Source: an uncultured Planctomycetota bacterium
Lineage (GTDB): Bacteria > Planctomycetota > Phycisphaerae > SM23-33
Length of the DNA stretch: 64,000 bases
Reading direction: 5' to 3'
Assembly (NCBI GenBank): GCA_903892515.1
Contig: CAITIS010000001.1
Span: 13,552-77,551, forward strand
The notes beneath the pieces are model-generated. The model ran no database searches and was not told where the DNA came from. It worked only from the letters and a program-made list of their open reading frames with translations. Numbering within the stretch: position 1 is the first letter of the stretch; every line of letters begins with the position of its first letter. Position numbers and translations under genes: made by a program. Below, piece by piece: positions 1 through 64,000 of the stretch.

Positions 1-71
1 AATCCCATTGACAACTCGTCAACTCGCGACGTATTATAAGTAACGATATAGTTGAACCATCGAGGTGACCA

Positions 72-422
72 ATGACGACCGCGCAGACTGCCTTGCCCAA
101 GACGCTGCTGAGCCTGGAGTTTCTCTGCCAGGCGGCCGAGTGCCTCAAGATCATGGCCCATCCGGTTCGGCTGAGGATCGTTGACATCCTCATGCGCGGC
201 CGCCTGCCCGTGAACGAAATCGCCGGGCTGTGCCGGATCCCCCCGCAGCAGGCGTGCGAGCACCTGCGGCTGATGCGCGGGCATTCGCTGCTGACCAGCC
301 GACGGCGCGGACGCGAGGTGTATTACGAAATCGCCTCGCCGCGATTGCCGAGCCTGATACGGTGCATCCAGGCCGGCTGCAAGGACAAGCCCGAAGAACC
401 TGTTGTGGAGAAGCGAGCATGA
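72..422 (+). CDS. ArsR/SmtB-family winged-helix transcriptional regulator, Cys-rich, possible persulfide/redox sensor
   Basis: 116-aa ORF with HTH signature HPVRLRIVDIL; Cys pairs CQAAEC (N-term), C..C (middle) and CIQAGC (C-term); stop overlaps the ATG of the downstream gene (ATGA at 419-422). Confidence 0.75.
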   Translation: MTTAQTALPKTLLSLEFLCQAAECLKIMAHPVRLRIVDILMRGRLPVNEIAGLCRIPPQQACEHLRLMRGHSLLTSRRRGREVYYEIASPRLPSLIRCIQAGCKDKPEEPVVEKRA

Positions 423-2905
423 CGACGTCCCCTTTGCGTCTGGTAATCATCGGCGGCGTGGCTGGTGGCGCCACCGCGGCCGCCAGGGCCCGCCGCCTGT
501 CCGAGTCGGCCCAGATCACGCTGATCGAGCGCGGGCCTGACATTTCCTTCGCCAACTGCGGCATGCCGTACTACCTGGGCGGCGTGATCGAGAATCGCAG
601 CGCCCTGCTGGTGCAGACCGTTGCGGGCATGAAGCGTCGCTACGGCGTGGACGTCCGCGTGGGAACGGAAGCCATGGAAATCGACCGGGCCAGTCGGCGC
701 GTTCGGCTGCGCGACCTGGCCAGCGGAAGCGAAAGTCAGCTGGAGTATGACTACCTGATCCTTTCGCCCGGCGCGCACCCCATTGTGCCTGACATGCCGG
801 GCGCTGACGACCCCAGCGTCTTCGCGCTGCGGTCGCTGGGGGACATGGACGCCATTGACCAGGCCGTGCGGTCAGGGGCCAAGGCGGCGGTGATCGTCGG
901 GGCCGGGTACATCGGGCTGGAGATGGCCGAGAACCTGCGGCATCGCGGCCTGGAGATCAAGCTGATCGAGCGAACCGACCACGTCATGTCGATAGCCGAT
1001 GTGGAAATGACCGCCCCGCTGCATGCCGAGTTGCGGCGCAACGGCATCGAGTTGCACCTGAACATGTCGGTCAAGGCCATCGAGCGTGAGAACGGGCGTT
1101 TGCAGGCTGTTCTGGCCGATGGCAGGAAGCTGGACGCCGACTTTGCGATTATGTCCGTGGGCGTGAAGCCCGAAAGCACGCTCGCCCGCAACTGCGGCCT
1201 GGAGTTGGCGGCATCGGGCGGCATCGTCGTCGATGAACACATGCGGACCACCGATGAACGCATCTACGCCGTGGGCGACGCCGTCGAGGTGCGGAACATC
1301 GTGGCCGATCGCGCCGCGCTGGTGCCGCTGGCCGGGCCGGCGAACCGGCAGGGACGCATTGCCGCCGACAACATCTTTGGCCGGCCCAGCGCCTACCACG
1401 GCTCGCAGGGCACGGCCATCTGCAAAGTCTTCGACCTGGCCATCGGCATGACCGGTTTGACCGAGCAGGCGGCCAACAAATTCGGCATCGCGTGCGAGAA
1501 GGTGTACATCCACCCGGCCAGCCATGCCGGGTACTTTCCCGGCGCGGCGCCGCTGACGCTCAAGCTGCTGTTTTCTCCGACGGATGGCAAGGTGCTGGGC
1601 GCCCAGGCCATCGGGACCGACGGCGTGGACAAGCGCATCGACGTGCTGGCGGTGGCGATTCGGGCGGGCATGAGCGTATACGACTTGCAGGATCTGGAAC
1701 TGTCGTACGCGCCGCCGTACGGCTCGGCCAAGGATCCGGTGAACTACGCCGGCTTCGTGGCCGCCAACGCCCTGGCGGGCGACGTGCGGCTGTTCCACGC
1801 CCGCGACGCCCTGGCCGTCGGGCCGGGCCAGGTGCTGCTGGATGTCCGCACGCCCGCCGAAGTCAGCGTCGGCATGATCCCCGGCGCGATGTGCATGCCG
1901 CTGGATGAACTGCGCAGCCGACTCGGCGAACTGCCGCGCGACAAAGAGTTCCTCGTGTATTGCCAAGTTGGCCTGCGCGGCTACCTGGCGTGCCGGACGC
2001 TCAGTCAGAACGGCCTGCGCTGCCGGAATCTCTCGGGCGGGTTCAAGACCTTCCAGAGCGTCGCGCAACTGGCCGGCCAGGCCCCTGCGTCCGTGCCGCC
2101 AAGGACACCCATGCAAGCACAACCATCTCAGCAGAGTCCCTCAGCGTGCGCGGGCAGGCCGTGCAGCCAGCCCAAGGTCGTCAAAGAAATCGACGCCACG
2201 TGCATGCAGTGCCCCGGGCCGATCATGCGGCTGGCGAGCGAACTGGCGACCCTGGCCAGCGGCGACTCGGCCCGCATCACCACCAACGACCCGGGCTTTG
2301 CCGCCGACGTGAAAGGCTGGTGCGACAGCACGGGCGATACGCTGGCCCAGCTTGGCCAGACGGGCAAGGCGCACTGGGCCATCGTGACCAAGGGCGCGAC
2401 CGCCGCGGCAACTGCGTCCGCTCCGGCCAACGCCACCAAGCGTAAGACAATCCTCGTTTTCAGCAGCGACTTTGAGCGGGTGTTCGCTGCCTTCATCCTG
2501 GCCAATGGCGCCGCCGCCATGGGCAGCGAAGTCACGCTGTTCTTCACCTTCTGGGGGCTCAACGCCCTGCGGCGGAGCGAAAACGTTCGCGTCCCCAAGA
2601 CCTTCATCGAGCGGATGTTCGGCTGGATGATGCCGCGCGGCGCCGGCCGGCTGAGCCTGTCCAAGATGCACATGGGCGGCGTGGGCAAAAAGCTGATGCT
2701 GGGCATCATGAAGGACAAGGGCGTGTCCAGCCTGGAGGAGTTGATCGCCTCGGCCAAGCAGGCCGGCGTGAAGCTCGTGGCGTGCAGCATGAGCATGGAC
2801 GTGATGGGCATCCACCCCGAGGAACTCATCGACGGCGTCGAGCAAGGCGGCGTCAGCAGTTTCCTGGCCACAGCCGAACAAGGCTCCATGACATTGTGCA
2901 TGTGA
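419..2905 (+). CDS. Multidomain sulfur-relay oxidoreductase: CoA-disulfide reductase/NADH oxidase + rhodanese + TusA-like + DsrE/DsrF-like
   Basis: N-term FAD Rossmann motif IIGGVAGGATAAARAR and ANCGMPYY (pyridine nucleotide-disulfide oxidoreductase); rhodanese-type region with CQVGLRGY; TusA motif CMQCPGP; C-terminal DsrE-like domain; the ORF track's upstream extension from 230 was rejected in favour of the ATG at 419. Confidence 0.75.
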   Translation: MTTSPLRLVIIGGVAGGATAAARARRLSESAQITLIERGPDISFANCGMPYYLGGVIENRSALLVQTVAGMKRRYGVDVRVGTEAMEIDRASRRVRLRDLASGSESQLEYDYLILSPGAHPIVPDMPGADDPSVFALRSLGDMDAIDQAVRSGAKAAVIVGAGYIGLEMAENLRHRGLEIKLIERTDHVMSIADVEMTAPLHAELRRNGIELHLNMSVKAIERENGRLQAVLADGRKLDADFAIMSVGVKPESTLARNCGLELAASGGIVVDEHMRTTDERIYAVGDAVEVRNIVADRAALVPLAGPANRQGRIAADNIFGRPSAYHGSQGTAICKVFDLAIGMTGLTEQAANKFGIACEKVYIHPASHAGYFPGAAPLTLKLLFSPTDGKVLGAQAIGTDGVDKRIDVLAVAIRAGMSVYDLQDLELSYAPPYGSAKDPVNYAGFVAANALAGDVRLFHARDALAVGPGQVLLDVRTPAEVSVGMIPGAMCMPLDELRSRLGELPRDKEFLVYCQVGLRGYLACRTLSQNGLRCRNLSGGFKTFQSVAQLAGQAPASVPPRTPMQAQPSQQSPSACAGRPCSQPKVVKEIDATCMQCPGPIMRLASELATLASGDSARITTNDPGFAADVKGWCDSTGDTLAQLGQTGKAHWAIVTKGATAAATASAPANATKRKTILVFSSDFERVFAAFILANGAAAMGSEVTLFFTFWGLNALRRSENVRVPKTFIERMFGWMMPRGAGRLSLSKMHMGGVGKKLMLGIMKDKGVSSLEELIASAKQAGVKLVACSMSMDVMGIHPEELIDGVEQGGVSSFLATAEQGSMTLCM

Positions 2906-2970
2906 CCGGCGGATCCGCAGATGTCGCAGAGACGGCCGAACAAGGCACCATGACATTGCGTGTGTGACCG
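2873..2970 (+). repeat. Tandem 36-bp direct duplication of the CDS 3' end (GCCGAACAAGGCWCCATGACATTG...TGTGACCG) separated by 26 bp
   Basis: Copy 1 at 2873-2908 contains the stop codon; copy 2 at 2935-2970 lies just downstream and carries 4 substitutions. Confidence 0.6.
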
Positions 2971-3133
2971 CAGCATCACCAAGTGGCGTGCCTCATGAAT
3001 CGAGCGATAACCTTGACGGCGAGCATGCGTTGGGGCATCTTGGCTCAACAGGTACGCTGTTAGCTGAATCGCTGAGGACAAGACACGGCTCGACCTGGCC
3101 AATGGCCGAGCTATTCCACCGACGGGATGAGAG

Positions 3134-5260
3134 ATGACCGCCCAGAACGCTGCAAGCTTTGAATCCTGCTACGCCAACTGGAGTGACAACCATATTACCG
3201 TAGGCAACGGCTTGATCGAACGCCGCTGGCGGATCGGCAACGGGCTGCTATTTGCCGAGTCGCTGCGGGATGTTGCCACGGGCCAGGAGTGGATCGCCCG
3301 CCCGGCGCGCCAACCGGCGCCGACACCGCCAGGGGCCTTACCTGAGGAACCGCGGGCGGTCTCCATTTCCTGGGAAGGCAATCAGGCCGGCCCGCTGCAA
3401 GTGGCATCATTGCAGGTGACGCTGCGTGCGACGGGTGAGTCCGCTTCGCTGCTGTATCATTTTCAGGTGTTTCCGCACTCCAGCGCGGTGACGATCAAGA
3501 TGGAAGTCCTCGGGCTCGTTGGCGACGCTCTGGGCGACGCTGGCGGCAGCGCGGCCGCCTCCAGTGGCATCGAGCTGGCCGACCTGCAGCGCAAGAGCAA
3601 GTCCAGCCTGCCGCCGGGCGACCTGCTGGAGACCCTGGACATCTCCCTGCCCCACCTTCGCCTCACGCAGGTGGAATTCCGCGACCAGAGCGACGACCAC
3701 AACGAGCTGGTGCTCACGCAGCAGTGGCTGTTGCACCCCAACGAACTGAACCTGCCCCTGCAGGGCAACCTGTTTGTGCTCGAGGATACGCTCAGCCACA
3801 CCGGCCTGATCTTTCTCAAGCACGCCCCGCTGCCGCACGCACGCCCCTGCCCATGCCGCACGGACTTTCTCGTCAATGGCCGAGCCGCCATGTTTCTCTC
3901 GCCCAAGCAGCCGCCATATGGCCCGACCCACCCGGATTTTCCGCTGGCGTATCAATTCGCTCTGTACGGCCACGGCCTGGCTGGCGCTGCGGGCGAGGGC
4001 TATGCCTGGACGATCGTCAGCTACTCAGGCGGCAGCGCGGGCATGACCGGGGCACTGCAAACGTATCAGCGCCAGTTCCGGCCCTACCGGAGTGGCCGCG
4101 ACGGCATCTTCCTGTCCAACACCTGGGGCGATCGCAGCCAGGACTCGCGAATCAACGAGACCTTCATGCTCGCGGAGGTCCAGGCCGCCGCCAAGTTGGG
4201 CGTGGACGTGGTGCAGATTGACGACGGCTGGCAGAAAGGCCGAACCGCCAATTCCGTCCACGGCGGCGTGTGGATCGGATACTGGGCGAACGATGCGGAG
4301 TTTTGGAAGGTCGATCCGGTCCGGCTGCCCCATGGCCTGGAGCCGCTGGTGTCGGAGGCAAGAAAGCTCGGTATGCAGTTCGGCCTGTGGTTTGGCCCGG
4401 ACTCAGCCGATGACTTCGCCAACTGGCAGCGCGACGCGGCGGTTCTGCTCGACTACCACCGCCGGCTGGGCATCAACTATTTCAAGATCGACGGTGTGAA
4501 GGCCCGAACCAGGCTGGGCGAACAGAACCTGCACCGGTTCTTCGACAAGGTGCTGCGCGACTCCGCCGGGGCCGTCACGTTTGATTTCGACATCACGGCC
4601 GAGACCCGCCCGAGCTACTTCAGCCTGATGGAAACCGGGCCGCTGTTCGTGGAGAATCGGTACACCGACTTCCGCCGCTACTGGCCGCATCACACGCTCC
4701 GCACGCTGTGGCGGCTTGCGCAGTACATCGACCCGCTCCGACTCCGCATGGAGTTTCTCAACACCGCCCGCCATCAGAACCTGTACAGCGGCGACCCGCT
4801 GGCCCCGGAGGCATACCGGCCGGAGTACCTGTTTGCATCGCTGATGTTCTGCAGCCCGCTGGGGTGGTTTGAGGCCTCCAATCTGCCGGCGGCGTACTCT
4901 GAGCAGGTCGGCCCGCTGGCGAGCATCTGGAAAACACACCGCGACGGAATCTTCGGCGGCTCGATCCTGCCCCTCGGAGATGAGCCTTCGGGCACGGGCT
5001 GGACGGGCTTTGCTTCCATCTCGCCGGATCGCCGAGGCGGCCACCTGCTGCTGCTGCGGGAATGCAACGACTCGCCGCGGCACGTGTACGAGTTGGGCGA
5101 ACTGGCCGGATCGGATTGTGGGAACCTGCCGTGTGAAGTGCTGGCCGGCCACGGCTCGGCCAGTTTCCGCAACGGCCAAGTCGAAGCCACTATTCCGAAC
5201 AGCCTCGATTATCTGCTGATCCGGTTCGGCGGGGATGATGGCGCCGACCGAGCCGGGTGA
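3134..5260 (+). CDS. Alpha-galactosidase-like glycoside hydrolase (GH36/GH27 clan GH-D)
   Basis: Motif VDVVQIDDGWQ (DDGW) and nucleophile-type motif YFKIDGV; 708 aa; no obvious signal peptide. Confidence 0.55.
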   Translation: MTAQNAASFESCYANWSDNHITVGNGLIERRWRIGNGLLFAESLRDVATGQEWIARPARQPAPTPPGALPEEPRAVSISWEGNQAGPLQVASLQVTLRATGESASLLYHFQVFPHSSAVTIKMEVLGLVGDALGDAGGSAAASSGIELADLQRKSKSSLPPGDLLETLDISLPHLRLTQVEFRDQSDDHNELVLTQQWLLHPNELNLPLQGNLFVLEDTLSHTGLIFLKHAPLPHARPCPCRTDFLVNGRAAMFLSPKQPPYGPTHPDFPLAYQFALYGHGLAGAAGEGYAWTIVSYSGGSAGMTGALQTYQRQFRPYRSGRDGIFLSNTWGDRSQDSRINETFMLAEVQAAAKLGVDVVQIDDGWQKGRTANSVHGGVWIGYWANDAEFWKVDPVRLPHGLEPLVSEARKLGMQFGLWFGPDSADDFANWQRDAAVLLDYHRRLGINYFKIDGVKARTRLGEQNLHRFFDKVLRDSAGAVTFDFDITAETRPSYFSLMETGPLFVENRYTDFRRYWPHHTLRTLWRLAQYIDPLRLRMEFLNTARHQNLYSGDPLAPEAYRPEYLFASLMFCSPLGWFEASNLPAAYSEQVGPLASIWKTHRDGIFGGSILPLGDEPSGTGWTGFASISPDRRGGHLLLLRECNDSPRHVYELGELAGSDCGNLPCEVLAGHGSASFRNGQVEATIPNSLDYLLIRFGGDDGADRAG

Positions 5261-5296
5261 TGAAACCGCTTCCCGCCGCCGACAATGAATACAGCT

Positions 5297-5404
5297 GGCT
5301 TCATAACCGTAGCACGGGCGTCCCGCCCGTGACTGAGCACCGTAAAGACGGCCGAAAAGCTCATGGGCGAGACGCCCATGCTACGTTGTGAAACCAGTTC
5401 TAGG
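5297..5404. mobile_element. MITE-like element copy A (terminal inverted repeats related to GGTTTCATAACC / GGTTATGAAACC, internal GC hairpins)
   Basis: About 75% identical to the element at 55063-55190; contains hairpins CACGGGCGTCCCGCCCGTG and CATGGGCGAGACGCCCATG; lies in a convergent intergenic region. Confidence 0.5.
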
Positions 5405-5565
5405 CTCTGCGTCTTGTTCGTCTGGGCGAACATCATTTGCATTGTTTTGATGGCCGCAACTGTGCTGATGCCCCACTGGTCCGGGCAGGTCGAAATGCAC
5501 AAGCTTTGGCTTGGGCCCAGGCCGCTGGGGCCGGCAGTCGGGCGGAGTTGTCTGCCGCTTACCCG

Positions 5566-6786
5566 TCATAGTTCGCTACCTCGATTCTCTCTGGCGTAGC
5601 TTCGCCACGCCGGCTGGTTCATCCGCAGGCTCGTCCCGCGATCGTCGGCCGGGGCGGTGGCATCGCCCAGTTCCACCTTCAGTGACAGCAGCTTGAGCAG
5701 ATCCTTGAGCGTGATGATGCCCGCCAGCTGGTCGCCCTCGACGACCAGCAACCGGCTTATGCCCGAGCGGCTCATGCGTTCCATCGCCTCCATCGCATCG
5801 GCCTGGGCACTGATGGTATTCTCGGCTCGGGCCGGTTCCAGGATGTCCCCCACCGTGTACGTGTTCCACTGCGCTGGAAGCAGATCCTTGACCTGTTCGG
5901 CCCCCACGTAACCCAGCAGCTTGCCATCCTCGACGACCGGATACATCCTGAAATGGTGGCGATACAGGTACTCTTCCACCAGCCGCCGCACGTTCAGCAC
6001 GGGCGGGACGGTGAGGGGCTCAGAACTCATGAAGTGGGCCACGCTCTCGCCGGACAAGGCCTGACGCAGCACGATCTGCTGGTAGCTCTGCTTGGCGGCC
6101 ATCCGTAGAAACATTCCGATCAGGAAGTACCAGATGCCGCCAATCGCATCGCTGCTGATGAAACGAAACGCCCCCAGCAGCATCAGCAGCAGGCCGAAGC
6201 CCCCGCCGATCTGCGCGGCCACGCGCGTGGCCCAGCGGAGGTTGTCGCGCCAGTACCACAAGGCCGATCGCAGCACGCGCCCGCCGTCGAGCGGGAAGCC
6301 CGGAATCAGGTTAAAAGCGGCCAGGATCACGTTGATGAGCGCCAGCCACAGGCAGACGGTCGAAGCCGCGGTGGAAGCGCCGGCCACGTGGCAAATGGCC
6401 CACAATCCATAGAAAAGCCCGCCCAGAATGACGCTGCTGATGGGCCCGGCGATGGCCATCCAGAACTCAGCCTTGGCGCTAGGCGGCTCGCCGTCCATCT
6501 CCGAAACGCCACCGAAGATGAAGAGCGTAATGCCCTTCATCGTCATGCCGTGGCGGCGGGCGATGAGCGAGTGGCTCAGTTCGTGCAGCACGACCGAGAG
6601 GAAAAGCCCACAGGCCCCGATGACACCCATGGCCCAGTACACCGTCGAGGCGTGACCAGGAGCCCAGGCGGGAAAGACCGCCACCGCCAGCGACCAGGTA
6701 ATCAGCATCGCCAAGATCAACCAACTCATGTCAACCCGGATGGAAAAGCCAAAGAGCGTAAAAAGCGTGACTCGCTTGCCAAACAT
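5566..6786 (-). CDS. Site-2 protease family (peptidase M50) zinc metalloprotease with tandem CBS domains
   Basis: HELSH zinc-binding motif within a multi-TM region; C-terminal CBS pair. Confidence 0.75.
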   Translation of the reverse strand: MFGKRVTLFTLFGFSIRVDMSWLILAMLITWSLAVAVFPAWAPGHASTVYWAMGVIGACGLFLSVVLHELSHSLIARRHGMTMKGITLFIFGGVSEMDGEPPSAKAEFWMAIAGPISSVILGGLFYGLWAICHVAGASTAASTVCLWLALINVILAAFNLIPGFPLDGGRVLRSALWYWRDNLRWATRVAAQIGGGFGLLLMLLGAFRFISSDAIGGIWYFLIGMFLRMAAKQSYQQIVLRQALSGESVAHFMSSEPLTVPPVLNVRRLVEEYLYRHHFRMYPVVEDGKLLGYVGAEQVKDLLPAQWNTYTVGDILEPARAENTISAQADAMEAMERMSRSGISRLLVVEGDQLAGIITLKDLLKLLSLKVELGDATAPADDRGTSLRMNQPAWRSYARENRGSEL

Positions 6787-6835
6787 TTGCTGACTCCTCG
6801 TTTGACTGCACCATCATAGCGCGGGGAGAACGAGG

Positions 6836-6966
6836 TCATAGGTCGTAGGTCGTAGGGCGCAGGGTAATACACGTCAGCCAACAGCGCGGACCGCGCCCAT
6901 GCACCGCTTGCCGTCAGCGGCCCATGACCTACGACCTACGACCTATGACCTATGACCTATGACCTC
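6836..6966. repeat. Inverted pair of heptamer tandem arrays (GGTCGTA/GGGCGTA ... TACGACC/TATGACC) forming a long hairpin with ~55-nt loop
   Basis: Left arm 6836-6866 is the reverse complement of right arm 6925-6966; lies between the M50 protease start and the PRC-barrel gene. Confidence 0.7.
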
Positions 6967-7045
6967 GCTTTTCCGCATCGCCTATAATTCATCAAGGAAT
7001 GGGCCTGGGGCCCGGCCTCCGGGAGCCTCAGGCCGGAGGTGCAAC

Positions 7046-7858
7046 ATGCTGTTGAGTGCAAGAAAGTTGGAACACTTCACGCTCCGCGCGTTTGACGGCG
7101 AGATCGGCAAGGTGCATGACTTCCTGTTCGAGGACAATCAATGGTTGCTGCGCTACATGGTGGCCGACACGCGACGCTGGCTGCCCGGCCGGCAGGTGCT
7201 GATTGCCCCGGCCTCGCTGGGTGAGCCCGAACTGACGAATCGCGACTTGCCCGTGTCGCTCAGTATCGACCAACTCCGCAACAGCCCCGGAATCGAGACG
7301 GACCGGCCCGTGTCGCGGCAATTGGAAGGCGACTTGAGCACCTACTATGGCTGGCCCATGTACTGGTATGGCCCCTCAGCCATCGGCGCTGGCGCCATGC
7401 CCGAGCCCATGTCCGGCCTGCCGATTCCGGGCGCGATGGGCCATGCGACCGACCCGTATCGAATGGAACCCGCTTCGGCGTCGGCCTCGGCCACAGCCAC
7501 CATAGAGCCCGAAACGGGCGACCCGCATCTGCGCAGCATGCGTGAGCTGGTTGGCTACCGAATCGCTGCCACGGATGGCGACATTGGGCACCTTGACGAT
7601 TTCCTGCTGGAGACGAAGAGTTGGGCGGTGCGCTACCTAGTCGTGGACATCCGAAACTGGCTGCCCGGCCGAAAAGTTCTGGTGGCCCCGCCGTGGATCA
7701 GCCGGTTCGTCTGGGAAAAAGCCAAGGTGCATGTGGACCTGCCGCGTGAACTCATCCGCACGGCCCCGGAGTTTGACCCCAATGCGCCCGTCGCGCGAGA
7801 GTACGAAGATGCCCTGCATCGGCACTACGACCGCGACCGGTACTGGGACGATTTCTAG
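7046..7858 (+). CDS. Tandem PRC-barrel domain protein
   Basis: Two repeats of a PRC-barrel-like segment (FDGEIGKVHDFLFEDNQW...RYMVADTRRWLPGRQVLIAP and ATDGDIGHLDDFLLETKSW...RYLVVDIRNWLPGRKVLVAP); the ORF-track start at 6959 lies inside the repeat array, so the ATG at 7046 is preferred. Confidence 0.5.
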   Translation: MLLSARKLEHFTLRAFDGEIGKVHDFLFEDNQWLLRYMVADTRRWLPGRQVLIAPASLGEPELTNRDLPVSLSIDQLRNSPGIETDRPVSRQLEGDLSTYYGWPMYWYGPSAIGAGAMPEPMSGLPIPGAMGHATDPYRMEPASASASATATIEPETGDPHLRSMRELVGYRIAATDGDIGHLDDFLLETKSWAVRYLVVDIRNWLPGRKVLVAPPWISRFVWEKAKVHVDLPRELIRTAPEFDPNAPVAREYEDALHRHYDRDRYWDDF

Positions 7859-7865
7859 GAGGTTT

Positions 7866-7900
7866 GCCCCGTGGCACAGCCGCCCCGGGCTGTGCTCTTT
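7866..7900 (+). terminator. REP-like terminator hairpin (CCCGTGGCACAGCCGCCCnnGGCTGTG + T-tract), copy 1
   Basis: 8 nt after the PRC-barrel stop; stem CACAGCC/GGCTGTG followed by CTCTTTGG. Confidence 0.55.
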
Positions 7901-8046
7901 GGTCGCGATGGGTGGCATGGTCACGCTGTTCGCGTGACCATGTAAGGATCTTCCACGCGGAGGATTTTCCACTCAGTGATGTTCTGGATATGAAGCAACC
8001 TCAAGCAGCACTCGGTGGGTGGGATGTGCGCTCTCGCCAACGGGAA

Positions 8047-8244
8047 TCAGCCCATCACGACGTGCTGCTCGACATTATGCGGCTCAGCCACGTTCAAGCT
8101 GGCCAGGTAGCCGCGAATGGCGTGGTCGAGATGAACGCGTGCCTCATCCTGGGACCGCGCCCGAACCATGCAGCCAGGGAGCGACGGGCACCACGCCCGG
8201 AATCGGTCCGATGACTCCTGCACAATCTTAACCATCAGTCTCAT
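8047..8244 (-). CDS. HicB-like (UPF0150) antitoxin-family protein, orphan
   Basis: 65 aa; WCPSLPGCMVRARSQDEARVHLDHAIRGYL matches the HicB/UPF0150 core (DLPGC...EA...AI..YL); no HicA-like ORF in any frame within 200 bp on either side. Confidence 0.45.
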   Translation of the reverse strand: MRLMVKIVQESSDRFRAWCPSLPGCMVRARSQDEARVHLDHAIRGYLASLNVAEPHNVEQHVVMG

Positions 8245-8472
8245 GTGCTCCCTGCCTTTCAACGCGGCGAAAGACCCACAACGAGCCTCTCGTTTGACCC
8301 TCCTATTAGAGGCGAGAAGTGTGAACTCTGCAATCCGTGTAGCACACTGCTTCTTGTCTAGGGGAAACGCCCAGACCAGATAGGAGAAGGCTGAGCCCGA
8401 AGGCCAGAGGCATGACGAACTTGAGGATTCTCGGTTTGCCGTCCAGACTGAACTTCGGGACCGGGCATCGCC

Positions 8473-8506
8473 CCTACGCCCTACGCCCTATGCCCTACGC
8501 CCTACC
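8473..8506. repeat. Heptamer tandem array (TACGCCC)x5
   Basis: CCTACGCCCTACGCCCTATGCCCTACGCCCTACC immediately downstream of the GT2 stop. Confidence 0.7.
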
Positions 8507-8507
8507 T

Positions 8508-9692
8508 CTATACCTTGCTGCCGGCCGAGTACGTGGTGTTGCGCCAGGCGATCTTGGCACCCTTGCGCATCTTGCCCAAGGCCATGACCAGCGCCGCCAA
8601 GCCCACGCCGCAGCCAAGCGGGTAGCTCCAGAACAAGCCGCTGCGGGCCTTGACCATGTCGTAAAAGCGATAGATCACGCTAAGTTGCATGACGATGGCT
8701 GTCAGGGCGACGCCCAGCAGCACCTTGGCCAGCCCCGCCGGCCCAACGCCCAGCCCGCCCGCAGCCAGCCCCAGCAGCGCCGCCATGTACGGCCAGAGGC
8801 TGATCAGCGCCAGCACCACCAGCGATGCCACCACCCGCCGCACCGTGCCGAACGTGCCGTAGTAGATGCGGCTCCAACCACGAAGCATTTCCTGTAAGCT
8901 TCGATACATGCGCACGATGCACAAGTCTCCGTTGCGGATCACGCGGATGTTCAGGCCCTGCTTCTTCATTCGCCAGGCCATGTGCATGTCCTCGTTGACC
9001 TCGCTCTTGACGGCCTCGTGGGTGCCGATCCGCTCGTACGCCTCGCGCCGCATGAGCATGAACGCCCCATTGGCGTATCCCTGCGGCTTGGCGGGGTTGT
9101 TCACCTTGGCGGGGTGGAACCAGATCATCATGATGGCGCTGCACACGGGCATGCCGGCGTTCTCCCAGAAGCCCTGCATCTCCAGGCTGGGCAGGACGCT
9201 GAGCAGGTCGATCTTCTCCTTCTGGGCATACTCCAAGGCGACCGACAGCGCCCGCGGCGAGACCAGCCGGCAGTCGGCGTCGGTCATGAAAATCCATTCG
9301 CCGGCGCTGGCGGAAATGGCGTGGGACATGGCGTGGTTCTTGCCGCACCAGCCCTTGTCCAGGTGGTCGATGTTGATCAGGTGGGCCCGGGCGTCGCCGG
9401 CGATGGTCGATTCGACGATCTGGGCCGTGCGGTCTGAGGAGCGGTCGTTGGCGACGAAGATTTCGAGGTTCTGATAGTCCTGGCTCATCAACCCGCGGAC
9501 GCAGGCATCGATGCAGCATTCCTCGTCCTTGGCCGCGACAAAGGCCGAGAGCTTCGGGCCGGTCGCGGGGGCCGGGTAATCCGAACTCAGCAGGAAGTCG
9601 TGACAGTGGTGGCTGATTTCAAAGTGCCGGCTGATCCAGACCAGCAGGCTCAGGCTCGTCAGCACGATCAAGGCGATCATTACAGCAGTCAT
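8508..9692 (-). CDS. Glycosyltransferase family 2 membrane protein
   Basis: GT-A fold with DXD-like TDADCRL; N-terminal and C-terminal TM segments. Confidence 0.75.
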   Translation of the reverse strand: MTAVMIALIVLTSLSLLVWISRHFEISHHCHDFLLSSDYPAPATGPKLSAFVAAKDEECCIDACVRGLMSQDYQNLEIFVANDRSSDRTAQIVESTIAGDARAHLINIDHLDKGWCGKNHAMSHAISASAGEWIFMTDADCRLVSPRALSVALEYAQKEKIDLLSVLPSLEMQGFWENAGMPVCSAIMMIWFHPAKVNNPAKPQGYANGAFMLMRREAYERIGTHEAVKSEVNEDMHMAWRMKKQGLNIRVIRNGDLCIVRMYRSLQEMLRGWSRIYYGTFGTVRRVVASLVVLALISLWPYMAALLGLAAGGLGVGPAGLAKVLLGVALTAIVMQLSVIYRFYDMVKARSGLFWSYPLGCGVGLAALVMALGKMRKGAKIAWRNTTYSAGSKV

Positions 9693-9751
9693 GCGGCTTC
9701 CTTCTTTACGGCACAGGCTAGCGAGCCTGGTCTTCGTCGCTCTGAGCTAGT

Positions 9752-11137
9752 TTACGACTTCCTCGCGGCGGCGCGAAACAATTCAATGGCAGCGGCCAGC
9801 ACTTCCTTGACCGCTACGCCGTGGGCGCTGGCGGCGTTGGCGGCGTCGGCGTATTCGGGCGATGCCGTCACGACTTCACCTGCCAGTTCGCCCAGCTTGA
9901 TCCGCACCGGGCCGTACGGCGTCTCGACGCTCTCGTGCCGCCTGGCCAGCATGCTTCGCTGGCAGACGTGCCGGCGAATGCCCAGCGTGGTGGTCTGGCG
10001 GAACAGGATGCTCTCCATCCGCGCCACGTCCGCAGGGCTGCACAGCACCGACAGCAGCCAGGCCGGACGGTTCTTCTTCATGTAAATCGGGCTCACCCAG
10101 GCATCCAGCGCCCCGGCCGCCATCAGCGCCTCGGTGGCCGCGGCAATCACCTGCCCCGAGCAATCGTCCAGGTTTACGGCCAATTCGACAACGCTGTCGG
10201 CCGATGCGGCGTCGGCCAGTTCGCCCAGCACCACGCGCAGCAAGTTGGGCTGCTCGGCAGGGTCTCTGCCGCCGGCGCCATAGCCAATGGCCTGAATCGT
10301 CATGGCCGGCAGCGGGCCGAATTCGCCCGCCAGCGTGGTCAGCACGGCCGCGCCCGTGGGCGTGGTCAACTCGCCGGTGGGCTTGTCGCCAAGCCGGGGG
10401 GAAGCAATGGGCACACCCCTGAGCAACTCGGCCGTGGCCGGGGCGGGCACGGGCAGCAGACCGTGGGCCATCTTCACCATGCCGCTGCCGGTCGGGATCG
10501 GCGAGCAAATCACCCGCTCGATGCCCAGCAGATCGACGGCCACCGCACAGCCGACGATGTCCATAATGCTGTCGTAGGCGCCCACCTCGTGGAAGTGGAC
10601 CTCCTGAATGTCCACGCCGTGTACCTTGGCCTCGGCCTCGCCCAGCCGCTGAAAGATCCGCTTGGCCAAATCGGCCGCCCGTGGCGACAGACCGGCCGAG
10701 TCGATCAGCGCGACGATTTCCTTCAGCCCGCGATGCTCGTGGGCGTGCGTTTGGGCGTGGGCGTGTTCGGGAGCATGCTCGTGGGCGTGTTCATGGGCAT
10801 GCTCGTGGGCATGGCCATGCTCATCGGAGTGCTCGTGTTTGTGTTCATCGGCGTGGCCGAGCGCGTGCTCATCGGCGTGCTGGCGGGCCGTCTGACCCGG
10901 TTCATCACTGTGCTCGTGATCGTTACCATCGCCGGCGTCGGCGGGCAGTTCGACGTCGAACTTTGTACCGGCCAGCCCGGCGCGGCGCACCTTGCGGGCG
11001 CTGACGTGGCAGCTGGCCAGCTCGAGCTTGGCCAACTCGGCCTGCAAGGCGGCAAAGTCCAGCCCGGCGTCCAGCAAGGCCCCGACGATCATGTCGCCCG
11101 CGGCGCCGGAGAAACAGTCAAAGTATGCCAGCTTCAT
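9752..11137 (-). CDS. larC: LarC, nickel-pincer nucleotide cofactor nickel-insertion protein (DUF111), with internal His-rich (HEHA)n insert
   Basis: N-term MKLAYFDCFSGAAGDMIVGALLDAG (LarC/DUF111 signature); a ~60-aa His/Glu-rich low-complexity insert encoded by a degenerate 12-nt tandem repeat at 10735-10905. Confidence 0.8.
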   Translation of the reverse strand: MKLAYFDCFSGAAGDMIVGALLDAGLDFAALQAELAKLELASCHVSARKVRRAGLAGTKFDVELPADAGDGNDHEHSDEPGQTARQHADEHALGHADEHKHEHSDEHGHAHEHAHEHAHEHAPEHAHAQTHAHEHRGLKEIVALIDSAGLSPRAADLAKRIFQRLGEAEAKVHGVDIQEVHFHEVGAYDSIMDIVGCAVAVDLLGIERVICSPIPTGSGMVKMAHGLLPVPAPATAELLRGVPIASPRLGDKPTGELTTPTGAAVLTTLAGEFGPLPAMTIQAIGYGAGGRDPAEQPNLLRVVLGELADAASADSVVELAVNLDDCSGQVIAAATEALMAAGALDAWVSPIYMKKNRPAWLLSVLCSPADVARMESILFRQTTTLGIRRHVCQRSMLARRHESVETPYGPVRIKLGELAGEVVTASPEYADAANAASAHGVAVKEVLAAAIELFRAAARKS

Positions 11138-11331
11138 TATGCCGCTAGTCTAGAGTTCCGGAGGCTCCGGAGCAAGGTTTACGGCACCGGGCCCGAGGCG
11201 TGAGGCACGACCAAAGCCAATTGCGACGCAGAGAAGCAGAGGCACAGAGAAAGCATTGGGGAAAACCCGTGTTCTCTGCCCCTCTGCGTCTCTGCGTTGC
11301 CTGAGTCTCTTCTCGCTTTTCTGCGCCCGCC

Positions 11332-12507
11332 CTACAGCCGGTCCCCCGCGCGGCGGGCCATGAGCGTGCAGGCTATCGCACCGACCACCGTCACGGCCAG
11401 GGCCAGCACCAGCCCTGGAATGTAGCTGTGGGTGCGGTCAACGAGCGTGCCATTGATGATCGGGGCGATCGACGAGATTCCCTGGGCCATCATGATGAAC
11501 GGGTAGATCGAGCCCAGCACGCTCAGGCCGTACAGGCGGGCGACCGTGGCCGGGAAGACTGCAAAGCTGCTGGCGTAGCAGAACGCCACGCCCGCCACGG
11601 CCACGAAGAACACCGGCCCGACGCTCCCTGCCGTCAGCAGCAGCGTCAGCCCGGCCACCGCGCACAACTGGGCCAGAAAGATCGACCGCTTCGTCCCCAG
11701 CCGATCCAGCAGCCCGCCCCAGAAGACCCGCGCCAGGGCGTTGCTGGCGGCCAGGACAGAAATCGCCTGCACTGCCGCAAGTTCCGGCAGGCCGAAGAAC
11801 GTCGCCAGCGGCTTGGCGCTGCCCATCACGATCAGGAAGCAGAAACTCCCGACCAGCATGGCCACAAACAGCGTCCAGAAGCGGATGTCGCTGAAGATCG
11901 CCCGGTATTCCACCTTGGGCCGAGTGACCGCGTGCGAGCCTTCGGGCGTGATGAGATTCAGCGCGCACACCAACACCAGCGGCGGGTATACGCACAGCAT
12001 CAGGTGAAAGATTTCCAGCACCGGCCAGCCGGAATGCAACAACCACTGCACGACATTGGACAAGATCGTCGGGCCGCCGGCGAACCCGGCCATGGCCAGC
12101 CCCGCCACCAGCCCCTTATGCGTGGGGAACCACTTCATGGCCGTGGCCAGCGGGCAGACGTAACCGGCTGTGATGCCCAAGCTGGTGATCACGCCGACAG
12201 AAACCAGCAGTACGCCGTAATGCTGGCCGAGCTTCCAGGTCAGCAGGTATCCGACCGCCAGCAAGATGGCCGAGCAGACGCCCAGCACCCGCGGCCCGTA
12301 GCGGTCGTGCAGCCGGCCCCAGATGATGAGCGTGGCGCAGAAGACAAAGGTCGAAAGGGCAAAAACCTTTTGCAGATCGGCGGCGCTGTAGCCGTAGGCG
12401 TCGTGCAGCGGCTTGACGAAGACGCTCCAAGCCTGATTGGTGCCCAAACCGATCTGCATCAGCAGGCAAAAGAGGAGAACCGAGACGCGCCGAACATAAG
12501 AAGGCAT
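11332..12507 (-). CDS. MFS transporter, oxalate/formate antiporter (OFA)-like
   Basis: About 12 TM helices; N-term MFS profile (GRLHDRYGPR). Confidence 0.7.
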   Translation of the reverse strand: MPSYVRRVSVLLFCLLMQIGLGTNQAWSVFVKPLHDAYGYSAADLQKVFALSTFVFCATLIIWGRLHDRYGPRVLGVCSAILLAVGYLLTWKLGQHYGVLLVSVGVITSLGITAGYVCPLATAMKWFPTHKGLVAGLAMAGFAGGPTILSNVVQWLLHSGWPVLEIFHLMLCVYPPLVLVCALNLITPEGSHAVTRPKVEYRAIFSDIRFWTLFVAMLVGSFCFLIVMGSAKPLATFFGLPELAAVQAISVLAASNALARVFWGGLLDRLGTKRSIFLAQLCAVAGLTLLLTAGSVGPVFFVAVAGVAFCYASSFAVFPATVARLYGLSVLGSIYPFIMMAQGISSIAPIINGTLVDRTHSYIPGLVLALAVTVVGAIACTLMARRAGDRL

Positions 12508-12519
12508 GAGGAATCCGGC

Positions 12520-12798
12520 CTATTTGTCGCGATGCCGGCGCATGGTGATGATCAGGATAATGATGACTATGAGGGCAAAGCCCAGCCCGGCCAGACTCAG
12601 CACCAGCATGGGCACCGGTACGGGATTGGCCAGAACGCTGTAGATGACCTGCAGCGTCTCTACCACGGTCAGCACGGCCAGTATCACCAGCATCGGCATC
12701 ATGCGAGCCTGGAACGACTGACGCATCTTCAACAGATGCTTGAATTCATCGGAGCTTGCCATGGGCCACATGATACGGGCAACGTGCAGGACGTGCAA
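12520..12798 (-). CDS. Small 2-TM membrane protein, hypothetical
   Basis: 92 aa with two hydrophobic helices; ends 13 nt upstream of the MFS gene on the same strand. Confidence 0.3.
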   Translation of the reverse strand: MHVLHVARIMWPMASSDEFKHLLKMRQSFQARMMPMLVILAVLTVVETLQVIYSVLANPVPVPMLVLSLAGLGFALIVIIILIITMRRHRDK

Positions 12799-12971
12799 CT
12801 TGTTGCCCGTGGTTGCACTGGGCGTATCATGTACATGGCCGGGCGCTTCCGCGCCGTTGCGGAAGCATGTCGGGCATGCCTAGGCACAAGACGCAGAAGC
12901 ATGGCACCGGGCCAAGGACGCGTACAGAGAGCTGACGGAACGAATCTCCGTCAAACACACTCGGAGATAAC

Positions 12972-13259
12972 ATGGCAACCTACATCGTTTTCACCCGAGA
13001 AAGCACCCGCGACGCTTCGGAACTGGCGACTTACTCGCAAAAGGTCGGCGGCGCGATGGCCGGTCACCCAGTTACGGTGCTGGCTGCGTATGGCCGGCAG
13101 GAGGTGCTCGAAGGCCCGCCAGTCGAGGGCGTGGTCATCCTGGAATTCCCCAACTTCGCCGCAGCCAAGGCGTGGTACGACAGCCCCGCCTACCGCCAAG
13201 TCCGCCAGCATCGCTTCAAAGGCGCCGACTACCGGGCCGTGATCGTCGAAGGCGTGTAA
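12972..13259 (+). CDS. DUF1330-family protein
   Basis: 95 aa; the pattern YIVF...GHPVTVLAAYG...VVILEFPNFAAAKAWYDSPAYRQ is typical of DUF1330. Confidence 0.5.
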   Translation: MATYIVFTRESTRDASELATYSQKVGGAMAGHPVTVLAAYGRQEVLEGPPVEGVVILEFPNFAAAKAWYDSPAYRQVRQHRFKGADYRAVIVEGV

Positions 13260-13612
13260 TTAGTCGCCCAAGGCGTGCAGAACCTTGGCGATGAAGCCGC
13301 GACGGAGGCTGAACTTCAAACTCCTCTTCCTTCGGGAGCGGTCCGCCTTCAGGCGGGGTGAGGGGCGGAGTTGCCAAGCGGCCCTCACCCGACCCTCTCC
13401 CACAGGGAGAGGAGTACAGAAGCATGGCCGCCGGCTCTGCGCTGGGGTGGCGCAGCTGTGCCGGCAAAGCTGCTTGCACGGGGGCTGCCTCGGCGGTACG
13501 ATGGCTCTTTCGCATCTGCCCGTGAAGCGCACCACGACAGGTGAAACCCCGTAGTGTTCAGCAGAGTGTCGAGCCCGCCGGGCCGATCCACAGTTAGAGG
13601 AGTTGTAACACG

Positions 13613-15499
13613 ATGAGTTGCGAGAGAGTTCCGGTGGCCGTATTTGAGGATTCCAAGGCCGCGTCCGTGGCCGTCGCCCGCCGCATCGCCGAGATCATGC
13701 GAGCCAAGGCTGCCGAAGGCAAGAACGCCGTGCTGGGCCTGGCCACCGGCCACACGCCCGTGGCCGTATACGCCGAGTTGATCCGCCTGCACAAAGAGGA
13801 AGGCCTGGACTTCTCCAACGTCGTGACCTTCAACCTCGACGAGTACTGGCCCATCGCTCCGAGCGTCATGCAGAGCTACTGGGCATGGATGCACGAGCAT
13901 CTGTTCAACCACGTGAACGTCAAGCCCGAGAACATCCACATTCCGCCCGGCGAGGTGAAGGAAGCTGAAATCGCCAAGCTCTGCCGCCAGTACGAGCACA
14001 ACATCACCAAGGCCGGCGGCATCGACCTGCAGATCCTGGGCATCGGGCTGTCGGGACACATCGGCTTTAACGAGCCCGGCTCGGCGCGCGACAGCCGCAC
14101 GCGCCGCATCGTGCTGGACCGCGTGACCCGCAAGGCCGCCGCCAGCGACTTCTTCGGCGAGGAGAACGTCCCGTCCATGGCCATCACCATGGGCGTGGGC
14201 ACCATCCTGGACGCCCGCGAGATTTGCCTGCTGGCCTTCGGCGAGCACAAGGCCTCCATCGTGCAGCGTTCCGTCGAGGGCGAGATCAACGCGACCATCG
14301 CGGCCACGTACCTGCAAAAGCACCCTAACGCGAAGTTCTACCTCGACGACGCCGCGGCCGCCCGGCTGACGCGCTTCGAGACGCCCTGGGAAATGGGCTC
14401 CTGCCAGTGGGATGACATGCTGGAACGCCACGCGGTGATCTGGCTTGCCCGGAAGGTGAACAAGGCCGTCCTGCGGCTGACGGACGAAGATTACGTCGAG
14501 CACGGGCTGGGCGAACTGCGGGCCCGCGGCGGCGCGTACGACATCAACCTCAAGGTCTTCCGCTACCTGATGAACACCATCACGGGCTGGCCGGCGGGCA
14601 AGAGCAAGAAGCGGCGCGTGCTGATCTTCAGCCCGCACCCCGACGACGACGTGATCTGCATGGCCGGCACGATGACCCGCCTGGTCGAACAGGGCCACGA
14701 AGTGCACGTGGCGTACATGGTCAGCGGCTACCTGAGCGTGTTCGACCACGACGTGTCGCGCTACGCCGACTTCGTGCGCGAGTTCAACAAGATCTTCGGC
14801 GTCATGCCCGAACAGTCGGCCACCATCGAGCAGCACATCGACAAGTTCCTCAAGCAGAAGAGGCCCGGCGACATCGACACCACGGAAATCCAGTCGCTCA
14901 AGGGCCTGATCCGCCGGGCCGAGGCCATCGACGCCGCCAAGTACTGCGGCATCGAGGAGAGCCGCTGCCACTTCCTGGACATGCCCTTCTACAACACCGG
15001 CAAGGTGCAGAAGCTGTCGATCGGCGAGGCCGACATCTCGGCCGTGCGCAAGGTGCTCGAGACCGTCAAGCCGGACATGATCTTTGCCGCCGGCGACCTG
15101 TCCGACCCGCATGGCACGCACCGGCTGTGCGGCGAGGCGGGGTTCATCGCACTGGATCAGTACCTTGCCGCCGGCAACGCCAAGCCGGAGCTGTGGCTGT
15201 ATCGCGGCGCGTGGCAGGAGTGGAGCCCCGAGCAGATTTCCATGGCCGTGCCGCTCTCGCCCGATGAACTCAAGAGCAAGCGGTTCGCCATCTTCCGCCA
15301 CCAGAGCCAGAAGGACCGCGCCATGTTCCCGGGCCCCTTCGACAGCCGCGAGTTCTGGCAGCGGGCCGAGGAACGCAACATCTCCACCGCCAAGCTGTAC
15401 GACGATCTGGGCCTGCCGGAATACCACGCCATGGAGGCCTTCGCCGTCTGGCCGCTGAAGCGTCCAGCCAACCACGATCAGCAGATGACGAAGATATAG
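13613..15499 (+). CDS. nagB: Glucosamine-6-phosphate deaminase (NagB) fused to LmbE/PIG-L-family deacetylase domain
   Basis: N-term NagB motifs (GLATGHTP, FNLDEY, GIGLSGHIGFNEPGS); C-term PIG-L motif VLIFSPHPDDDVICMAGT. Confidence 0.8.
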   Translation: MSCERVPVAVFEDSKAASVAVARRIAEIMRAKAAEGKNAVLGLATGHTPVAVYAELIRLHKEEGLDFSNVVTFNLDEYWPIAPSVMQSYWAWMHEHLFNHVNVKPENIHIPPGEVKEAEIAKLCRQYEHNITKAGGIDLQILGIGLSGHIGFNEPGSARDSRTRRIVLDRVTRKAAASDFFGEENVPSMAITMGVGTILDAREICLLAFGEHKASIVQRSVEGEINATIAATYLQKHPNAKFYLDDAAAARLTRFETPWEMGSCQWDDMLERHAVIWLARKVNKAVLRLTDEDYVEHGLGELRARGGAYDINLKVFRYLMNTITGWPAGKSKKRRVLIFSPHPDDDVICMAGTMTRLVEQGHEVHVAYMVSGYLSVFDHDVSRYADFVREFNKIFGVMPEQSATIEQHIDKFLKQKRPGDIDTTEIQSLKGLIRRAEAIDAAKYCGIEESRCHFLDMPFYNTGKVQKLSIGEADISAVRKVLETVKPDMIFAAGDLSDPHGTHRLCGEAGFIALDQYLAAGNAKPELWLYRGAWQEWSPEQISMAVPLSPDELKSKRFAIFRHQSQKDRAMFPGPFDSREFWQRAEERNISTAKLYDDLGLPEYHAMEAFAVWPLKRPANHDQQMTKI

Positions 15500-15536
15500 G
15501 GCGTAGGGCGTAGGGCGTAGGGCGTAGGGCGTAGGG
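15498..15536. repeat. Heptamer tandem array (GGGCGTA)x5
   Basis: Overlaps the nagB stop codon. Confidence 0.75.
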
Positions 15537-15697
15537 AAAAACAAGACTGGGCCACAGAGACGCAGAGGGCTCAGAGAAGACAAGATTTCAATGCGGCGCG
15601 TGTGCAACTGGTTGTACGCGCGCCGGATGGTTGTGTACCACGACAGTCCGTAGGCTGGGCCGAGGAATTCTTTCCGAGGCCCACCTTCGGCGTCCCG

Positions 15698-15741
15698 GCT
15701 TCCCGCTTCCCGATTCCCGCTTCCCGATTCCCGCTTCCCGT
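15698..15741. repeat. Heptamer tandem array (TTCCCGN)x6
   Basis: CTTCCCGCTTCCCGATTCCCGCTTCCCGATTCCCGCTTCCCG. Confidence 0.75.
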
Positions 15742-15742
15742 C

Positions 15743-16243
15743 TTATTCATCGTCGCGCACGGCCAGGAATTCAACGGCCCCCGAATCGGTATCCAGCAGG
15801 GCCACCGTGGGGACTAGCGTGCGGTCAAGGGCGCCGGGGTTGATTACGTGGGTCGAGCCGACCATCTCGTTGCGCTGGCGGTGCGTGTGGCCATGACAGA
15901 GATACGCCACGTGCCCGGAGATCCCCTTCTGCAATAGCCAGGGCTGGTTGCCGTGCGTGACGGCCAGCAGGCCCTGACCGTTGAGGCTGATCGTGACCAT
16001 GTCCAGGTCGAAGGTGATGCCATGAGCTTGGGCGTGTCGCTGCAATTCAGACATGTCCAGATCGGTATTGCCCGCGACCGCGTACACGGGCTTGCCGCAG
16101 GCGATGAGTTCGTCCATGCACGAGCAGCCGCCGACATCGCCGCAATGCACGATGGTGTCGGCCCCGCGACGGCACAAAGTTTCCAGCGCCCGCTGGAGAC
16201 GCAACCTCTGGCCGTGAGAATCCGAAACGATGCCAACTTTCAT
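15743..16243 (-). CDS. YfcE/MJ0936-family metallophosphoesterase
   Basis: MKVGIVSDSHG...GDVGG...GHTH motifs; AAGGAG ribosome-binding site 9 nt upstream of the ATG at 16243 (the ORF-track N-extension to 16339 was rejected). Confidence 0.7.
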   Translation of the reverse strand: MKVGIVSDSHGQRLRLQRALETLCRRGADTIVHCGDVGGCSCMDELIACGKPVYAVAGNTDLDMSELQRHAQAHGITFDLDMVTISLNGQGLLAVTHGNQPWLLQKGISGHVAYLCHGHTHRQRNEMVGSTHVINPGALDRTLVPTVALLDTDSGAVEFLAVRDDE

Positions 16244-16337
16244 CGAACGAAACGCTCCTTTGCCGTGCACAACTGAACCAAATGTTGATTGTACCGCGCA
16301 GGCGCGGTAATCCTCTGCCATTCTTGAAAGGGCCGAC

Positions 16338-17798
16338 ATGCGGCTGACACCTCAGGGCGTGCGTTGCCTCAGCGAAAGCGAAATCCAGGCCATCGTCGAT
16401 ACGTCGCTGAACATCCTCGACGAGATCGGCATGATCATCGAGAGCCCGTTCATCTGCCAGCGCTTCGTCGAGGCCGGGGCCGCGTGGGACGGGCAAACCC
16501 GTCTGAAGTTCCCGCGCTCGCTCATGCGGCGGTACATCGAGTCGCAGCGGCGCGAGAATTTCCCCGCGCCCGTGCCGCGCGAACCGCACGTGGGCGGCAG
16601 CATCGGCAGCTACCCGATGCGGTACCTCGACCCCTACGACCGCACCATCAAGCTGCACACCGCCCGCAGCGTGGCCGACCTGACCCGCCTGGCCGACGCC
16701 GTGCCCAACATCGATGGCATCGGCTCGTGCGGCGTGCCGTCGGACATCTCGCCGCTGCTCCAGCCGCTGTGGATGCGGTTTATTTCCTGGCGGTACGCCG
16801 AGAAGCTCTCCAACTCCTACGTGCTGTGGGATCACCGGCTTTGCCCGCTGATCGCCGAGTTCGCCGAGACGGTCTCGGCCATGGAACCGCAGAACGGCGG
16901 CGTGAAGCGGTACTTCCGCGGCGAGAACTACATCATCACCCCGCTGCGGTATGCCCGCGAAGAGGCCCTGCAATTCGAGTGGTTCTACCAGCACGGCTAC
17001 CGGGTGACAGTGGGCAACTTGCCGTCCATCGGCGGCTCGGCGCCCAGCACGATGGCCGGCGCGGTGGCGCTGGGGTTGGCGGAGTCGCTGGTCATCAACT
17101 TCTGGCAACACGTGTTCTATGGCGACAAGGGCCTGTACGTGGCGTGTGCGATTCCGCCGCTGGACATGCGCACCGGCTGCATGCCCTACGGGAGGCCGGA
17201 GCAGACGCTGACGGCCCTGGCCATGTCGCAGATCGCCGATGCCATCGGCGCGCTGGATACCGGCAGCACCGGCCACGGCACGGCCGCCAAGGGCCCCAAC
17301 ATCGAGGCCGGGCTCAACAAGGGTTTTGGGGCCGGCATGCAACTGGCCCTGTTCGGCGACGTTGACTGGCACTTCGGCATCTTCAGCACCGACGAAATCT
17401 ACGACCCGCGGCTGATCCTGATCGAGAACGAGTTCGTGGACAGCCTGCGTCGCATCAGCCGGGGCTTTGAGGTGACGCCCGAGACGCTGGCGTACGACGT
17501 GATTCGCGAGGTCGGCGCCGGCGGGCAGTTCCTCTCGCACCCGCACACGCACGAGCACTTCCGCCAGGAACTGTGGCTGCCCGACTTGTTTAATGGCATG
17601 TATATGGAAGGCTGGATGGCCGCCGGCAGGCCGGAGATTTTAGAGCGGGCTCGGGACAAGGTGCTGGATATCCTGGCCAGCCACCACCCGCGCGGCATCA
17701 AGCCCGAGACGGAAGAAGCGTTGCTCTCGCTGATGGACAAGTACGCCGCCGAGCTGAACCTGACGGACTACGTCCGGCCAACAGATTTGCCAAAGTAG
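16338..17798 (+). CDS. MttB-superfamily (trimethylamine/glycine-betaine-type) corrinoid methyltransferase homolog, no in-frame amber codon
   Basis: 486 aa, the length and N-terminal pattern (LSESEIQAIVDTSLNILDEIGM) of the MttB family; uninterrupted ORF, so a non-pyrrolysine member. Confidence 0.55.
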   Translation: MRLTPQGVRCLSESEIQAIVDTSLNILDEIGMIIESPFICQRFVEAGAAWDGQTRLKFPRSLMRRYIESQRRENFPAPVPREPHVGGSIGSYPMRYLDPYDRTIKLHTARSVADLTRLADAVPNIDGIGSCGVPSDISPLLQPLWMRFISWRYAEKLSNSYVLWDHRLCPLIAEFAETVSAMEPQNGGVKRYFRGENYIITPLRYAREEALQFEWFYQHGYRVTVGNLPSIGGSAPSTMAGAVALGLAESLVINFWQHVFYGDKGLYVACAIPPLDMRTGCMPYGRPEQTLTALAMSQIADAIGALDTGSTGHGTAAKGPNIEAGLNKGFGAGMQLALFGDVDWHFGIFSTDEIYDPRLILIENEFVDSLRRISRGFEVTPETLAYDVIREVGAGGQFLSHPHTHEHFRQELWLPDLFNGMYMEGWMAAGRPEILERARDKVLDILASHHPRGIKPETEEALLSLMDKYAAELNLTDYVRPTDLPK

Positions 17799-17814
17799 AG
17801 TTGACCGCGCGGCC

Positions 17815-17849
17815 GGTTGGCCCCGTGGCAAAGCCGCCCTCGGCTGTGC
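17815..17849 (+). terminator. REP-like terminator hairpin, copy 2
   Basis: GGCCCCGTGGCAAAGCCGCCCTCGGCTGTGCG, 17 nt after the MttB stop. Confidence 0.55.
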
Positions 17850-17859
17850 GAACCAGCGT

Positions 17860-17912
17860 TTTCACGGGTCCGTCTTCACGGGTCCGTTTTCACGGGTCCG
17901 TTTTCACGGGTG
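17860..17912. repeat. 13-mer tandem array (TTCACGGGTCCGT)x4
   Basis: Direct tandem copies between convergent MttB and lon. Confidence 0.7.
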
Positions 17913-18091
17913 CCATAGGTTGACCCGCGGCTTCTTGCGGGTCTACCTATGCGGGACGTCGGACATAGGCAGCCCCGCCTTCGCCAGACGACGCGAAGAC
18001 GTGTCAGCCTATGGCACCCATTTCCAGCCTATGGCACCCAGTTCTGGTCGCAACGTCCGGCCTGTCACGCCATGTTGCTCGGCCAACTGGT

Positions 18092-20731
18092 TCACGCCTT
18101 GGCGTGAGTGCTCTTCCGGGCGGGCTTGCGAACCGATTTACGCGGCTTGGCCTTGGGCGATTTCGTTCCGGGCGACTTGGCCGCAGGCGCAGGAGACTTC
18201 GCCGCGACCGACTTGGCCACGGCCGACTTCGGCTTCGGCTTCGCCTTGGCCTTGCTGATCTGGGCCGGGACCTTGGGCATCAGGGCGACCTTCAGCACGT
18301 CGTCGATGGTGCGGGCAAAGATGAACTGCATCTCCTTCCGGACGTCGGGCGGAATGTCGCGAATGTTCTTCTTGTTGCGATAGGGCAGGATCACGCGTTT
18401 GATGCCCGCCTGTCGGGCCGCCAGGATCTTCTCCTTGATGCCGCCCACCGGCAGCACCAGGCCGCGCAGCGTGATCTCGCCCGTCATGGCCAGGTCGTGA
18501 TGCACCGGCCGATCCAGCAGCAGCGAACACAGCGCCGTGGCCATGGTCACGCCGGCGCTGGGGCCGTCCTTGGGCACCGCGCCGGCCGGCACGTGCACGT
18601 GAATATCGAAGTTGCTGAACTTGGCCGGATCCACGCCGAACTGCTCGGCCCGGCTCTTGATGAGAGACAGCGCCGCTTGCACCGACTCCTTCATCACGTC
18701 GCCGATCTGGCCGGTCAGCAGCAAATTGCCCTTGCCCGCAAAGGCAGTGGCTTCGACGAAGATGATCTCGCCGCCGGCCGGGGTGTACGCCAAGCCCGTG
18801 GCCACGCCCGGCACGCTGGTGCGCTGGGCCAGTTCGCTCTCATACTCAGCGGGCCCAAGGTAGTGGCCGATGTCCTTTTCCGTGATGATTCGCTTCTTCT
18901 TTTCGCCGATGGCCACGCGGGCGGCCACGGCCCTGCAGACGGCGCCCACGCGGCGTTCCAGTTCGCGCACGCCGGCCTCGCGGGTGTAGTCTCGCACGAT
19001 CCGCAGGAGCGCCTCGGGCTTCATCTCCAGCAGATCCTTGGTCAGCCCGTTTTCCTTGAGCTGTCGCACCAGCAGGTAGCGTTCGGCGATGCGCAGCTTG
19101 TCGTGCGTGGTGTAGCCGGGGATCTCGATGACCTCCATGCGGTCGCGCAGCGGCGGCGGCACCGTGCTCATGATATTGGCCGTGCCGATGAACAGCACCG
19201 AGGACAGGTCAAAGGGCACGTTTAGGTAGTGGTCCTGGAAACTGAAGTTCTGGGCCGGGTCCAGCACCTCCAGCAGCGCCGAAGTCGGGTCGCCGCGGAA
19301 GTCCATGCCCACCTTGTCCAGTTCGTCGAGCATGAAAACGGGGTTGCGGCTGCCGGCCTTGCGGATTTCCTGAATGATCCGGCCAGGCATGGCGCCGATG
19401 TACGTCCGCCGGTGTCCGCGCAGTTCGGCCTCGTCGCGCATGCCGCCCAGCGACATGCGAATGAATTTGCGTCCCAGCGCCCGGGCGATGGACTGCCCCA
19501 GCGAGGTCTTGCCCACGCCCGGCGGGCCCACAAAGCACAGCACCGGCCCGCGCGATTGCGGCGCCAGCTTCAGCACGGCCAGGTATTCCAGGATGCGCTT
19601 CTTGACCTTCTCCAGGTCGTAATGGTCCTCATTCAGCACCTTGCCGGCGCGCTGAATGTCCAGGTGGTCGGGCGTGAGCTTGCCCCAGGGCAACTCGACC
19701 ATCCAGTCGAGATACGTGCGGATAACGGTGTACTCGGGGCTGGCGGCGGGAATGCCTTCAAGCCGGTGGAGCTGGCGGACGCACTCGTCCTTGACGGCTT
19801 CGGCCATGCCCGCTTCAGTGATTTTCTTCTGCAGATCGGCGACCTCGGCCGCCTGGTCATCGACCTGGCCCAGCTCCTTCTGAATGGCCTTGAGCTGTTC
19901 GCGCAGATAGTACTCGCGCTGATCCTTGTTGATGTTGGCGCGGACCTGGTCCTGCAATTGGCCGGAGAGTTCGAGCACCTCCACCTGCCGCATGAGGTGG
20001 GTTTGCAGCAGTTCCATGCGGCGGAGCACGTCGTCCTGCTCCAGCAGCGACTGCTTGTCCGCCACCGGCAGGGGCAAATTGGCCGCCAGGAAATCCGCCA
20101 GCGCGCCGGGCTGCTCGATGTTGGAGATGACCATGGCGGCCTCGTCGGGCACGTTGGGCGAAAGCTGCACGATCCGCTGGGCCTTCTGACGAACGTCCAG
20201 CACCCGCGCTTCCAACTCGCGCGAATCGGAAAGACGGTCGGCCAGCGGGGTGATGCGGGCCTTGAGGTATGGTGTGGTCTGCGTGAATTCGTCGATGTGC
20301 ACGCGCAGCAAGCCGTGCACGATCATGGTCTGGTGCCCTTCCTCGTTGCGAAGCAGCTTGAGCACCACCGCGGCCGTGGCCACCTGGTACAGATCGGCCG
20401 GCGTGGGGTCCTCGACTTCGTTGTCGCGCTGCGTGACCAGCACGATGACCTTCTGCTCGGGCAGCACTTCGTCGATAAGTTTGCGCGACTTCTCCCGGCC
20501 GACCGTCAGCGGCATGACCGTGCCGGGGAAGACCACGGCGTTGCGGATGGCCATCACGGCGGCGATTTCGGGAATGGGCAGATGCGGCTCTTTGCCGGGC
20601 CCGGAGGGGTCCTCGTGCCGAATGATCGTATCGCGATCATCGGAGGTGTCGATCCGGGTCTTGGAGGCACCCTCGGTTGTCGTGGTATCGTCTGCCAATG
20701 TCGGTCCTTTGCCGTTTCGTGACTGACTCAT
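18092..20731 (-). CDS. lon: ATP-dependent Lon protease with Lys/Ala/Pro-rich histone-H1-like C-terminal tail
   Basis: Lon N-domain, AAA+ Walker A (GPPGVGKTS), protease domain with the catalytic Ser (PKDGPSAG); ~55-aa [12 protein letters not shown]... tail. Confidence 0.9.
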
Positions 20732-20780
20732 GCACCCAACTCAGCCACGGAAGTCACAGGGAGAAGCAAAACGCGAACTC

Positions 20781-20860
20781 GTTGATTCGTGAAGCGTTGA
20801 CTCGCCAAGCCGATATGGACATGGCGTCATCCTACGAATTCACGAATCACGGAATCTCGG
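20781..20860. promoter_or_regulatory. Inverted repeat TTGATTCGTGAA-N45-TTCACGAATCACGG upstream of lon
   Basis: Lies 50-130 bp upstream of the lon start (20731, minus strand); the CGTGAATCCGTT-type motif recurs at 26388-26468 and 50912-50948. Confidence 0.35.
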
Positions 20861-20908
20861 CCTTCTTGCGCTGCGCGATCGTTCTATGCGGTTGTCTTGC
20901 TGGTGAAA

Positions 20909-21394
20909 TCATTTTTTGGGCATCGTCACCCACAGGAAACCGCCGCGATAGCACGCCTGGATGGCCTCGGAGTTTATTTCCTGCGGCAGCTCCAGCACGC
21001 GATGGAACGGCCCGTGGTTAATCTCCATTACATGCAGGCGCATGTGAGTAGTCTTTTCACCCTTGCAGCGGCTCTTCTCCAACGGCGGCCGGGGGCTGCT
21101 GCGTTCGCCACGCAATACCAGCATCCGCTTCTGCACGTGCAGGTCGATGCTCTTGGCGTCCACGCCGGCCACGTCGGCCACGAGGTAGAACGCTTCGGGG
21201 TCTTCGTAGAGATTGACGGCCGGTCGCCAGGCATTGCCGGGATACTGCACGTAGTCCGTGCCCAGCACGTGCTCGATCCAACGACTCATCTGCTTGGCCA
21301 GGCCGGTGAAGCCTTCCTCGGCCATGGTGATCGGCAGCGCCCTGGACTCCGCATCCCTCGAAAGTTCGGCTTCCAACATGACGTGCTCTCCCAA
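20909..21394 (-). CDS. Hsp20/alpha-crystallin family small heat-shock protein
   Basis: Alpha-crystallin domain (PAVNLYEDPEAFYLVADVAGVD...LHVQKRMLVLRGER). Confidence 0.8.
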   Translation of the reverse strand: MGEHVMLEAELSRDAESRALPITMAEEGFTGLAKQMSRWIEHVLGTDYVQYPGNAWRPAVNLYEDPEAFYLVADVAGVDAKSIDLHVQKRMLVLRGERSSPRPPLEKSRCKGEKTTHMRLHVMEINHGPFHRVLELPQEINSEAIQACYRGGFLWVTMPKK

Positions 21395-21481
21395 TAACGT
21401 TGCACCGGTGGCCTGGCGCTCGACAATCGCGTCTCGCCACTGCGTCTAAGGATCAAGCCGTCCGCGATTCTCTCACCGCGG

Positions 21482-23044
21482 CTACTTCGGCGAGATCACG
21501 AAATACCGCTTGCCGCCGTTCTTGGGCAGCACCACGTGCAGACGAATGGCCTTGTCCTTGGCCTCGCTGACGGCCGCCAGAAACTCGCGGACGTTGGCAA
21601 CGGCCTTCTCGTTCACACGGTCGATCATCATGCCCGAGCGAAGCCCCTTGTCAAAGGCGTCGCTGTCATTATCGACATCCGTGATGACCACACCCTTGCT
21701 GGCAAGATCGTACCCGAATTGGTCGGCTATGTCTTTGGACAAGTCCTGAACTTGCAGGCCGTACTTCTTGCCCTGCGTCTGCTTTTCCGCGGCCGAGCCA
21801 CCTTGGGCCATATCCGCCGGCTGCTCGCCCACCTTGAGCGTTATCTCCATCTTCTGGCCGCCGCGCAGGATACCAAGCTTGACCTCGTGGCCGGGCGCGA
21901 CCTCGGCGATCTGGTTGCGCAGCTCGTTGGAGTTCAGCACGCTCTTGCCATCGACTTCCACGATGACATCGTCTTCCTTCAGCCCGGCCGCCTTGGCGGG
22001 ACTATCCGGCAGCACGTTGGTCACCACGGCGCCGCGGCTGATCGACAGGTGGAAACTCTCGGCCAGCGCCGGGGTGTTGTCCTGAATGGCCACGCCCAGG
22101 AAGCCGCGGACCACCTTGCCTGTCTCGATGAGCTGCTTCATTATGTTCTTGGCCATGTTCGACGGCACGGCCAGGCCGATGCCTTCGTTCACGCCCGTGC
22201 GCGAGACAATGGCCGAGGTCACGCCGACGATCTCGCCCTTCATGTTGACCAGCGGCCCGCCGCTGTTGCCGTGATTGACGGCCGCGTCGGTCTGTATGAA
22301 GCTCTCGTACGCCCCGCGCCCGGTGGTGCGTCCCTTGGCCGAAATGATGCCCATCGTGACGGTTTGTTCCAGGCCTTCAGGCGAGCCGATGGCCAGCACG
22401 AGGTCACCCACCTGCATATCATCGCTGTTGCCCAGCGGGGTGTCGATGAGCCCTTCGGAGTTCTTGATCTTGAGCACGGCCAGGTCGCTCTGGGGATCGC
22501 CCTTGACCCAATCGGTGGAGTAGCTCTTGCCATCGGCGGTGATGATCTTGACCTCGGTGGCGCCGCCCACGACGTGCCAGTTGGTCAGCACGATGCCGTT
22601 CTTGGCGTCCACGATGGTGCCGCTGCCCAGACCTCGCTCGACCGTCGGCGGCCGGCGCTGCGTGCGAGGCCGAGTGGGCGCCGGTGTCGGAGCAGGCGCC
22701 GGCGTGGCGTCTTCGTCCTGGTCATCCTGATCGGGACTCTGGAAATGCCGGAAGAAGTCTTCCAACTCAGGCGGCACCTGCGGCTGCTCGACGCGCTTCT
22801 CAACGCGGACCTCGACCACCGAAGGCCCCACGACTTTGACGATCTTACGGAAAAGCGGGCTCAGCGTGTCCTGGGCAGACATCGAGGCCAGTTCGTCGCG
22901 GTCCTGCTGGGTGGCTTTCTCGACCTTGGCGGCGCTCTCCACCACGACAGGTTTGCTGCTCTGCGCCGGCACGGCCAGAGCCAAAGAAAGAACCACGCCC
23001 ATGAGCAGACCAACGCCGACGGTGAGTTTGCGTGCGTACATCAT
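21482..23044 (-). CDS. HtrA/DegP/DegQ-family periplasmic serine protease with two PDZ domains
   Basis: Signal peptide; trypsin-like catalytic residues (TNWHVV, D, GNSGGPL); two PDZ segments. Confidence 0.85.
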   Translation of the reverse strand: MMYARKLTVGVGLLMGVVLSLALAVPAQSSKPVVVESAAKVEKATQQDRDELASMSAQDTLSPLFRKIVKVVGPSVVEVRVEKRVEQPQVPPELEDFFRHFQSPDQDDQDEDATPAPAPTPAPTRPRTQRRPPTVERGLGSGTIVDAKNGIVLTNWHVVGGATEVKIITADGKSYSTDWVKGDPQSDLAVLKIKNSEGLIDTPLGNSDDMQVGDLVLAIGSPEGLEQTVTMGIISAKGRTTGRGAYESFIQTDAAVNHGNSGGPLVNMKGEIVGVTSAIVSRTGVNEGIGLAVPSNMAKNIMKQLIETGKVVRGFLGVAIQDNTPALAESFHLSISRGAVVTNVLPDSPAKAAGLKEDDVIVEVDGKSVLNSNELRNQIAEVAPGHEVKLGILRGGQKMEITLKVGEQPADMAQGGSAAEKQTQGKKYGLQVQDLSKDIADQFGYDLASKGVVITDVDNDSDAFDKGLRSGMMIDRVNEKAVANVREFLAAVSEAKDKAIRLHVVLPKNGGKRYFVISPK

Positions 23045-23120
23045 GCTGCTATCTCCTTTATCGCCGATAACTTGGCAGGAACGACCCAGACAAAGTATAG
23101 GCCCAGCGTCCCGGCTGTCG

Positions 23121-23245
23121 CAATCGAGACATCGTCAATGAAATCCGCACAGACAATCCGCAGATTCCGATCCGCAGATTCCGCAGATTCCGCAGATTTC
23201 GCAGATGCAGGTCGGAATCGAGACACCTTTGACGAAATCCGCGCA
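23121..23245. repeat. 9-mer tandem array (CCGCAGATT)x5 flanked by a 30-bp imperfect direct repeat (AATCGAGACAYC...GAAATCCGCRCA)
   Basis: Lies between the htrA start and the YfhO-like stop. Confidence 0.7.
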
Positions 23246-23315
23246 ACCACAGCTTGCGGGGATGCAGGGGATACACGAGACCAGACAACCCAGCCGACAA
23301 ACTCCAAACCATCAA

Positions 23316-26300
23316 TCATCGATCCTGCGTATCCCTTGTATCCCTGCGAACCTTGGGCCACAAACCGACGGCTATCAAAGTCAGCAAGGCGGCCGCCTGC
23401 ACGTACACCAGGCCCACAACAACCGTTGAGGCCGCCAGCGGCTCGGGCGGCTGCGAGGCCACCAAGCCCAATAGATCGGCCTTGACGCCGGTTTTTCCTG
23501 AGACGAGCTTGGGCGAAGGCGCCGCCTGAGCCCAGAACTCACCCTCTGCCGGTGCGGCGGCGAGCACGTCGCGGCGAAGGTCGATCGCCTCATCCCACCG
23601 CAGCCTCTCCATCGCGGTGGCCGAATCGGGCTCGACGGTTACACGCTCGGGCCTCCAGTGCGGCCCCTGGACCCGCAAGTTTTCGTAGATGTGCACCGGC
23701 AGATCGTCGGAGTGGATGGCCGGCAGCCCGTCGGGCGTCAGGTCGTGATAGATGGCCGAGGGCCCCGCGTGGCCACTGGACGCCGTGGCCACGGCACCCG
23801 GCTGAGAAGCTGCGGCCCCGACCGACATGTCGTTCCCGCTTCCCGACTCCCGATTCCCGATTCCCGACTCCCGATTCCCGCTTCCCGATTCCAGATTCCC
23901 GCTTCCCGCCGGTATCTCCCGTAACTGGACGTTGCGAATCTCTACCGCCCCGCGACTGGTCGTGGCCAGCAGGAACAACCCCGCCTCTTTCGCGCCCATA
24001 AAGAGCTGCCCAACGTGCCGCCACGTCGGCGTAAGCTGCTCGGCGGACAGCCGGATTCGCGACTGGAACTCCCGCCACCAGGCTTGCCCCAGCCCTGGCC
24101 GCCAGCCGCCGATAAAGACATTGTCAGCCCCGTGCGGCGCGCGAATGTCCATATCGATCCGGTACAGGCCATCCTCCAGCGTCACTGGCCAGGTCTTCAC
24201 GTCGGCATTATTGGCAGCGCTGGCTTGGAGCGTGATCTCCCCTACCGCCGGCAGCAGGTTTGCCCCCGGCTGGGCCAGGGGCCACTGCGCCGACTCTATG
24301 ACCTGGCGATACACCGGGTCGGCCGCCAGGACGTAGCGGACGTCAAAGAGGCTCAGCAGCCGGTTGTCGCGGATGAGCCACTGCCAGAAGCAGTTCTCGC
24401 CCCAGGGCTCAAAGCCAAACATTCTGGCGTGTTCCAGCGGTTGCAGCGGGCCGTAGTAGGAAATGCTGGCGATGCCGAACAAGGCTGAGCAGTTGGGCAG
24501 CAGCAGTTCCGCCGGCCGATGATGGTAGTCGCGCGAAAGTCCCCACACACGGAACGGTTGGCCAGCGGCGTGCTGGGCCAGCCAGGCAGCGGCTGGGGAG
24601 ACCTCCGGGTCGATCCGCTTGTCCGGCGGCGGGACGTCGACGAACCGACAGAGGATAAACAGGTCCAGCAGCAACAGCGGCAGGAGAATCAGCAGGCGTC
24701 TGTCTGAACGGCCAGGCACACTAACTATGGGTGCCACACCTGCGGCGTTTGCAGGTGTGCTGTCACGCACGGCTGCAGACTCCGCAGCCGTGGCACCCGG
24801 CGATGTAGAATCTGGTTCTTTCGTAGCACAGCCGCCCTCGGCTGTGGTCTTTTGTTCTTTCGTAGCACAGCCGCCCTCGGCTGTGGTCTTTTCCGCGGGC
24901 GATACTCCCGTGGCCCGACCAAGCGCAATCACCGTCAGCGCCAGCAGCGCCACCGGCACGTAGAAGGCCGGGCTTTTCCATTCCAGCGCTTGCTGCACCG
25001 ACTGCGCCACCGAGTGCGGCACGTTCAGCACCGGCGCCATCGCTTCCAACCGGCCGGTGCGGGCGGCCATTAGCAGTCCCAGCGACAGCAGGCACATTAC
25101 CCCGGCCAGGAAGATGCAGACCTTGCTGAGCGTTAGTTTCCAGGCCTCGTCGCGGCGGATGAGCCACCAGTGCATGCCGATGGCCGAGAGCGCCGCCAAG
25201 GCCAGGTCGAGCGTCAGCACCATCCTGGCCGGGCAGCGAACCTTGCCCAGCACCGGCAGCCAGTACATCAGCCGGTACGTCGGCAGGTATCCGCCCAGCA
25301 TCCAGACGAACGCCCCGGCGCCCAGCCACACCCACAGCCGCACCAGGGGCCCCAGCGGACCGGCCTGCTGCTCTTGCCGCCGCCGATACAACGCCAGCAC
25401 GGCCGCTGCCGCCAGGATCAGCGTGATCAGCCCGACGTAGCCCAGCATCTCGCACTGGTGCCACGGCCCCCACCACTTTTGACTGAAGAAGTTGGGGTCG
25501 CGATTGCCCAGCAAGAACGGGAACAACGCCAGCACGGTTGAGAGCGGGAAGAAGGAGTTCTCGATGGCGGTGGAATACGCCAAGCCCGCGCGGAAGGTCG
25601 CTTGCATGCCCAGCATCGTGACATATATCTGGCTGGCCATAAGCAGGCCTGCCAGCACGCCAGCTGCCAGCGCCGCGGGGATCGCGAACTTCAAAGGCCT
25701 TCCACGCACGAGCAGGTACACGCCGATGGGCAGACTCATCTGGATCACCGTCGGCCAATGACCTGCCGCCAGGGCCAGCGCCATCGCCCCAGCCAGCACC
25801 GCCAGGCCACGACGGACGCCCGCGTGCCACTGCGCGCGCTGGTTCGGGTGCCACTGCTGCGGCGTGTGCAGCAGTGTGGTTACAGCCGCGACCGACTTTG
25901 GCCGCATCAGTTCGATGCCCAGCAGAGCCCACGGCAGCAGGCCGGCAGTCTGGATGACGCCCAGGTGCACGCGGTGGCCGACCATGAAGCCGCAGAACAT
26001 GAACACGATGGCGCCGAACGCCCCGGCCTCGTCACGCAGCCCCAGCCGGCGCAGGTACACGAACGCCCCCACGCCGGCCGTGCCAAAGGCCAGGAACAGG
26101 CACAGGCTGTACGCCAGTTTCGCGGGCAAGGCCACGAAGAGCCAGTTGGGCGGAAAGAACACGCTGGATTGCGGGTCGGCCATCAGCGACGTGCCGGTGG
26201 CCGAAAATGGGTTCCACAGTGGCAGGTGGCCTTGCCGCAGCGCATCGGCCGTCAGCACGCGCACGGGATAAAAGAAGACGACGTCATCCTCGCCGGCCGA

Positions 26301-26381
26301 CGTGGGATCGGTCCACAGCGGGTACAGCATTCCCGCCGGCAGCAGGACGAGCAACAGAATGGTTAGCCAAGGGCGTGGCAT
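23316..26381 (-). CDS. YfhO-family large polytopic membrane protein (GT-C-like) carrying in-frame copies of two genome repeat families
   Basis: About 14 N-terminal TM helices, a large extracytoplasmic C-domain and a terminal TM; internal repeats TTAEGGCATKEQK x2 and GSGNRES x4 are encoded by the REP and TTCCCGN repeats. Confidence 0.55.
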   Translation of the reverse strand: MPRPWLTILLLVLLPAGMLYPLWTDPTSAGEDDVVFFYPVRVLTADALRQGHLPLWNPFSATGTSLMADPQSSVFFPPNWLFVALPAKLAYSLCLFLAFGTAGVGAFVYLRRLGLRDEAGAFGAIVFMFCGFMVGHRVHLGVIQTAGLLPWALLGIELMRPKSVAAVTTLLHTPQQWHPNQRAQWHAGVRRGLAVLAGAMALALAAGHWPTVIQMSLPIGVYLLVRGRPLKFAIPAALAAGVLAGLLMASQIYVTMLGMQATFRAGLAYSTAIENSFFPLSTVLALFPFLLGNRDPNFFSQKWWGPWHQCEMLGYVGLITLILAAAAVLALYRRRQEQQAGPLGPLVRLWVWLGAGAFVWMLGGYLPTYRLMYWLPVLGKVRCPARMVLTLDLALAALSAIGMHWWLIRRDEAWKLTLSKVCIFLAGVMCLLSLGLLMAARTGRLEAMAPVLNVPHSVAQSVQQALEWKSPAFYVPVALLALTVIALGRATGVSPAEKTTAEGGCATKEQKTTAEGGCATKEPDSTSPGATAAESAAVRDSTPANAAGVAPIVSVPGRSDRRLLILLPLLLLDLFILCRFVDVPPPDKRIDPEVSPAAAWLAQHAAGQPFRVWGLSRDYHHRPAELLLPNCSALFGIASISYYGPLQPLEHARMFGFEPWGENCFWQWLIRDNRLLSLFDVRYVLAADPVYRQVIESAQWPLAQPGANLLPAVGEITLQASAANNADVKTWPVTLEDGLYRIDMDIRAPHGADNVFIGGWRPGLGQAWWREFQSRIRLSAEQLTPTWRHVGQLFMGAKEAGLFLLATTSRGAVEIRNVQLREIPAGSGNLESGSGNRESGIGNRESGSGNDMSVGAAASQPGAVATASSGHAGPSAIYHDLTPDGLPAIHSDDLPVHIYENLRVQGPHWRPERVTVEPDSATAMERLRWDEAIDLRRDVLAAAPAEGEFWAQAAPSPKLVSGKTGVKADLLGLVASQPPEPLAASTVVVGLVYVQAAALLTLIAVGLWPKVRRDTRDTQDR
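23832..23909. repeat. TTCCCGN heptamer array (about 11 units) inside the YfhO-like CDS, in frame (encodes GSGNRES repeats)
   Basis: Same repeat family as 15698-15741 and 28441-28516. Confidence 0.75.
24815..24893. repeat. Two tandem REP-like hairpin units (TTCTTTCGTAGCACAGCCGCCCTCGGCTGTGGTCTTTTG) inside the YfhO-like CDS, in frame
   Basis: Identical 40-mer units also occur at 46141-46215. Confidence 0.75.
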
Positions 26382-26387
26382 GGTGGT

Positions 26388-26468
26388 TCGTGAATCCGTT
26401 TACTCGTGAATTCGTTGATCCGTTAATTCGTTAATTCGTTAACTCGTGAATCCGTTGAATTCGCTCAT
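26388..26468. repeat. Degenerate tandem repeats of CGTGAATCCGTT / AATTCGTTA upstream of the YfhO-like gene
   Basis: GGTTCGTGAATCCGTTTACTCGTGAATTCGTTGATCCGTTAATTCGTTAATTCGTTAACTCGTGAATCCGTTGAATTCG. Confidence 0.6.
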
Positions 26469-26536
26469 CTGTCCGCTTCTTATCTTCTCCGTCTTCCTCT
26501 GCGTCTCTGCGGCCAAGGTCTTCTGCATCTTCGGTG

Positions 26537-27517
26537 CTATTTCCCCGCGATGGCCTTGAGGTTCGCCAGCGGCGTCTTCAGCGGGATGGCGCACTCCGGG
26601 CCGACCACGTCGATGCCCGCCGTCGCCGCGGCCTGGGCCATTGCCCGAATCTCCTGACTCGTGCCTTGCAGCAGGCGGTAATTGCTGATGCCGCCCATCA
26701 GGGCCATTCGCTCGCCGGCCAGTTTGCGGACCTCCGCGGGCGAGCCCGTCTTGGTGTCCCAATGGAAGCACCCCATGCCGGTCTGCTCGATCATGCCGAT
26801 GCGGTCGGAGGTATTGCCGCAGATGTGCAGCACCAGCGGGGCGGCAATCTCCCGCACCAGTTGGCTGTGCACCGGCAGCAGGAAGTCGCGATACGCGCCG
26901 GGGCTGCACAGGTCGCGCGTGGCGTGGTCGGCCAGCAGCAGGCAATCGGCCCCGGCGTCCAGTTGGGCCTTGGCAAAAGCCAGCGTCACCGGCAGCAGGC
27001 GAGAGAGGATCTCACGCGTGGCCGAGGAACTGTCGATGGTGCCCATGAGGAAGTTTTCCACGCCGAACAAATGATACGCCAGCGTCCAAGGCCCGAAGAC
27101 CTTGCCGCACACCGCGGCCGCTCCGGACAGCCGCTTTTTCAGCAGGCCAATCGCCTCCAGCGGCACACGACAGCCCGGCCGATGCAGCAGGTCCGGCGGA
27201 ATCACGATGTCCTCAGCCGAGCGGAAGATCGGAGAGCCGCTCTCGGGCATCTGCTCGCTCGTGCCCCAGTTGACATTGCAGCCAATGGCGGCCACCTCGT
27301 GACAGACCGAGAACAGCGGCATCACCACGTCCATGCCCAGCACGCTGTAGCCGGCGATGGCCAGGTCGGCCATCTGCTCAGGATCGAGGTGCGCCTGCGG
27401 AAAGTACGCGCCCGTCTCGTGCATGAGTTCCACGCAGGCAATGGACGTGCCCGTGCCGAAGACCGGCTGGCCGTCGCCCTTGCGACCGATGGCGTTGAGG
27501 AATCGTTTCTGGCTCAT
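26537..27517 (-). CDS. Uroporphyrinogen-decarboxylase-fold MtaA/CmuA-family methyltransferase
   Basis: UroD-like pattern (MSQKRFLNAIGRKGDGQPVFG...YSVLGMDVVMPLFSVCHEVAAIGCNVNWG); the upstream ORF-track extension to 27673 is encoded by a heptamer repeat and was rejected. Confidence 0.55.
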   Translation of the reverse strand: MSQKRFLNAIGRKGDGQPVFGTGTSIACVELMHETGAYFPQAHLDPEQMADLAIAGYSVLGMDVVMPLFSVCHEVAAIGCNVNWGTSEQMPESGSPIFRSAEDIVIPPDLLHRPGCRVPLEAIGLLKKRLSGAAAVCGKVFGPWTLAYHLFGVENFLMGTIDSSSATREILSRLLPVTLAFAKAQLDAGADCLLLADHATRDLCSPGAYRDFLLPVHSQLVREIAAPLVLHICGNTSDRIGMIEQTGMGCFHWDTKTGSPAEVRKLAGERMALMGGISNYRLLQGTSQEIRAMAQAAATAGIDVVGPECAIPLKTPLANLKAIAGK

Positions 27518-27538
27518 GGCGGAAAAGATAACACTTGG

Positions 27539-27565
27539 AGGGCGTAGGGCATAGGGCGTAGGGGC
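27539..27565. repeat. Heptamer array (GGGCGTA/GGGCATA)x3
   Basis: Immediately upstream of the MtaA-like start. Confidence 0.6.
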
Positions 27566-27688
27566 CGTGTGGGCACAGGAAAGCCGCAGACGCGCTTCCG
27601 CAAGAACAGACACTCGGCGATGCCAGGCAGCCAGATAAGCAGGCTGGATAATTTCCATTGACCCTCCGTTCACTCCAGACGTACAATT

Positions 27689-28090
27689 GTGCGCATGAAG
27701 TGCATGGTAGATACAAGCGCGTTCCTGGCGGTGGCCCTGGACGAACCGGAAAAGGCCTGGCTGGTCGAGGCGACGAAGGGGTGTGTACTGGCCGCCCCGG
27801 CAGTTCTGCCCTATGAAATCGGCAATGCTCTTTCCGCGATGGTGAAACGCAAGTCCATTCTGGCGTCTGAAGCCGCCGCCGTTTGGGACACGATCGCGCG
27901 GATTCCCATAGAATTAACGGACTTCGACGTCAAGGCGGCGTTATTGCTGGCCGCTCGGTGCGGTTTGTATGCGTATGACGCCTACTACCTCCAATGCGCC
28001 ATGGTCACGCGATGTCCGCTGCTTACGCTGGACCGAGGCATGAAACACACCGCCAGGGAATTGCACATCACGCTGCTGGAGCAAGCATGA
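27689..28090 (+). CDS. PIN-domain ribonuclease toxin (VapC-like)
   Basis: Conserved acidic residues (VDTS..., ...AYDAYYL); alternative start at 27704. Confidence 0.65.
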   Translation: MRMKCMVDTSAFLAVALDEPEKAWLVEATKGCVLAAPAVLPYEIGNALSAMVKRKSILASEAAAVWDTIARIPIELTDFDVKAALLLAARCGLYAYDAYYLQCAMVTRCPLLTLDRGMKHTARELHITLLEQA

Positions 28091-28341
28091 AAGTTTACAC
28101 CTATTCTCAAGCGCGACAGAATCTCTCGGAAGTACTGAATCGGGCCAGGTCGGAAGATGTGTTTGTCCGGCGACGCGGCGGAGAGGTCTTCCGCATCGAG
28201 CCCAAGAAACAGGAAGGTTCACCTCTGGAAGTTCCCGGAGTAAAGACCAAGGCCAGGACCGCTGACATCCTCAAGGCCCTGCGGGAAGTCCGAGCGAGGC
28301 AAGGAGAACGGCTAACCGCCCGGCGCCGATCCCGCGGATAA
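28087..28341 (+). CDS. Phd/YefM-like type II antitoxin, encoded downstream of the toxin
   Basis: MKVYTYSQARQNLSEVLNRA N-terminus typical of Phd/YefM; its start overlaps the VapC stop (ATGA). Confidence 0.45.
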   Translation: MKVYTYSQARQNLSEVLNRARSEDVFVRRRGGEVFRIEPKKQEGSPLEVPGVKTKARTADILKALREVRARQGERLTARRRSRG

Positions 28342-28440
28342 ACGGGGCCGGTGAAGTGGCCCGTTGCGATGCTTGAACAAGAAAGGCTGGCAGGTCAGGA
28401 GACCCGCCAGCCCTTTTGATTGAGGTAATCGCCGTCCTCC

Positions 28441-28516
28441 GGCTTCCCGATTCCCGCTTCCCGAATCCCGCTTCCGGCTTGCCCGAATCCCGATTCCCGT
28501 TTTCCCGATTCCCGGC
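28441..28516. repeat. TTCCCGN heptamer array
   Basis: GGCTTCCCGATTCCCGCTTCCCGAATCCCGCTTCCGGCTTGCCCGAATCCCGATTCCCGTTTTCCCGATTCCCGG. Confidence 0.7.
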
Positions 28517-28524
28517 TTCTCCCG

Positions 28525-29904
28525 CTACCGAATTTTCGCCTTGGGATGGTGCTTGATGGCATCGAGCCCTGCGGCCAGGTCCGCGTCGGGCAGCGAGTAG
28601 TCCGACAGCTTGCCCTGGAAGTACTTGTCGTAGCCCACCAGGTCCATCAGCCCGTGGCCAGACCAGTTGAACAGGATCACCTTTTCCTTGCCCTCTTCCT
28701 TGGCCTTCTTAGCTTCGTCGATGGCGCAGGCGATGGCGTGGCTGGTCTCGGGCGCGGGGATGAAGCCCTCGGTCCGCGCGAACAGCACGGCCGATTCGTA
28801 GCAGCGGAGCTGATGAACGGCTCGCGGCGTGCACAGCCCTTCTTCCACCGCGTGGCTGACCAGGGGAGCCATGCCGTGATACCGCAGCCCGCCGGCGTGG
28901 ATGGGCGGCGGCACGAAGCGATGCCCCAGCGAATGCATCGCCATCAGTGGAGTCATCTTGGCCACGTCGCCGTGATCGTAGCTGAAGGGCCCGCGCGTCA
29001 GCGTCGGGCAGCTCTCGGGCTCGACGGGGATGATGTCGATCTTGGCGCCGTTGATCTTGTCGGCTATGAACGGGAAGGAAATGCCGGCGAAGTTGCTGCC
29101 GCCGCCCACGCAGCCAATGACCACGTCCACCTTCTTCTCGCCGATCTTGGCCAACTGCTTCTTGGCCTCCAGCCCGATGATGGTCTGGTGCAGCAGCACG
29201 TGGTTGAGCACGCTGCCCAAGCTGTACCGCGTCGAGCCGGTGGCGTCGCTGACGGCGGCCTCGATGGCCTCGCTGATGGCGATGCCCAGCGAACCGGGCG
29301 TGTCGGGTTGCTCTTTCAATATCTGCCGGCCCGCCGCCGTTTCGGTCGACGGGCTGGGCGTGCACTTGGCGCCCCAGGTCTCCATCATCAGCCGGCGGAA
29401 GGGCTTTTGCTCGAAGCTGATGCGGACCATGTACACCTTGCACTCCAGGCCGATCAGCGCGCAGGCGAACGCCAAGGCCGAGCCCCACTGGCCCGCGCCT
29501 GTCTCGGTTGTCAGCCGCTTGATGCCGAATTGCTTGTTGTACCAGGCCTGCGGAATGGCCGTGTTGGGCTTGTGGCTGCCGGCCGGGCTGACGCCTTCGT
29601 GCTTGAAGTAGATGCGGGCCGGCGTGCCCAGGTACTCTTCCAGCCGGCGGGCGCGGTACAGCGGGCTGGGCCGCCACAGGTACAGCATCTTGAGCACTTC
29701 ATCGGGGATGTCGATCCAACGCTGGGTGGACATCTCCTGCTCGATGATGTTCATGGGAAAGACCGGCGCCAGCATCTCGGGCTTGACCGGCTGGCCGTCG
29801 GGCCCCAGTGGCGGCAGCGGCGCGTGCGGCAGGTCGGCGGCCAGGTTGTACCATTGGCGCGGAATGTCCTTTTCGTCAAGTTGAACCTTGGTGACGTCCA
29901 TCAC
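28525..29904 (-). CDS. TrpB2-type tryptophan synthase beta-like PLP enzyme
   Basis: HKPNTA PLP-lysine region; the long N-terminal extension typical of TrpB2. Confidence 0.75.
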
Positions 29905-29976
29905 GAACTTCTCCGATCAAGCCAGGCGAGGCCTTCGGTCCACAGGCCCGCAGCAGAAAGAAGGGCGAAAGACAGG

Positions 29977-30057
29977 GTGTAGGTCGTAGGGCGTAGGGCG
30001 TAGGGAAATACGCCAAACCGCCGCGTCTCTTCCCTACGCCCTATGCCCTACGCCCTT
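29977..30057. terminator. Long hairpin built from inverted GGGCGTA heptamer arrays (stem ~20 bp, loop ~25 nt)
   Basis: GTAGGTCGTAGGGCGTAGGGCGTAGGGAAATACGCCAAACCGCCGCGTCTCTTCCCTACGCCCTATGCCCTACGCCC, downstream of the sensor kinase stop. Confidence 0.55.
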
Positions 30058-30271
30058 CCTTCTGCTGGGGGCCCATGGCCATGCCTGTCATATATCGACT
30101 GGCTGAGGCATCAGGATACCAGAGAATCGGCGATCTGTGTGAAGCTGAGTTTCATCGGAAAACGCGCCGATGAATCGAGCGGACCCGCACGCCGGGTGCC
30201 GTGGCCGCGGAGTCCAGCGGCCACGTTCAAAGAGCGACATGCCCGCGACACACGAACAACACTCGTCCGCC

Positions 30272-32176
30272 CTACCGCTTTGGCGGCGGCAGCGGCGGGA
30301 TGACGACCGTCACGGTCGTGCCTTTGCCCAGCTCGCTTTGCAGGTCGATCGTGCCGGCCAGTTGCTCGCAGGCGTGCTTGACGATGGCCAGTCCCAGCCC
30401 CGTGCCGCGGATGCTGGTGTCGCCGCTGCGGGCGGCGTCGGCCTGGAAGAATCGCTCGAAGACGCGCGTCTGATCTTCCTTGCGGATGCCGCAGCCGGTG
30501 TCGCTGACGCGCATGACCAGCCGACCATCGTCGCGCAGGGCCAGGCTGGCCGACACGTGGCCGCCGGCGGGCGTGAACTTGATGGCATTGTCCAACAGGT
30601 TCTGCAGGATCAACTCCAGCAGCTTGCGGTCGGACTGGAACGCAACGGGCAACGTGGCCGGGCCGGGCTGGACCGCCCCGGCAGTAGTTGCTTGGGCGAC
30701 GCTGGCAGCGGTGGCCTGCCCAGTGTCGGCAGCAGCTGCGCCAGTGACCGCAGCGCCAGCCGGCGCTTCCACAGTCAGCGCCACGTTTCTTTCCTCGGCC
30801 TTGGGGCCGAAAATTCCCACCGCCCAGTTGCGGAATTTCTGAACGTCGATCTCCTCGGCCCGCAGCTTGATCTTGCCCGTCTCCACCAGGTGCAGATCGA
30901 GCAGGTCCTTGGTCATATTCTCCAGGCGGGTGACGTGGCGGTGCAGGATGCCGTGCACGCGCTGCGACATGGCCTCATCCATCGCGCCCATGTCCTCCAT
31001 ATTGTCCACAGCCGCCCGTAGCGTGGCCAGCGGCGTGCGCAACTCATGCGAGGCATTGGCGGCGAATTCGGCTTTCATGGCCGAGGCCCGCACCAGGTCC
31101 GTCACGTCGCGCAGCACAAGCAGCTCGGCGATGCCGGCGGTCGAATTCAGCGGGGCCACGTGAATGTCCAGCGTCCGCCGCAGGCCGCGAATGTCGGCCT
31201 CGGACTGGCGCTGCAAGGTCTGCTTCTGGGCGAAGACCTGGTTGGACAGGTCCACCACGTCGGGCACGCGCACTACGGAGGGCAGCGGCTTGCCGACGGC
31301 CTGGCTGGCGTCGGCGCCGAGCATGGCCCCGGCGGTGCTGTTCATGAGCACGACCCGGGCATTGGCGTCCAGCGCCACGATGCCCTCGCCGAGATTGGAA
31401 ATCACGGTCTGCAAATCGCCGCGCTGGGCGGCGATGGTCTGGATCTGGCTGGCCAGGCCGTCACGCATATCGTTGAGGGCCGCCGCCAGCCGCGACAGTT
31501 CCCGAAAGCCGGTAACGCGTGCCTTCTGCTCTAAACTGCCCGAGGCGATCTGCCGGGCCGTCAGCGTGATCTTGCGCAGCGGCAGGTACCAGAACAGGGC
31601 GATCACCGACGAAAACACGGCCGCCGAGATCAGGCCGATGATCCCGCCGGTCAGCAGCATGTGCCGCAGCAGGTCGCGGTCGGTGTGCAGCGCCGTCAGC
31701 GGCATGGCCAGGCGAACGGCCCCCACTACGCGACCATCGAGAACCACCGGATGGGCAAGGTAGCGAAATTCCTCATCGGCGGTTTCGCTCCGCCGTGTGG
31801 CCGAGCCGGGCCGACCGGCCAGGGCGTCGACCAACTCGGGCCGAGAGACCGTGGCGTGATTGTCCATCTGCCGGGCGTCGAAGAGATTGTCATACAGCAC
31901 TTGCCCGTCGGCTGCGATCACCGTCAGACGCAGCGGGCTGCCCGCCAGCACCGACCGGCAAAGCTTGTCCATGGCCGCGGGCGTGTTGGCCTGGGGCCAA
32001 GCCTGCCCAACCAAGGCCGTGCAGACGGAGGTCAACTCCTGCTGCCGAGCCTGGGATTCACGCTGGAAGAACCGGCTGAAAGCGGGGTAGGCAAAGCCCA
32101 GGGCCAAGCCCAGCATGAGCAGCACCAACAGCAGGCTGCCCAGGAACAGCCGAAGAAACAGGCTACGCCGTCTCAT
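30272..32176 (-). CDS. Sensor histidine kinase (TM-HAMP-PAS-HisKA-HATPase), PhoR-like
   Basis: H-box HELRTPLATL; HATPase motifs GTGLGLAIV; overlaps the RR gene by 14 nt. Confidence 0.8.
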   Translation of the reverse strand: MRRRSLFLRLFLGSLLLVLLMLGLALGFAYPAFSRFFQRESQARQQELTSVCTALVGQAWPQANTPAAMDKLCRSVLAGSPLRLTVIAADGQVLYDNLFDARQMDNHATVSRPELVDALAGRPGSATRRSETADEEFRYLAHPVVLDGRVVGAVRLAMPLTALHTDRDLLRHMLLTGGIIGLISAAVFSSVIALFWYLPLRKITLTARQIASGSLEQKARVTGFRELSRLAAALNDMRDGLASQIQTIAAQRGDLQTVISNLGEGIVALDANARVVLMNSTAGAMLGADASQAVGKPLPSVVRVPDVVDLSNQVFAQKQTLQRQSEADIRGLRRTLDIHVAPLNSTAGIAELLVLRDVTDLVRASAMKAEFAANASHELRTPLATLRAAVDNMEDMGAMDEAMSQRVHGILHRHVTRLENMTKDLLDLHLVETGKIKLRAEEIDVQKFRNWAVGIFGPKAEERNVALTVEAPAGAAVTGAAAADTGQATAASVAQATTAGAVQPGPATLPVAFQSDRKLLELILQNLLDNAIKFTPAGGHVSASLALRDDGRLVMRVSDTGCGIRKEDQTRVFERFFQADAARSGDTSIRGTGLGLAIVKHACEQLAGTIDLQSELGKGTTVTVVIPPLPPPKR

Positions 32177-32864
32177 CCTCGCCCGCCAATTTGTATCCCA
32201 GGCCTCGGACGGTCTGAATGTGGTTCCGCGCCGCGCCCAGTTTCCGTCGAAGCGCCGTCAGGTGGACATCGATGGTACGGTCCGTCACGACGGCGTCAAT
32301 GCCGAGAATCTGATCGATGAGCTGATTTCTCGAAAGCACCCGCCCGCGCGCCGCCGCCAGGGCGGTCAGGATGCGGAACTCCGTCAGCGTCAGCGTAATG
32401 TTCTCGCCGTTGACCTGCACCTCGTGGCGATGCTGGTCGATGACAATCGGCCCGGCCTTGATCATGCCGCTCTCGCTGGAGGAGGCGTCCGAGGAGCGGC
32501 GCAGAATGGCGGCGATCCGCGCCAGTAGCACGGACATGGAGAAAGGCTTGGTAACATAGTCGTCGGCCCCGAGCTTCAGGCCCACGACGATGTCGCTCTC
32601 CTCGCTCTTGGCCGTCAGCATCAGGATCGGAATGGCGGCGGTGCGGGGATCGGAGCGGACCTGCGCGGCGATCTCCGTGCCGCTCATGCCCGGCAGCATG
32701 AGATCCAGCACGACCAGGTCAGGCCGGAGGGAGCGAATCTTCTCTAAGCCCTCGCTGCCATCGCGGGCGACTTCCACTTCGTAATGCTCACGTGTCAACC
32801 GCATGGCCACCAGGTCGGCCATGTCCCGTTCGTCTTCGATAATGAGAATCTGTTTTTTCGACAT
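32163..32864 (-). CDS. OmpR/PhoB-family response regulator
   Basis: REC domain (ILIIEDERDMADL...VLDLMLPGMSG) plus winged-helix C-terminus (RGLGYKL); start at the ATG at 32864 (MSKKQ), not the ORF-track extension. Confidence 0.85.
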   Translation of the reverse strand: MSKKQILIIEDERDMADLVAMRLTREHYEVEVARDGSEGLEKIRSLRPDLVVLDLMLPGMSGTEIAAQVRSDPRTAAIPILMLTAKSEESDIVVGLKLGADDYVTKPFSMSVLLARIAAILRRSSDASSSESGMIKAGPIVIDQHRHEVQVNGENITLTLTEFRILTALAAARGRVLSRNQLIDQILGIDAVVTDRTIDVHLTALRRKLGAARNHIQTVRGLGYKLAGEDETA

Positions 32865-32996
32865 CTTGGTAATAATTGTAATCGCAGGCGAAGCCCCGGA
32901 AACCTCCATCCAACACCCTAACGTAATATTAATGACATCCGAGGGTCGCCTGAACATAATTCGGCTGTAACCTAAGCGTAAGGATAACAAAACATT

Positions 32997-33668
32997 GTGA
33001 GTGAACTGGCCAAACAGATCGACGTGCTGCTGCGGCGGCTCAATGCCCTGGGTTTGCGCGTGGAACAGGCCGCGCAGGACGCGCTGGAGGCGACGCGCCG
33101 GCTGGACGTTGACGCCGGCAAGGCCGTGGACGAGCGCGACGCCGAGGTCGACCGCGAGGAAGTCGCCATCGAGCAGGAGTGCATCCGCCAGTTGGCGCTG
33201 TACCAGCCGGCGGCCATCGACCTGCGCACGATCTGCACGATCATCAAGGTCAACAGCGACCTGGAACGGATCGCCGACTTGGCCAGCGGCATCGGCCGGC
33301 GGGTCAAGCGAATGGTTGCCGAGGGGGCCAGCGTCGGCGGCGACGCCGATTTCAACGAAGTGGCCGGCATCACGCTGGAACTGCTCAAAAAGACCATCGA
33401 CAGCCTGGTGGACCCGCAAATCGACCTGGCCCGCGAGGTGATGGAATCCGACAAGCAGATCAACCAGGCGTACAAGCGTTTCGTCCGCGGCGTGCCGGAA
33501 CGCGAACGAACCAAAGAAGGCGGGGCCGACCGGGCCATCACGCTGTTCATGCTCGCCAAGACGCTCGAACGCATCGGCGACCACTGCACCAACATCGCCG
33601 AAGACATCATCTTCTGGCGCACCGGCGAGATCGTCCGACATCTGCGGACGACCACTGAGCAACGCTGA
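32997..33668 (+). CDS. phoU: PhoU phosphate-signalling accessory protein
   Basis: Two PhoU repeats with the conserved DLRTI...LERIADLA and LERIGDHCTNIAE. Confidence 0.75.
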   Translation: MSELAKQIDVLLRRLNALGLRVEQAAQDALEATRRLDVDAGKAVDERDAEVDREEVAIEQECIRQLALYQPAAIDLRTICTIIKVNSDLERIADLASGIGRRVKRMVAEGASVGGDADFNEVAGITLELLKKTIDSLVDPQIDLAREVMESDKQINQAYKRFVRGVPERERTKEGGADRAITLFMLAKTLERIGDHCTNIAEDIIFWRTGEIVRHLRTTTEQR

Positions 33669-33683
33669 GAGGTCCTGAAGTTT

Positions 33684-33905
33684 CCTCAGCCCGAAGGGCT
33701 GCCAGAGTACAGCCCAGGGCAAAGCGAAGCGCCGCCCTGGGTATACATCAACATATACAAATTAGCCCTGAAAGGGCGGCAAGATTGTCGCGCCCCTTCA
33801 GGGCTGAATACGTACGGCCCGTACCCAGGGCGGCGCTGTCGCTTGCCCTGGGCTGTATTCTCTGAGCCTTTCAGGCTGGCGCAAGACCGCATCTTCGGCC
33901 CTTGG
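33684..33905. repeat. ~220-bp palindromic multi-hairpin element, copy 1
   Basis: Its first ~60 bp are the reverse complement of its last ~60 bp; three GC hairpins; homologous to 36120-36318. Confidence 0.6.
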
Positions 33906-33967
33906 CGGTGGCCTATCAGCATCGCTTCCGACTCTGCGCTCTCTGCGGCTCTGCGGCTGAACTCTCG

Positions 33968-35833
33968 CTACACCTTCGCGGCCTCTTTGGCCAATTGGCC
34001 CACTGACCGAGCCATGGTGGCCGGTGTGGCGGCGCTGGGGTCGGCGTAGTTGCGTTCGTAGTAGGTCGGCGGCTCGTACGTCTGCCCTGCCTCCAGCCGC
34101 GCCGTTTCCTGCGTCAGCTTGCGGAAGGCATACCGACCCAGCACAGGCGCCGCCAAGCGGGCACGCCAGCCGAACGTCTTGACAAGTTCCTTCAACAGTT
34201 CGTCCAGGTGCTGGCTGACCGGCACATTGTGAGCGAACCATTTCCGCCCCGCCCACACAGCGGCCGGGAATGCGCTGCACGCGCCGTCCATCTCCCAGAC
34301 GTACCGAGCCCGCACGCGGGCCTCAGGGTGGTTGCGATGCTTGAGATACCCCTTGAGCGTCGTGCGGATCACCCGCATTACGCTGGGGCCATTGACCTGG
34401 AAGTCCTCGGTGAAGGCCTTGAGCAGGTACGCCGTCTCCTGGCCATTCTTGATGTGCGGATGGCGGAAGTTGAAACGGAACTGGCCGTGGGTGTCTTCAA
34501 ACGCGATCTCGTCGGGCCCCAGCAGCGTGCCCTGCTGCTCATGCTGGGCATACAGCGGCGTGCCGGCCACCGGCGTGTACAGCATGAACTGGTGAAAGTC
34601 CGTGTTGTGGCTGACGGCGTAACTGATGGCCGCACTCATATTCTCGGGCGTGTGGTCTTCCATGCCGATGATCGACGAGCCCAGCACGCGAATGCCGTTG
34701 TCCTGCAATTCGGCCACCAGCTTGCGCGTGTCGGTGCCGCCGAGTTTGCCGTACTGGCTATTCTCGCCCTCCAAGCCCAGCCACAGCCAACTGATCCCCA
34801 GCGAGACCAACTCGTCCATGGTGTACATGCGGATCGCATTGGCCGAGCTGAAGACGTAGAAGGCCCAGGATTTGTTGTGCTGGCGCATCAGCTCCAGCAA
34901 TTCCATGGCCCTGGTGCGTTGCAGCAGGAAGTTTTCGTCCATCACAAAGAAGGCGTGGATCTTCATCGTGTCTTCGAGTTGGCACATGACCTCGAAAAGG
35001 TCCTTGGCCTTGGGGAAGAAGCTGACGAACTTGCCCTTGCCTCCGAACATGGCCGAGGTGGAGCAGAAGTTGCAGCCAATGGGGCAGCCTACCGACGGCA
35101 GCAGTGCGGCCGAACTCTTCTGGGCGGCCTCGGTGAACGGGATACCCATGGTTCGCTGGTCAATGCCCGACAGCACGGCGGGGTGGCGAATCGGCTGATT
35201 GGCATCTTCGCCCAAATACTCGCGGAACCAACGCACGCCCTCGCCGCGGACGATGTGATCGGCGTCCACGCGCTGGGCCAAGTCCGGCTGGCCGGTAATG
35301 TGGCCGCCGACGATGATCTTGGCCTTGGGCAGGTGCAGCCGGATCAGCTCGCACATCTTGGCGACCTTGGGCAGGTTCGGCAGGATGCCACTGACGCCGA
35401 CGATGTCGTAGTCGTTGTCACGCAGTTCAGCGATGAAGCGCTCCAGCGTGGGGAAGTCCAGCACGGTGCAGCGGGCCTGGATGTTGGCCTGGATGAGCAT
35501 CAGCCCCCAACTGCGGTGGAACATCCGCATGGAGAACGCGCCCTGCATGCGCGTGACCTGGTTGTGCCAGAGTTCCATGGGGTTGATGCGCCGGCTGCCG
35601 TATTCGTCGTCCTGGGCGTATGGCCCAAAGACGCTGCACAGCAGCACCTTGGCCTTGCCGCCCAGCGGGTGCTTGGGTTGAATCTGGATCGGTGTGCGGG
35701 TGGGAACAAAACCTGAAACGGTTGTGTGAGAGATATCGGCGACTGACAAACAGCACCTTCGATGCACTCTTGAGGAGGGTTCATACCAGCGGGACCAACC
35801 CGCATGCCTGAGAGAAGGCGGAAACTCTAACAC
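33968..35833 (-). CDS. B12-binding domain radical SAM protein (class B rSAM)
   Basis: CxxxCxxC cluster (GCPIGCNFCS) after an N-terminal cobalamin-binding Rossmann-like domain (KVLLCSVFGPY...GGHITG); start uncertain. Confidence 0.55.
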   Translation of the reverse strand: MLEFPPSLRHAGWSRWYEPSSRVHRRCCLSVADISHTTVSGFVPTRTPIQIQPKHPLGGKAKVLLCSVFGPYAQDDEYGSRRINPMELWHNQVTRMQGAFSMRMFHRSWGLMLIQANIQARCTVLDFPTLERFIAELRDNDYDIVGVSGILPNLPKVAKMCELIRLHLPKAKIIVGGHITGQPDLAQRVDADHIVRGEGVRWFREYLGEDANQPIRHPAVLSGIDQRTMGIPFTEAAQKSSAALLPSVGCPIGCNFCSTSAMFGGKGKFVSFFPKAKDLFEVMCQLEDTMKIHAFFVMDENFLLQRTRAMELLELMRQHNKSWAFYVFSSANAIRMYTMDELVSLGISWLWLGLEGENSQYGKLGGTDTRKLVAELQDNGIRVLGSSIIGMEDHTPENMSAAISYAVSHNTDFHQFMLYTPVAGTPLYAQHEQQGTLLGPDEIAFEDTHGQFRFNFRHPHIKNGQETAYLLKAFTEDFQVNGPSVMRVIRTTLKGYLKHRNHPEARVRARYVWEMDGACSAFPAAVWAGRKWFAHNVPVSQHLDELLKELVKTFGWRARLAAPVLGRYAFRKLTQETARLEAGQTYEPPTYYERNYADPSAATPATMARSVGQLAKEAAKV

Positions 35834-36119
35834 CGCTCACGAGTGCAACAGGTGAGGATGCCCGGCTCGCGTGCCACTTTCGGCCACGACTCTCCAGGCG
35901 CAATTATGCCAGATAGGAGGCAGCTTCGCCAAGCCTATCTACTACTACGCATAGATCGTAGGATCGGCTATTTGGAACCGCTAGCAAAAGGAATTCCGGG
36001 AGCCGCCGGAGAGCTTCACAGACCCGGCCGCGTAAACAGTGCAGCCCAAAGAACTAACGCATGAGAATGAATTTGGCGGCAGACACGGTTATTCCAGACG
36101 GAGGCGTTTGCACAGCTTT

Positions 36120-36318
36120 GGCCACGCAGCCCGGAGGGCTGAGAGAATACAGCCTGGGGCAACGCCCCAGGTGAGGTGCCTCACACAGCCAAGCCCTGCA
36201 CGGGCGCGAGAGGCAAAGCTCTCCCGCTCTTGCAGGGCTGAATCGTCGCACCCCGCCAACCCAGGGCGGCGCTTCGCTCTGCCCTGGGCTGGACTCTTCA
36301 AGCCCTTCGGGCTGAAGG
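36120..36318. repeat. ~200-bp palindromic multi-hairpin element, copy 2
   Basis: Alignable to 33780-33905 (for example ACCCAGGGCGGCGCTTCGCTCTGCCCTGGGCTG); same orientation as copy 1. Confidence 0.6.
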
Positions 36319-36495
36319 AACACGGAGCAAGACGCTTCATACAAAAGCCTCCGCCGCCTCCGGCTCTGGCTCCGCCTCTGCCCTCTGCCTCCGCCTCTGC
36401 GGCTCGGCGGCCCACTTCTTCGCGCCGCCGCTTCCTTCCTGACCTGCTCTTGTTGTAGAATCTTCCGTTTCCAGCCAGATGAGAAAGAGCCAAGG

Positions 36496-39378
36496 ATGAT
36501 GCATCGGATTGAAGTTCGGTTGCGTTCGGAGTTGCCCGACCCCCAAGCCCAGGCCGTGCTGCTGCAGGTGGCAGAGCTGGGCATACATAGTGCGCGCGAA
36601 GTGCAGACCGCCCGGCTGTTCTTCCTGGCCGGCGAGCTGAGTGAGGCCGACCTCGACCGCGTGGCCCGCGAGCTGCTGGCCGACCCGGTCACCGAGACGT
36701 ACAGCCTCGCCGACGACGATGGCCAGGGCGAGGGCAAGGTCATCGAGGTGCACCTGAAGGCCGGCGTGATGGACCCGGTGGCGGCATCGACGCTCAAGGC
36801 CATTTGCGACATGGGCTTTGCCGTTGCAGCCGTCCGCACCGCCCGGCGGTACGAGTTCCACGGCCAGGTCGGCCAGGACCAACTGGCCACCATCGCCCGG
36901 AGGCTGCTGGCCAACGATTGCATCGAGGACGCCCACTTCGCCGCGTACACGCCGCCTGAATCGCACGCGGGCCAGTACCAGCTCGTGGTCCACGAGATCG
37001 CCATCCGCCAGCTTGACGACGCGGCTCTGGAGAAGCTCAGCAGCGATCGCGACCTGTTCCTCAACCTCACCGAGATGCGGACCATCCAGGAGCACTATCG
37101 CAAGCTGGGGCGCGAGCCGCGCGACGTGGAGATCGAGACCTTCGCCCAGACCTGGAGCGAGCACTGCGGCCACAAGACCTTCCGCTCCGACGTGTCGGTC
37201 CGCGACGAACGCGGCCGGCAGGTCGAGGAGATTCCCAACCTCATCAAGAGCACCATCTTTGCGGCCACGCAGAAACTGAACAAGCCCTGGTGCATCAGCG
37301 TGTTCAAGGACAACGCCGGCGTCATCGAGTTCGACGAGCAAAACGCCGTGTGCTTCAAGGTCGAGACGCACAACCACCCCAGCGCGCTGGACCCTTACGG
37401 CGGAGCGGGCACGGGCATCGGCGGGGTCATTCGCGACCCCATGGGCACGGGCATGGGCGCCTTTCCCGTGGCCAATACCGACATTTTCTGCTTTGGCCCG
37501 GCAGACCTGCCGATGGAGCAGCTGCCCAAGGGCGTGCTGCATCCGCGGCGAATCATGCGCGGCGTGGTGGCGGGCGTGCGCGATTATGGCAATCGCATGG
37601 GCATCCCCACGGTCAACGGCGCGGTGTACTTCGACGAAAAGTACGTCGGCAACCCGCTGGTCTTCTGCGGCACGGTGGGCGTGCTGCCGCGGAGCATGTG
37701 CTTTAAGGAAGTAAAGCAGGGCGACGCCATCGTGGTCGTGGGCGGCAGGACTGGCCGCGACGGCATCCACGGCGCGACCTTCTCATCCGGCGAGCTGACG
37801 CACGAGCACGAGACGGAATTCTCCGGCGCGGTGCAGATCGGCAACGCCATCACCGAAAAGAAGACGCTCGACACGATCATCCAGACGCGCGATTCGGGGC
37901 TGTACAACGCCATCACCGACTGCGGCGCGGGCGGCCTGTCCAGCGCCGTCGGCGAGATGGGCGAGGAGATCGGCGCCGAGGTGCATCTGGATCGCGTGCC
38001 GCTCAAGTACGCCGGGCTGAGCTATTGGGAAATCTGGGAATCCGAGGCGCAGGAGCGGATGGTCCTGGCCGTACCGCAGGAAAAGGTGCAGGAAATACTG
38101 CGCGTATTCGCCTCCGAGGACGTCGAGGCCACCGTCATCGGCCACTTCGGCACGCCCGAAAAGCAGCTGCGGCTCTTCTACACCGGCACGCTGGTGGGTG
38201 AGATCGACATGCGTTTCCTGCACGACGGCCTGCCCCGGCCAACCAAGGACGCCCTGTGGCAGAAACCCGAGCGGAAGAGCCCGACCGTCCGGGCCGTGCG
38301 CAACTACACCAAGATGCTGCTGAAGGTGCTGGGCTCACCTAACGTCGCCAGCAAGGAATGGATCATTCGCCAGTACGATCACGAGGTGCAGGGCGGCAGC
38401 GTCATCAAGCCGCTCATCGGCGTGACGGGCGATGGCCCCTCCGACGCGGCCGTGCTGCGACCCATCCTGTCCAGCCGGCGTGCCGTCGTGCTGGCGTGCG
38501 GCATGAACCCGCGATTGGGAGACCTGGACCCGTACCAGTCGGCCCTGCACGCCATCGACGAGGCGCTGCGGAATATCGTCTGCGTCGGCGGCGATCTTTC
38601 ACGCACGGCCATTCTGGACAACTTCTGCTGGGGCAACTGCAACAAACCCGACCGCATGGGCTCGCTGGTGCAGGCGGCCAAGGCATGCTACGACGGCGCC
38701 CTGGCGTACGGCACGCCGTTCATCTCGGGCAAGGACTCGCTCAACAACGAATTCCAGACCGAAACCGGCCAGACCATCGCCATCCCGCCGACGCTGTTGA
38801 TCTCGGCCATCAGCGTGATCGCCGACGCGGGCAAGTGCGTCTCGGCCGATCTGAAGCAGGCCGGCAACGTGGTCTTCGTGCTGGGCACCACCACGGCCCA
38901 CCTGGGCGGCAGCCACTTCCTGCTGGCATCGGGCAAGGAAACCGGCACGGACGTCCCGCCGGTCGATACGGTCGGTTCGCGGCGGATCATGGAAGCCGTG
39001 CAGCACGCCATCGCTGATGGGCTGGTGCGGAGTTGTCACGATCTGTCCGAGGGCGGCCTGGCGGTCGCGGCGGCAGAGATGGCGTTTTCGGGTGGGCTGG
39101 GGCTGAGCCTGGAAATCAGCGAAATGCCCGCCACCGGCAAGGTACCCGCACAGGCTCGGCTGTTCGCCGAGAACGCCGGGCGATTCCTCGTCGAGGTGTC
39201 TGCGGCCAAGGCGGAAGAGTTTGCCGCCCGCATGGAAGACCTGGCCTGCGGCCAAGTGGGCAAAGTGACCGACACCGGCCGGCTGTTCATCACGGCCCAG
39301 GGCGATGCGGTGGTCGATGTGGAAATCGCCAAGGCCAAGGCGGCTTGGAAGGGTTCTTTGAACCACAAAGAGCACTAA
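36496..39378 (+). CDS. purL: Phosphoribosylformylglycinamidine synthase subunit PurL with N-terminal PurS-like domain (PurS-PurL fusion)
   Basis: PurL motifs (THNHPSALDPYGGAGTGIGGVIRD); N-terminal ~90 aa resemble PurS; the C-terminal codons are formed by the downstream repeat. Confidence 0.9.
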   Translation: MMHRIEVRLRSELPDPQAQAVLLQVAELGIHSAREVQTARLFFLAGELSEADLDRVARELLADPVTETYSLADDDGQGEGKVIEVHLKAGVMDPVAASTLKAICDMGFAVAAVRTARRYEFHGQVGQDQLATIARRLLANDCIEDAHFAAYTPPESHAGQYQLVVHEIAIRQLDDAALEKLSSDRDLFLNLTEMRTIQEHYRKLGREPRDVEIETFAQTWSEHCGHKTFRSDVSVRDERGRQVEEIPNLIKSTIFAATQKLNKPWCISVFKDNAGVIEFDEQNAVCFKVETHNHPSALDPYGGAGTGIGGVIRDPMGTGMGAFPVANTDIFCFGPADLPMEQLPKGVLHPRRIMRGVVAGVRDYGNRMGIPTVNGAVYFDEKYVGNPLVFCGTVGVLPRSMCFKEVKQGDAIVVVGGRTGRDGIHGATFSSGELTHEHETEFSGAVQIGNAITEKKTLDTIIQTRDSGLYNAITDCGAGGLSSAVGEMGEEIGAEVHLDRVPLKYAGLSYWEIWESEAQERMVLAVPQEKVQEILRVFASEDVEATVIGHFGTPEKQLRLFYTGTLVGEIDMRFLHDGLPRPTKDALWQKPERKSPTVRAVRNYTKMLLKVLGSPNVASKEWIIRQYDHEVQGGSVIKPLIGVTGDGPSDAAVLRPILSSRRAVVLACGMNPRLGDLDPYQSALHAIDEALRNIVCVGGDLSRTAILDNFCWGNCNKPDRMGSLVQAAKACYDGALAYGTPFISGKDSLNNEFQTETGQTIAIPPTLLISAISVIADAGKCVSADLKQAGNVVFVLGTTTAHLGGSHFLLASGKETGTDVPPVDTVGSRRIMEAVQHAIADGLVRSCHDLSEGGLAVAAAEMAFSGGLGLSLEISEMPATGKVPAQARLFAENAGRFLVEVSAAKAEEFAARMEDLACGQVGKVTDTGRLFITAQGDAVVDVEIAKAKAAWKGSLNHKEH

Positions 39379-39560
39379 GAGAAGAACCACAAAGGGCACA
39401 AAGAGAAGACTTGCACAGCAGCAAGAGAAGAACCACAAAGGGCACAAAGAGAAGACTTACACAGCGGCAAGAAGAAGAACTCAAAGGCCACAAAGAGAGA
39501 CCAGGCCAAGAATAAGCCAAGCTGCAGGGTACAACGAGAAGAACAGAGACGACACAAAGA
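39361..39560. repeat. 46-bp tandem repeat (~2.5 units) rich in CCACAAAGGGCACAAAGAG
   Basis: Starts inside the last purL codons; no unique spacers, so not CRISPR. Confidence 0.7.
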
Positions 39561-39565
39561 GACAG

Positions 39566-39970
39566 ATGTTAGAACGATCTGCCAATCCGGTGCCGATTCC
39601 CGTGGAGTTGGATCTCGCATCCAATCGGGTTATTGGCTGCGCTATCGAGGTGCATCGGCATCTTGGGCCGGGGCTGTTGGAGTCGGTCTACGAGCGAGCA
39701 TTGATACACGAACTGCACTTGCAGGGCGTTGACGCGAAACAGCAAGTGGCCGTCAGCGTTCGATACAAAGACATAACAATCCAGGGCCAGCGCATCGACC
39801 TTCTGGTTGAGCCCGGAATCATTTTGGAACTGAAGGCAGTGGACGTTCTGCTGCCGATTCACGAGGCCCAACTGCTGAGCTACCTCAAGAGTACCGGCTA
39901 TCGGCTGGGCCTCTTGATCAACTTTGGAGCTACTACCCTCAAGAGAGGCATCAAACGGCTTGTGAATTAA
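39566..39970 (+). CDS. GxxExxY-family protein (PD-(D/E)XK-like), inserted between purL and purQ
   Basis: 134 aa with GCAIEVHRHLGPGLLESVYERAL (GxxExxY motif). Confidence 0.55.
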   Translation: MLERSANPVPIPVELDLASNRVIGCAIEVHRHLGPGLLESVYERALIHELHLQGVDAKQQVAVSVRYKDITIQGQRIDLLVEPGIILELKAVDVLLPIHEAQLLSYLKSTGYRLGLLINFGATTLKRGIKRLVN

Positions 39971-40005
39971 CTTCGTGCCCTTTGTGCCCTTTGTGGTTCA
40001 AGAAG
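39969..40005. repeat. Inverted copy (CTTCGTGCCCTTTGTGCCCTTTGTGG) of the upstream CCACAAAG repeat
   Basis: Reverse complement of repeat units at 39383-39405; lies immediately after the GxxExxY stop. Confidence 0.65.
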
Positions 40006-40009
40006 ACCC

Positions 40010-40765
40010 ATGAAACCCAGAGCAATCGTTCTAAGAGCGGCCGGTGTGAACTGTGACAAGGAATCTGAGTACGCCCTTTCGTTGGCGGGCTTCGAGGCCA
40101 CGCGGGTGCATCTCTTTCGCGTGATCGAGCAGCCGGCGCTGCTTGACGACGTGCAACTGCTGATGTTTCCGGGCGGGTTCTCCTACGGCGACGACGTGGC
40201 CGCGGGCAAGATCTTCGCCAACCAGATCATTCACCGGCTGGCCGAGCCGCTCAACAAGTTCGTCGCCGACGGCAAGCTGATCCTGGGCGTGTGCAACGGC
40301 TTCCAGGTGCTGATAAAGAGCGGGCTGCTGCCATGGGGCAAGGCCGATGCCGCCAGCGCCAACCAGGACGCCACGCTGGGCTGGAACGACAGCGGCAGCT
40401 TCATCGACCGCTGGATCCGCCTGGCCAGCGACGGCGACAAGTGCGTCTTCCTGAAGCGGGGCGAATCGCTGCAACTGCCCATCGCCCACGGCGAGGGCAA
40501 GTTCCTGACGGCCAGCAAGCAGATCCTCAAGAAGCTGCGCGACGGGCAACAGATCGTCGTGCGCTACGAAGGTGACAACCCCAACGGCAGCGAAGATGAC
40601 GTGGCGGGCATCTGCGACCCCACTGGCCGCGTGTTCGGCCTGATGCCGCACCCCGAGCGCTTCGTGGACATCACGCAGCACCCCGCCTGGACGCGCGGGC
40701 AGGTGAAGCGAGCCGACGGCCTGGTGGTCTTCCAGAACGCCGCGGCGTACCTGAAGAGTTCCTAG
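40010..40765 (+). CDS. purQ: Phosphoribosylformylglycinamidine synthase subunit PurQ (glutaminase)
   Basis: Class I glutamine amidotransferase catalytic motif LGVCNGFQVL; His/Glu at the C-terminus. Confidence 0.85.
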   Translation: MKPRAIVLRAAGVNCDKESEYALSLAGFEATRVHLFRVIEQPALLDDVQLLMFPGGFSYGDDVAAGKIFANQIIHRLAEPLNKFVADGKLILGVCNGFQVLIKSGLLPWGKADAASANQDATLGWNDSGSFIDRWIRLASDGDKCVFLKRGESLQLPIAHGEGKFLTASKQILKKLRDGQQIVVRYEGDNPNGSEDDVAGICDPTGRVFGLMPHPERFVDITQHPAWTRGQVKRADGLVVFQNAAAYLKSS

Positions 40766-40785
40766 AGCCGGTGTCATGCCGGGCT

Positions 40786-40866
40786 GGCCCCGTGGCAGCT
40801 CGGCGAACCCGTGGCGCAGCCCGCGGCCGAACCCGTGGCACAGCCGCCCTGGGCTGTGGCTTTTGC
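40786..40866 (+). terminator. REP-like hairpin cluster (3 degenerate units), copy 3
   Basis: CCCCGTGGCAGCTCGGCGAA / CCCGTGGCGCAGCCCGCGGCCGAA / CCCGTGGCACAGCCGCCCTGGGCTGTGGCTTTTG, 21 nt after the purQ stop. Confidence 0.5.
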
Positions 40867-40890
40867 GGCCATATCGATGTCCTCTCGCGC

Positions 40891-40936
40891 GGTTTCACGC
40901 CCGAGGGCGGACGTACCACGATTATGAAACCAGTTC
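40891..40936. mobile_element. MITE-like element fragment (GGTTTCAC...ATTATGAAACC)
   Basis: Shares termini and the GCCCGAGGGCGG hairpin with 55063-55190. Confidence 0.4.
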
Positions 40937-41003
40937 ATGCTGCGGCCAGCCATTCGTGGCGGGCGCAGGACTCGCCAGAGTCAGCTTTGGCCGCGGGCCG
41001 GGC

Positions 41004-42644
41004 TTACCTCTGCGTCGTGGCCTGGCCCGCCTTGGCTGGCCGGGCGATGAATTCAAGCAAGTCGATCTCCGTCGCACGGGCATCCCCGACCCCTGAGATC
41101 GGAAAGACCTGGGCCTTGCCCGGTGCAAACCGCTCCGACAACTGCTCTATGTACCGCGTCAGCCGGTCACGGGTCGGGCTGCTGCCTTGATTGAGATAGG
41201 CCAGCACCCACACGCGTCCGCTGGTCCCCGGCTGAACATCCGCCGCCGGTGGCGACCACAATACCGGCCCGCGTGCCTGCTGAAGCACGTAGAACTGAAA
41301 GCGTGGCGGGTTGGCCTTGCCAGGCGGGACTTCCTCGCCATAGAGCAGTTCTTTTCCGAACAGCACCACCCACGGCTCGCCCGGAGGCGTGAGCGACGCC
41401 ACCCGCCTCATCGCGCTGCGAAGTTGCGGGTCGCTGATGTCTTTGGTCGGGCGGTTGACGTCGCGGACCATGCCCACAATGGCGATTGCGCCGATAACCA
41501 TCGCCGTTAGCCGGAACCCGTCGGGGCTGAGCCGGCGCGGCACGAGTCGGCGGAGGCAGGCCGAAAGCCCCGCGCCCATCAGCAGGCAGAATGATGGACC
41601 CATGAACAGCATTGTCCGCAAGGCATACCCGTACGGGTACTTCTGGGCCGCCGCCGCCAGCAGGGCCGGAATCAGCGGCGCCAGCAGAAACAACACCACC
41701 TTGCCGTTGCCCGAGCGGCACAGGCTCACGCCGCCAATGACGACCATCAGCAGCGTGAAACTGCTGCCGAAGTTTTTGCTGCCCAGAGGATAGGCCATCA
41801 TCTCACTGGCGTGGATTTCCAGCAGCCACCAGGGAATCAGCCAGGGCTTGGCCATGGGCGGAAAGGCGTAGCGCCAGAAGATCGACGTGTACCACGGGTC
41901 GGCCTGGGCGTGAGGCCGGGCGTACACCCAGTACATGAGCAAGAAACTCCCGCCCGCCACAACGGCCAGGACCGCCAGCCAAAGCCAGGCCCAGCGCTGC
42001 CGCCTGAGCGTGATGAACAGGAATATCCCCATGCCGGCCACGACGAATGCAGCCGTGTACGACAACCAGATCGACAACGCGCTGCCGGCCGTCAGTGCCA
42101 GCCACCACCCTAACCGCCGGGGCCAACGATGCGTCTGCCACGCCAACGCCATCAGCACCATGGCCACCAGCATGTCCGCCGCATACGGCTTGACCTCGGC
42201 GCAATACCGCACGGCGTAGAAGGAAGCCGCCAGAACCGCTACCGCCAGCAAGGCTGTGCGACGGTCCACCAGGCGCGGGGCCCAGCGCCAGAAGAGCAGC
42301 AGCGACGCCGTCCCGCACAGGAACGGAATCAGCCGAACGATCCACTCCGAATAGCCAAACAGCCGCGTAATCGCGATCTCGCTCCACAGGAACCCCAGCG
42401 GCGCGATCTGGCCATAGGCAAGCCGCCCAAAGGCGTCCATCCAGTGGGCATGGAAGAAGTTAACGGCGATGGCCCCTTCGTCGCCCCAGATCGGAAAGCC
42501 CTCGCCGTAACGCACTGCCCGCCAAGCCAGGCCAAGGACAACCAGCACCAGCGTCAGTGTCTCGACCCGGCGAAATGCCTGCGTCAGGACGTGCCGCTGC
42601 AAGAAGCTCCGTTTGGCCGGCGGCACGGATGAAGTTTCTAACAA
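41004..42644 (-). CDS. ArnT/PMT-like glycosyltransferase family 39/83 membrane protein
   Basis: Polytopic; N-terminal loop motif PIWGDEGAIAVNFFHAHWMDAFG typical of GT-C family 39/83. Confidence 0.55.
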   Translation of the reverse strand: MLETSSVPPAKRSFLQRHVLTQAFRRVETLTLVLVVLGLAWRAVRYGEGFPIWGDEGAIAVNFFHAHWMDAFGRLAYGQIAPLGFLWSEIAITRLFGYSEWIVRLIPFLCGTASLLLFWRWAPRLVDRRTALLAVAVLAASFYAVRYCAEVKPYAADMLVAMVLMALAWQTHRWPRRLGWWLALTAGSALSIWLSYTAAFVVAGMGIFLFITLRRQRWAWLWLAVLAVVAGGSFLLMYWVYARPHAQADPWYTSIFWRYAFPPMAKPWLIPWWLLEIHASEMMAYPLGSKNFGSSFTLLMVVIGGVSLCRSGNGKVVLFLLAPLIPALLAAAAQKYPYGYALRTMLFMGPSFCLLMGAGLSACLRRLVPRRLSPDGFRLTAMVIGAIAIVGMVRDVNRPTKDISDPQLRSAMRRVASLTPPGEPWVVLFGKELLYGEEVPPGKANPPRFQFYVLQQARGPVLWSPPAADVQPGTSGRVWVLAYLNQGSSPTRDRLTRYIEQLSERFAPGKAQVFPISGVGDARATEIDLLEFIARPAKAGQATTQR

Positions 42645-42714
42645 GCGCTCACCACCCTTTCGCGCAGGCGCACTTGCTGCGACGCCGCCGGATTGTACTC
42701 AACGCAAGCAGGCA

Positions 42715-42743
42715 TTGACAAGCCAAAGCCATTCACGTACAAT
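42715..42743 (+). promoter_or_regulatory. Near-consensus sigma70 promoter TTGACA-N17-TACAAT
   Basis: TTGACA at 42715-42720 and TACAAT at 42738-42743; a ~220-nt leader with the hairpin CCCGCCGAAAGGCGGC + T-tract precedes the ORF at 42972. Confidence 0.55.
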
Positions 42744-42971
42744 AGTCGATGTAAGAGTAGCGGCAGCATCGCACGTCTTTTGATGTACCCGCCGAAAGGC
42801 GGCTTTGGGCAGTTTCATTTCGTTGAGCGTTCGTGAAATCGAGCGGCAGTGGGGCTGTCGCAGAACGGAATCTAACAGGTCTGTGGTTGCGCCAGTGTTG
42901 TCGATAGAGCTTTTGAACTATCGCAAGGCCTTCACAGACCGGCCGGAACCGCGATTTGACGAGGTGCAGAC

Positions 42972-43313
42972 ATGGCGAACATCGTCCAACAAGACCGTCT
43001 CAGCGAGCAGAAACATCAGACGTTCAGCAAGGTCTGGCGGATCGTCGCGATGGGCTCCAAGCCTCCCGCCGGCCAGTGCGCCATGACCCGCGTCCAGTAC
43101 AAGATCTTCACCAACCGCCTTCACGAGCAAGGCCTGCGCGGCCACCACGCCATCGGCGTTACGGGCATCATCTACGATTACCCGTACATCCACGGCTGCC
43201 AGATGGTCGTGGACGAAGCCAATCACCAGATCACGCTGCAAGCCGACAGCGACTACGCCCTACGCTCGATGGCCGGCAGCCTGCACCTGCCCTCGCGCAG
43301 CACCGCCGATTAA
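42972..43313 (+). CDS. Hypothetical protein
   Basis: 113-aa ORF downstream of a strong promoter; no recognizable family. Confidence 0.3.
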   Translation: MANIVQQDRLSEQKHQTFSKVWRIVAMGSKPPAGQCAMTRVQYKIFTNRLHEQGLRGHHAIGVTGIIYDYPYIHGCQMVVDEANHQITLQADSDYALRSMAGSLHLPSRSTAD

Positions 43314-43422
43314 ACACAACGCCCGGCCTGGCCTCGATAGCCACTCCGGGCGCTGCACGATTACGTCCGATTCTCATGGGCATCGAGCCCCATGAGAGTC
43401 GTCGCCATGCGCGTTTCTTAAG

Positions 43423-43710
43423 CTACACTCCGGTCTGGACAGGCGTCCGGGTCTCAACCCACTCGCCGAGATAGCCTTCGAGTTCGACCTCGGTGATGGA
43501 GTCATACGGCATGTTGTTGGCCTTGAACCAAGCGGCCAGTCGCGTCGCACTCGGGGCCTCGATGACACAGATTCCCGTGCCTTGGGTGAGATTGATGAAA
43601 CTCCGATACCCGCGGATATCCGGATCCTTTTGGAAGCTCTTGACTTGCTGTTCGAGTTCGCCGCGCGTCAGGCCCTTTGGAAGGGCGTGAGATACCATGA
43701 ACTTCTTCAT
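43423..43710 (-). CDS. DUF4242-like small protein
   Basis: MKKFMVSHALPKGLT...CVIEAPSA...W...PYDSITEVE matches the DUF4242 pattern. Confidence 0.45.
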   Translation of the reverse strand: MKKFMVSHALPKGLTRGELEQQVKSFQKDPDIRGYRSFINLTQGTGICVIEAPSATRLAAWFKANNMPYDSITEVELEGYLGEWVETRTPVQTGV

Positions 43711-43788
43711 GTTCGATGCTCCTTGATCCCCCTTTCACCAAAAAATTATAGGCTGGGTGAAGTCAGGAGGGTGCGCCGGCGGATTCGG

Positions 43789-45234
43789 TCACTGCTGCTG
43801 AGACGGCGAGGCTATAGGCTGGGCGGCCAGCTGAACGCGCACACACGAGCGGCCCGGCTCGGAAGTGATTTCCAGGGTGGCGCCGATGGCCTCTGTCCGC
43901 TCCCGCATAGAGTGCAAGCCTTGGCCCGCCCCGGCCTTGTCGGGATTGAATCCGCAGCCATCGTCAATGACCGACAAGTGCAATTGCCCCTGCTCGAAAT
44001 CCAGGTCCAGAAACACCTGCCGGCACTTGCCGTGGCGAAGGGCGTTGGTCAGCGCTTCCTGGGCAATACGGTAGAACGCGATTTCGACCTCTCGGCCAAA
44101 GCGGGCGCCCTCGATTTCCGGCGGGCTGTTGGCCTCGACGGCCGTTTCCGGGCACGCCATGTCGTTCTGAAGCTGCCGAAGAGCGGCGGCCAGGCCAAGC
44201 TCCTCCAGAATCATCGGATACAACGCCCGGCTGACGCGGCGCACGTCCTCCGACAGTTGACGATGCTGGGCTACCAGTTCGGCCAGCGGTCCGGCGGCGG
44301 CGTCATAAGCGCACCGTTTCAGCTCGGTCTCCAGCGCGCGGAGCTTAAGCCCTGCCGCCACGATCTGCTGGCCCACCGAATCGTGCAGTTCGCGGGAAAG
44401 CCGGCGGCGCTCCTCTTCCCGCGCCACGATCAATTGCCGGTGGGCCGCACGCAGCGCCTCCTGGGCCGTGATCCGCTTGGTGATGTCGTGGGATGAGCCG
44501 CAGATGACCTTCCGACCTCCCAGCATGAACGAGCTGCTGTGAATCTCGACGGGAAAGACCGTCCCGTCCTTCTTGCGATGCCAGCGCAGCATCACCCGGC
44601 TGTTCCCCTCATCGAGGGTCTGCCGCATGGATTGCAGCGTCTGCTTCGGCTCGGCGGAGAAGGCGGCACCGGTCATGCCAAGAAACTCGTCCATCTCGTA
44701 CCCGTACAACCGGGTGGCGGCCTCGTTGGCGTCGATGATTTGCAGAGTCTCGGCGTCAAAGAGCATGATGGCATCCAGCTCGCTGGCGAACAATTGCCTG
44801 TAACGTTCCTCGCTCTCCCGCAGGGCCTGCTGGGCCTGCTGGCGCTGCGCGACCTCCTGGCGAAGGTCGGCCACGGACTGCGCCAGCTCGGCCGTCCGTT
44901 CCTGCACGCGCTTTTCCAGCTCACCATGGGCCTTGCGCAACATTTCCTCGCCCTGAATGGCGGCCGCGAAAAGCGGCCCGATCGCCGACAACCCGGCAAT
45001 GAAACACAGGGAGGCGATGATCGCGGCGACTACGTCAGGCATGGTCGGGCCCTTGTCAATTCCCTTGGCAATGCTGATCAAATCCAGCACTCGGCGGATT
45101 GTGACCAACACCAGCCCGGCCGCGATCAGGAGCCAGGCAACGCGTCCGCGTGTCAGCCGGACGAGTCGCAAAGACATATAGGCCGCTACCAACTGAAGTC
45201 CGGCCGCCAGAACCAGCAAAATTGTCGCGGTCAT
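43789..45234 (-). CDS. Sensor histidine kinase, HisKA_3 (NarX/DegS-type) with N-terminal TMs and a PAS domain
   Basis: H-box ELHDSVGQQIV; HATPase (GQGLHSMRER). Confidence 0.75.
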   Translation of the reverse strand: MTATILLVLAAGLQLVAAYMSLRLVRLTRGRVAWLLIAAGLVLVTIRRVLDLISIAKGIDKGPTMPDVVAAIIASLCFIAGLSAIGPLFAAAIQGEEMLRKAHGELEKRVQERTAELAQSVADLRQEVAQRQQAQQALRESEERYRQLFASELDAIMLFDAETLQIIDANEAATRLYGYEMDEFLGMTGAAFSAEPKQTLQSMRQTLDEGNSRVMLRWHRKKDGTVFPVEIHSSSFMLGGRKVICGSSHDITKRITAQEALRAAHRQLIVAREEERRRLSRELHDSVGQQIVAAGLKLRALETELKRCAYDAAAGPLAELVAQHRQLSEDVRRVSRALYPMILEELGLAAALRQLQNDMACPETAVEANSPPEIEGARFGREVEIAFYRIAQEALTNALRHGKCRQVFLDLDFEQGQLHLSVIDDGCGFNPDKAGAGQGLHSMRERTEAIGATLEITSEPGRSCVRVQLAAQPIASPSQQQ

Positions 45235-45360
45235 GAGGCCCTCGTCCCCCGCTTCTAATCTGACCTACAGATTGTACCCTGCCGCAGCGGGAGGCAAATC
45301 AAATACTAGCCCCGCTACAATGGTTCGGCCCAATAGGTTCATCGAAAACGAGGTGGCACA

Positions 45361-45819
45361 ATGGAACTGCAAACGTTTCTGAAGAAGCAGGGCGTGCCGT
45401 TCGAGCTGCACCAGCACGAGACGGCCTTCACCGCCCAACAAGTGGCCCAGGAAGAGCACGTCAGCGGCGACGTGGTAGCCAAGAGCGTCCTGGTCCGCGC
45501 CGGCGACCGGTATCTTTTGTGCGTGCTGCAAGCCAGCCACAAAGTCGACCTGAATCGGCTGGCGGCAGTGCTCCAGAGCGACCAGTGCGAACTGGCCGAC
45601 GAGGCGGAGATTGCGCGACTCTTTCCTGACGCAGAGGTGGGCGCCGAGCCTCCCTTCGGTAAAATGTACAACCTGGAAACGCTGGTGGATGAAGCCCTGG
45701 CCAAGTGCCGGTGGATCACCTTCCAGGCCGGTACGCATCGACAGGCGGTGCGAATGCGTTACGATGATTACGCCCGCCTGGCCCAGCCGAGGGTGGCGAA
45801 CTTTTCGCTCCACCTCTAG
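45361..45819 (+). CDS. YbaK/ProX-type aminoacyl-tRNA deacylase domain protein
   Basis: 152 aa; YbaK-fold pattern (KSVLVRAGDRYLLCVL...PFGKMYNLETLVDE). Confidence 0.5.
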   Translation: MELQTFLKKQGVPFELHQHETAFTAQQVAQEEHVSGDVVAKSVLVRAGDRYLLCVLQASHKVDLNRLAAVLQSDQCELADEAEIARLFPDAEVGAEPPFGKMYNLETLVDEALAKCRWITFQAGTHRQAVRMRYDDYARLAQPRVANFSLHL

Positions 45820-45840
45820 AAAGAGTCAAGGGAGCCGCGG

Positions 45841-46056
45841 ATGACCCAGCAGAAATATGCTCTGTATTGTCCCAAGTGCGGGCGAGTCGAGGGCTTCGTG
45901 CCCGAGTCTTCGGATGAAGGCGGCGATGACGGCATCGGCGAGGCCGATGAGGTGATCTCTGAAGAGGTCGTGCGAACGCCCTCGGGAACAAGCCTCCGAG
46001 TGCGCTGCCCGCGCTGCGGCGGCTGGGTCAAGGGAGACCGCGTCAGGCCCGTGTAA
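45841..46056 (+). CDS. Small zinc-ribbon protein
   Basis: Two CxxC pairs (CPKCG ... CPRCGG) around an acidic linker. Confidence 0.3.
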   Translation: MTQQKYALYCPKCGRVEGFVPESSDEGGDDGIGEADEVISEEVVRTPSGTSLRVRCPRCGGWVKGDRVRPV

Positions 46057-46100
46057 GGCTGCGCCCACGAGGGCTCAGGCCGGAGCCGGTTCATAACCTG

Positions 46101-46215
46101 GCTCGCCCCGTGGCACAGCCGCCCCCGGCTGTGAACTTTGCTTCTTTCGTAGCACAGCCGCCCTCGGCTGTGGTCTTTGCTTCTTTCGTAGCACAGCCGC
46201 CCTCGGCTGTGGACT
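46101..46215 (+). terminator. REP-like hairpin array (3 units), copy 4
   Basis: Units 2 and 3 are identical to the 40-mers at 24815-24893; the array lies ~45 nt after the zinc-ribbon gene stop. Confidence 0.6.
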
Positions 46216-46251
46216 TGGCGGCCCCGTCGACGTCTGCTCGCGCGACTCAGC

Positions 46252-47067
46252 CTATTGCTTTGGCTGCGTGGTGGCTGCCTGCTTCTGCTTGGCTATGATC
46301 TGTTTCCACCACCTCCAGGCGACGTCGGGCTTGCGCTCGTGGCTGCCGGGGATTATCTCGATCTTCATGCCGCGGCAGCCGTGGTCGTAGAAGTAGCGAT
46401 ATGCCCGCCAGGAATCGCGCGTGACCACGTCCCACTGGCTGGCCCCGGGGCTCACGCCGGTCCTGCCGAAGTAGATGTATATCTTCAGTCGGCGAAAGGC
46501 GTCGCCGATGGGGATGTCTCCAACCGTGCTGAGATCCCAGTTGACCGATCGGCCAATAATGACCGTGAAGAGTTCGGGGTGCTTCATCACGGTGAAGTAC
46601 ATGGGGTAGCCACCGGCCGAGAATGACGAAATGGCCACGGCCCGTTCGTCGATGCGGTACTTGGCCTTGACCTCCTGCATGCAGGATAGGATGTGCTCGT
46701 CATCGCTGCGCAGGTCGTTCATACGCAGAGGGTGCGGGGCGGGCGTGACGCCCTGCGGGCTGAGCAACTGCGGGGCCAGCACGATGATCTTCTCGTCCTC
46801 GGCCAGGGCCTTCCACTCCTTGATCTGCCGGCTGGAGTCGTCGAAGCCGTGGCTGCCGTGCAGGGTGACCATGAGCGGGTAGGCCTGCTGAGGGTTGTAG
46901 TCGCTGGGGACGTACAGGAAGTACTTGCGCTTGGTCGAGGCGTTGATGAGCTGGATTTCGTCCACCGGCGTGTCCTGCCGCTGCAAGACCGGACAGCCAG
47001 CGCACGCAAGCAGCGCCAGCAACAACGGAACCAACAGGGCCAATGGCGAGGCAAACTTCTTCTGCAT
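46252..47067 (-). CDS. Lipoprotein, alpha/beta-hydrolase (PHB-depolymerase/esterase family)
   Basis: Lipobox LLACAGC; esterase pattern (MVTLHGSHG, SFSAGG). Confidence 0.5.
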   Translation of the reverse strand: MQKKFASPLALLVPLLLALLACAGCPVLQRQDTPVDEIQLINASTKRKYFLYVPSDYNPQQAYPLMVTLHGSHGFDDSSRQIKEWKALAEDEKIIVLAPQLLSPQGVTPAPHPLRMNDLRSDDEHILSCMQEVKAKYRIDERAVAISSFSAGGYPMYFTVMKHPELFTVIIGRSVNWDLSTVGDIPIGDAFRRLKIYIYFGRTGVSPGASQWDVVTRDSWRAYRYFYDHGCRGMKIEIIPGSHERKPDVAWRWWKQIIAKQKQAATTQPKQ

Positions 47068-47293
47068 CGCCATAGTATGGCAACTCTCGCCCTGCAGAGT
47101 CAATCGACCGGTGCAAACAAGCTGCTTGTAACCATGGGCAAAACGCCGTAGGTTTACTCGTCCGTAGCGGTTTTCTCAGCCATGCAAGGAGAAGTGCCAT
47201 GAAAAAGGCCGCTTCCCGCACGACCGCCTCCGTGACGTTTGGCATGGCACATCGAATGCCCATGCAGCATTCACCCGAAAGGAAACTTCTCAC

Positions 47294-48100
47294 ATGTCTG
47301 ATTGTTCCACGCAGAAATACTCAGCCGATTCTCACATAGCCGAAATCTACGATCAGGTTGAGACGCAGTTGGATGACGTTGACCTGATCGTTCGCCTGAT
47401 CGGCCCCAGCACCGGCTTGACCATCTTCGAACCCTTCTGCGGGACCGGGCGGATGCTCATTCCGCTCGCTCGACAGGGGCACCGACTCACCGGCCTGGAT
47501 GAGTCCGCGGCCATGCTGGCGCGGCTCGGTGCCAAGCTTCAGGCCGAACCCGAGACGGTTCGAAATCGAGTCCAGTTGATTCACTCCAGCGTGTTCGCGG
47601 CGCAATGGCCAGCTCAGGTGGATGTCGTATTGCTCGGCGGCAACTGCTGCTACGAAGTCAGTTCCTCCGATGAGCAAAAGGCCTTGATCCACCGGGCCGC
47701 TGCATGCCTCCGTCGGGGCGGGCACGTGTTCATCGATAACGACGATCACCCGTCGGTCGAACTGGCACCGGGTTGGAGGAAGCCGCCCGGCCAGCCCCGT
47801 CGAGCTTTTCCCAGCGGAACGTGCCAGGACGGAACGCGGCTCGAAGGCAGCACCGAGACGGCTTGGTATGACATTCATGGGCGATTCACCCATTACATCC
47901 GCCGCCTCAAGGTGACGCATACCGACGGCAGCATCTCGCACCGCGAATGGCAGGAAACCTGCCATCCCATTGTCCTGGCAGAGGTACTGGCAGCGGTCAA
48001 GCAAGCCGGCTTGGTAGTTGAGCAAACGTTCGGCGACAAGCAAGGCAATCCGTACGGCCCCGGCAGTCCGCGCGCCCTGGTATGGGCCTGTAAGTCCTGA
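47294..48100 (+). CDS. Class I SAM-dependent methyltransferase
   Basis: Motif I FEPFCGTGR; a 45-codon uORF with a strong SD lies upstream (47199-47339). Confidence 0.65.
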   Translation: MSDCSTQKYSADSHIAEIYDQVETQLDDVDLIVRLIGPSTGLTIFEPFCGTGRMLIPLARQGHRLTGLDESAAMLARLGAKLQAEPETVRNRVQLIHSSVFAAQWPAQVDVVLLGGNCCYEVSSSDEQKALIHRAAACLRRGGHVFIDNDDHPSVELAPGWRKPPGQPRRAFPSGTCQDGTRLEGSTETAWYDIHGRFTHYIRRLKVTHTDGSISHREWQETCHPIVLAEVLAAVKQAGLVVEQTFGDKQGNPYGPGSPRALVWACKS

Positions 48101-48254
48101 CAGGCCAGTCAAACACGAACGAAGGAGATGTGGTTATACGCGGGAATTACGGCGATATCAGGTACCTGATATTAGGAAAGACAGGTGTGGTCTAGCCGGC
48201 CCTGTCTTTCCCGATATCTGATATCTAATATCCAATATCGAATCCCGGCCGCTC

Positions 48255-49673
48255 CTACCGCTTGGCCGGCACGGTCTTGTCGCCCATGTTCAGCGTGGCA
48301 CAGAGCTTCTTGGCCTCGCCCACCAGGTAGAAGCTGCCGGTGATGCACAGGATGTCTTCGCGGGTAATGGCGTTGAGAGCGATTCGCATGGCGTCCTTGA
48401 GGTTCTGGGCCACCTGGGCGGTCTTGCCGCTGCGCTCTTCGTAGCGGTCGGCCAGCATTTCGGGCCGGGCGGCGCGGGCAGTGTCGGTCTTGGTGAAGAC
48501 GACCTTGTCGGCCCCGCGCATGATCTGGTCGAGCATGCCGTCGATGTCCTTGTCGGCCGCACAGCCAAAGACCACCACCATCGAGTCGTACGGAACATAC
48601 TGCCCGATCGCCCGCATCAGGGCCTCGACCGACGCGCCATTGTGCGCCCCGTCGACCATGATCCGCGGACTGTCGTTCAAAGTTTCCATCCGGCCTTCGA
48701 GCTTGACCTTGGCCAGTCCGGCCATTGCCTGCCGGTCGTCGATCTTGACGCCCTGGCCCTTAAGCTGGTCCAGCATCGCCAGCGCCAGCCCGCAGTTGAC
48801 GGCCTGATGCTCGCCCATCAGCGGCACGGGCAGGTGCTCGAACTGGCTGTTGGGCGTGGTCAGGCAGATGCGCGTCTGCGGGCCCGTCTCGCGGCTGGAC
48901 TCGAAGCGGAAGCTGAATTCGATGTTCTCGCCCGTAAACAGCAAGGGCGTATTGCTGGCCTTGGCCATCTTCTTCAGCACGGACTTGGCCTCGGCCCGCT
49001 GCGGCACGGACACGGCCGGAACGCCGGACTTGAAGATGCCGGCCTTTTCCGTGGTGATCAATTCAATGGTCGCGCCGAGCTGGTGCATGTGGTCCATGCT
49101 GATGCTCGTCACGCCGCACACCAGCGGCTTTACCACGTTGGTGCTGTCCAGCCGGCCGCCCAGTCCTGTTTCCAGCACGGCCAGGTCCACGCCCTCGTCG
49201 GCGAAGTAGCAGAAGGCGATGGCAGTGAAGATCTCGAAGAAGGTCGGCTTGTCGCGCACCATGTCATCCACGATCGGGGCCACGCGATTGATGTACCGAG
49301 TCAGCGCGGCCTGGGTGATCATGTCGCCATTGATGCGGATACGCTCGCGCAGGTCGATCAAGTGCGGCGAGGTGTACAGCCCGACCTTGTGATCGCACGC
49401 CTGCAACATCGAGGCGAGCATCGTGCACGTCGAACCCTTGCCCTTTGTGCCCGCGACATGCGCGCACCGCAAGCCCTTGTGCGGGTCGCCAAGCTTCTTG
49501 AGCAACCCCTCCATCCTGGATAGACTGAACGTGTCGCGGTTGTACCGCACGCGGAGCATCTGCTCGTAGTCCGTGTGGCTGAAGAGATATCGCAGTGCCG
49601 CATCGTACGTGCGGATAGGTGCCCGGCGAGCCGGTTTAGCCAAGGAGGCCTTGCTGGAGGTTGCACTGACCAT
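48255..49673 (-). CDS. folC: Bifunctional folylpolyglutamate synthase / dihydrofolate synthase
   Basis: Mur-ligase P-loop VAGTKGKGST and FolC-family domain architecture. Confidence 0.85.
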   Translation of the reverse strand: MVSATSSKASLAKPARRAPIRTYDAALRYLFSHTDYEQMLRVRYNRDTFSLSRMEGLLKKLGDPHKGLRCAHVAGTKGKGSTCTMLASMLQACDHKVGLYTSPHLIDLRERIRINGDMITQAALTRYINRVAPIVDDMVRDKPTFFEIFTAIAFCYFADEGVDLAVLETGLGGRLDSTNVVKPLVCGVTSISMDHMHQLGATIELITTEKAGIFKSGVPAVSVPQRAEAKSVLKKMAKASNTPLLFTGENIEFSFRFESSRETGPQTRICLTTPNSQFEHLPVPLMGEHQAVNCGLALAMLDQLKGQGVKIDDRQAMAGLAKVKLEGRMETLNDSPRIMVDGAHNGASVEALMRAIGQYVPYDSMVVVFGCAADKDIDGMLDQIMRGADKVVFTKTDTARAARPEMLADRYEERSGKTAQVAQNLKDAMRIALNAITREDILCITGSFYLVGEAKKLCATLNMGDKTVPAKR

Positions 49674-49801
49674 AATAGTAGTAGTTTATAGATGAATGCC
49701 AATGAACTGTCAAGGCTAACCCGGCCAATTTGGCATGAGTTTAGCACAGGCAGCCCCCTAATCCACGTCCTGACCCGCCCCGTTGGAAGAGATTTCCCCT
49801 A

Positions 49802-50911
49802 TTGCATCGGCTAATCAGCGGCGGTATGTTTACGCCAATTATGGACGCCACCAAGCCAACAGAAGCCTTCAGGACCGCACTTATCGGTGCCGGAGGCTTT
49901 GGCACACATACACTTGCAGCTCTTTGCCAGCTTAGCGGCGTTCGCGTCGTCGGCGTGGGCGATCAAGACTCCGCCGCCGCCTCAGCCGCCGCGGCCGAGG
50001 CTAATTGCCCCGCCTACACCGACCCGCGCCGCCTGCTCGTGGAAACCAAGCCCCAAGCCCTGTTCGCCGCCCTGCCCCCCGGCCCTGCCGGCGACATCGC
50101 CCGGCTTGCCAGCCAGAGGGGCATCCACGTCTGGCGCGAGACTCCTCTTGGCCGGACTCTCGAAGAAGGCGTAGAGCTGTGGCGGATGATGGAACAGGCC
50201 CACCTATGCTTGGCCATCGGCACCCAACGGCGCTTTATGGGCGGATATCGGGCCGCCAAACGCTGGATTGATAAAATAGGCAAGATCTCACTGGCTGACT
50301 GTCACTATTATTTCAATATCGGGCCGATTGGTAGCTGGCGCGGCGACCGTGCTGCCGGCGGCGGCAGTCTGTTGACGCTGGGCTACCACGTGTTCGACTT
50401 GGCCGTCTGGCTGATGGGCTTGCCCGAGACGGTGTACTGCCAAGCCCAGACGGCTGGGAGGCACGCCTCCCCCGAGCCCGTCTACGACACGGACGACTCC
50501 GCCTGCTGCCTGCTGGGCTACCCCGGCAAGGCCACCGTTATGATCTCCGTCAGCCGGCGGCACCACCCCGCCAGCGAGGGCATCGCCCTGTACGGCGAGA
50601 ATGGCTCGATCCTGGCTGAGCCCGGCCGGTGCCTGCTGCGGGACCGCGATGGCGCCGTCATCGACCAGTTCCAGGAAGAGTGCCTGCCGCTGACGGTCTT
50701 CGGCCGGCAGGTGCAGTCGTTCATCCAGGCCGTGCAGGCCGGCGGAGGCATGTACGAGTGCTCGGGGCTGGAAAACCTGCTGACCCTCTCGACCATCGAT
50801 GCAGCCTATCTCTCCGACCGCACCGGCCAGCCCGAATCGCCGGCCGACCTGCTCCGCAGTTTCGACATCCAACCCGCCGACTGCCTGACGCTGGCGCCGA
50901 AGATTGATTGA
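49802..50911 (+). CDS. Gfo/Idh/MocA-family NAD(P)-dependent oxidoreductase
   Basis: N-term Rossmann motif LIGAGGFG. Confidence 0.7.
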   Translation: MHRLISGGMFTPIMDATKPTEAFRTALIGAGGFGTHTLAALCQLSGVRVVGVGDQDSAAASAAAAEANCPAYTDPRRLLVETKPQALFAALPPGPAGDIARLASQRGIHVWRETPLGRTLEEGVELWRMMEQAHLCLAIGTQRRFMGGYRAAKRWIDKIGKISLADCHYYFNIGPIGSWRGDRAAGGGSLLTLGYHVFDLAVWLMGLPETVYCQAQTAGRHASPEPVYDTDDSACCLLGYPGKATVMISVSRRHHPASEGIALYGENGSILAEPGRCLLRDRDGAVIDQFQEECLPLTVFGRQVQSFIQAVQAGGGMYECSGLENLLTLSTIDAAYLSDRTGQPESPADLLRSFDIQPADCLTLAPKID

Positions 50912-51004
50912 GTCGTGAATCCGCTCTTCGTGGATTCGTGAATTCGGCCGGTCATAACCACAAAGGCACCAAGATCACACGAAGGTCACCAAGAGATGAT
51001 TGAC

Positions 51005-51178
51005 TTCGTGCTGCTTGTGCTGTGCTGGCCCGGTGCCGTGATTTGCGCAGCAACCACGTTTGCCCTTTCCTCGCGGCCTCTGTGGCAAAAGCAGTCTGCC
51101 TCTTGCCGTTCCGTTTGTCTCTTGCCGTGCCGCCCTTTGTGCCCTTCGTGATGCCGCTCTTCGTGCCCTTTGTGGTGC
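51005..51178. repeat. Degenerate CTTCGTGCCCTTTGTG-type repeats (same family as the purL/GxxExxY flank)
   Basis: GCCGCCCTTTGTGCCCTTCGTGATGCCGCTCTTCGTGCCCTTTGTGGTG between convergent genes. Confidence 0.55.
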
Positions 51179-51180
51179 TG

Positions 51181-52149
51181 CTACTGCCCGTGCTTTTCCC
51201 AGGCCACGCCGGCGGCGCCGATCATGCCGGCATTGTTGCCCAGTTCGGCCAGCACCAGCTCGGTGTGGACCGGGGCGACTTTCCAATGCTCCTCCACGAA
51301 GAACGCTTTGAGTGGGTCCAGCAGGTCCGCCACGCCGGCCTTGGCCATACCGCCGCCGATGACGATGCGGTCAGGGTCCAGCAGCCGACACAGGCTCACG
51401 CAGCCCATGGCCAGGAAACGCAGCGCCCGATTCCAGGTCTCGATGGCCAGCGCATCACCGGCCTTGCGGCACTCGTTCACGTCGATGGAGTTGATCGTGC
51501 CCTTGGCCTTGAGCCGCTGGGCCAACATGCCATCCTGCCCGGCTTCGATGCGTCTGACCGCGTATTGGGCCAGGTACGTGGCTGAACAGTACCGCTCCAG
51601 ACAGCCGCGCTGGCCGCAGCCACACAACTCACCCTCGGGCTCGACCAGCAGGTGCCCGACCTCGCCGGCCTGGCTGAACGAGCCCCGGTACAGCCGGCGG
51701 TTAATGATAATGCCGCTGCCCACGCCCGTGCCCAGCGTCAGCAGGACCATGTTTTCTATGTCGCGTCCCCCGCCGGCCAGGAACTCGCCCAAGGCGGCGG
51801 CGTTGGCGTCGTTCTCCAGCACGGCTGGCAGTTTCGTCAGAGCGCTCACGCGGTCACGCAGCGGATACATGGTGAAGCCTGGGATGTTCGGCATGCCAAC
51901 GACGATGCCATTCTTGAGATCCAGCGGCCCGGGCGAGCCGATGCCGATGCCGACAATGTCGCCGTGAGAGAGCCCCTGTTCGGCCAGCAGTTCCAGCGCA
52001 TCGCGGGCCATGACCGCCACCACGGCGTCGGGCCCGCCGCCCGCCGGCGTGGGGCTCTGCTTGTCGCGGACGATCTGCCAGTCCCGGCTCACCAGGGCCG
52101 ACTTGATGAACGTTCCGCCCAAGTCGATACCGATGCAATAATCGCGCAT
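51181..52149 (-). CDS. ROK-family glucokinase
   Basis: IGIDLGGT ATP-binding N-terminus; ROK zinc motif GHLLVEPEGELCGCGQRGCLE. Confidence 0.8.
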   Translation of the reverse strand: MRDYCIGIDLGGTFIKSALVSRDWQIVRDKQSPTPAGGGPDAVVAVMARDALELLAEQGLSHGDIVGIGIGSPGPLDLKNGIVVGMPNIPGFTMYPLRDRVSALTKLPAVLENDANAAALGEFLAGGGRDIENMVLLTLGTGVGSGIIINRRLYRGSFSQAGEVGHLLVEPEGELCGCGQRGCLERYCSATYLAQYAVRRIEAGQDGMLAQRLKAKGTINSIDVNECRKAGDALAIETWNRALRFLAMGCVSLCRLLDPDRIVIGGGMAKAGVADLLDPLKAFFVEEHWKVAPVHTELVLAELGNNAGMIGAAGVAWEKHGQ

Positions 52150-52261
52150 GCGTCATCCTTCCAAGGAAAGGGCAGACTATCCCCGCTGCGGCCCGGAAAT
52201 GCAAGATGCGGTTCGGGGCTGCTATACCAGTGTCTGAGTGCGCTTCCTGGCCGCCCGGATT

Positions 52262-52455
52262 TGTCGTGTAACAGGCCCCAGCTTCAGCTGGGGTACCAGG
52301 TGGCCGACAGACGCAATCAGCCCGGTTCACCGGGCTTGAGGCTGTGCCTTGAGGCAATGGCTCAAGCCGCAAAACGTTAAGCCCGTTGAAACGGGCTGGC
52401 AGAATGTGGGGCAATCCGCTTTACCCCGGCTAAAGCCGGGGCCTGTTACACAGCG
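52262..52455. other. ~195-nt element closed by a perfect 14-bp inverted repeat (GTGTAACAGGCCCC / GGGGCCTGTTACAC) with at least five internal GC hairpins; candidate structured ncRNA or MITE
   Basis: Hairpins CCCCAGCTTCAGCTGGGG, CCCGGTTCACCGGG, GCCCGTTGAAACGGGC and CCCCGGCTAAAGCCGGGG lie between ROK and the GH-like gene. Confidence 0.4.
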
Positions 52456-52506
52456 TCACCACAGTCTGAGACAAAGCACGTTCTGCCAAGAGTACTAGTC
52501 ACACAC

Positions 52507-54291
52507 CTATACCACGTCCATGCTGGTCATCGCATGCCAGCCATCGACCTTCTCGCCCTTGATCGCCAGCCACACCTTGGGCTTGTTTGCCTCGTCCAGG
52601 ATGGCCAGGTCGAGCTTCACCTCGCCCTTCTTGAAGCCTGCGGGCATGAGGATATTTTCTTCAAACCATGTGTGGCCCGGCAGCCAAGTACGAATGTCCT
52701 GCTTGAAGCGGACGATCTTGCTCAGCTTGCCTTGGCGGAAGCGCAGGGCCAGCGCGTACTGCCGGTAGATCGGGGCACAGCCCACGTTGTCGATGAAGAA
52801 CTGCACGTTGACCTTCTTGCCCGGGGCGCTTTGCAGCGGCAAGCGCATCTGCCGGAGGGCGAAGCGATAGCCGATCTTCTTTTCGAACTCGCTGAGCTTG
52901 GCCAGGAACTTCTGCGGGAAGAACGCGCTCTTGGGCATGAACACCGACATGTGATAGCGGAAGCCCTCGCGCATGATCACGTCCAGGTCCAGGTCGCTCA
53001 TGAACCACGTGGCCACGTTGCCGCAGGTCTCCATCGTCACCGGCGCCCGCATCCAGGCGTCCTTGGCGCCGACCTTCTGGATCTCCATCGGATAGGCGTC
53101 GAAGGTGTGGTTCCAGTTGAGCCCTGCCGGTACGCCGGGGGCGACCCAGGTCTTGAGATCGCCAAAGCAGTCGGCCCGCCACCCGACGGGACGGGCGGTA
53201 TGGCCGGTCCTGGTCTGGGCGTGCTTGCTGCCGGGCGTGCCCAGCATCGACAGCAGTTGCGTCTTCTTGAAACTGGCGAGGTATATGTCCGTCAGCTTGC
53301 AGGCCGTCTGGGCGGTGGAGTTGCCGCCGCTCTCGCCCCAGAAGCCGGCATACGCCATATCGACGCTCTCCAGGTCGGGATGCCCGTCGTAGCGCTTAGC
53401 GAAGGCGCGGATGAACTCGCCAAAGTGCTTGAGGTAGAGCGGATCGTTGCTGTCCGGCTCGTGAGGAGCGTACGTGCCGACTTCCACCCACTTTCCGCCG
53501 GTGTCCCAGTACCAGTCGGGCACGTTGACGCTCTTTTCCGGCGGGTGCCGCTTGGCCGTGCAGGGCGTGACGTCGTAGTTCACGCGAGTCGTGTACGGCT
53601 GGAAGCGCGTTTGCAGCGTCTGGCCACGGGCGTGGGCAACTGCCAGGGCCTGGTCCACGATCTTCCAGTTGTACTTGCCCTTCTTGGGTTCGAGGTACGC
53701 CCAAGGCCAGCGGCAGTAGGACAATGTTGTCTGCGCGATGTACTTGACGTTGTCCGTGGCCGGGGCGGAAAGATCGACTTCCAGCGGGCCGTGAGTATCG
53801 CTGGTGGCCCAGGCGGCGTAAGTGGGATCGCCCTGGAAGCGTTGGAACGTGGTCGTGCCGCGATGCGGGTTGTGAATGTACTCGTCGCTCTCAACTGGCC
53901 TGACGCGCTGAATCTCCTGCGTGGCGTCGTAGCCGTCGCGCCAGCGCTTCATGGCAATGCGCTTGGGCTTGGGGGCCTCGGCGGCCTTGATGACTGCCTG
54001 CAGCGTCAGCATGGCTTCGGGAAGCTTGACCGCCAGCGTGCCGGGATAGTCCTTGTCGAAGACTTCGCGCCAGCGGGCGGCCTTGGTCGGGGCCTGCTCG
54101 GTGAAGGCCGGCAGCTCCTGGAAGGTCTCCATCAGCCGGCGCGTGCGCGCGTTGCGGCCAAAGAGTTCCTGCCAGAAGGCCTTGGTCTGGCAGCCTTGGG
54201 GCATGGTCTTGGCCACGTCGGGCATGGCGGCCAGGAGGCTGAGGATTCTGTCAATGACCTGTTTGGACGTAAGTATGATGGGCTTGCTCAT
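52507..54291 (-). CDS. Putative clan GH-A TIM-barrel glycoside hydrolase (GH42/DUF4832-like), cytoplasmic
   Basis: Pattern PWAYLEPKKGKYNWKIVDQALAVAHARG resembles the GH42/GH35 N-terminal barrel; the start is set at MSKPIIL. Confidence 0.4.
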   Translation of the reverse strand: MSKPIILTSKQVIDRILSLLAAMPDVAKTMPQGCQTKAFWQELFGRNARTRRLMETFQELPAFTEQAPTKAARWREVFDKDYPGTLAVKLPEAMLTLQAVIKAAEAPKPKRIAMKRWRDGYDATQEIQRVRPVESDEYIHNPHRGTTTFQRFQGDPTYAAWATSDTHGPLEVDLSAPATDNVKYIAQTTLSYCRWPWAYLEPKKGKYNWKIVDQALAVAHARGQTLQTRFQPYTTRVNYDVTPCTAKRHPPEKSVNVPDWYWDTGGKWVEVGTYAPHEPDSNDPLYLKHFGEFIRAFAKRYDGHPDLESVDMAYAGFWGESGGNSTAQTACKLTDIYLASFKKTQLLSMLGTPGSKHAQTRTGHTARPVGWRADCFGDLKTWVAPGVPAGLNWNHTFDAYPMEIQKVGAKDAWMRAPVTMETCGNVATWFMSDLDLDVIMREGFRYHMSVFMPKSAFFPQKFLAKLSEFEKKIGYRFALRQMRLPLQSAPGKKVNVQFFIDNVGCAPIYRQYALALRFRQGKLSKIVRFKQDIRTWLPGHTWFEENILMPAGFKKGEVKLDLAILDEANKPKVWLAIKGEKVDGWHAMTSMDVV

Positions 54292-54449
54292 GCCCACCAA
54301 GGTAACGGACTCTGCGATTCGTGCAATGAAAAACAGGCTCCCCTTGGGAGCGAAAGCCTGACACGCCGGCCAGCAGCCCCCCACAAGCATCTTGGTTTTC
54401 GCCGAGGCGGTCTCGTAGCAATGCCGCTCTCGGCGTTATGGTCCCAGCC

Positions 54450-54869
54450 TCAATCGATGGAGTACGCCGGAGCGACGCCTGGCAACGCCATGTTCGCCGC
54501 TGCCTCCACCAGTTCGTCCAGTGCAAAGGGTTTCTTGAGGCACGTGATATGGCGATTTGTCCACTTCACAATAGCCGGGTTTTCCAGGTCCTGTCCGGTC
54601 AGGACGAGCGTGCGCCGCAGCAGGCCTGGGTCCGTGGCGCGAATATACTCGAGCACCTTGAAACCGTCGGGCTGGGGCATCGTCAGATCCAGGATCACGA
54701 GATCGAACTTCATCAGGGCGAAGAGGCTGATCGCGGATGTGCCGGAATTGACCGGTACGACGAAGGCCCCCTCATCCACCAGCACTTCTGCCACCAAAGA
54801 GGAAACATCGGGCTGATCGTCCACCATGAGAATTTGCAGGCTTCTGAGGATTCCGTTCTTGGCTATCAT
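54450..54869 (-). CDS. Single-domain CheY-like response regulator (REC)
   Basis: ILMVDDQ...VILDLTMP...KKPF. Confidence 0.7.
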   Translation of the reverse strand: MIAKNGILRSLQILMVDDQPDVSSLVAEVLVDEGAFVVPVNSGTSAISLFALMKFDLVILDLTMPQPDGFKVLEYIRATDPGLLRRTLVLTGQDLENPAIVKWTNRHITCLKKPFALDELVEAAANMALPGVAPAYSID

Positions 54870-55062
54870 ATCTGGTCTCTTTTATAAATAGATTGACCAT
54901 AGCCGTTATCGGCCCATCCGTAAGCCCTTGCATGTTACTCCGTTACGGTGCTGCCTGGTCATGTACGCGCGAGCGACACAGCCTACGAGTCCCGCAATTG
55001 CCACCTTCTTTCTGTCCGGTCTTCCTGCCGGATGCGCTGGGCGTCCCCGTGCCTTCAAGTGC

Positions 55063-55190
55063 GGTTTCATAACCGTGGCACGCCCGCCCTCGGGCGTGAG
55101 ACCGCCGAAAGGCATCGATATGACTGCAAAAGCCACAGCCGGGAGCGGCTGTGCCACGGGTGAAACCGGTTATGAAACCGGTTCTAGAAG
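55063..55190. mobile_element. MITE-like element copy B with 12-bp terminal inverted repeats GGTTTCATAACC / GGTTATGAAACC
   Basis: Perfect TIRs; internal hairpins GCCCGCCCTCGGGCG and CCACAGCCGGGAGCGGCTGTG; the right end overlaps the stop of the hybrid HK gene. Confidence 0.55.
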
Positions 55191-56807
55191 CTTCTTAACC
55201 GTTTCGGTCAGCGTCTGCGAACTGAATGGCTTGACCAGCAGGTTCACTTCGGACGCGAGCACGCCGCGGTTGGACAGGGCCTTGCCGGTGTAGCCGGAAA
55301 TATACAGGACCGGCATGTCTGGCTTGTGCTGACGTATCGCAGCCGCGACTTCCGGGCCGCCAATGCCCGGCATGACGACGTCGCAGATCAGCAGGTCGAT
55401 CTTCCAATTCCGCCGCTCGCTCAACTGCAAGCCCTCGGACAGGTTCGCCGCGGCCAGGACCGTGAAGCCGCATTCGCGCAGCGTCTGTGACACCACGCTG
55501 CAAATGGCGGCCTCGTCCTCAACCAGCAGAAGGGTTGCGGTTCCCGTCGGCAGCGTCAGGAGCGTCTGTGCGGCACCAGCCGGCGCGGGTTCTTCCGCGA
55601 CCCGTGGCAGATAGATCGTGAACGTCGCGCCGCGTCCGGGCTCACTGTCGACGGCGATGTACCCGCCGCTCTGCTTGACGAAGCCATACACCATGGACAG
55701 CCCCAAGCCGGTGCCGTATCCCGGGGGCTTGGTCGTAAAGAGCGGTTCGAAGATGTGCCTCAGAGTCTCCCGGTCCATGCCCAGTCCCGTGTCCGTGACC
55801 GTGGCCATCACATGGGCCCCGGCCGTCGCGCCGGGATGTCGCCGAACGAAGCTCGCGGACAGGTTGACATTGGCCGTGGCGATGCTCAGATCTCCGCCCT
55901 GGGGCATGGCATCGCGTGCATTCACAATCAGATTCATCAGGGCCTGTTCGAACTGGCCCCTGTCCACCTTGACATGGCCCAGGTCGGCCGAGGGAAGCAG
56001 CGACAGCTTGACGTCCTCGCCCAGCATGCGCGCCAGCGACTTGAACATGTCGTATATCGCGGTATTGAGATTCAGCACCTCGGGCCTGAGCGCATGTTTC
56101 CGGGTAAAGACCAGCAGATGCTCGGACATGGTGGCCGAACGATCCACCGCTGCCAGGATTTCGCGCGTGCATTCCAGGCCTTCTTCATCGATGAGCTTGC
56201 GGCGGATGAGCATCTCGGTGAAGCCCTTGATCACGGTCAGCTGGTTGCGGAAATCGTGGGCGATGCCGCCCGCCAGCAAGCCGATGGCTTCCATCTTCTG
56301 GGCCTGAATGAATTGCTGCTCGAGCTTGCGTCGTTCGGTCACGTCCGTCATGACCAGTTGGGTGGCCTTCTGACCGTGATAGGTGATCGGCCAGCCGGAG
56401 ATCTCCACGTGGCGCAGGCGTCCATTCAGGCTCTTTACGGTCTCGTCGGCGCCCCGAGAGTGCGTGCCCGGATGGGCGGGCTTGCGGATCGCCTCCAGCA
56501 CAGCGGCGTGGCGATCGGCCGCGGGGATGAAGCCCAGCAGGCTCCGGCCGATGAGGTCGCTTCGCCGGGCGGCGCCCAGCAGCTTGATCCCGGCGGGATT
56601 GCTGTATATGCAACGGTTGTCGGCATCGGCCACCAGGATGGCGTCTTGGGCCATCTCAACCAGGGCGAGGTAGCGCTGCTCGCTGTCGCGCAAGGCATCT
56701 TCGGCGCCGAGCTTGTCCCCCACGATGAGCAGCCGTAGAGGCTCACTCGCCATGCCGTCGTTGGGACTAGTGGCATCCATGACACCCACTGCACACATCT
56801 CTTTCAT
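55170..56807 (-). CDS. Hybrid sensor histidine kinase (PAS-HisKA-HATPase-REC)
   Basis: H-box HDFRNQLTVI; C-terminal REC (LLLVEDE...DVVMPGIGG...KPF). Confidence 0.8.
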   Translation of the reverse strand: MKEMCAVGVMDATSPNDGMASEPLRLLIVGDKLGAEDALRDSEQRYLALVEMAQDAILVADADNRCIYSNPAGIKLLGAARRSDLIGRSLLGFIPAADRHAAVLEAIRKPAHPGTHSRGADETVKSLNGRLRHVEISGWPITYHGQKATQLVMTDVTERRKLEQQFIQAQKMEAIGLLAGGIAHDFRNQLTVIKGFTEMLIRRKLIDEEGLECTREILAAVDRSATMSEHLLVFTRKHALRPEVLNLNTAIYDMFKSLARMLGEDVKLSLLPSADLGHVKVDRGQFEQALMNLIVNARDAMPQGGDLSIATANVNLSASFVRRHPGATAGAHVMATVTDTGLGMDRETLRHIFEPLFTTKPPGYGTGLGLSMVYGFVKQSGGYIAVDSEPGRGATFTIYLPRVAEEPAPAGAAQTLLTLPTGTATLLLVEDEAAICSVVSQTLRECGFTVLAAANLSEGLQLSERRNWKIDLLICDVVMPGIGGPEVAAAIRQHKPDMPVLYISGYTGKALSNRGVLASEVNLLVKPFSSQTLTETVKKLLEPVS

Positions 56808-56983
56808 AACTGCTTTGCGCGGTGCGCCGCATAGAACTCACGGATGTGGCCGATCGAGTGCCCGGCCCGGCACGTTATTCATTGTTGCTTGATGCGTAGC
56901 GGCAGACCATTCGCAAAAGTACCCGATGGCCTTGACGAAAAGTGCCTACGCCCCACGCCGCGGAAAGCGGGACCACAACGCCA

Positions 56984-57625
56984 TCAGCAATCGCAGGCGG
57001 TGATCCCCTCGCGAATGGCGTACTTGGTCAGTGATGCCAGGTCATGCAGGTCGAGTTTCTTCATGATGTTACGACGGTGCGCCTCGACGGTGCGGACCGA
57101 GAGGTTCAGCAGCGTGGCCACCTGCTTGCTGGCCTTGCCCTCTGTCAGGAGTTGAAGCACTTCGCGTTCCCTGTCGGCCAAGGCCGGAGCCGCCCAGGCG
57201 CCGCGCGAGAGGGTATTCTCGATCACGCTGGTGGTGATATCCGAGCTTAGGTAGCCCTCGCCTCGAGCGACGGCCTGGACGGCCCGCAAGAGTTCCTGGC
57301 CCGCGCTAGCCTTGACCACGTAGCCGCGGGCGCCCGCCTCCAGCATCCGCTGCACATAGCGCTTGTCGGCGTACGTCGACAGGGCAACAACCTTGCAGTC
57401 AGGGCAGGTTCGCTGCATCTCCCGTGTGGCCTCGATGCCGTTGAGGGTGCTCATGGCGATATCCATCACCACCACATCCGGAGCCAGGCGGATAGCCAGT
57501 TCCACGGCGGCCATGCCGTCGCCGGCTTCACCCACCACCGTGATACCCGGCTCTCTCTCCAGCACGGCCCGAAGCCCCTCGCGCACCATGGCATGATCAT
57601 CCGCTAAAAGGACCCTGATAGTCAT
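56984..57625 (-). CDS. NarL/FixJ (LuxR-type) response regulator
   Basis: REC (RVLLADDHAMVREGL) plus a LuxR HTH C-terminus. Confidence 0.85.
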   Translation of the reverse strand: MTIRVLLADDHAMVREGLRAVLEREPGITVVGEAGDGMAAVELAIRLAPDVVVMDIAMSTLNGIEATREMQRTCPDCKVVALSTYADKRYVQRMLEAGARGYVVKASAGQELLRAVQAVARGEGYLSSDITTSVIENTLSRGAWAAPALADREREVLQLLTEGKASKQVATLLNLSVRTVEAHRRNIMKKLDLHDLASLTKYAIREGITACDC

Positions 57626-60531
57626 GAAGTCCCCTTTCCGCCTGTGGTTGCCGCCTCGTTCACCGGGGCGGTCAATATCACGCGTGTGCCGGAACCCGGC
57701 GATGATTGGATCTCGCTGCGCCCTCCCAGGTACGCCAGCCTTTCACAAACGCTGAACAGGCCAAAGCCACCCGTGGTGGCATTAGCGCGAGTAAGTTCAA
57801 GATCAAAGCCCACGCCCCGGTCTTCCACGGTCACGTGCACCATGTCTTCGCGCCGCTCGATGCGCACAGAGGCCTCGTTCACCTGGGCGTGCTTGGCCAC
57901 GTTGATCAGTACCTCCCTGAGGCATCGGAACAGGATCACCCGGGCCGATTCGTGGATCGGCTTGGGCTGGCCATCGTCGGTCAGGCACAGGCTCAGGCCA
58001 TACTCGGCCTGCATGTCTTCAGCCAGCCACTCCGCCGCCGCCACGAAGCCAAGCTCGTACAAGGCCGGATGGCTCAAGTGAAGCGTGGCCGAGCGCGCGG
58101 AGCGGGAAGCCTGGTCTATCAGCGCGGAAACCTCTTCCAGCGTTTGTCGCGGATCGGCACCGCCCTGCCTGGCCAAGGCCAACTTGAGATTCGCCCGTGT
58201 AAGGACTTGCCCCAGGCCATCGTGCAGATCCTCGGCCAGTTTGCGGCGCTCGCGGGCCTCGACCAGCGAGGCCTCCATGGCCAGGCGCCGCAGCCGCGTC
58301 TGGCTGACCCGCAAGGCGTCCTCGCTGCGCTTACGGTCGGTGATATCCATTCCGTAGACACGCAGGCAGGAGTGGTCGGCCAGAAGACAGAGCGTCTGCA
58401 CGAAACATGCCGACCCTACGGCCACTTCGCGCTGGAGAAACTCATTGCCGCTGCGCTCCATCTCACGCAGTGCTTCAGAAGCGCCATGCAGGAAGGGATG
58501 CGTAAAGCCGCGCTGCCGCAAATCCGGGAACAGGCGGGTGGCGGCGGGGTTGATGAAACTGACCACGCCATCGAGTCGGATCTCCACAACTGGGGAGGGA
58601 TCCAACTGTGGAAACGACGCCAGGTGTGACAAGGCCGCCGTTGTTTGCTTTCGCAGCGTCACGTCCTTGGCGATGCCGGCAATGCGATACACAGCGCCGC
58701 TGGCGTCGTACACGGGGAACCCGCGGGCGTGAATCCACCGGGGCGACCCGTCGGGGCGAATGGTGCGGTACTCGCAGACGAAGGGGCGGCTGGAATCCCT
58801 CGCCAGGGCCTCTACCCGATCGCGGTCGTCGGGATGAATGTAGTCCAGCCACGCATCCGGGTTGCTCTGAAGTTCGCGGCGGCTGCGGCCATACATCTCG
58901 TCGTAGGCAGGGCTGACGTAGAAGCACTGCCGCATATCCGGCGAGGCCAACCAGAACACCTCTTTGATGTTCTCGGCGAGTTGGCGGAAGGTGTCCTCGG
59001 ATTCCCGCAGCTTGGCTTCGGTCCTGGCCCGATCGATCAGGGGCCCGATCTGGCCGGCGATGCGTTCGAGCATCATTCGCGTGTCGGGTGGGATTTCTTC
59101 GGCCAGGCGCGACGCCAGATTCATGCAGCCAATGACTTGGTCGCCGTGCCGGACCGGAAGGATGGCAATGGACTGGAGCCCTTCGCGACGGTGGGGCTCG
59201 AAGAACGGAACATCCACGTCGTGGGCCAGCACATACATGGGCTGGCCGGGCATCACCAGGCCGCTATTGGGTGACTCCGTGTTGTGCCGCGTTACGGCTT
59301 CGACGAATGGCGGAGAGACGCCTTGGTGCACGGCCAAACGGAACTCGCCGCTGCATTCGTCGCGAAGGTAAATGCCGCCGCAGTGCAGGCCCGAGATGCG
59401 CAAGGCCGCGTCCAGGCAGCGTGTGAGCGTGGTGGCCAGATCGTCGCTCATGGCCACGTCCCTGGCCAAGTCGCGCTCTTCGCGAAGAAAGTCTTCGGAC
59501 CGCTTGCGCTGGGTGATGTCCAGGACCGTGCCGACCATGCGGCCGGGACGCCCGGCCGAGTCCATCAGCACTTCTCCACTCGCGTGAAGGACATGCAGCG
59601 ATCCGGCCTCGGTGACGATGCGATACTCCAGGTCGTAAGGCTGGCCTGTGGCGAGGACATCAGCCAGCACGTCCCTCACTAGCTGGCGATCATCGGGATG
59701 CACGCGAGCTATGAACCATTGGTGGGTCGGGACTAGGCTCTGGCTGTCTCCGCCGAATATGCGATAGAGCTGCTCAGACCATGTGAGCCTGCCCGAGGCG
59801 ACGTTCCACTCCCAGCTTCCGATGTTGCCCAGACGTTGGGCTTCGATAAGCAGGGCCTGGCTGTGGCCCAGCTCGTCCTGAGTCTTCCTTCGTTCGGTGA
59901 TGTCTTCCACCACCTCGATGAAGCCCGTGGGTTGGTGGTCGGGTCCCAGGAGCGGGAACGCCTGGACCCGCAGGACCATGCTTGTCCCATCCTCCCGGAC
60001 GCATGTGCGCTCCATTTCGGCCGGCTGGCCGGTGGCCATCGCCGTCTTGCCGGGACAGTTCTCACACAACTGCTCGCGGCTATGAAACGCCCGGTAGCAG
60101 TGCTGCCCGACAAGCGTGCCGGCAGCGGAGGACACATGAGTGTCTGCGGAACTGGCCGCGACGATGCGATATTCCAGATCCACGTGCATGATGCCCATGC
60201 CAGAGTTCTCCACCAGCGTCCTGTACCGCAACTCGCGGTCCCGTGGCGGCGCAACCAAATCTGCCGGATCGGGCCCTTCGCACCGATAGTCCGGCTTGGC
60301 CGCGGCGTCCTCCCGAAGTGGTACTGCGACACCGCCGGCCGGGCAGAATGCCGGGGCTTCCACACGGCTCATGGCTCGGGGCACGAAGATGTGCATGCCC
60401 CCAAGGCGGACGTGCGATCCTTCTCGTTGAGACAGGATCGTTCCGGTTCGCCGTCCCTTACTCCTGGCCTCCCAAACCACTAAAGACGCGCAATACAGGG
60501 TCAGCAACATAATCGCTCCTTGCTGGCCCAA
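57622..60531 (-). CDS. Multi-PAS/GAF sensor histidine kinase, HisKA_3 type, cognate to the NarL-type RR
   Basis: Several PAS repeats; H-box EDLHDGLGQVLT; 4-nt overlap with the RR gene. Confidence 0.8.
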   Translation of the reverse strand: MGQQGAIMLLTLYCASLVVWEARSKGRRTGTILSQREGSHVRLGGMHIFVPRAMSRVEAPAFCPAGGVAVPLREDAAAKPDYRCEGPDPADLVAPPRDRELRYRTLVENSGMGIMHVDLEYRIVAASSADTHVSSAAGTLVGQHCYRAFHSREQLCENCPGKTAMATGQPAEMERTCVREDGTSMVLRVQAFPLLGPDHQPTGFIEVVEDITERRKTQDELGHSQALLIEAQRLGNIGSWEWNVASGRLTWSEQLYRIFGGDSQSLVPTHQWFIARVHPDDRQLVRDVLADVLATGQPYDLEYRIVTEAGSLHVLHASGEVLMDSAGRPGRMVGTVLDITQRKRSEDFLREERDLARDVAMSDDLATTLTRCLDAALRISGLHCGGIYLRDECSGEFRLAVHQGVSPPFVEAVTRHNTESPNSGLVMPGQPMYVLAHDVDVPFFEPHRREGLQSIAILPVRHGDQVIGCMNLASRLAEEIPPDTRMMLERIAGQIGPLIDRARTEAKLRESEDTFRQLAENIKEVFWLASPDMRQCFYVSPAYDEMYGRSRRELQSNPDAWLDYIHPDDRDRVEALARDSSRPFVCEYRTIRPDGSPRWIHARGFPVYDASGAVYRIAGIAKDVTLRKQTTAALSHLASFPQLDPSPVVEIRLDGVVSFINPAATRLFPDLRQRGFTHPFLHGASEALREMERSGNEFLQREVAVGSACFVQTLCLLADHSCLRVYGMDITDRKRSEDALRVSQTRLRRLAMEASLVEARERRKLAEDLHDGLGQVLTRANLKLALARQGGADPRQTLEEVSALIDQASRSARSATLHLSHPALYELGFVAAAEWLAEDMQAEYGLSLCLTDDGQPKPIHESARVILFRCLREVLINVAKHAQVNEASVRIERREDMVHVTVEDRGVGFDLELTRANATTGGFGLFSVCERLAYLGGRSEIQSSPGSGTRVILTAPVNEAATTGGKGTS

Positions 60532-60706
60532 ACCCGAACAGATTATACACAGGATCGTCGCGTATATTACCGAAAATGGAAAATTTAGAGCGAATTTCCG
60601 CTGATAATGTGGTGTGACTCTAGGCGATATCCCGTCAGGTCCGATAACCTGACTCTTGCTGAGGTCTTTGCCCTAGTCGATGTCCAAGCTTTATCGGAGG
60701 CGGGGC

Positions 60707-61471
60707 TTACATGGTTTGATAGCCGTAAGCGGCAGATTCAGGACGGCTGGCGTTGCTGCCTGCGTCGCTCACGCGCGATTTCGGCCTGGCCGCGGCATCC
60801 ATGGCGACCAGCCTGTTCTCGAGCCCTTCCCAGAGCAGGATACAGAGCGACTCTTGGACCAGCAGTACCTCCCGTCCGTCGATGGTGATGCCACCTTGGC
60901 CGGGATTGGAAACCCACAGGCCGATGCGACGGGAGAGCTTCAGAAGATCATCCAGATGGCGTTTGAGCAGCGCCGCCTTGTCTCGGTCATTCCGAAAATC
61001 CTCCTGACGCAGGAGAGTGCGATCGTTCATGTTCGCGCCTCCTGGCTTGTGGGAAGTCTCGGTTCTTATTTGGTGGGCTGGATTTCTTTGCGATGAGTCG
61101 TCGCAGCCGTTCGCCGGCAGGTTGCGGATGTGCACGCCATCGGCGTCATAGTTGTCAGGATCGGCGGCGGGCGAATCCCAACCATGCTGGCAGGCCGCCA
61201 GCATCGCAGCCACCTGGCGTTTCGTCGTCCCCTGAAGTTCGTTCAGAGCATCCACGCCGGTTGAGGAGATGCAGACGCCGCACGTCTCCATGCCGCCACC
61301 ACGGACGATCTCGACCATCTCATGACCTGGCCCAAGAAAGGCGTAGCACCGGACGGGCAAGCCGCTCGCGACGCGTGTCTCTTCGGATGCATACCCCATA
61401 GGCTTATTCATTGTTCTACCCTCGGGGATATCGTACACATGCATATAGCGGTTATGCCTAGACCAAAACAT
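60707..61471 (-). CDS. Hypothetical protein; frame and strand assignment uncertain
   Basis: 254-aa ORF without recognizable domains; an overlapping plus-strand ORF (60680-61096) has similar GC3 bias. Confidence 0.25.
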   Translation of the reverse strand: MFWSRHNRYMHVYDIPEGRTMNKPMGYASEETRVASGLPVRCYAFLGPGHEMVEIVRGGGMETCGVCISSTGVDALNELQGTTKRQVAAMLAACQHGWDSPAADPDNYDADGVHIRNLPANGCDDSSQRNPAHQIRTETSHKPGGANMNDRTLLRQEDFRNDRDKAALLKRHLDDLLKLSRRIGLWVSNPGQGGITIDGREVLLVQESLCILLWEGLENRLVAMDAAARPKSRVSDAGSNASRPESAAYGYQTM

Positions 61472-61534
61472 ACCTATAATGATCTGCGATTTATACCTAT
61501 GCGGCAGTCCCCTGATTTGTGCCGAGACGCTGCC

Positions 61535-62440
61535 CTAGAGTTTGACCACGGGAACAGGCACAACGCTGACGACGCAGTTTCTGCCCTGGGCCTTGGCCGC
61601 ATACAGGGCCTTGTCTGCCTGCTGGATCAGGGCTTCGGGGGAAGCGGCCTGGGAGGAGTCTGCGACACCCATGCTCATGGTGACCTGGGCGTGGGACTCG
61701 CCGAGCCGGACGTGGGCATCTGCGACGTTCTGGCGGCATCGTTCGGCCAGCAGCGCGGCGCCGTCGGCCATCTCCCCCGGAACGATGATCCCGAATTCCT
61801 CTCCGCCGTACCGGGTGGGCAGGTCGGTCTGTCGGCACTGGGAGGCGATAGCTTTGGCCACCGCCTGAAGCACCTGGTCGCCGGCGCTGTGGCCATAAGT
61901 GTCGTTAACCCGCTTGAAGTGGTCGATGTCGGCCATGATGAACGAAAGCGACCCGCCATGCCGTTGGATGCGCGACCACTCATCGGCCAGACGCTGCATC
62001 AGCGCCCGGCGGTTGGGCAGGCCGGTGAGCGGGTCGATGTGGGCATACTCGATCAGCATATCCTGGAAGTGCTTGCTTCGCAGTGCCGCCCGGACGCGGG
62101 CGCGCAGTTCGACGGCGTCGAAGGGCTTGGTCACATAGTCGACCGCGCCCATGTCCAGCCCGCGGACCTTCTCCTCAATGCTGCCAGAGCCGGAGAGGAA
62201 AATAACCGGCACGGAACACAGCGCCGGGTCGGCCTTCAGCGCCCGGAGCACCTCGAAGCCTGACAGATCGGGCATGGCCAGGTCCAGCAGCACCAGGTCC
62301 GGCACCACGCGCCGGGCTATGTCCAGGCCGGCATGGCCGCCATCGGCCGTCAGAATCTCCAGCCCTTCCTCGCGTGCCAGGCGGGCCTTGGCCACCGCGA
62401 TGGCATCAGGACTGTCATCAATGATCAGAACTTTCATCAT
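61535..62440 (-). CDS. Response regulator-diguanylate cyclase (REC-GGDEF, PleD/WspR-like)
   Basis: REC (KVLIIDDSPD...) plus GGDEF with active-site GGEEF and I-site-like RxxD. Confidence 0.85.
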   Translation of the reverse strand: MMKVLIIDDSPDAIAVAKARLAREEGLEILTADGGHAGLDIARRVVPDLVLLDLAMPDLSGFEVLRALKADPALCSVPVIFLSGSGSIEEKVRGLDMGAVDYVTKPFDAVELRARVRAALRSKHFQDMLIEYAHIDPLTGLPNRRALMQRLADEWSRIQRHGGSLSFIMADIDHFKRVNDTYGHSAGDQVLQAVAKAIASQCRQTDLPTRYGGEEFGIIVPGEMADGAALLAERCRQNVADAHVRLGESHAQVTMSMGVADSSQAASPEALIQQADKALYAAKAQGRNCVVSVVPVPVVKL

Positions 62441-64000
62441 CGCACCTCTCCCGTTGCTTCCTGGCCGGCAGGGCTCGCCGCTACGGGTCGGCCCTTGGCG
62501 GCGGCTGCGCACGCCTTGGCCAATTCCGCCAGGGCCACGTTCGCCGCTTCCACATCGGCGTCTTGAGCGGCCACTTCCAGAGTCCGGGCCATCTCCGTCA
62601 GCGCGGGATACCCGTAACTGCCGCCGGCGCCCTTGAGTTGATGGGCCAGCCCGCGCAACCGCTCGGTGTCCAAGTTGGCCAACGCCGACCGCATGGCGGA
62701 GACTTGCTGAGGCAGACCCGACACAAACGTATCCAGAATGTCCGCCAGGTCCGGATCCTCGGCGTATTCCGACACGATGACCTCGCCGCTCGACGTGGCC
62801 GGGACATCCGCCTTGACAGATACCGCCTGCCCACTATCTCCCATTCGCCCGGTGAAGCGGGCAATTGTCGCGATCAGGCACGCCCGGTCGATCGGCTTGG
62901 CCAGGTGGTCGTCGCAGCCGGCATCGAGGCACTTGGCCCGATCGCCGGCCATGGCATGAGCGGTCAGGGCGAGAATCGGGCCGCTGTACCCGGATTGGCG
63001 CAAGGTTCTGGTGGCTTCATAGCCGTCCATTTCCGGCATCTGCATGTCCATCAGGATGACGTGGTAGCCTTCCGCTCCGGCGGCCCGCACGGCCTCCAAC
63101 GCGATCCGGCCATTCTCGGCGGTCCGGACCTCGGCACCGGCCTTCTGCAGCACGGTGACGATAAGCCGCTGGTTGTCGGGCCCATCCTCGGCCAGCAGGA
63201 TCCGCAGCCCCGACAGCAGCCTGGACGTCAGGGAGACCGGCTCGCAATTATCCCGCTGGGCCCGGACGGCCTCGGCCGGGTCACGCAACATTTCCACGCC
63301 CTTGAGGCTGCCGGTAGGGAACGTCAGCGTGAAGGTGCTGCCGCGACCGGTCTGGCTGGAGGCCGTCAGCTCTCCGCCGAGCAGCTGGGCCATCCGTCGT
63401 GAAATGACCAACCCCAGCCCTGTGCCGCCATACTTTCGCGAAATCGAGTTGTCGGCCTGGGCGAACGGCTGGAATAACTTGGCCATCTTTTCTTGCCCAA
63501 TGCCGACGCCGGTGTCAATGACCGTGACCTGCATGGCACTACGCGCGCCTCGCCACTGCGGCTGAAGGCTCACGACGATCCGCACGCCGCCGCGCTCGGT
63601 GAACTTGATGGCATTGCCGACCAGGTTCACCAGGATCTGGCGCAAGCGCGAACCATCGGTGCGAACGGTGGCCGGCACGGCCGTGGCGTACTCCACGGAC
63701 AGGGCGATGCCATGCTGACGTGCTCGCACGCGCATGACGCTGGCCACGTCCGCCAGCACCGAAGCCAGCGCGACCGGTCGAACCTCTATCGACAATTTAC
63801 CGGCCTCGATCTTGGACAGGTCCAGGATGTCATTGATCAGCCCCAGCAGGTGCTGGCCGTTGCGGTGGATGACCGACAGGTAGTTCTGTCGCTCGCTGGC
63901 GCTGGCCGAGGGGTCCATCGATAGCTCCGCGTATCCCAGGATCGCCGTCATGGGCGTACGGATTTCATGGCTCATATTGGCCAGGAATATGCTCTTGGCA
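62437..64000 (-). CDS. Hybrid histidine kinase (HisKA-HATPase-REC-HPt), N-terminus beyond the window edge
   Basis: H-box MSHEIRTPMTAILGY at the window end; REC (ILLAEDGPDN...MDMQMPEMDG); C-terminal HPt (HQLKGAGGSYG); 4-nt overlap with the GGDEF gene. Confidence 0.8.
   Translation of the reverse strand, partial: AKSIFLANMSHEIRTPMTAILGYAELSMDPSASASERQNYLSVIHRNGQHLLGLINDILDLSKIEAGKLSIEVRPVALASVLADVASVMRVRARQHGIALSVEYATAVPATVRTDGSRLRQILVNLVGNAIKFTERGGVRIVVSLQPQWRGARSAMQVTVIDTGVGIGQEKMAKLFQPFAQADNSISRKYGGTGLGLVISRRMAQLLGGELTASSQTGRGSTFTLTFPTGSLKGVEMLRDPAEAVRAQRDNCEPVSLTSRLLSGLRILLAEDGPDNQRLIVTVLQKAGAEVRTAENGRIALEAVRAAGAEGYHVILMDMQMPEMDGYEATRTLRQSGYSGPILALTAHAMAGDRAKCLDAGCDDHLAKPIDRACLIATIARFTGRMGDSGQAVSVKADVPATSSGEVIVSEYAEDPDLADILDTFVSGLPQQVSAMRSALANLDTERLRGLAHQLKGAGGSYGYPALTEMARTLEVAAQDADVEAANVALAELAKACAAAAKGRPVAASPAGQEATGEVR

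Follow-up and report, generated by a model that had tools for sequence, protein, structure and literature searches.

Genes and Repeats at the purL–purQ Junction

The window analysed here, 64,000 nucleotides of DNA from an uncultured Phycisphaerae bacterium, carries on its forward strand a purS–purL fusion gene (36496–39378; 960 aa; PF02700, FGAR-AT linker and AIRS/AIRS_C domains; TIGR01736, 3e-187) and purQ (40010–40765; 251 aa; PF13507, 4e-74). Between them, on the same strand, lies a gene (39566–39970) encoding a 134-aa protein of the GxxExxY family (PF13366 PDDEXK_3, 6e-41; TIGR04256, 1e-41). Open reading frames and profile matches thus confirm the gene that an earlier note, made from the letters alone, had placed there. 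A tblastn search of the window for further GxxExxY paralogues found none, and a tRNA scan found no tRNA.

The same note described the gene as a discrete, repeat-bounded module, which is borne out by the inverted repeats around it, all given here as read on the forward strand. The 5′ arm (A), GAACCACAAAGGGCACAAAG, consists of two 9-nt units and occurs at 39384–39403 and again at 39430–39449; both copies are 100% complementary to CTTTGTGCCCTTTGTGGTTC (39980–39999), forming a perfect 20-nt inverted repeat. A degenerate outermost copy, TTGAACCACAAAGAGCACTAAG (39358–39379), overlaps the purL stop codon and extends the inverted match to 22 nt at 91% with 39980–40001. A third, likewise degenerate copy, GAACTCAAAGGCCACAAAGAGA, lies at 39476–39498, and a lone CACAAAG unit (39553–39559) stands 6 nt 5′ of the GxxExxY ATG. 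The 3′ arm (A′), CTTCGTGCC CTTTGTGCC CTTTGTGG TTCAA (39971–40001), comprises three inverted units and an outer flank. The downstream inverted copy had been reported to end 5 nt before the purQ ATG; the copy is real, but that distance is not, as CTTTGTGCCCTTTGTGG ends at 39996, 13 nt from the ATG at 40010, or 8 nt from it when the arm is extended to 40001. With up to three mismatches, the window contains the 17-mer of the repeat eight times, where shuffles predict 0.17.

The upstream 46-bp tandem repeat, in which arm plus spacer are duplicated, was recovered by TRF (39377–39498; period 46, 2.7 copies, 92% matches), and together with the degenerate copy at 39358–39379 it does reach the last purL codons, as previously noted. 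About seven of these codons (SLNHKEH*, giving a protein that ends in ...NHKEH*) are encoded by the outermost 5′ arm copy; in all eight relatives PurL ends in ...AWQxTF(D/N)W*. The number of 46-bp units varies among near-identical metagenome contigs, one of which (L004) has one unit fewer. The tandem repeat arose recently by slippage duplication of the 5′ arm and is still polymorphic; it has overwritten the last purL codons and remodelled the PurL C-terminus.

In the predicted RNA fold, both the minimum free energy and the centroid structure pair 39384–39403 with 39980–39999 and enclose the ORF (z = -7.3). The cassette has no promoter or intrinsic terminator of its own above shuffle expectation, and no T-run terminators were detected. 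No direct repeat that could represent a target-site duplication lies outside the arms, either here or at a related metagenome locus, L163; at both, the sequence adjoining the arms belongs to the inverted repeat. Rfam gave no family in the whole window at the gathering threshold and none in 39300–40060 at E-values up to 10; on related loci it matched nothing but an Acido-Lenti-1 pair in L029, itself unrelated.

The GxxExxY Protein

Residues 19–133 span the whole family profile (PF13366, 139.9 bits with a cut-off of 22; TIGR04256, 141.6 bits with a cut-off of 35). Alignments of 15 and 61 sequences show G36-x-x-E39-x-x-Y42, D78, E88-x-K90 and Q102xxxY106 to be invariant or nearly so. The AlphaFold2 model (pLDDT 93) has a restriction-endonuclease-like alpha/beta fold, and the protein is confidently modelled as a minimal Cas4-like PD-(D/E)XK nuclease. 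Unlike Cas4 and RecB-family nucleases, however, such proteins have only about 125–135 aa, they lack the N-terminal helix and Fe-S cluster cysteines of Cas4, and they have no CRISPR or helicase context. Searches of PDB sequences and PHROGs returned no match, and PADLOC only a weak one to Cas4b (0.007). The family is large, with 21,156 clusters at 50% identity. The repeats around the gene, built on the unit CRCRRAG, are the obvious candidate substrate of the nuclease.

Age of the Cassette in the Purine Operon

The five closest homologues that could be placed on usable contigs (65–74% identity) all lie in the purSL–purQ slot of other Phycisphaerae (5/5), with otherwise different neighbours around these loci. 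Among the syntenic loci, identity is 60–72% for GxxExxY, 60–69% for PurQ and 66–69% for PurL, and trees of the gene and of its flanking genes contain two clades. All six orthologues in this slot have arms. Their outer flanks read GAACC, TTACC, TTGCC or TAACC, each mirrored in the locus's own 3′ arm, and the unit types are mirrored in order as well: one orthologue (L217) has CACAGAG/CTCTGTG throughout and another (L218) CACAGAG, CACAGAG, CACAAAG.

The shared slot, and arms that shift together from one lineage to the next, show that the cassette has long resided in the Phycisphaerae purSL–purQ operon and has been inherited vertically. The flanking repeats, being conserved and covarying, are maintained parts of the module; the arms are a family hallmark, not insertion scars. 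The earlier note took conserved synteny lacking flanking repeats as the sign of an old, stable arrangement; comparison of the junction shows the synteny to be conserved, but the repeats are conserved too. Its premise that purL normally adjoins purQ fails in this clade, where a gene intervenes at 9/9 loci examined.

The locus had appeared to be a recent insertion, that is, a mobile element in the purL–purQ junction that spreads by cutting empty sites in the manner of a homing endonuclease and has the repeats as its boundaries. A discrete module with inverted repeats at its borders would suit this, as would the composition of the gene, whose GC is atypically low and whose GC3 is 65% against 87–88% in the neighbouring genes. 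The low GC3 is kept in all six syntenic lineages, which runs counter to plain vertical inheritance, as this does not predict such persistence. Three relatives close by PurQ (L005–L007) lack the GxxExxY gene, the slot being filled by a GNAT gene or by an ORF of unknown kind; L005 keeps repeat arrays without the gene and has a duplicated purL 3′ end. The size of the family and a duplicated cassette in L163 point the same way. Nevertheless, we regard a recent insertion as improbable, and for this locus it is largely refuted by the conserved synteny: the closest homologues fill the same slot in five other Phycisphaerae lineages, and the divergence of the gene matches that of the flanking housekeeping genes. 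Moreover, the near-identical contigs all have the same gene sequence and none shows an empty allele; among 50,697 phage records the family does not occur, and of 72,556 plasmids only 8 carry it, all large and non-mobilizable.

Homing-like behaviour finds no counterpart in the data either. The relatives without GxxExxY carry other genes in the slot, so that close relatives offer no precise empty target site, and Pfam, NCBIfam, PHROGs and PADLOC gave no homing endonuclease family (LAGLIDADG, HNH, GIY-YIG, His-Cys box or known PD-(D/E)XK homing enzymes) but only PDDEXK_3/GxxExxY. The suggested mobility of these genes finds support in the family elsewhere, where L163 bears signs of duplicative spread, and the purL–purQ slot itself is variable; it finds none as a recent insertion between purSL and purQ.

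Repeat Architecture across the Family

We compared 80 independent GxxExxY-centred metagenome loci. The repeat unit is 9 nt long, CRCRRAG (C-R-C-R-R-A-G) plus a 2-nt purine spacer, and each arm contains two to four units and a short locus-specific outer flank. Strict arrays reach 5.1/kb in GxxExxY flanks against 0.22/kb elsewhere, a 24-fold enrichment (80 loci). A sense array is found upstream in 31/75 loci, an antisense array downstream in 40/78 and both in 27/73; most loci without strict arrays have variant units. Polarity is fixed around the gene, with 31 sense against 8 antisense arrays upstream and 40 antisense against 5 sense arrays downstream. The upstream neighbour is co-oriented with GxxExxY in 46/54 loci. 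In cultured isolates the gene order is radA–GxxExxY–FAD protein, with CACAGAG arms, in Bacteroides, and fabD–GxxExxY–fabG in Sphingomonas. Different phyla use one conserved vocabulary of units, and the protein too is highly conserved. The gene in the window is a member of a widespread type, the stem-bounded GxxExxY cassette, found in many bacterial phyla.

The two arms of a cassette match each other specifically. Complementarity of at least 20/24 between a locus's own flanks occurs in 43/83 loci but in only 5% of non-self pairs, with a shuffle maximum of 17. In 35 position-anchored cassettes 89.7% of cells pair, compared with 75.4% in shuffles (0/500), and double-sided changes number 147 against 59.5; slid controls pair at no more than 53%. 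The 2-nt spacers do not covary (0.97/2 in self and 0.80/2 in non-self pairs), so any helix formed by the arms would be broken every 7 bp. Sense-strand G·U wobbles are not in excess among arm mismatches (43 vs 43), a comparison that is uninformative on RNA-level selection because most of the mismatches are in the spacers, which are unconstrained. The covariation of the arms could be mimicked by inverted repeats evolving in concert.

Might the arrays simply be generic low-complexity repeats of intergenic DNA, or terminator-like hairpins, with no functional link to the gene? Many 9-nt arrays in the window are unrelated to any GxxExxY gene, and 113/120 matches of the 17-mer have no GxxExxY neighbour. 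However, all 7 GxxExxY ORFs in the roughly 0.9 Mb around these 120 matches lie within 215 nt of a 17-mer, and among 123 small ORFs neighbouring it PDDEXK_3 is the sole recurrent family. No other cargo gene was found inside A...A′ pairs; adjoining ORFs are ordinary housekeeping genes. Such a coincidence is contradicted by the enrichment and covariation statistics, and the fixed polarity, the complementarity specific to a cassette's own arms, the conservation of arms in all six orthologues and the lack of T-run terminators also speak against it; we consider it very improbable.

An arm could also act by sequestering a Shine–Dalgarno sequence, as the units end in RAGR. We rejected this candidate: the arm-to-ATG distance varies from 0 to 200 nt, and separate Shine–Dalgarno sequences exist.

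Gene-Less Hairpins and Signs of Spread

A gene-less element of the same unit type (50958–51178, without assigned strand) lies between convergent genes of the window. It has sense units CACAAAG, CACCAAG and CACGAAG at 50958–50996 and inverted units at 51133–51178, and is predicted to fold as a single long hairpin; it has the unit type in common with the purL–purQ cassette but not the ends. The many further intergenic 9-nt arrays of the window include none tied to a GxxExxY gene. More generally, gene-less hairpins of the same units are scattered in the intergenic DNA of GxxExxY-bearing genomes and contigs. Several unit types (CACAAAG, CGCAGAG, CGCAGAT, CGTGAAT) coexist in one genome, and types are mixed even within single arms. 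In L163 one cassette is present twice, once with the gene and once without; the two copies are about 92% identical across some 85 nt at either end and have sharp ends in common.

Such pairs recall miniature inverted-repeat transposable elements (MITEs) and insertion sequences, which likewise have terminal inverted repeats and short gene-less derivatives retaining the ends of the gene-bearing copy. Unlike these, the cassette has no recognised transposase (none matched in Pfam or NCBIfam) and no target-site duplication, and it has stayed in one orthologous slot over the long term.

Another parallel is offered by REP/REPIN sequences and their RAYT proteins. The nuclease may recognise CRCRRAG arrays as DNA, in single-stranded hairpins or duplex form, and create, spread or maintain the gene-less hairpins. 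The nuclease would then be vertically inherited like a domesticated RAYT and flanked by inverted copies of its own repeats, and the arms would match because of gene conversion driven by the nuclease, or because both are recognised by it, rather than through RNA pairing. Both systems have short palindromic repeats scattered through intergenic DNA. In the window the gene sits between inverted copies (39384–39449 and 39971–40001) and a gene-less copy lies at 50958–51178, and the same is seen in relatives; gene and dispersed hairpins share a genome or contig, and the gene is always inside A...A′. RAYTs are reportedly vertically inherited, and the GxxExxY gene too is inherited vertically at a conserved locus with conserved synteny. 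The L163 copies with their sharp common ends, and the cross-phylum unit vocabulary beside a highly conserved protein, also fit. Unit positions covary and spacers do not, which resembles a binding-site pattern, and the Cas4-like fold, as modelled, is that of nucleases active on single-stranded DNA.

The differences are considerable. RAYTs are HUH Y1 enzymes (IS200/IS605-like), whereas the nuclease is predicted to be of the PD-(D/E)XK type; REPs are single imperfect palindromes with a GTAG head, whereas the cassette repeats are tandem 9-nt units; and the GxxExxY family is multi-copy, with a unit vocabulary common between phyla. Several unit types per genome, their mixing within one arm and the lack of target-site duplications weigh against a REP/RAYT-like system acting on DNA, and the locus-specific outer flanks covary as well, which a recognition-site model does not predict. 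We treat it as the main alternative, possible but doubtful.

A Proposed Intervening Sequence-Like Model

In the intervening sequence (IVS) of the Coxiella burnetii 23S rRNA, the ends form a 28-bp stem that RNase III cuts; the loop contains an ORF, preceded by tandem heptamers of variable copy number (PMC4990558). The cassette resembles such elements in its size of about 0.4–0.6 kb, in terminal inverted repeats predicted to form a 20–30 bp stem with a small ORF in the loop, and in an AG-rich region with heptamer-type tandem repeats of variable copy number 5′ of the ORF; both reside inside an essential transcript and are vertically inherited. However, the host of the cassette is the purSL–purQ mRNA operon, not rRNA, and no rRNA was found in the window. 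The ORF matches PDDEXK_3 only, whereas IVS ORFs are assigned to the S23p four-helix-bundle family (PMC4990558). The arms use a 9-nt unit vocabulary conserved across phyla, and excision by RNase III, known for IVSs, is putative for the cassette. The earlier note called GxxExxY genes known cargo of 23S rRNA IVSs, a statement that found no confirmation, as the literature mentioning GxxExxY showed no link to IVSs.

At even odds (about 0.5), we favour the reading of a widespread, arm-bracketed nuclease cassette that is old in purSL–purQ, forms an IVS-like pairing in the operon transcript and spread duplicatively in the past. The cassette would be transcribed within the operon mRNA, where the two arms may pair into a stem of about 20–30 bp that loops the nuclease ORF out, so that the purL stop would come to lie close to the purQ ribosome-binding site, much as in the 23S rRNA intervening sequences that RNase III processes. 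Looping-out would make a passenger gene tolerable in an essential operon, and the stem probably also limits or times the translation or processing of GxxExxY. If pairing is under selection, this would account for the joint change of the two arms from lineage to lineage. Cassettes and gene-less hairpins of the same units would have spread duplicatively in the past; the hairpins in convergent intergenic regions need no operon-bypass function, which counts against the looping-out explanation.

Significance

Searches of the literature for GxxExxY, PDDEXK_3, the CACAAAG repeat and exact array strings gave no relevant description, and the function of PDDEXK_3 is listed as "Unknown"; the stem-bounded cassette architecture is apparently undescribed in Rfam or the searchable literature. 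We tentatively speculate that GxxExxY proteins and CRCRRAG 9-nt arrays might form a previously unrecognised cross-phylum nuclease-plus-repeat system, whose cassettes are kept in essential operons by arms folding out of the transcript. If so, a family of Cas4-like mini-nucleases would be tied to a conserved hairpin-repeat vocabulary, possibly recognising, processing or propagating the repeats, with cassettes lodged in essential operons such as purSL–purQ, fabD–fabG and radA. Such a system would be to protein-coding operons what intervening sequences are to rRNA, and it would stand beside REP/RAYT as a second analogue, one without a HUH enzyme.

A further result is a widespread class of hairpin repeats in intergenic DNA, absent from Rfam and the searchable literature, at which assemblies break and which can reshape the ends of genes, as at the PurL C-terminus. 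For GxxExxY/PDDEXK_3, a very large and strongly conserved family, the analysis reveals systematic embedding between covarying inverted arrays of 9-nt units, co-directional inside housekeeping operons, and one cassette that has persisted in the purine operon through deep Phycisphaerae lineages. These findings on arms and operons raise the questions of whether the arms act as an RNA stem, perhaps for RNase III, and whether the repeats are what the nuclease acts on, and they provide the first concrete, testable context for the family.

Anatomy of the purSL–GxxExxY–purQ Locus

The GxxExxY gene of the window lies in a cassette, bracketed by a 5′ arm and an inverted 3′ arm, each an array of 9-nt units (CRCRRAG plus a 2-nt purine spacer) with a short locus-specific outer flank. 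The upstream gene, encoding a 960-aa PurS–PurL fusion, ends at 39378; the 134-aa GxxExxY ORF (39566–39970) matches PF13366 (PDDEXK_3, 6e-41) and TIGR04256 (1e-41) from end to end, and the purQ ATG lies at 40010. TRF reports a 46-bp tandem repeat at 39377–39498 (2.7 copies). The 5′ arm 20-mer GAACCACAAAGGGCACAAAG is found in two copies, from 39384 and 39430, and is a perfect complement of 39980–39999, while a degenerate arm copy (39358–39379) overlaps the purL stop. Allowing up to three mismatches, the 17-mer core occurs eight times in the window (0.17 expected). This layout agrees with the earlier note, whose ORFs, 46-bp repeat and inverted copy were all confirmed; however, the gap between the inverted copy and the purQ ATG, read there as 5 nt, is actually 13 nt, and 8 nt when measured from the extended arm. 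The end of PurL has been remodelled in the window, reading ...AAWKGSLNHKEH, whereas 8/8 relatives end in ...AWQxTF(D/N)W.

Descent and Natural Variation of the Locus

The exact GxxExxY protein is present on several ENA metagenome contigs, and the region is identical among them at the DNA level, except that one contig (L004) has one 46-bp unit fewer. The copy number of this arm repeat is therefore still polymorphic. The shortened purL-to-GxxExxY spacing of L004 is also found in one contig known without sequence.

The cassette is old and vertically descended at the purSL–purQ locus. The closest GxxExxY homologues were drawn from a collection of 5.8 billion proteins, and the five with a placeable locus (P0122, 74%; P0124, 71%; P0162, 70%; P0125, 69%; P0185, 65%) all occupy the purSL–purQ slot; their neighbours differ outside pgi–purSL and purQ. 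Sequence identity is 60–72% for GxxExxY, 60–69% for PurQ and 66–69% for PurL. Given the shared slot and the similar divergence, the recent mobile or homing insertion suggested initially is not supported at this locus.

Trees of PurQ and PurL contain two clades, one uniting the window with contigs L005–L007 and the other comprising contigs L129, L132, L215, L217 and L218; the GxxExxY gene is present in the window and in every member of the second clade. PurQ homologues place the window in a MAG of the Phycisphaerae (Planctomycetota), and the nearest PurQ is 77% identical. In L006 and L007 (PurQ 75–77% identical) the slot is occupied by a GNAT acetyltransferase, and in L005 (same PurQ range) by an unassigned 123-aa ORF and CACGAAT-type repeat arrays. 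Most simply, the cassette is ancestral and was replaced later in the L005–L007 lineage.

At 5245–5755 of L005, which is also from the Phycisphaerae, the purL stop is followed by the 123-aa ORF (no family match), a repeat of the final purL codons (AAAWQGTFDW*) with synonymous differences from the first, the CACGAAT-type arrays, both inverted and tandem, and purQ. This region looks like an insertion that brought a replacement purL 3′ end.

GC3 of the GxxExxY gene is 54–76% against 72–95% for its neighbours in 6/6 syntenic lineages (the window, L129, L132, L215, L217 and L218). Despite the conserved synteny, it lies ~20–30 points under purL and purQ in every lineage.

Covariation of the Arms and Family-Wide Association

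Every orthologue possesses a purine-rich array after the purL stop and an inverted copy ahead of the purQ ribosome-binding site. The outer flanks vary by lineage (GAACC, TTACC, TTGCC, TAACC), yet match inside each cassette, and unit types are mirrored in order between the arms: all are CACAGAG/CTCTGTG in L217, and both arms of L218 carry CACAGAG, CACAGAG and CACAAAG. The arms thus covary. They are not unselected scars, as the split is old and scars would have decayed.

An exact-match scan with the 17-mer, using one genome per species, returned at least 120 matches; those listed belong to Planctomycetota, Chloroflexota, Acidobacteriota, Bacteroidota, Verrucomicrobiota, Cyanobacteria, Spirochaetota and others. 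The matches listed are mostly intergenic CAC[A/G/T]AAG arrays, often with the inverted array after them. In the ~0.9 Mb around these matches, 7/7 GxxExxY ORFs are located within 215 nt of the motif, and PDDEXK_3 is the sole recurrent family in 123 neighbouring small ORFs.

An independent, gene-centred sample of 80 metagenome loci shows the same family-wide association of gene and arms: strict arrays reach 5.1/kb in the flanks versus 0.22/kb elsewhere. Array polarity around GxxExxY genes is fixed, with upstream arrays sense at 31 loci and antisense at 8, and downstream arrays antisense at 40 and sense at 5. Both expected arms are present at 27 of 73 loci; most other loci of the sample have variant units, e.g., CGCAGAG, CGCGGAG, CGCCAAG and CAGTGAG. 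The unit logo, C-A/g-C-R-R-A-G with an RR spacer, is nearly T-free. The discrete repeat-bounded module was recognized correctly in the earlier note and is general for the family.

Complementarity is specific to each cassette's own arms: it is 20/24 or higher at 43 of 83 loci, compared with 5% of non-self pairs. For 35 cassettes in which position alone served as the anchor, the share of paired cells is 89.7%, compared with 75.4% after shuffling (0/500 shuffles) and at most 53% in slid controls, and double-sided changes number 147 versus 59.5. Covariation is strong at the outer flank and unit positions 4–5 and absent from the spacer in these cassettes.

The GxxExxY Protein

The function of PDDEXK_3 is listed as "Unknown" (Steczkiewicz et al. 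2012). Residues E39, D78, E88-x-K90 and Q102xxxY106 are invariant or near-invariant in alignments, and AF2 models the protein with high confidence (pLDDT 93); it is predicted to be a minimal nuclease core of the Cas4/RecB type whose active site is intact. At 50% identity, the family comprises 21,156 clusters (E up to 1e-3). Its best representatives include ~250–295-aa proteins (e.g., P0241, P0243–P0249) with two GxxExxY domains in tandem, which are fused dimers.

RNA Stem or DNA-Level System

Both the MFE and centroid folds of 39355–40015 pair 39384–39403 with 39980–39999 around the ORF (z = -7.3). The arms may thus pair within the operon mRNA, which would loop the nuclease gene out and set the purL stop beside the purQ ribosome-binding site. 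We prefer an RNA-level role because a loop of 0.5 kb makes a DNA cruciform implausible, and because matched transposon ends would serve no purpose in a fixed, immobile cassette. Its chief rival is a DNA-level, REP/RAYT-like relation of nuclease and repeats, which is favoured by dispersed solo hairpins, a conserved unit vocabulary and a covariation pattern resembling that of binding sites. The arms have no sense-strand G·U bias.

For the preferred RNA-level role, the closest documented parallel of the cassette is the Coxiella 23S rRNA intervening sequence (IVS), in which RNase III cuts a terminal stem of 28 bp, the loop contains an ORF, and heptamers of variable copy number precede that ORF (PMC4990558). 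The description of GxxExxY genes as IVS cargo appears to conflate them with S23p, the four-helix-bundle ORF family of IVS.

Other Repeats

The window also contains intergenic arrays of the 9-nt plan with other units (30 general-pattern arrays versus 7.8 in shuffles), at 11227–11297, 15553–15580, 23146–23220, 26380–26510, 33650–33670 with 33932–33955, 36395–36410 and 50912–50950. Their units include a CGCAGAG/CTCTGCG hairpin, CGCAGATTC x5, CGTGAAT/CGTTAAT runs and CACTGAG; none of these arrays in the window has a GxxExxY gene beside it. A second, unrelated family comprises two ~200-nt palindromic elements, 74–89% alike (33680–33880 and 36127–36323; GCCCGAAGGGCTG...CAGCCCAGGGC...GCCCTGGGT), which flank a B12-binding radical-SAM gene (33968–35833, minus strand) and give rise to a spurious "ALPWAGLFKPFGL"-type ORF (36039–36458). 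Five tandem copies of the heptamer GTAGGGC (15500–15540) precede a CCCGCTTCCCGATT-type tandem repeat (15690–15740) in the same intergenic region. The Flavihumibacter MAG contig L029 carries an inverted pair of Acido-Lenti-1 RNA motifs (5592–5636, minus strand; 5746–5790, plus strand; 38.3 and 37.3 bits against a gathering score of 37); this pair has no relation to the contig's CACAAAG arrays.

Genomic Contexts and Mobility

Contig L163 contains gene-bearing (262–860) and gene-less (2005–2335) copies of one GxxExxY cassette, flanking a dinB-like polymerase gene. Their ends are ~92% identical over ~85 nt each and stop sharply at TCACCAC...GTGGTGA; internal subterminal hairpins are common to both, and no target duplication is visible. 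We regard this pair as a sign of past duplicative spread. A gene-less element in the window (50958–51178) shares its unit type with the purL–purQ cassette and has different ends. The GxxExxY gene was found in none of 50,697 phage records; of 72,556 plasmids, only 8 carry it, and each of these is large and non-mobilizable. The upstream gene is co-oriented with the cassette in 46/54 cases.

The gene family is already known; Rfam and the searchable literature contain neither the cassette architecture nor its repeat vocabulary. In Bacteroides finegoldii (NZ_OY725952.1; locus L220, 1480–1854), an annotated GxxExxY gene with CACAGAG arms lies between radA and the gene of an FAD-dependent protein, and in Sphingomonas parapaucimobilis (NZ_CP155749.1; locus L221, 1471–1899) an annotated GxxExxY gene is located between fabD and fabG. 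Both are cultured isolates, making these two cassettes usable experimental systems.

Follow-up and report, generated by a model that had tools for sequence, protein, structure and literature searches.

GTAG-tagged REP families have been described in more than 80 species, among them Planctomycetes, Verrucomicrobia, and Chloroflexi (Di Nocera et al. 2013, PMC3733652). These REPs prefer the tandem and convergent gaps downstream of ORFs, some lie in frame within genes (most numerously in Opitutus terrae), and the tag of the O. terrae family (GTAG-20) is mostly GTGG (PMC3733652). The TnpAREP protein of Escherichia coli requires a hairpin together with GTAG, cuts between C and T, and can extend an array by units (Ton-Hoang et al., PMC3333891). 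Every tnpAREP is paired with a REP of its own that has a GT[AG]G foot, and horizontal transfer is suggested by the patchy taxonomic distribution of tnpAREP (Quentin et al. 2018, PMC6006769). Such enzymes, the REP-associated tyrosine transposases (RAYTs), are of the HUH/Y1 type and are related to the TnpA of IS200/IS605. RAYTs are usually pictured as vertically inherited, and REP families as specific to a species or genus.

Here, we analyze a family of short hairpins in a 64-kb stretch of DNA (the window, by which the whole stretch is meant throughout). The initial annotation had presented them as REP-like elements placed shortly after stop codons and had read them as terminators. The systems used for comparison included REP-TnpAREP of E. 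coli, the REPINs of Pseudomonas fluorescens, and the families GTAG-1 to GTAG-24.

Results

Anatomy and copy number of the hairpin

The core sequence CACAGCCGCCCNNGGCTGTG has 15 matches in the window when up to 3 mismatches are allowed on both strands, versus 0.23 ± 0.47 in dinucleotide-preserving shuffles, and every hairpin site reported in the initial annotation is present. Reading of the sites combined with a scan for GT[AG]G plus a hairpin gives 14 full REP units at 7 loci within the 64 kb (Table 1). Of these units, 12 are extragenic and 12 lie on the + strand, whose GC skew is slightly negative. The unit consists of a 5' GT(G/A)G tag (GTGG or GTAG in 14 of 14 copies), an 8-bp stem (CACAGCCG/CGGCTGTG), and a 4-nt loop (CCCT or CCCC); most window copies have this 8-bp stem and 4-nt loop in place of the 7-bp stem and 6-nt loop first proposed.

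The core hairpin folds at -13.9 kcal/mol, and window copies range from -13.9 to -21.9 kcal/mol. When compared with shuffles, hairpins with their flanks are spread between z = -0.6 and z = -3.1 across the copies. The 38-nt unit that had been written out for the family is a consensus that occurs verbatim nowhere in the window, and the repeats reported as identical 40-mers are exact over 37 to 39 nt (38 nt within the 46101 locus, 39 nt within the 24815 locus, and 37 nt between the two). A two-unit block of 87 nt is shared by the 24804 and 46130 loci at 91% identity. The list of loci first given was sound as far as it went but overlooked the two inverted pairs (5309/5362 and 55075/55134), and the three degenerate units reported at 40786 are two truncated heads and one full REP. 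Inverted doublets are thus present at 2 of the 7 window loci; the pair at 55060-55175 folds as a single long hairpin (-58.5 kcal/mol, z = -4.5).

Table 1. Hairpin units of the 64-kb window and the features that accompany them
Feature	Position	Strand	Context
Melibiase-domain gene (Pfam)	3134-5260	+	Upstream of REP 5309-5331
REP subfamily B, GTAG CACGGGCG tcc CGCCCGTG	5309-5331	+	48 nt past stop of 3134-5260(+); TTCATAACC precedes
Inverted partner of 5309 unit, GTAG CATGGGCG tct CGCCCATG, tail AGCTTTTC	5362-5384	-	
Single REP, GTGG CACAGCCG cccc GGGCTGTG, innermost pair broken	7871-7894	+	12 nt past TAG stop of gene 6959-7858(+)
Single REP, one stem mismatch (CAAAGCCG)	17825-17848	+	26 nt past stop of MTTB-family gene 16338-17798(+)
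14-nt tandem repeat (CGTTTTCACGGGTC, 3.9 copies)	17857-17911		Directly 3' of REP 17825
Two exact 39-nt tandem units	24815-24892	+	REPs 24823-24846 and 24862-24885; within gene 23316-26381(-)
Two truncated REP heads (CCCGTGGC..., 12-nt period), then full REP 40835-40858 with tail GCTTTTGC	40786-40858	+	Begins 21 nt past stop of purQ-like gene 40010-40765(+)
Head-to-tail array of three REPs, 39-nt period	46101-46216	+	REPs 46110-46133, 46149-46172, 46188-46211; between convergent genes 45841-46056(+) and 46252-47103(-)
REPIN-like inverted pair	55062-55180	+/-	REPs 55075-55098(+), with compensated stem CACGCCCG/CGGGCGTG, and 55134-55157(-), 12 nt past stop of hybrid histidine kinase gene 55170-56807(-); both flanked by CGGTTTCATAACC
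Motif CGGTTTCATAACC	5296-5308, 46086-46098, 55062-55074	+	
Motif CGGTTTCATAACC	40920-40932, 55168-55180, 5256-5268	-	
7-nt tandem arrays	6833-6856, 6924-6965, 8472-8505, 15497-15536, 15693-15740, 27539-27563, 28438-28519, 29974-30005, 30032-30056		

The window hairpin is a short GC-rich stem-loop palindrome, its copies are dispersed and mostly extragenic, and it bears an unpaired 5' GT[AG]G foot, the GT(G/A)G form of which also dominates among variants in other genomes. Every testable defining feature of a REP is present in this family, and the U-tract of a terminator is absent. Rfam models matched the hairpin neither across the whole window at the gathering score nor over 45800-46400 at E ≤ 1, and a tRNA/tmRNA scan found none. 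Three strain variants (L116 to L118) are 99.99 to 100% identical to the window and are hence uninformative on the presence or absence of individual copies.

Two further observations concern sequences that adjoin the units. The motif CGGTTTCATAACC has 6 matches in the window, versus 0.76 expected. Several REP heads have it directly on their 5' side, and the 55062-55180 pair has it as its outer arms; the mobile unit may extend to include it. Tandem duplications of only a head or only a tail adjoin full REPs at window positions 40786-40834, at L121 (1227-1330), and in the flanks of L128 and L130 (for example, ctgtgccacaaggaaa three times and CCCGTGGC three times), and these may be footprints of cutting and rejoining by a RAYT.

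Spread across genomes and covariation of the stem

A scan of one genome per species for the exact 24-mer GTGGCACAGCCGCCCNNGGCTGTG recovered at least 115 loci, in genomes labeled as about eight phyla and with unrelated flanks; the source genome is absent from the listed loci. The labels among the 80 titles listed comprise about 46 Planctomycetota lineages, 15 Acidobacteriota, 8 Chloroflexota, 4 Hydrogenedentota, and 2 Verrucomicrobiota, with 1 each for Sumerlaeota, Actinomycetota, "delta proteobacterium," and Zipacnadia and 1 unclassified. Because several of these loci are on megabase contigs and one is in a complete genome (CP050848), contamination of MAGs cannot account for all of this spread. 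Among viral contigs in IMG/VR, 21 contain the exact 24-mer, and a RAYT is encoded on none of these 21. Apart from a T at position -1, kept in 153 of 178 copies in other genomes, the flanks are unrelated. Many of the copies in other genomes form inverted pairs 10 to 30 nt apart, and ~45% have an inverted partner within 120 nt; inverted doublets are thus a frequent arrangement, as expected of REPs. A literature search with the literal sequence did not find this stem and loop (its sole match was an unrelated primer), and neither the sequence nor its peptides were found in the supplement of PMC3733652.

Covariation was assessed in 92 distinct variants with at most 6 mismatches to the consensus, chosen by Hamming distance regardless of pairing; the variant search returned zero chance matches in shuffled loci. 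Cells changed on both sides of a pair number 56 in these variants, versus 9.0 ± 2.6 in shuffles (0 of 500 shuffles reach 56), and 88.7% of cells are paired, versus 78.6% in shuffles and 32 to 54% when the partner is slid. Double changes are seen in 6 of the 8 stem pairs. This pattern of substitution points to selection on the hairpin structure. Preservation of the stem by covariation had already been proposed for the window copies, but the examples cited for it (GCCCCGGGC and GCCCTGGGC) alter only one side of the stem and disrupt its innermost pair; the proposal holds through the compensatory changes at 55075, between the 5309 and 5362 partners (C:G to T:A), and across genomes.

Association with a RAYT clade

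All-against-all clustering of the ORFs around the listed 115 loci yielded a sole recurrent neighbor, a protein of ~160 to 190 residues encoded at L005, L008, L076, and L081. It matches Pfam Y1_Tnp, its HxH and YIxxNP motifs are conserved, and the L076 and L081 proteins score 80.6 and 96.7 bits against the NCBIfam model NF047646, "REP-associated tyrosine transposase" (cutoff, 80). At L005, clusters of the hairpin bracket the RAYT gene on both sides.

A metagenome scan with an alignment of these four RAYTs recovered 80 RAYT loci. The three closest (64% identity; L119 to L121) are flanked by this hairpin or by compensated-stem variants (GTAGCCCAGCCGCCCTCGGCTGGG and GTGGCACCCCCGCCCTCGGGGGTG), and RAYTs of at least 64% identity (L119 to L121 and L200 to L202) have this REP or its close stem variants on their flanks. 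At 49 to 60% identity, each RAYT has its own, different GTAG/GTGG hairpin alongside. Four members of the clade that came from a protein search were inspected together with their flanks. The hairpin lies just upstream of the RAYT in a Deltaproteobacteria-labeled MAG (L200, one copy), on both sides of it in a Pseudomonadota-labeled MAG (L201), and as a cluster of ~15 exact copies beside a Phycisphaerales RAYT (L202), where subfamily B of the window (CACGGGCG/CATGGGCG) is also found; L199 has a variant stem beside its RAYT. In total, at eleven loci the hairpins or variants with a similar stem flank a Y1/HUH transposase from a single clade, and a RAYT is flanked by its own REP at L005, L076, L119 to L121, and L200 to L202. 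The clade is large: the protein search returned 2,466 relatives at E ≤ 1e-20, more than 120 clusters have an identity of ≥60%, and the name assigned by JGI to many of its members is "REP element-mobilizing transposase RayT."

Given that the 24-mer is widespread in unrelated flanks and that RAYT genes are flanked by the hairpins, we regard the hairpins as a REP/REPIN family mobilized in trans. The description of the elements as REP-like, dispersed, and recently copied was therefore right and can be put more strongly, since the hairpin is very probably the cognate REP of this RAYT clade. Within the 64-kb window, a tblastn search gave no RAYT match below E = 0.4, so a RAYT flanked by its own REP is lacking there, and the enzyme of this organism is inferred.

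Contigs carrying a RAYT of this clade are mostly only ~1 to 2 kb long, and the REP clusters on either side of the gene are the likely points at which assembly breaks. In the Phycisphaerales MAG (L202, 3658-8657 and 9687-10729), the RAYT and REP cluster adjoin phage-like genes for capsid, head closure, and tail completion.

Copies within genes

The 24815-24892 doublet lies antisense within ORF 23316-26381(-), which encodes a membrane protein of 1,021 codons. This ORF is a real conserved gene because it has 217 homologues at E ≤ 1e-10 (those named are Planctomycetota or Phycisphaerae) and because the homologues align on both sides of the doublet. The names of these homologues also point to a Phycisphaerae-like planctomycete as the origin of the window. 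The two units are in frame (2 × 39 nt) and encode KTTAEGGCATKEQ twice, in a variable loop, and the segment is missing from 7 of 11 aligned homologues. Two other tandem arrays accompany this gene. An array of TTCCCGA-type heptamers at 23833-23908 (10.9 copies, 21-nt super-period) is likewise in frame, encodes SGNLESGSGNRESGIGNRESGSGN, and is absent from 11 of 11 aligned homologues, and an 8-nt array (TTCGTTAA, 9.5 copies) occupies 26387-26463, directly upstream of the start at 26381(-).

In other genomes, coding signal continues in one frame for 300 nt or more on both sides of ~20 of roughly 190 copies, and 32 of 187 copies overlap genes called with start-codon correction. The translations of hairpins within ORFs are VAQPPSAV, AQPRAAVPH, or TAEGGCAT. 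One host ORF, that of L106, is the large subunit of carbamoyl-phosphate synthase, CarB (PDB 1bxr, E = 0, 1,208 bits), whose alignment breaks exactly at the 23 REP-encoded residues, between E. coli positions ~769 and 770. Both the window membrane protein and the L106 CarB thus contain, as do proteins hosting Rickettsia palindromic elements, an in-frame insert within a conserved protein that is lacking from aligned homologues (7 of 11 for the membrane protein). Judged from reading frames and alignments, copies of this kind represent real in-frame insertions; from the flanking translations, the hosts at L017 and L040 look like LipB and CcsA.

Placement and orientation

Gene context in the window was taken from a GC3-based ORF map, Pfam, and the called genes of public contigs; the gene calls for other genomes are heuristic (GC3 and ORF length) and crude. 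The window copies at 5309, 7871, 17825, 40786-40858, and 46101-46216 are in gaps between convergent genes, nearer to the stop of the + strand gene and in sense to it, and the 55075/55134 pair is between two - strand genes. A sense copy is near a stop at 6 of the 7 window loci. The reported location of four loci shortly after + strand stops was borne out, with units starting 8, 17, 21, and 45 nt past the stops at 7858, 17798, 40765, and 46056, respectively, and the bias toward gene ends extends beyond the window. By the heuristic calls, single copies in other genomes number 29 in sense and 15 in antisense orientation to whichever gene 3' end is nearest. The numbers become 26 and 5 when the distance to the stop is at most 110 nt, and sense copies lie closer (median, 57 nt) than antisense copies do (151 nt). 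Convergent gaps are the usual permissive sites for any insertion. Placement is nonrandom, and it could result from RNA-level selection or from strand-specific insertion coupled to replication.

The initial annotation took the hairpins to be intrinsic (Rho-independent) terminators that spread by ending upstream transcription. Such terminators would lie where these hairpins do, with stable GC hairpins 12 to 69 nt past + strand stops at five loci and 12 nt past a - strand stop at 55134(-), and the 26:5 sense bias elsewhere would fit as well. The sequence that follows the stem fits less readily. Although CTTT is found within 6 nt of the stem in 8 of 14 window copies (consensus tail, G-N-CTTTTG), no copy has a U-tract right after the stem or more than 4 consecutive T's. 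A lax terminator scan, which asks for at least 5 T in 8, accepts four of the 14 copies, but two of the four are antisense copies within a gene, and terminator-like sites in the window are not in excess of those in shuffles (10 versus 13.6, 16 versus 14.0, and 11 versus 13.2). In other genomes, the tail is barely enriched, with 1.9 to 3.0 T in the 10 nt past the stem versus a background of 1.9, and runs of at least 4 T occur in ~14% of single copies. The array spacers of L202 are also T/C-rich (tcttccgt), and the tail therefore looks more like an array linker than a U-tract. Moreover, termination has no use for a conserved loop, a conserved GT(G/A)G tag, or a link to a RAYT, and about 10 to 17% of copies are within coding sequence. 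It is accordingly improbable that the family consists of terminators, and a terminator effect would be at best secondary and lineage specific.

A related possibility, compatible with mobilization by a RAYT as an added layer, is that the REPs have been secondarily recruited as 3'-UTR elements that stabilize mRNA or modulate translation close to the stop, as in E. coli. Recruitment would account for the sense orientation near stops, for the difference in median distance (57 versus 151 nt), and for the 26:5 ratio within 110 nt, all of which derive from heuristic GC3 and ORF-length calls; copies are also more common in convergent and tandem gaps than in divergent ones, and the same conclusion has been drawn for other REP families (PMC3733652). 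However, a palindrome this close to perfect gives one and the same hairpin whichever way it is inserted, so stabilization alone predicts no orientation bias, and replication-coupled, strand-specific insertion combined with a bias in gene strand could produce the same asymmetry. We consider such recruitment conceivable but rather doubtful. The regular 39-nt period at 24815 and 46101 might instead mark a functional tandem-repeat RNA or a CRISPR-like locus (a CRISPR remnant or ToxI-type antitoxin repeats). This was rejected as exceedingly improbable: the "spacers" are identical T/C-rich 15-mers, there are just 2 or 3 units, one array is within a conserved protein gene, Rfam gives no match even at E ≤ 1, and elsewhere the hairpin is mostly single or in inverted pairs. 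Integron attC sites were discarded by inspection, as the GTTRRRY/RYYYAAC core sites are missing.

Other repeats in the window

Many intergenic 7-nt tandem arrays of 3 to 11 copies are present (Table 1), and these are of two kinds, GTAGGGC/CCCTACG and TTCCCGA/TCCCGCT; the GTAGGGC kind contains GTAG, the tetranucleotide of the REP tag. A second, unrelated family of ~85 nt forms two hairpins with compensatory changes and occurs at 33797-33880(+), 36228-36315(+), and 36120-36200(-); within the last of these, 36127-36171(-) scores 33.1 bits (E = 4.5e-05) against the Acido-Lenti-1 RNA of Rfam (RF01687), below the gathering score of 37. The stop codon of a purL-like gene marks the start of a tandem repeat of 46-nt units (2.7 copies, 39377-39498), whose GGCACAAAG motif returns inverted (CTTTGTGCC, 2.8 copies) at 39971-39995, just past a PDDEXK_3 gene (39566-39970). 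Bracketed by these inverted motifs, the PDDEXK_3 gene between purL and purQ may be an insertion.

Discussion

We are confident that the unit, a DNA hairpin of 24 to 25 nt, belongs to the GT(A/G)G-tagged REPs and that it serves as the recognition hairpin of a RAYT working in trans from elsewhere in the genome. By analogy with E. coli TnpAREP (PMC3333891, PMC3479197), the RAYT would act on single-stranded DNA, mainly that of the lagging-strand template, where it would bind the GT(A/G)G tag and the folded hairpin 3' of it, cut at nearby CT dinucleotides between the C and the T, and join the ends at a new site. Cutting and joining of this sort would seed single copies, inverted doublets (REPIN/BIME), and head-to-tail arrays. 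Selection would then keep the copies that do little harm, namely, those just past genes, above all in convergent gaps, and those in tolerant protein loops where the frame is kept. Once transcribed, a hairpin of -14 kcal/mol probably alters mRNA 3' ends, through protection from exonucleases or weak termination, as a secondary effect and not as the family's raison d'être.

Several features sit less easily with mobilization by a RAYT. Window copies are mostly single or head to tail, and the mobile unit in Pseudomonas is considered to be the inverted doublet. Their stems are mostly perfect, and E. coli TnpAREP needs a stem mismatch to bind (PMC3333891). The T-rich tail and the sense orientation past stops are likewise unexplained by transposition alone.

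A more extended scenario, which we put forward as speculative, is horizontal transfer of a single RAYT/REP lineage with a near-invariant 24-nt hairpin across seven or more phyla of bacteria from soil, sediment, and freshwater (Planctomycetota, Acidobacteriota, Chloroflexota, Verrucomicrobiota, Hydrogenedentota, Actinomycetota, and Proteobacteria-labeled MAGs). Such movement would contrast with the vertical inheritance usually pictured for RAYTs and with the species specificity of REPs. The lineage would be unusually prone to in-frame colonization of essential genes, such as carB, and its hairpins in the Phycisphaerae-like genome of the window would have acquired a T-rich tail and a role as weak terminators or 3'-UTR elements.

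The type of element is already known, and what goes beyond the textbook is the identity of a 24-mer across many phyla together with recurrent in-frame copies in conserved genes. For annotation, about a dozen odd hairpins and two 13-residue repeats in a membrane protein are to be read as REP insertions and not as regulatory RNAs or designed terminators. An identical REP and RAYT clade common to several phyla offers a way to ask about horizontal RAYT/REP movement, and the extent to which REPs can reshape proteins is evident from the in-frame copies in conserved genes, carB among them.

Among known systems, Rho-independent terminators share with this family a GC-rich stem-loop in sense orientation past the stop and, on some copies, a short T-rich stretch. 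They differ in that a real U-tract is absent here, the loop and 5' tag are conserved, and copies occur in genes and as inverted pairs. The subterminal hairpins of IS200/IS605 are, by analogy, also single-stranded DNA hairpins recognized by a Y1 HUH enzyme in a strand-specific reaction, but the hairpins described here enclose no transposase, have no left and right ends, are nonautonomous, and are far more numerous. Rickettsia palindromic elements (RPEs) resemble them as in-frame palindromes that add short peptides to functional conserved genes; RPEs, however, are longer (about 100 to 150 bp) or CGTC tagged, occur only in Rickettsia, and lack a known cognate transposase, whereas the inserts described here are single or doubled 24-nt GT(G/A)G hairpins linked to a RAYT clade.

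The closest likeness is to the GTAG-tagged REPs, BIMEs, and REPINs. These too are GC-rich hairpins of 20 to 40 nt with an unpaired 5' GT(A/G)G. They are dispersed in many copies, whether single or paired in inverted or head-to-tail dimers, and are located past the ends of ORFs in convergent and tandem gaps, with occasional in-frame intragenic copies; RAYTs are flanked by their own REPs, at one REP per RAYT clade. Unlike the described families, this one has a stem and loop sequence not found in the searchable literature and stems that are mostly perfect; in the genome of the window it has a CTTTTG tail and favors single and head-to-tail copies, and one 24-mer is common to genomes labeled as about eight phyla.

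Follow-up and report, generated by a model that had tools for sequence, protein, structure and literature searches.

GTAG-type REPs, as described in the accessible part of the survey by Di Nocera, De Gregorio and Rocco 2013 (PMC3733652), are hairpins with stems of 5-13 bp and loops of 2-20 nt that carry an unpaired GTAG tag (GTRG or GTGG in some families), and they divide into subfamilies with alternative complementary stem residues. They form head-to-head dimers, with the tags outside and conserved spacers of 20-100 bp; they are mostly extragenic, lying downstream of ORFs and between convergent or unidirectional ORFs, with some units intragenic; they are found in the PVC superphylum; they are dispersed in tens to thousands of copies per genome; and they are associated with a RAYT gene that is flanked by like REPs. 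For one family, GTAG-19 of the verrucomicrobium Opitutus terrae, the same part of the survey gives the peptides encoded by intragenic REPs as HGRDARAT, GTGVPPV and TGGTPVPR. In Pseudomonas fluorescens, REPs occur as REPINs, inverted pairs separated by a short spacer that fold into one long hairpin (Bertels and Rainey 2011, PMC3116915; PMC3337134).

The repeats analyzed here lie in a 64-kb stretch of DNA (the window) from an uncultured, Phycisphaerae-like planctomycete that is present only in a few ENA metagenome assemblies. Three dimers in the window (copies A, B and C) and a fourth on an unlinked 1-kb contig of the same metagenome (L028) are probably lineage-specific GTAG-tagged REPs whose dimers have REPIN architecture. 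A preliminary description had read copy B as a MITE defined by GGTTTCATAACC TIRs. That reading was right in spirit, in that this is a small non-autonomous repeat family, and wrong as to class: the family is real, but it is another member of the long-known GTAG-REP/REPIN kind. By analogy with the accessible part of PMC3733652, all GTAG-REP traits that are testable here appear to be present, and a RAYT partner of the REPs is presumed. On this assignment the catalogue of GTAG-type REPs and REPIN-like elements now reaches an uncultured Phycisphaerae-like planctomycete.

Anatomy of the repeat unit

The basic REP unit is ~55-60 nt long and reads, in order, 5' flank (CTAG)AACYGGTTTSNNCC, unpaired GTRG tag, 8-bp stem with a 3-4-nt loop, and T-rich tail (usually GCTTTTGC or GTCTTTTG). 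The stem is GC-rich, of the form CAC-NNN-CG. Units stand alone, in 39-bp tandem arrays, within an ORF and in inverted pairs. An alignment of all hairpins with a GTRG tag, 13 in the 64-kb window and 3 more on L028 (n = 16), has GT[A/G]G abutting the stem in every unit (16/16), with A or G as the third tag base; its invariant columns are C-G-T and the fourth G, and the 5' flank is common to the units.

Within this alignment 96.9% of stem cells are paired and four of the eight pairs have changed on both sides, yielding the stem variants AGC/GCT, GCC/GGC, GGG/CCC and CAT..ATG. The covariation score is 0.318 compared with 0.131 in shuffles, a value that none of 500 shuffles reaches, and sliding the partners by one to three columns drops pairing to 30-44%. 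The compensatory hairpin changes that were first proposed from copies A and B are, in short, real.

The 12-mer GGTTTCATAACC is the flank variant of the first hairpin of a dimer (module X); the second hairpin has a sister flank variant (module Y, CCGGTTTCACCC), and an extra X stands outside Y in B, in L028 and at the tandem locus D. At two or fewer mismatches the 12-mer has 10 sites in the window against 1.65 expected (0/100 shuffles reach 10). The heptamer GGTTTCA/TGAAACC also has 10 sites, 7 of them intergenic, the intergenic fraction of the window being 14%.

Head-to-head dimers

The dimers of the window are composed as follows.

Copy B, 55062..55187, + strand: REP heterodimer, head to head
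55062-55074: left flank X, CGGTTTCATAACC
55075-55098, + strand: REP1, GTGG + CACGCCCG/ccct/CGGGCGTG
55099-55133: spacer
55134-55157, - strand: REP2, CACAGCCG type
55158-55169: flank module Y
55168-55187: right module X, GGTTATGAAACCGGTTCTAG

Copy A, 5295..5403, + strand: REP homodimer, GGGCG stem type, head to head
Left flank: CTGGCTTCATAACC
5309-5331, + strand: REP1, GTAG CACGGGCG tcc CGCCCGTG
5332-5361: spacer
5362-5384, - strand: REP2, GTAG CATGGGCG tct CGCCCATG
5385-5403: right flank, CTAG at the end

Copy C, 40804..40936, - strand: REP heterodimer, orientation opposite to B
40835-40858, + strand: REP2
40859-40895: spacer
40896-40919, - strand: REP1
40920-40936: flank X, GATTATGAAACCAGTTC

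In copy B, GGTTTCATAACC occupies 55063-55074 and its exact reverse complement 55168-55179. The perfect 12-bp inverted repeat first described is genuine and actually extends over 14 bp (55062-55075 / 55167-55180); a role as a pair of element-defining TIRs is not supported. Copy B has an inverted repeat because two REP units stand head to head, and the TIR-like ends are the 5' flanks of those units. The same flank also precedes units outside dimers: the 12-mer is a variant of the flank found before each REP unit here, including solitary units (7871, 17825 and one on L028) and tandem ones (46110-46211, 24823-24885). The two GC hairpins noticed inside B (55079-55098 and 55134-55153) are there, each with GTGG 5' to it on its own strand. 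The right end had been placed at 55190; the right 12-mer stops at 55179 and the conserved right arm reaches 55187 (GGTTCTAG). This arm contains a 12-nt tandem module (TGAAACCGGTTA x1.9 by TRF), whose inner module Y is positioned like the single right-arm module of A.

Copies A and B had been put at about 75% identity, which agrees with the 78% found over aligned positions (63% over all columns); their alignment score is 67 compared with -9 +/- 8 in shuffles, ~9 sd higher. What had been taken for a fragment retaining both termini at 40891-40936 belongs to a near-complete minus-strand copy, C, which matches B at 88% identity across 101 nt (40831-40931, E = 1e-20), and the two motifs concerned both flank C's first hairpin only. 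At the far end of C (40804-40834) a 12-nt piece of the REP head is present three times in degenerate form (CGAACCCGTGGC), and the GGTGAAACC arm is missing. Spurious ORFs translating the elements, ...TPEGGRATVMKP and ...TPEGGRTTIMKP, are both present as reported, and REPs account for spurious short ORFs in such MAGs (...HGRDARATVMKP..., ...TPEGGRATVMKP...).

The fourth dimer, L028 296-428, was found through a protein search whose query joined the six-frame translations of A, B and C end to end; among 5.8 billion proteins the single match at E <= 10 (P0001) led to it. A 202-aa gene has been called across this dimer and is probably spurious.

All four dimers have their tags outside, spacers of 28-42 nt, and arms of 22-26 nt that are 76-88% complementary. 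They fold as long hairpins with z from -2.1 to -8.6 (B, -4.0 on the + strand and -4.2 on the - strand; A, -8.3 and -8.6). In three of the four (B, C and L028) the two units belong to different stem subfamilies, which makes these dimers heterodimers.

Strong and conserved secondary structure is also what a structured small-RNA gene or a cis-regulatory RNA family would have, and that reading is extremely improbable: units occur in either orientation, in tandem and within an ORF; A and B share no conserved structure beyond a single 8-bp stem; no promoter-like site is found at B; and Rfam 15 returns no match in the window at gathering thresholds. Membership of a known structured RNA family, a check set beforehand, finds no Rfam match in either gathering or E-value mode. 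The sole sub-threshold Rfam match at B, to the plant miRNA precursor MIR9666 (17.5 bits against a gathering threshold of 88, E = 0.56), is a generic hairpin.

The outer ends are where a true TIR-type MITE could be sought, that is, a discrete ~125-bp element with CTAGAACCGGTTTCATAACC ends that is cut and pasted by the DDE transposase of an unseen IS, its internal hairpins incidental and the solitary REP units decayed half-elements. This reading is unlikely. It draws on outer inverted repeats that are longer than a REP pair strictly needs (14 nt and perfect in B, 20 nt at 80% in L028), on an element that is small and non-coding, on entire copies, spacer included, at unrelated loci, and on the resemblance of locus D to a right arm; set against these are the absence of the right 12-mer and right arm from C, the weak ends of A, the left arms of A and B, which degenerate past GG, and the flank motif itself, which accompanies all solitary and tandem units in a fixed register to the GTRG tag. 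Conservation and covariation lie in the hairpin and tag, not in the ends, and neither a transposase in the window nor target-site duplications above chance (see below) come to its aid.

A related reading, also quite unlikely, is that the X-REP1-spacer-REP2-Y-X heterodimer (B, L028 and partly D) is a distinct composite mobile unit whose 20-nt ends, CTAGAACCGGTTTCATAACC, are recognized by a non-RAYT enzyme. Two other identities were rejected. In integron attC sites, which lie 3' in cassettes of common orientation, an imperfect palindrome is framed by RYYYAAC / GTTRRRY core sites; here TCATAAC / GTTATGA misfit that core consensus, and the neighbors are housekeeping genes, often convergent. An IHF site in the spacer, as in a RIP- or BIME-like element, was considered for L028, where ATCAATAAGG lacks the TTR part of WATCAANNNNTTR.

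Comparison with GTAG-19 and other GTAG REPs

To return to the REP assignment, the likeness to GTAG REPs as given in the accessible part of PMC3733652 extends to the unpaired GTAG/GTGG tag, the 8-bp GC stem with its short loop, the subfamilies with complementary stems, the head-to-head dimers, the intragenic units and the sites downstream of ORFs. The hairpin of copy A encodes HGRDARAT, STGVPPV and TGGTPV in three frames, so that two of the GTAG-19 peptide strings of Opitutus terrae in that source, HGRDARAT and TGGTPV, recur exactly and GTGVPPV recurs at 6/7 residues, a comparison of peptide strings and not of DNA. The match implies one 23-nt hairpin, GT(A/G)GCACGGGCGTCCCGCCCGTG, for copy A and for GTAG-19. 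A hairpin GT(A/G)G-CACGGGCG-TCC-CGCCCGTG that is apparently common to a planctomycete and a verrucomicrobium bears on the age of the REP lineage in the PVC superphylum.

The differences are these. The host of GTAG-19 is a verrucomicrobium, and the host here is a Planctomycetota (Phycisphaerae-like) MAG. The stems of B, C and L028, CACGCCCG and CACAGCCG, are not among the intragenic REP peptides in the accessible part of PMC3733652, whose text there also makes no mention of a conserved long 5' flank such as the (CTAG)AACYGGTTTCATAACC of the present family. That part of the paper singles out tail-to-tail dimers 1-2 bp apart for GTAG-19, whereas the dimers here are head to head with 28-42-nt spacers.

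Solitary, tandem and intragenic units

Outside the dimers, the window contains the following units.

46087..46216, + strand: locus D, flank modules X and Y followed by three tandem REP units
46087-46098: D module X, CGGTTCATAACC
46099-46109: D module Y (compare the right arm of B)
46110-46133, 46149-46172 and 46188-46211, + strand: D REP units, 39-bp period
24815..24892, + strand: unit pair E, two tandem 39-bp REPs with GTAG at 24823 and 24862
7853..7894, + strand: solitary REP unit F, flank CTAGGAGGTTTGCCCC, then GTGG CACAGCCG cccc GGGCTGTG
17811..17848, + strand: solitary REP unit G, flank CCGGTTGGCCCC, then GTGG CAAAGCCG ccct CGGCTGTG
5256..5267, - strand: orphan flank 12-mer GGTTTCATCACC, 1 mismatch, no hairpin beside it

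The terminus that had been seen fused to a REP unit at 46088 does stand before one (GGTTCATAACC, 46088-46098). Contig L024 (20592-20660; sample ERZ27313102) carries two units at D where the window (46109-46216) carries three, a clean 39-bp unit-number polymorphism, the remaining sequence being 99.98% identical.

Unit pair E lies in frame within the minus-strand ORF 23316-26381 and antisense to it, encoding KTTAEGGCATKEQ twice. The product of this ORF is a multi-pass membrane protein of 1021 aa with no Pfam match, and the KTTAEGGCATKEQ repeats form part of a hydrophilic linker. Elsewhere in the same ORF the heptamer TTCCCGA is repeated in frame (x10.9, 23833-23908) and is translated as SGNRESG-like repeats.

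The orphan flank at 5256-5267 (GGTGATGAAACC) overlaps the TGA stop of gene 3134-5260 and lies 29 nt ahead of copy A; a second hairpin-less flank motif, GGTGAAACCCCGTAGTG, is located at 13540-13560 in the intergenic region 13536-13612. Both may be decayed units. On L028, a solitary unit on the - strand (806-858, flank AACTGGCTTGCCCC) lies downstream of a gene whose protein has a PEP-CTERM-like tail at its end.

Copying, mobility and distribution

Copies B, C and L028 are 84-88% identical over arms and spacer and are situated at three unrelated loci. Their unstructured spacer (ATCGATATG ... GCAAAAGC) is common to all three, and the dimer has therefore been copied whole and has not evolved in place. 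In this the family is like the REPINs of Pseudomonas, in which the whole doublet, spacer included, is what is repeated and which are likewise non-coding, free of target-site duplications and lineage-specific (PMC3116915, PMC3337134). It is unlike them in having no cognate RAYT in the window, in showing no excision or insertion polymorphism at dimers B and C, and in that 3/4 of its dimers are heterodimers of two stem subfamilies.

Target-site duplications were sought at each copy, a check set in advance. The best flanking direct repeats are 3-5 nt long (with +/-6 nt slack), which is within the null provided by 2000 random position pairs (mode 3-4 nt), and no copy has a duplication above chance, an outcome that goes against the MITE reading. 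The TIR-MITEs Correia/NEMIS, RUP, ERIC and Nezha have target-site duplications and ends that match a parent IS. The present elements resemble them in size, in being non-coding, in their inverted termini and RNA folding, and in inserting beside genes and into gene ends; they differ in having no target-site duplication and in the nature of their inverted ends, which flank a hairpin unit that is repeated independently.

That the family is non-autonomous was correctly recognized from the start: its repeats are small, non-coding and hairpin-forming, and no transposase lies inside them. Pfam scanning of 43 of the 46 predicted ORFs finds neither transposase nor RAYT in the window (the three ORFs left out are short or overlap elements, and L024 gene calls were also used), and tblastn with seven published RAYT/TIRYT sequences against the window and the fetched loci yields only matches with E > 0.08. 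The repeats are probably copied in trans. By analogy with known RAYT systems, a single-copy RAYT (HUH/Y1) encoded elsewhere in the genome would act on the single-stranded hairpin and its GTRG tag; this enzyme would copy the whole dimer and leave no target-site duplication. Tandem units, for their part, gain and lose copies by slippage or recombination, as shown by the three and two units at D in different samples.

Between-sample comparison covers B, C and D. Among contigs that cover them in full, no presence/absence difference of dimers appears, B being identical in three contigs and C in two. A search with a covariance model built on the unit detects none in three contigs of related Planctomycetota (57.5 kb in all), against 13 in the 64-kb window, and the family looks lineage-specific. 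The PurL homologues with a named source come from Planctomycetota and Phycisphaerae MAGs; the nearest are 73-74% identical, with different gene neighbors and no REP units, and are too distant for an empty-site comparison. Homologues of the histidine kinase (HK) encoded next to B are absent between 51% and 100% identity, and the contig of an HK paralogue (L034) has no REP units. Scanning GTDB species representatives, a set to which the source genome does not belong, for GGYTTCATAAYCGTRGYAC gave 23 single matches in unrelated phyla, about the number expected by chance; scanning JGI metagenomes for the left arm and hairpin gave one AT-rich chance match.

Gene context, donated stop codons and a possible role as RNA

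The genes neighboring the repeats are housekeeping genes: PurL, PurQ, Lon, FolC-like and two-component systems. Ten of the 11 extragenic units of the window are in sense orientation and lie 12-181 nt past a same-strand stop codon. Convergent genes flank dimers A and C and locus D; the neighbors of B, the HK gene and a response-regulator gene downstream of it, are on the same strand (unidirectional). Unit F is 12 nt and unit G 26 nt past a stop codon, G following gene 16338-17798.

Two units donate a stop codon to the gene that they follow. Copy B, as the preliminary description had it, supplies the hybrid HK gene (55170-56807, - strand) with its last codons and its TAA stop (55170-55172, in the right-arm module X). 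The TAG stop of gene 6959-7858 lies in the CTAG of the flank of unit F. Since the flank holds TAG and TAA in two frames, insertion at the 3' end of a gene can donate a stop codon. Were the X-REP1-spacer-REP2-Y-X heterodimer a composite unit whose ends a non-RAYT enzyme recognizes, the TAG and TAA that it carries would enable it to target gene 3' ends, or to tolerate insertion there, and so to rewrite C-termini and stops; the hybrid HK gene and gene 6959-7858 are the two cases observed. Annotators should watch for REP-donated stop codons and for in-frame REP insertions.

As RNA, sense units after stop codons would form stable 3' hairpins that could be terminator-like or mRNA-stabilizing, and a dimer between convergent genes would provide one 3' hairpin for each gene. 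For E. coli REP/BIME elements, a role in mRNA stabilization and termination has been proposed. The likeness to those elements lies in extragenic palindromes with a GTAG tag at gene 3' ends that are single, inverted or clustered; sequence, stem length and loop are unrelated, and there is no sign here of gyrase, IHF or Pol I binding. By this analogy an RNA role of the units as 3' hairpins is plausible. The T tract after the hairpin is weak, however (4 T only), and a simple terminator and promoter scan detects no terminator and no promoter-like site at B.

The same placement could be explained by immobile hairpins, terminators or mRNA stabilizers kept by selection, whose likeness to one another would be convergence on one favored hairpin. 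Sense units shortly past stop codons with a T-rich tail, a stem preserved by compensatory changes, and dimers between convergent genes are what such hairpins would lead one to expect, but convergence is no explanation for the conservation of unstructured spacers and 20-nt flanks at unrelated loci. Taken together with the antisense units within an ORF, the 4-T tail and negative terminator scan at B, and the absence of the family from sampled loci of related genomes, this makes the explanation very unlikely.

Other repeats and assembly observations in the window

Directly 3' of solitary REP unit G is a 14-bp tandem array, CGTTTTCACGGGTC x3.9 (17857-17911), whose unit looks like the REP flank and head (GGTTTCACCCGTGG) except that CCC and GGG have traded places at the center. 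Between purL and a PD-(D/E)XK (GxxExxY) gene is a purine-rich tandem repeat with a 46-bp unit, AAGAGAAGAACCACAAAGGGCACAAAGAGAAGACTTACACAGCAGC x2.7 (39377-39498), which has one unit fewer in contig L031, from another sample. At ~45934-45950 the independent short-read assemblies L024 and L035 both stop, from opposite sides, within a small zinc-ribbon-like ORF that ends at 46056 and ~150 nt short of the D array; strain variation or a repeat-induced assembly break may account for it.

A second repeat system consists of many intergenic heptamer and octamer tandem arrays, among them:

15497-15536
8472-8505
29974-30056
27539-27563
6924-6965
6833-6856
15693-15740
28438-28519
26387-26463

Their motifs are TAGGGCG and its complement CCCTACG; ATGACCT and AGGTCGT; TTCCCGA and TTCCCGC; and TTCGTTAA. 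Several adjoin stop or start codons; gene 13613-15499, for example, has its stop codon in the first TAG of the array at 15497. The array site 29974-30056 consists of two opposed arrays that make a long hairpin.
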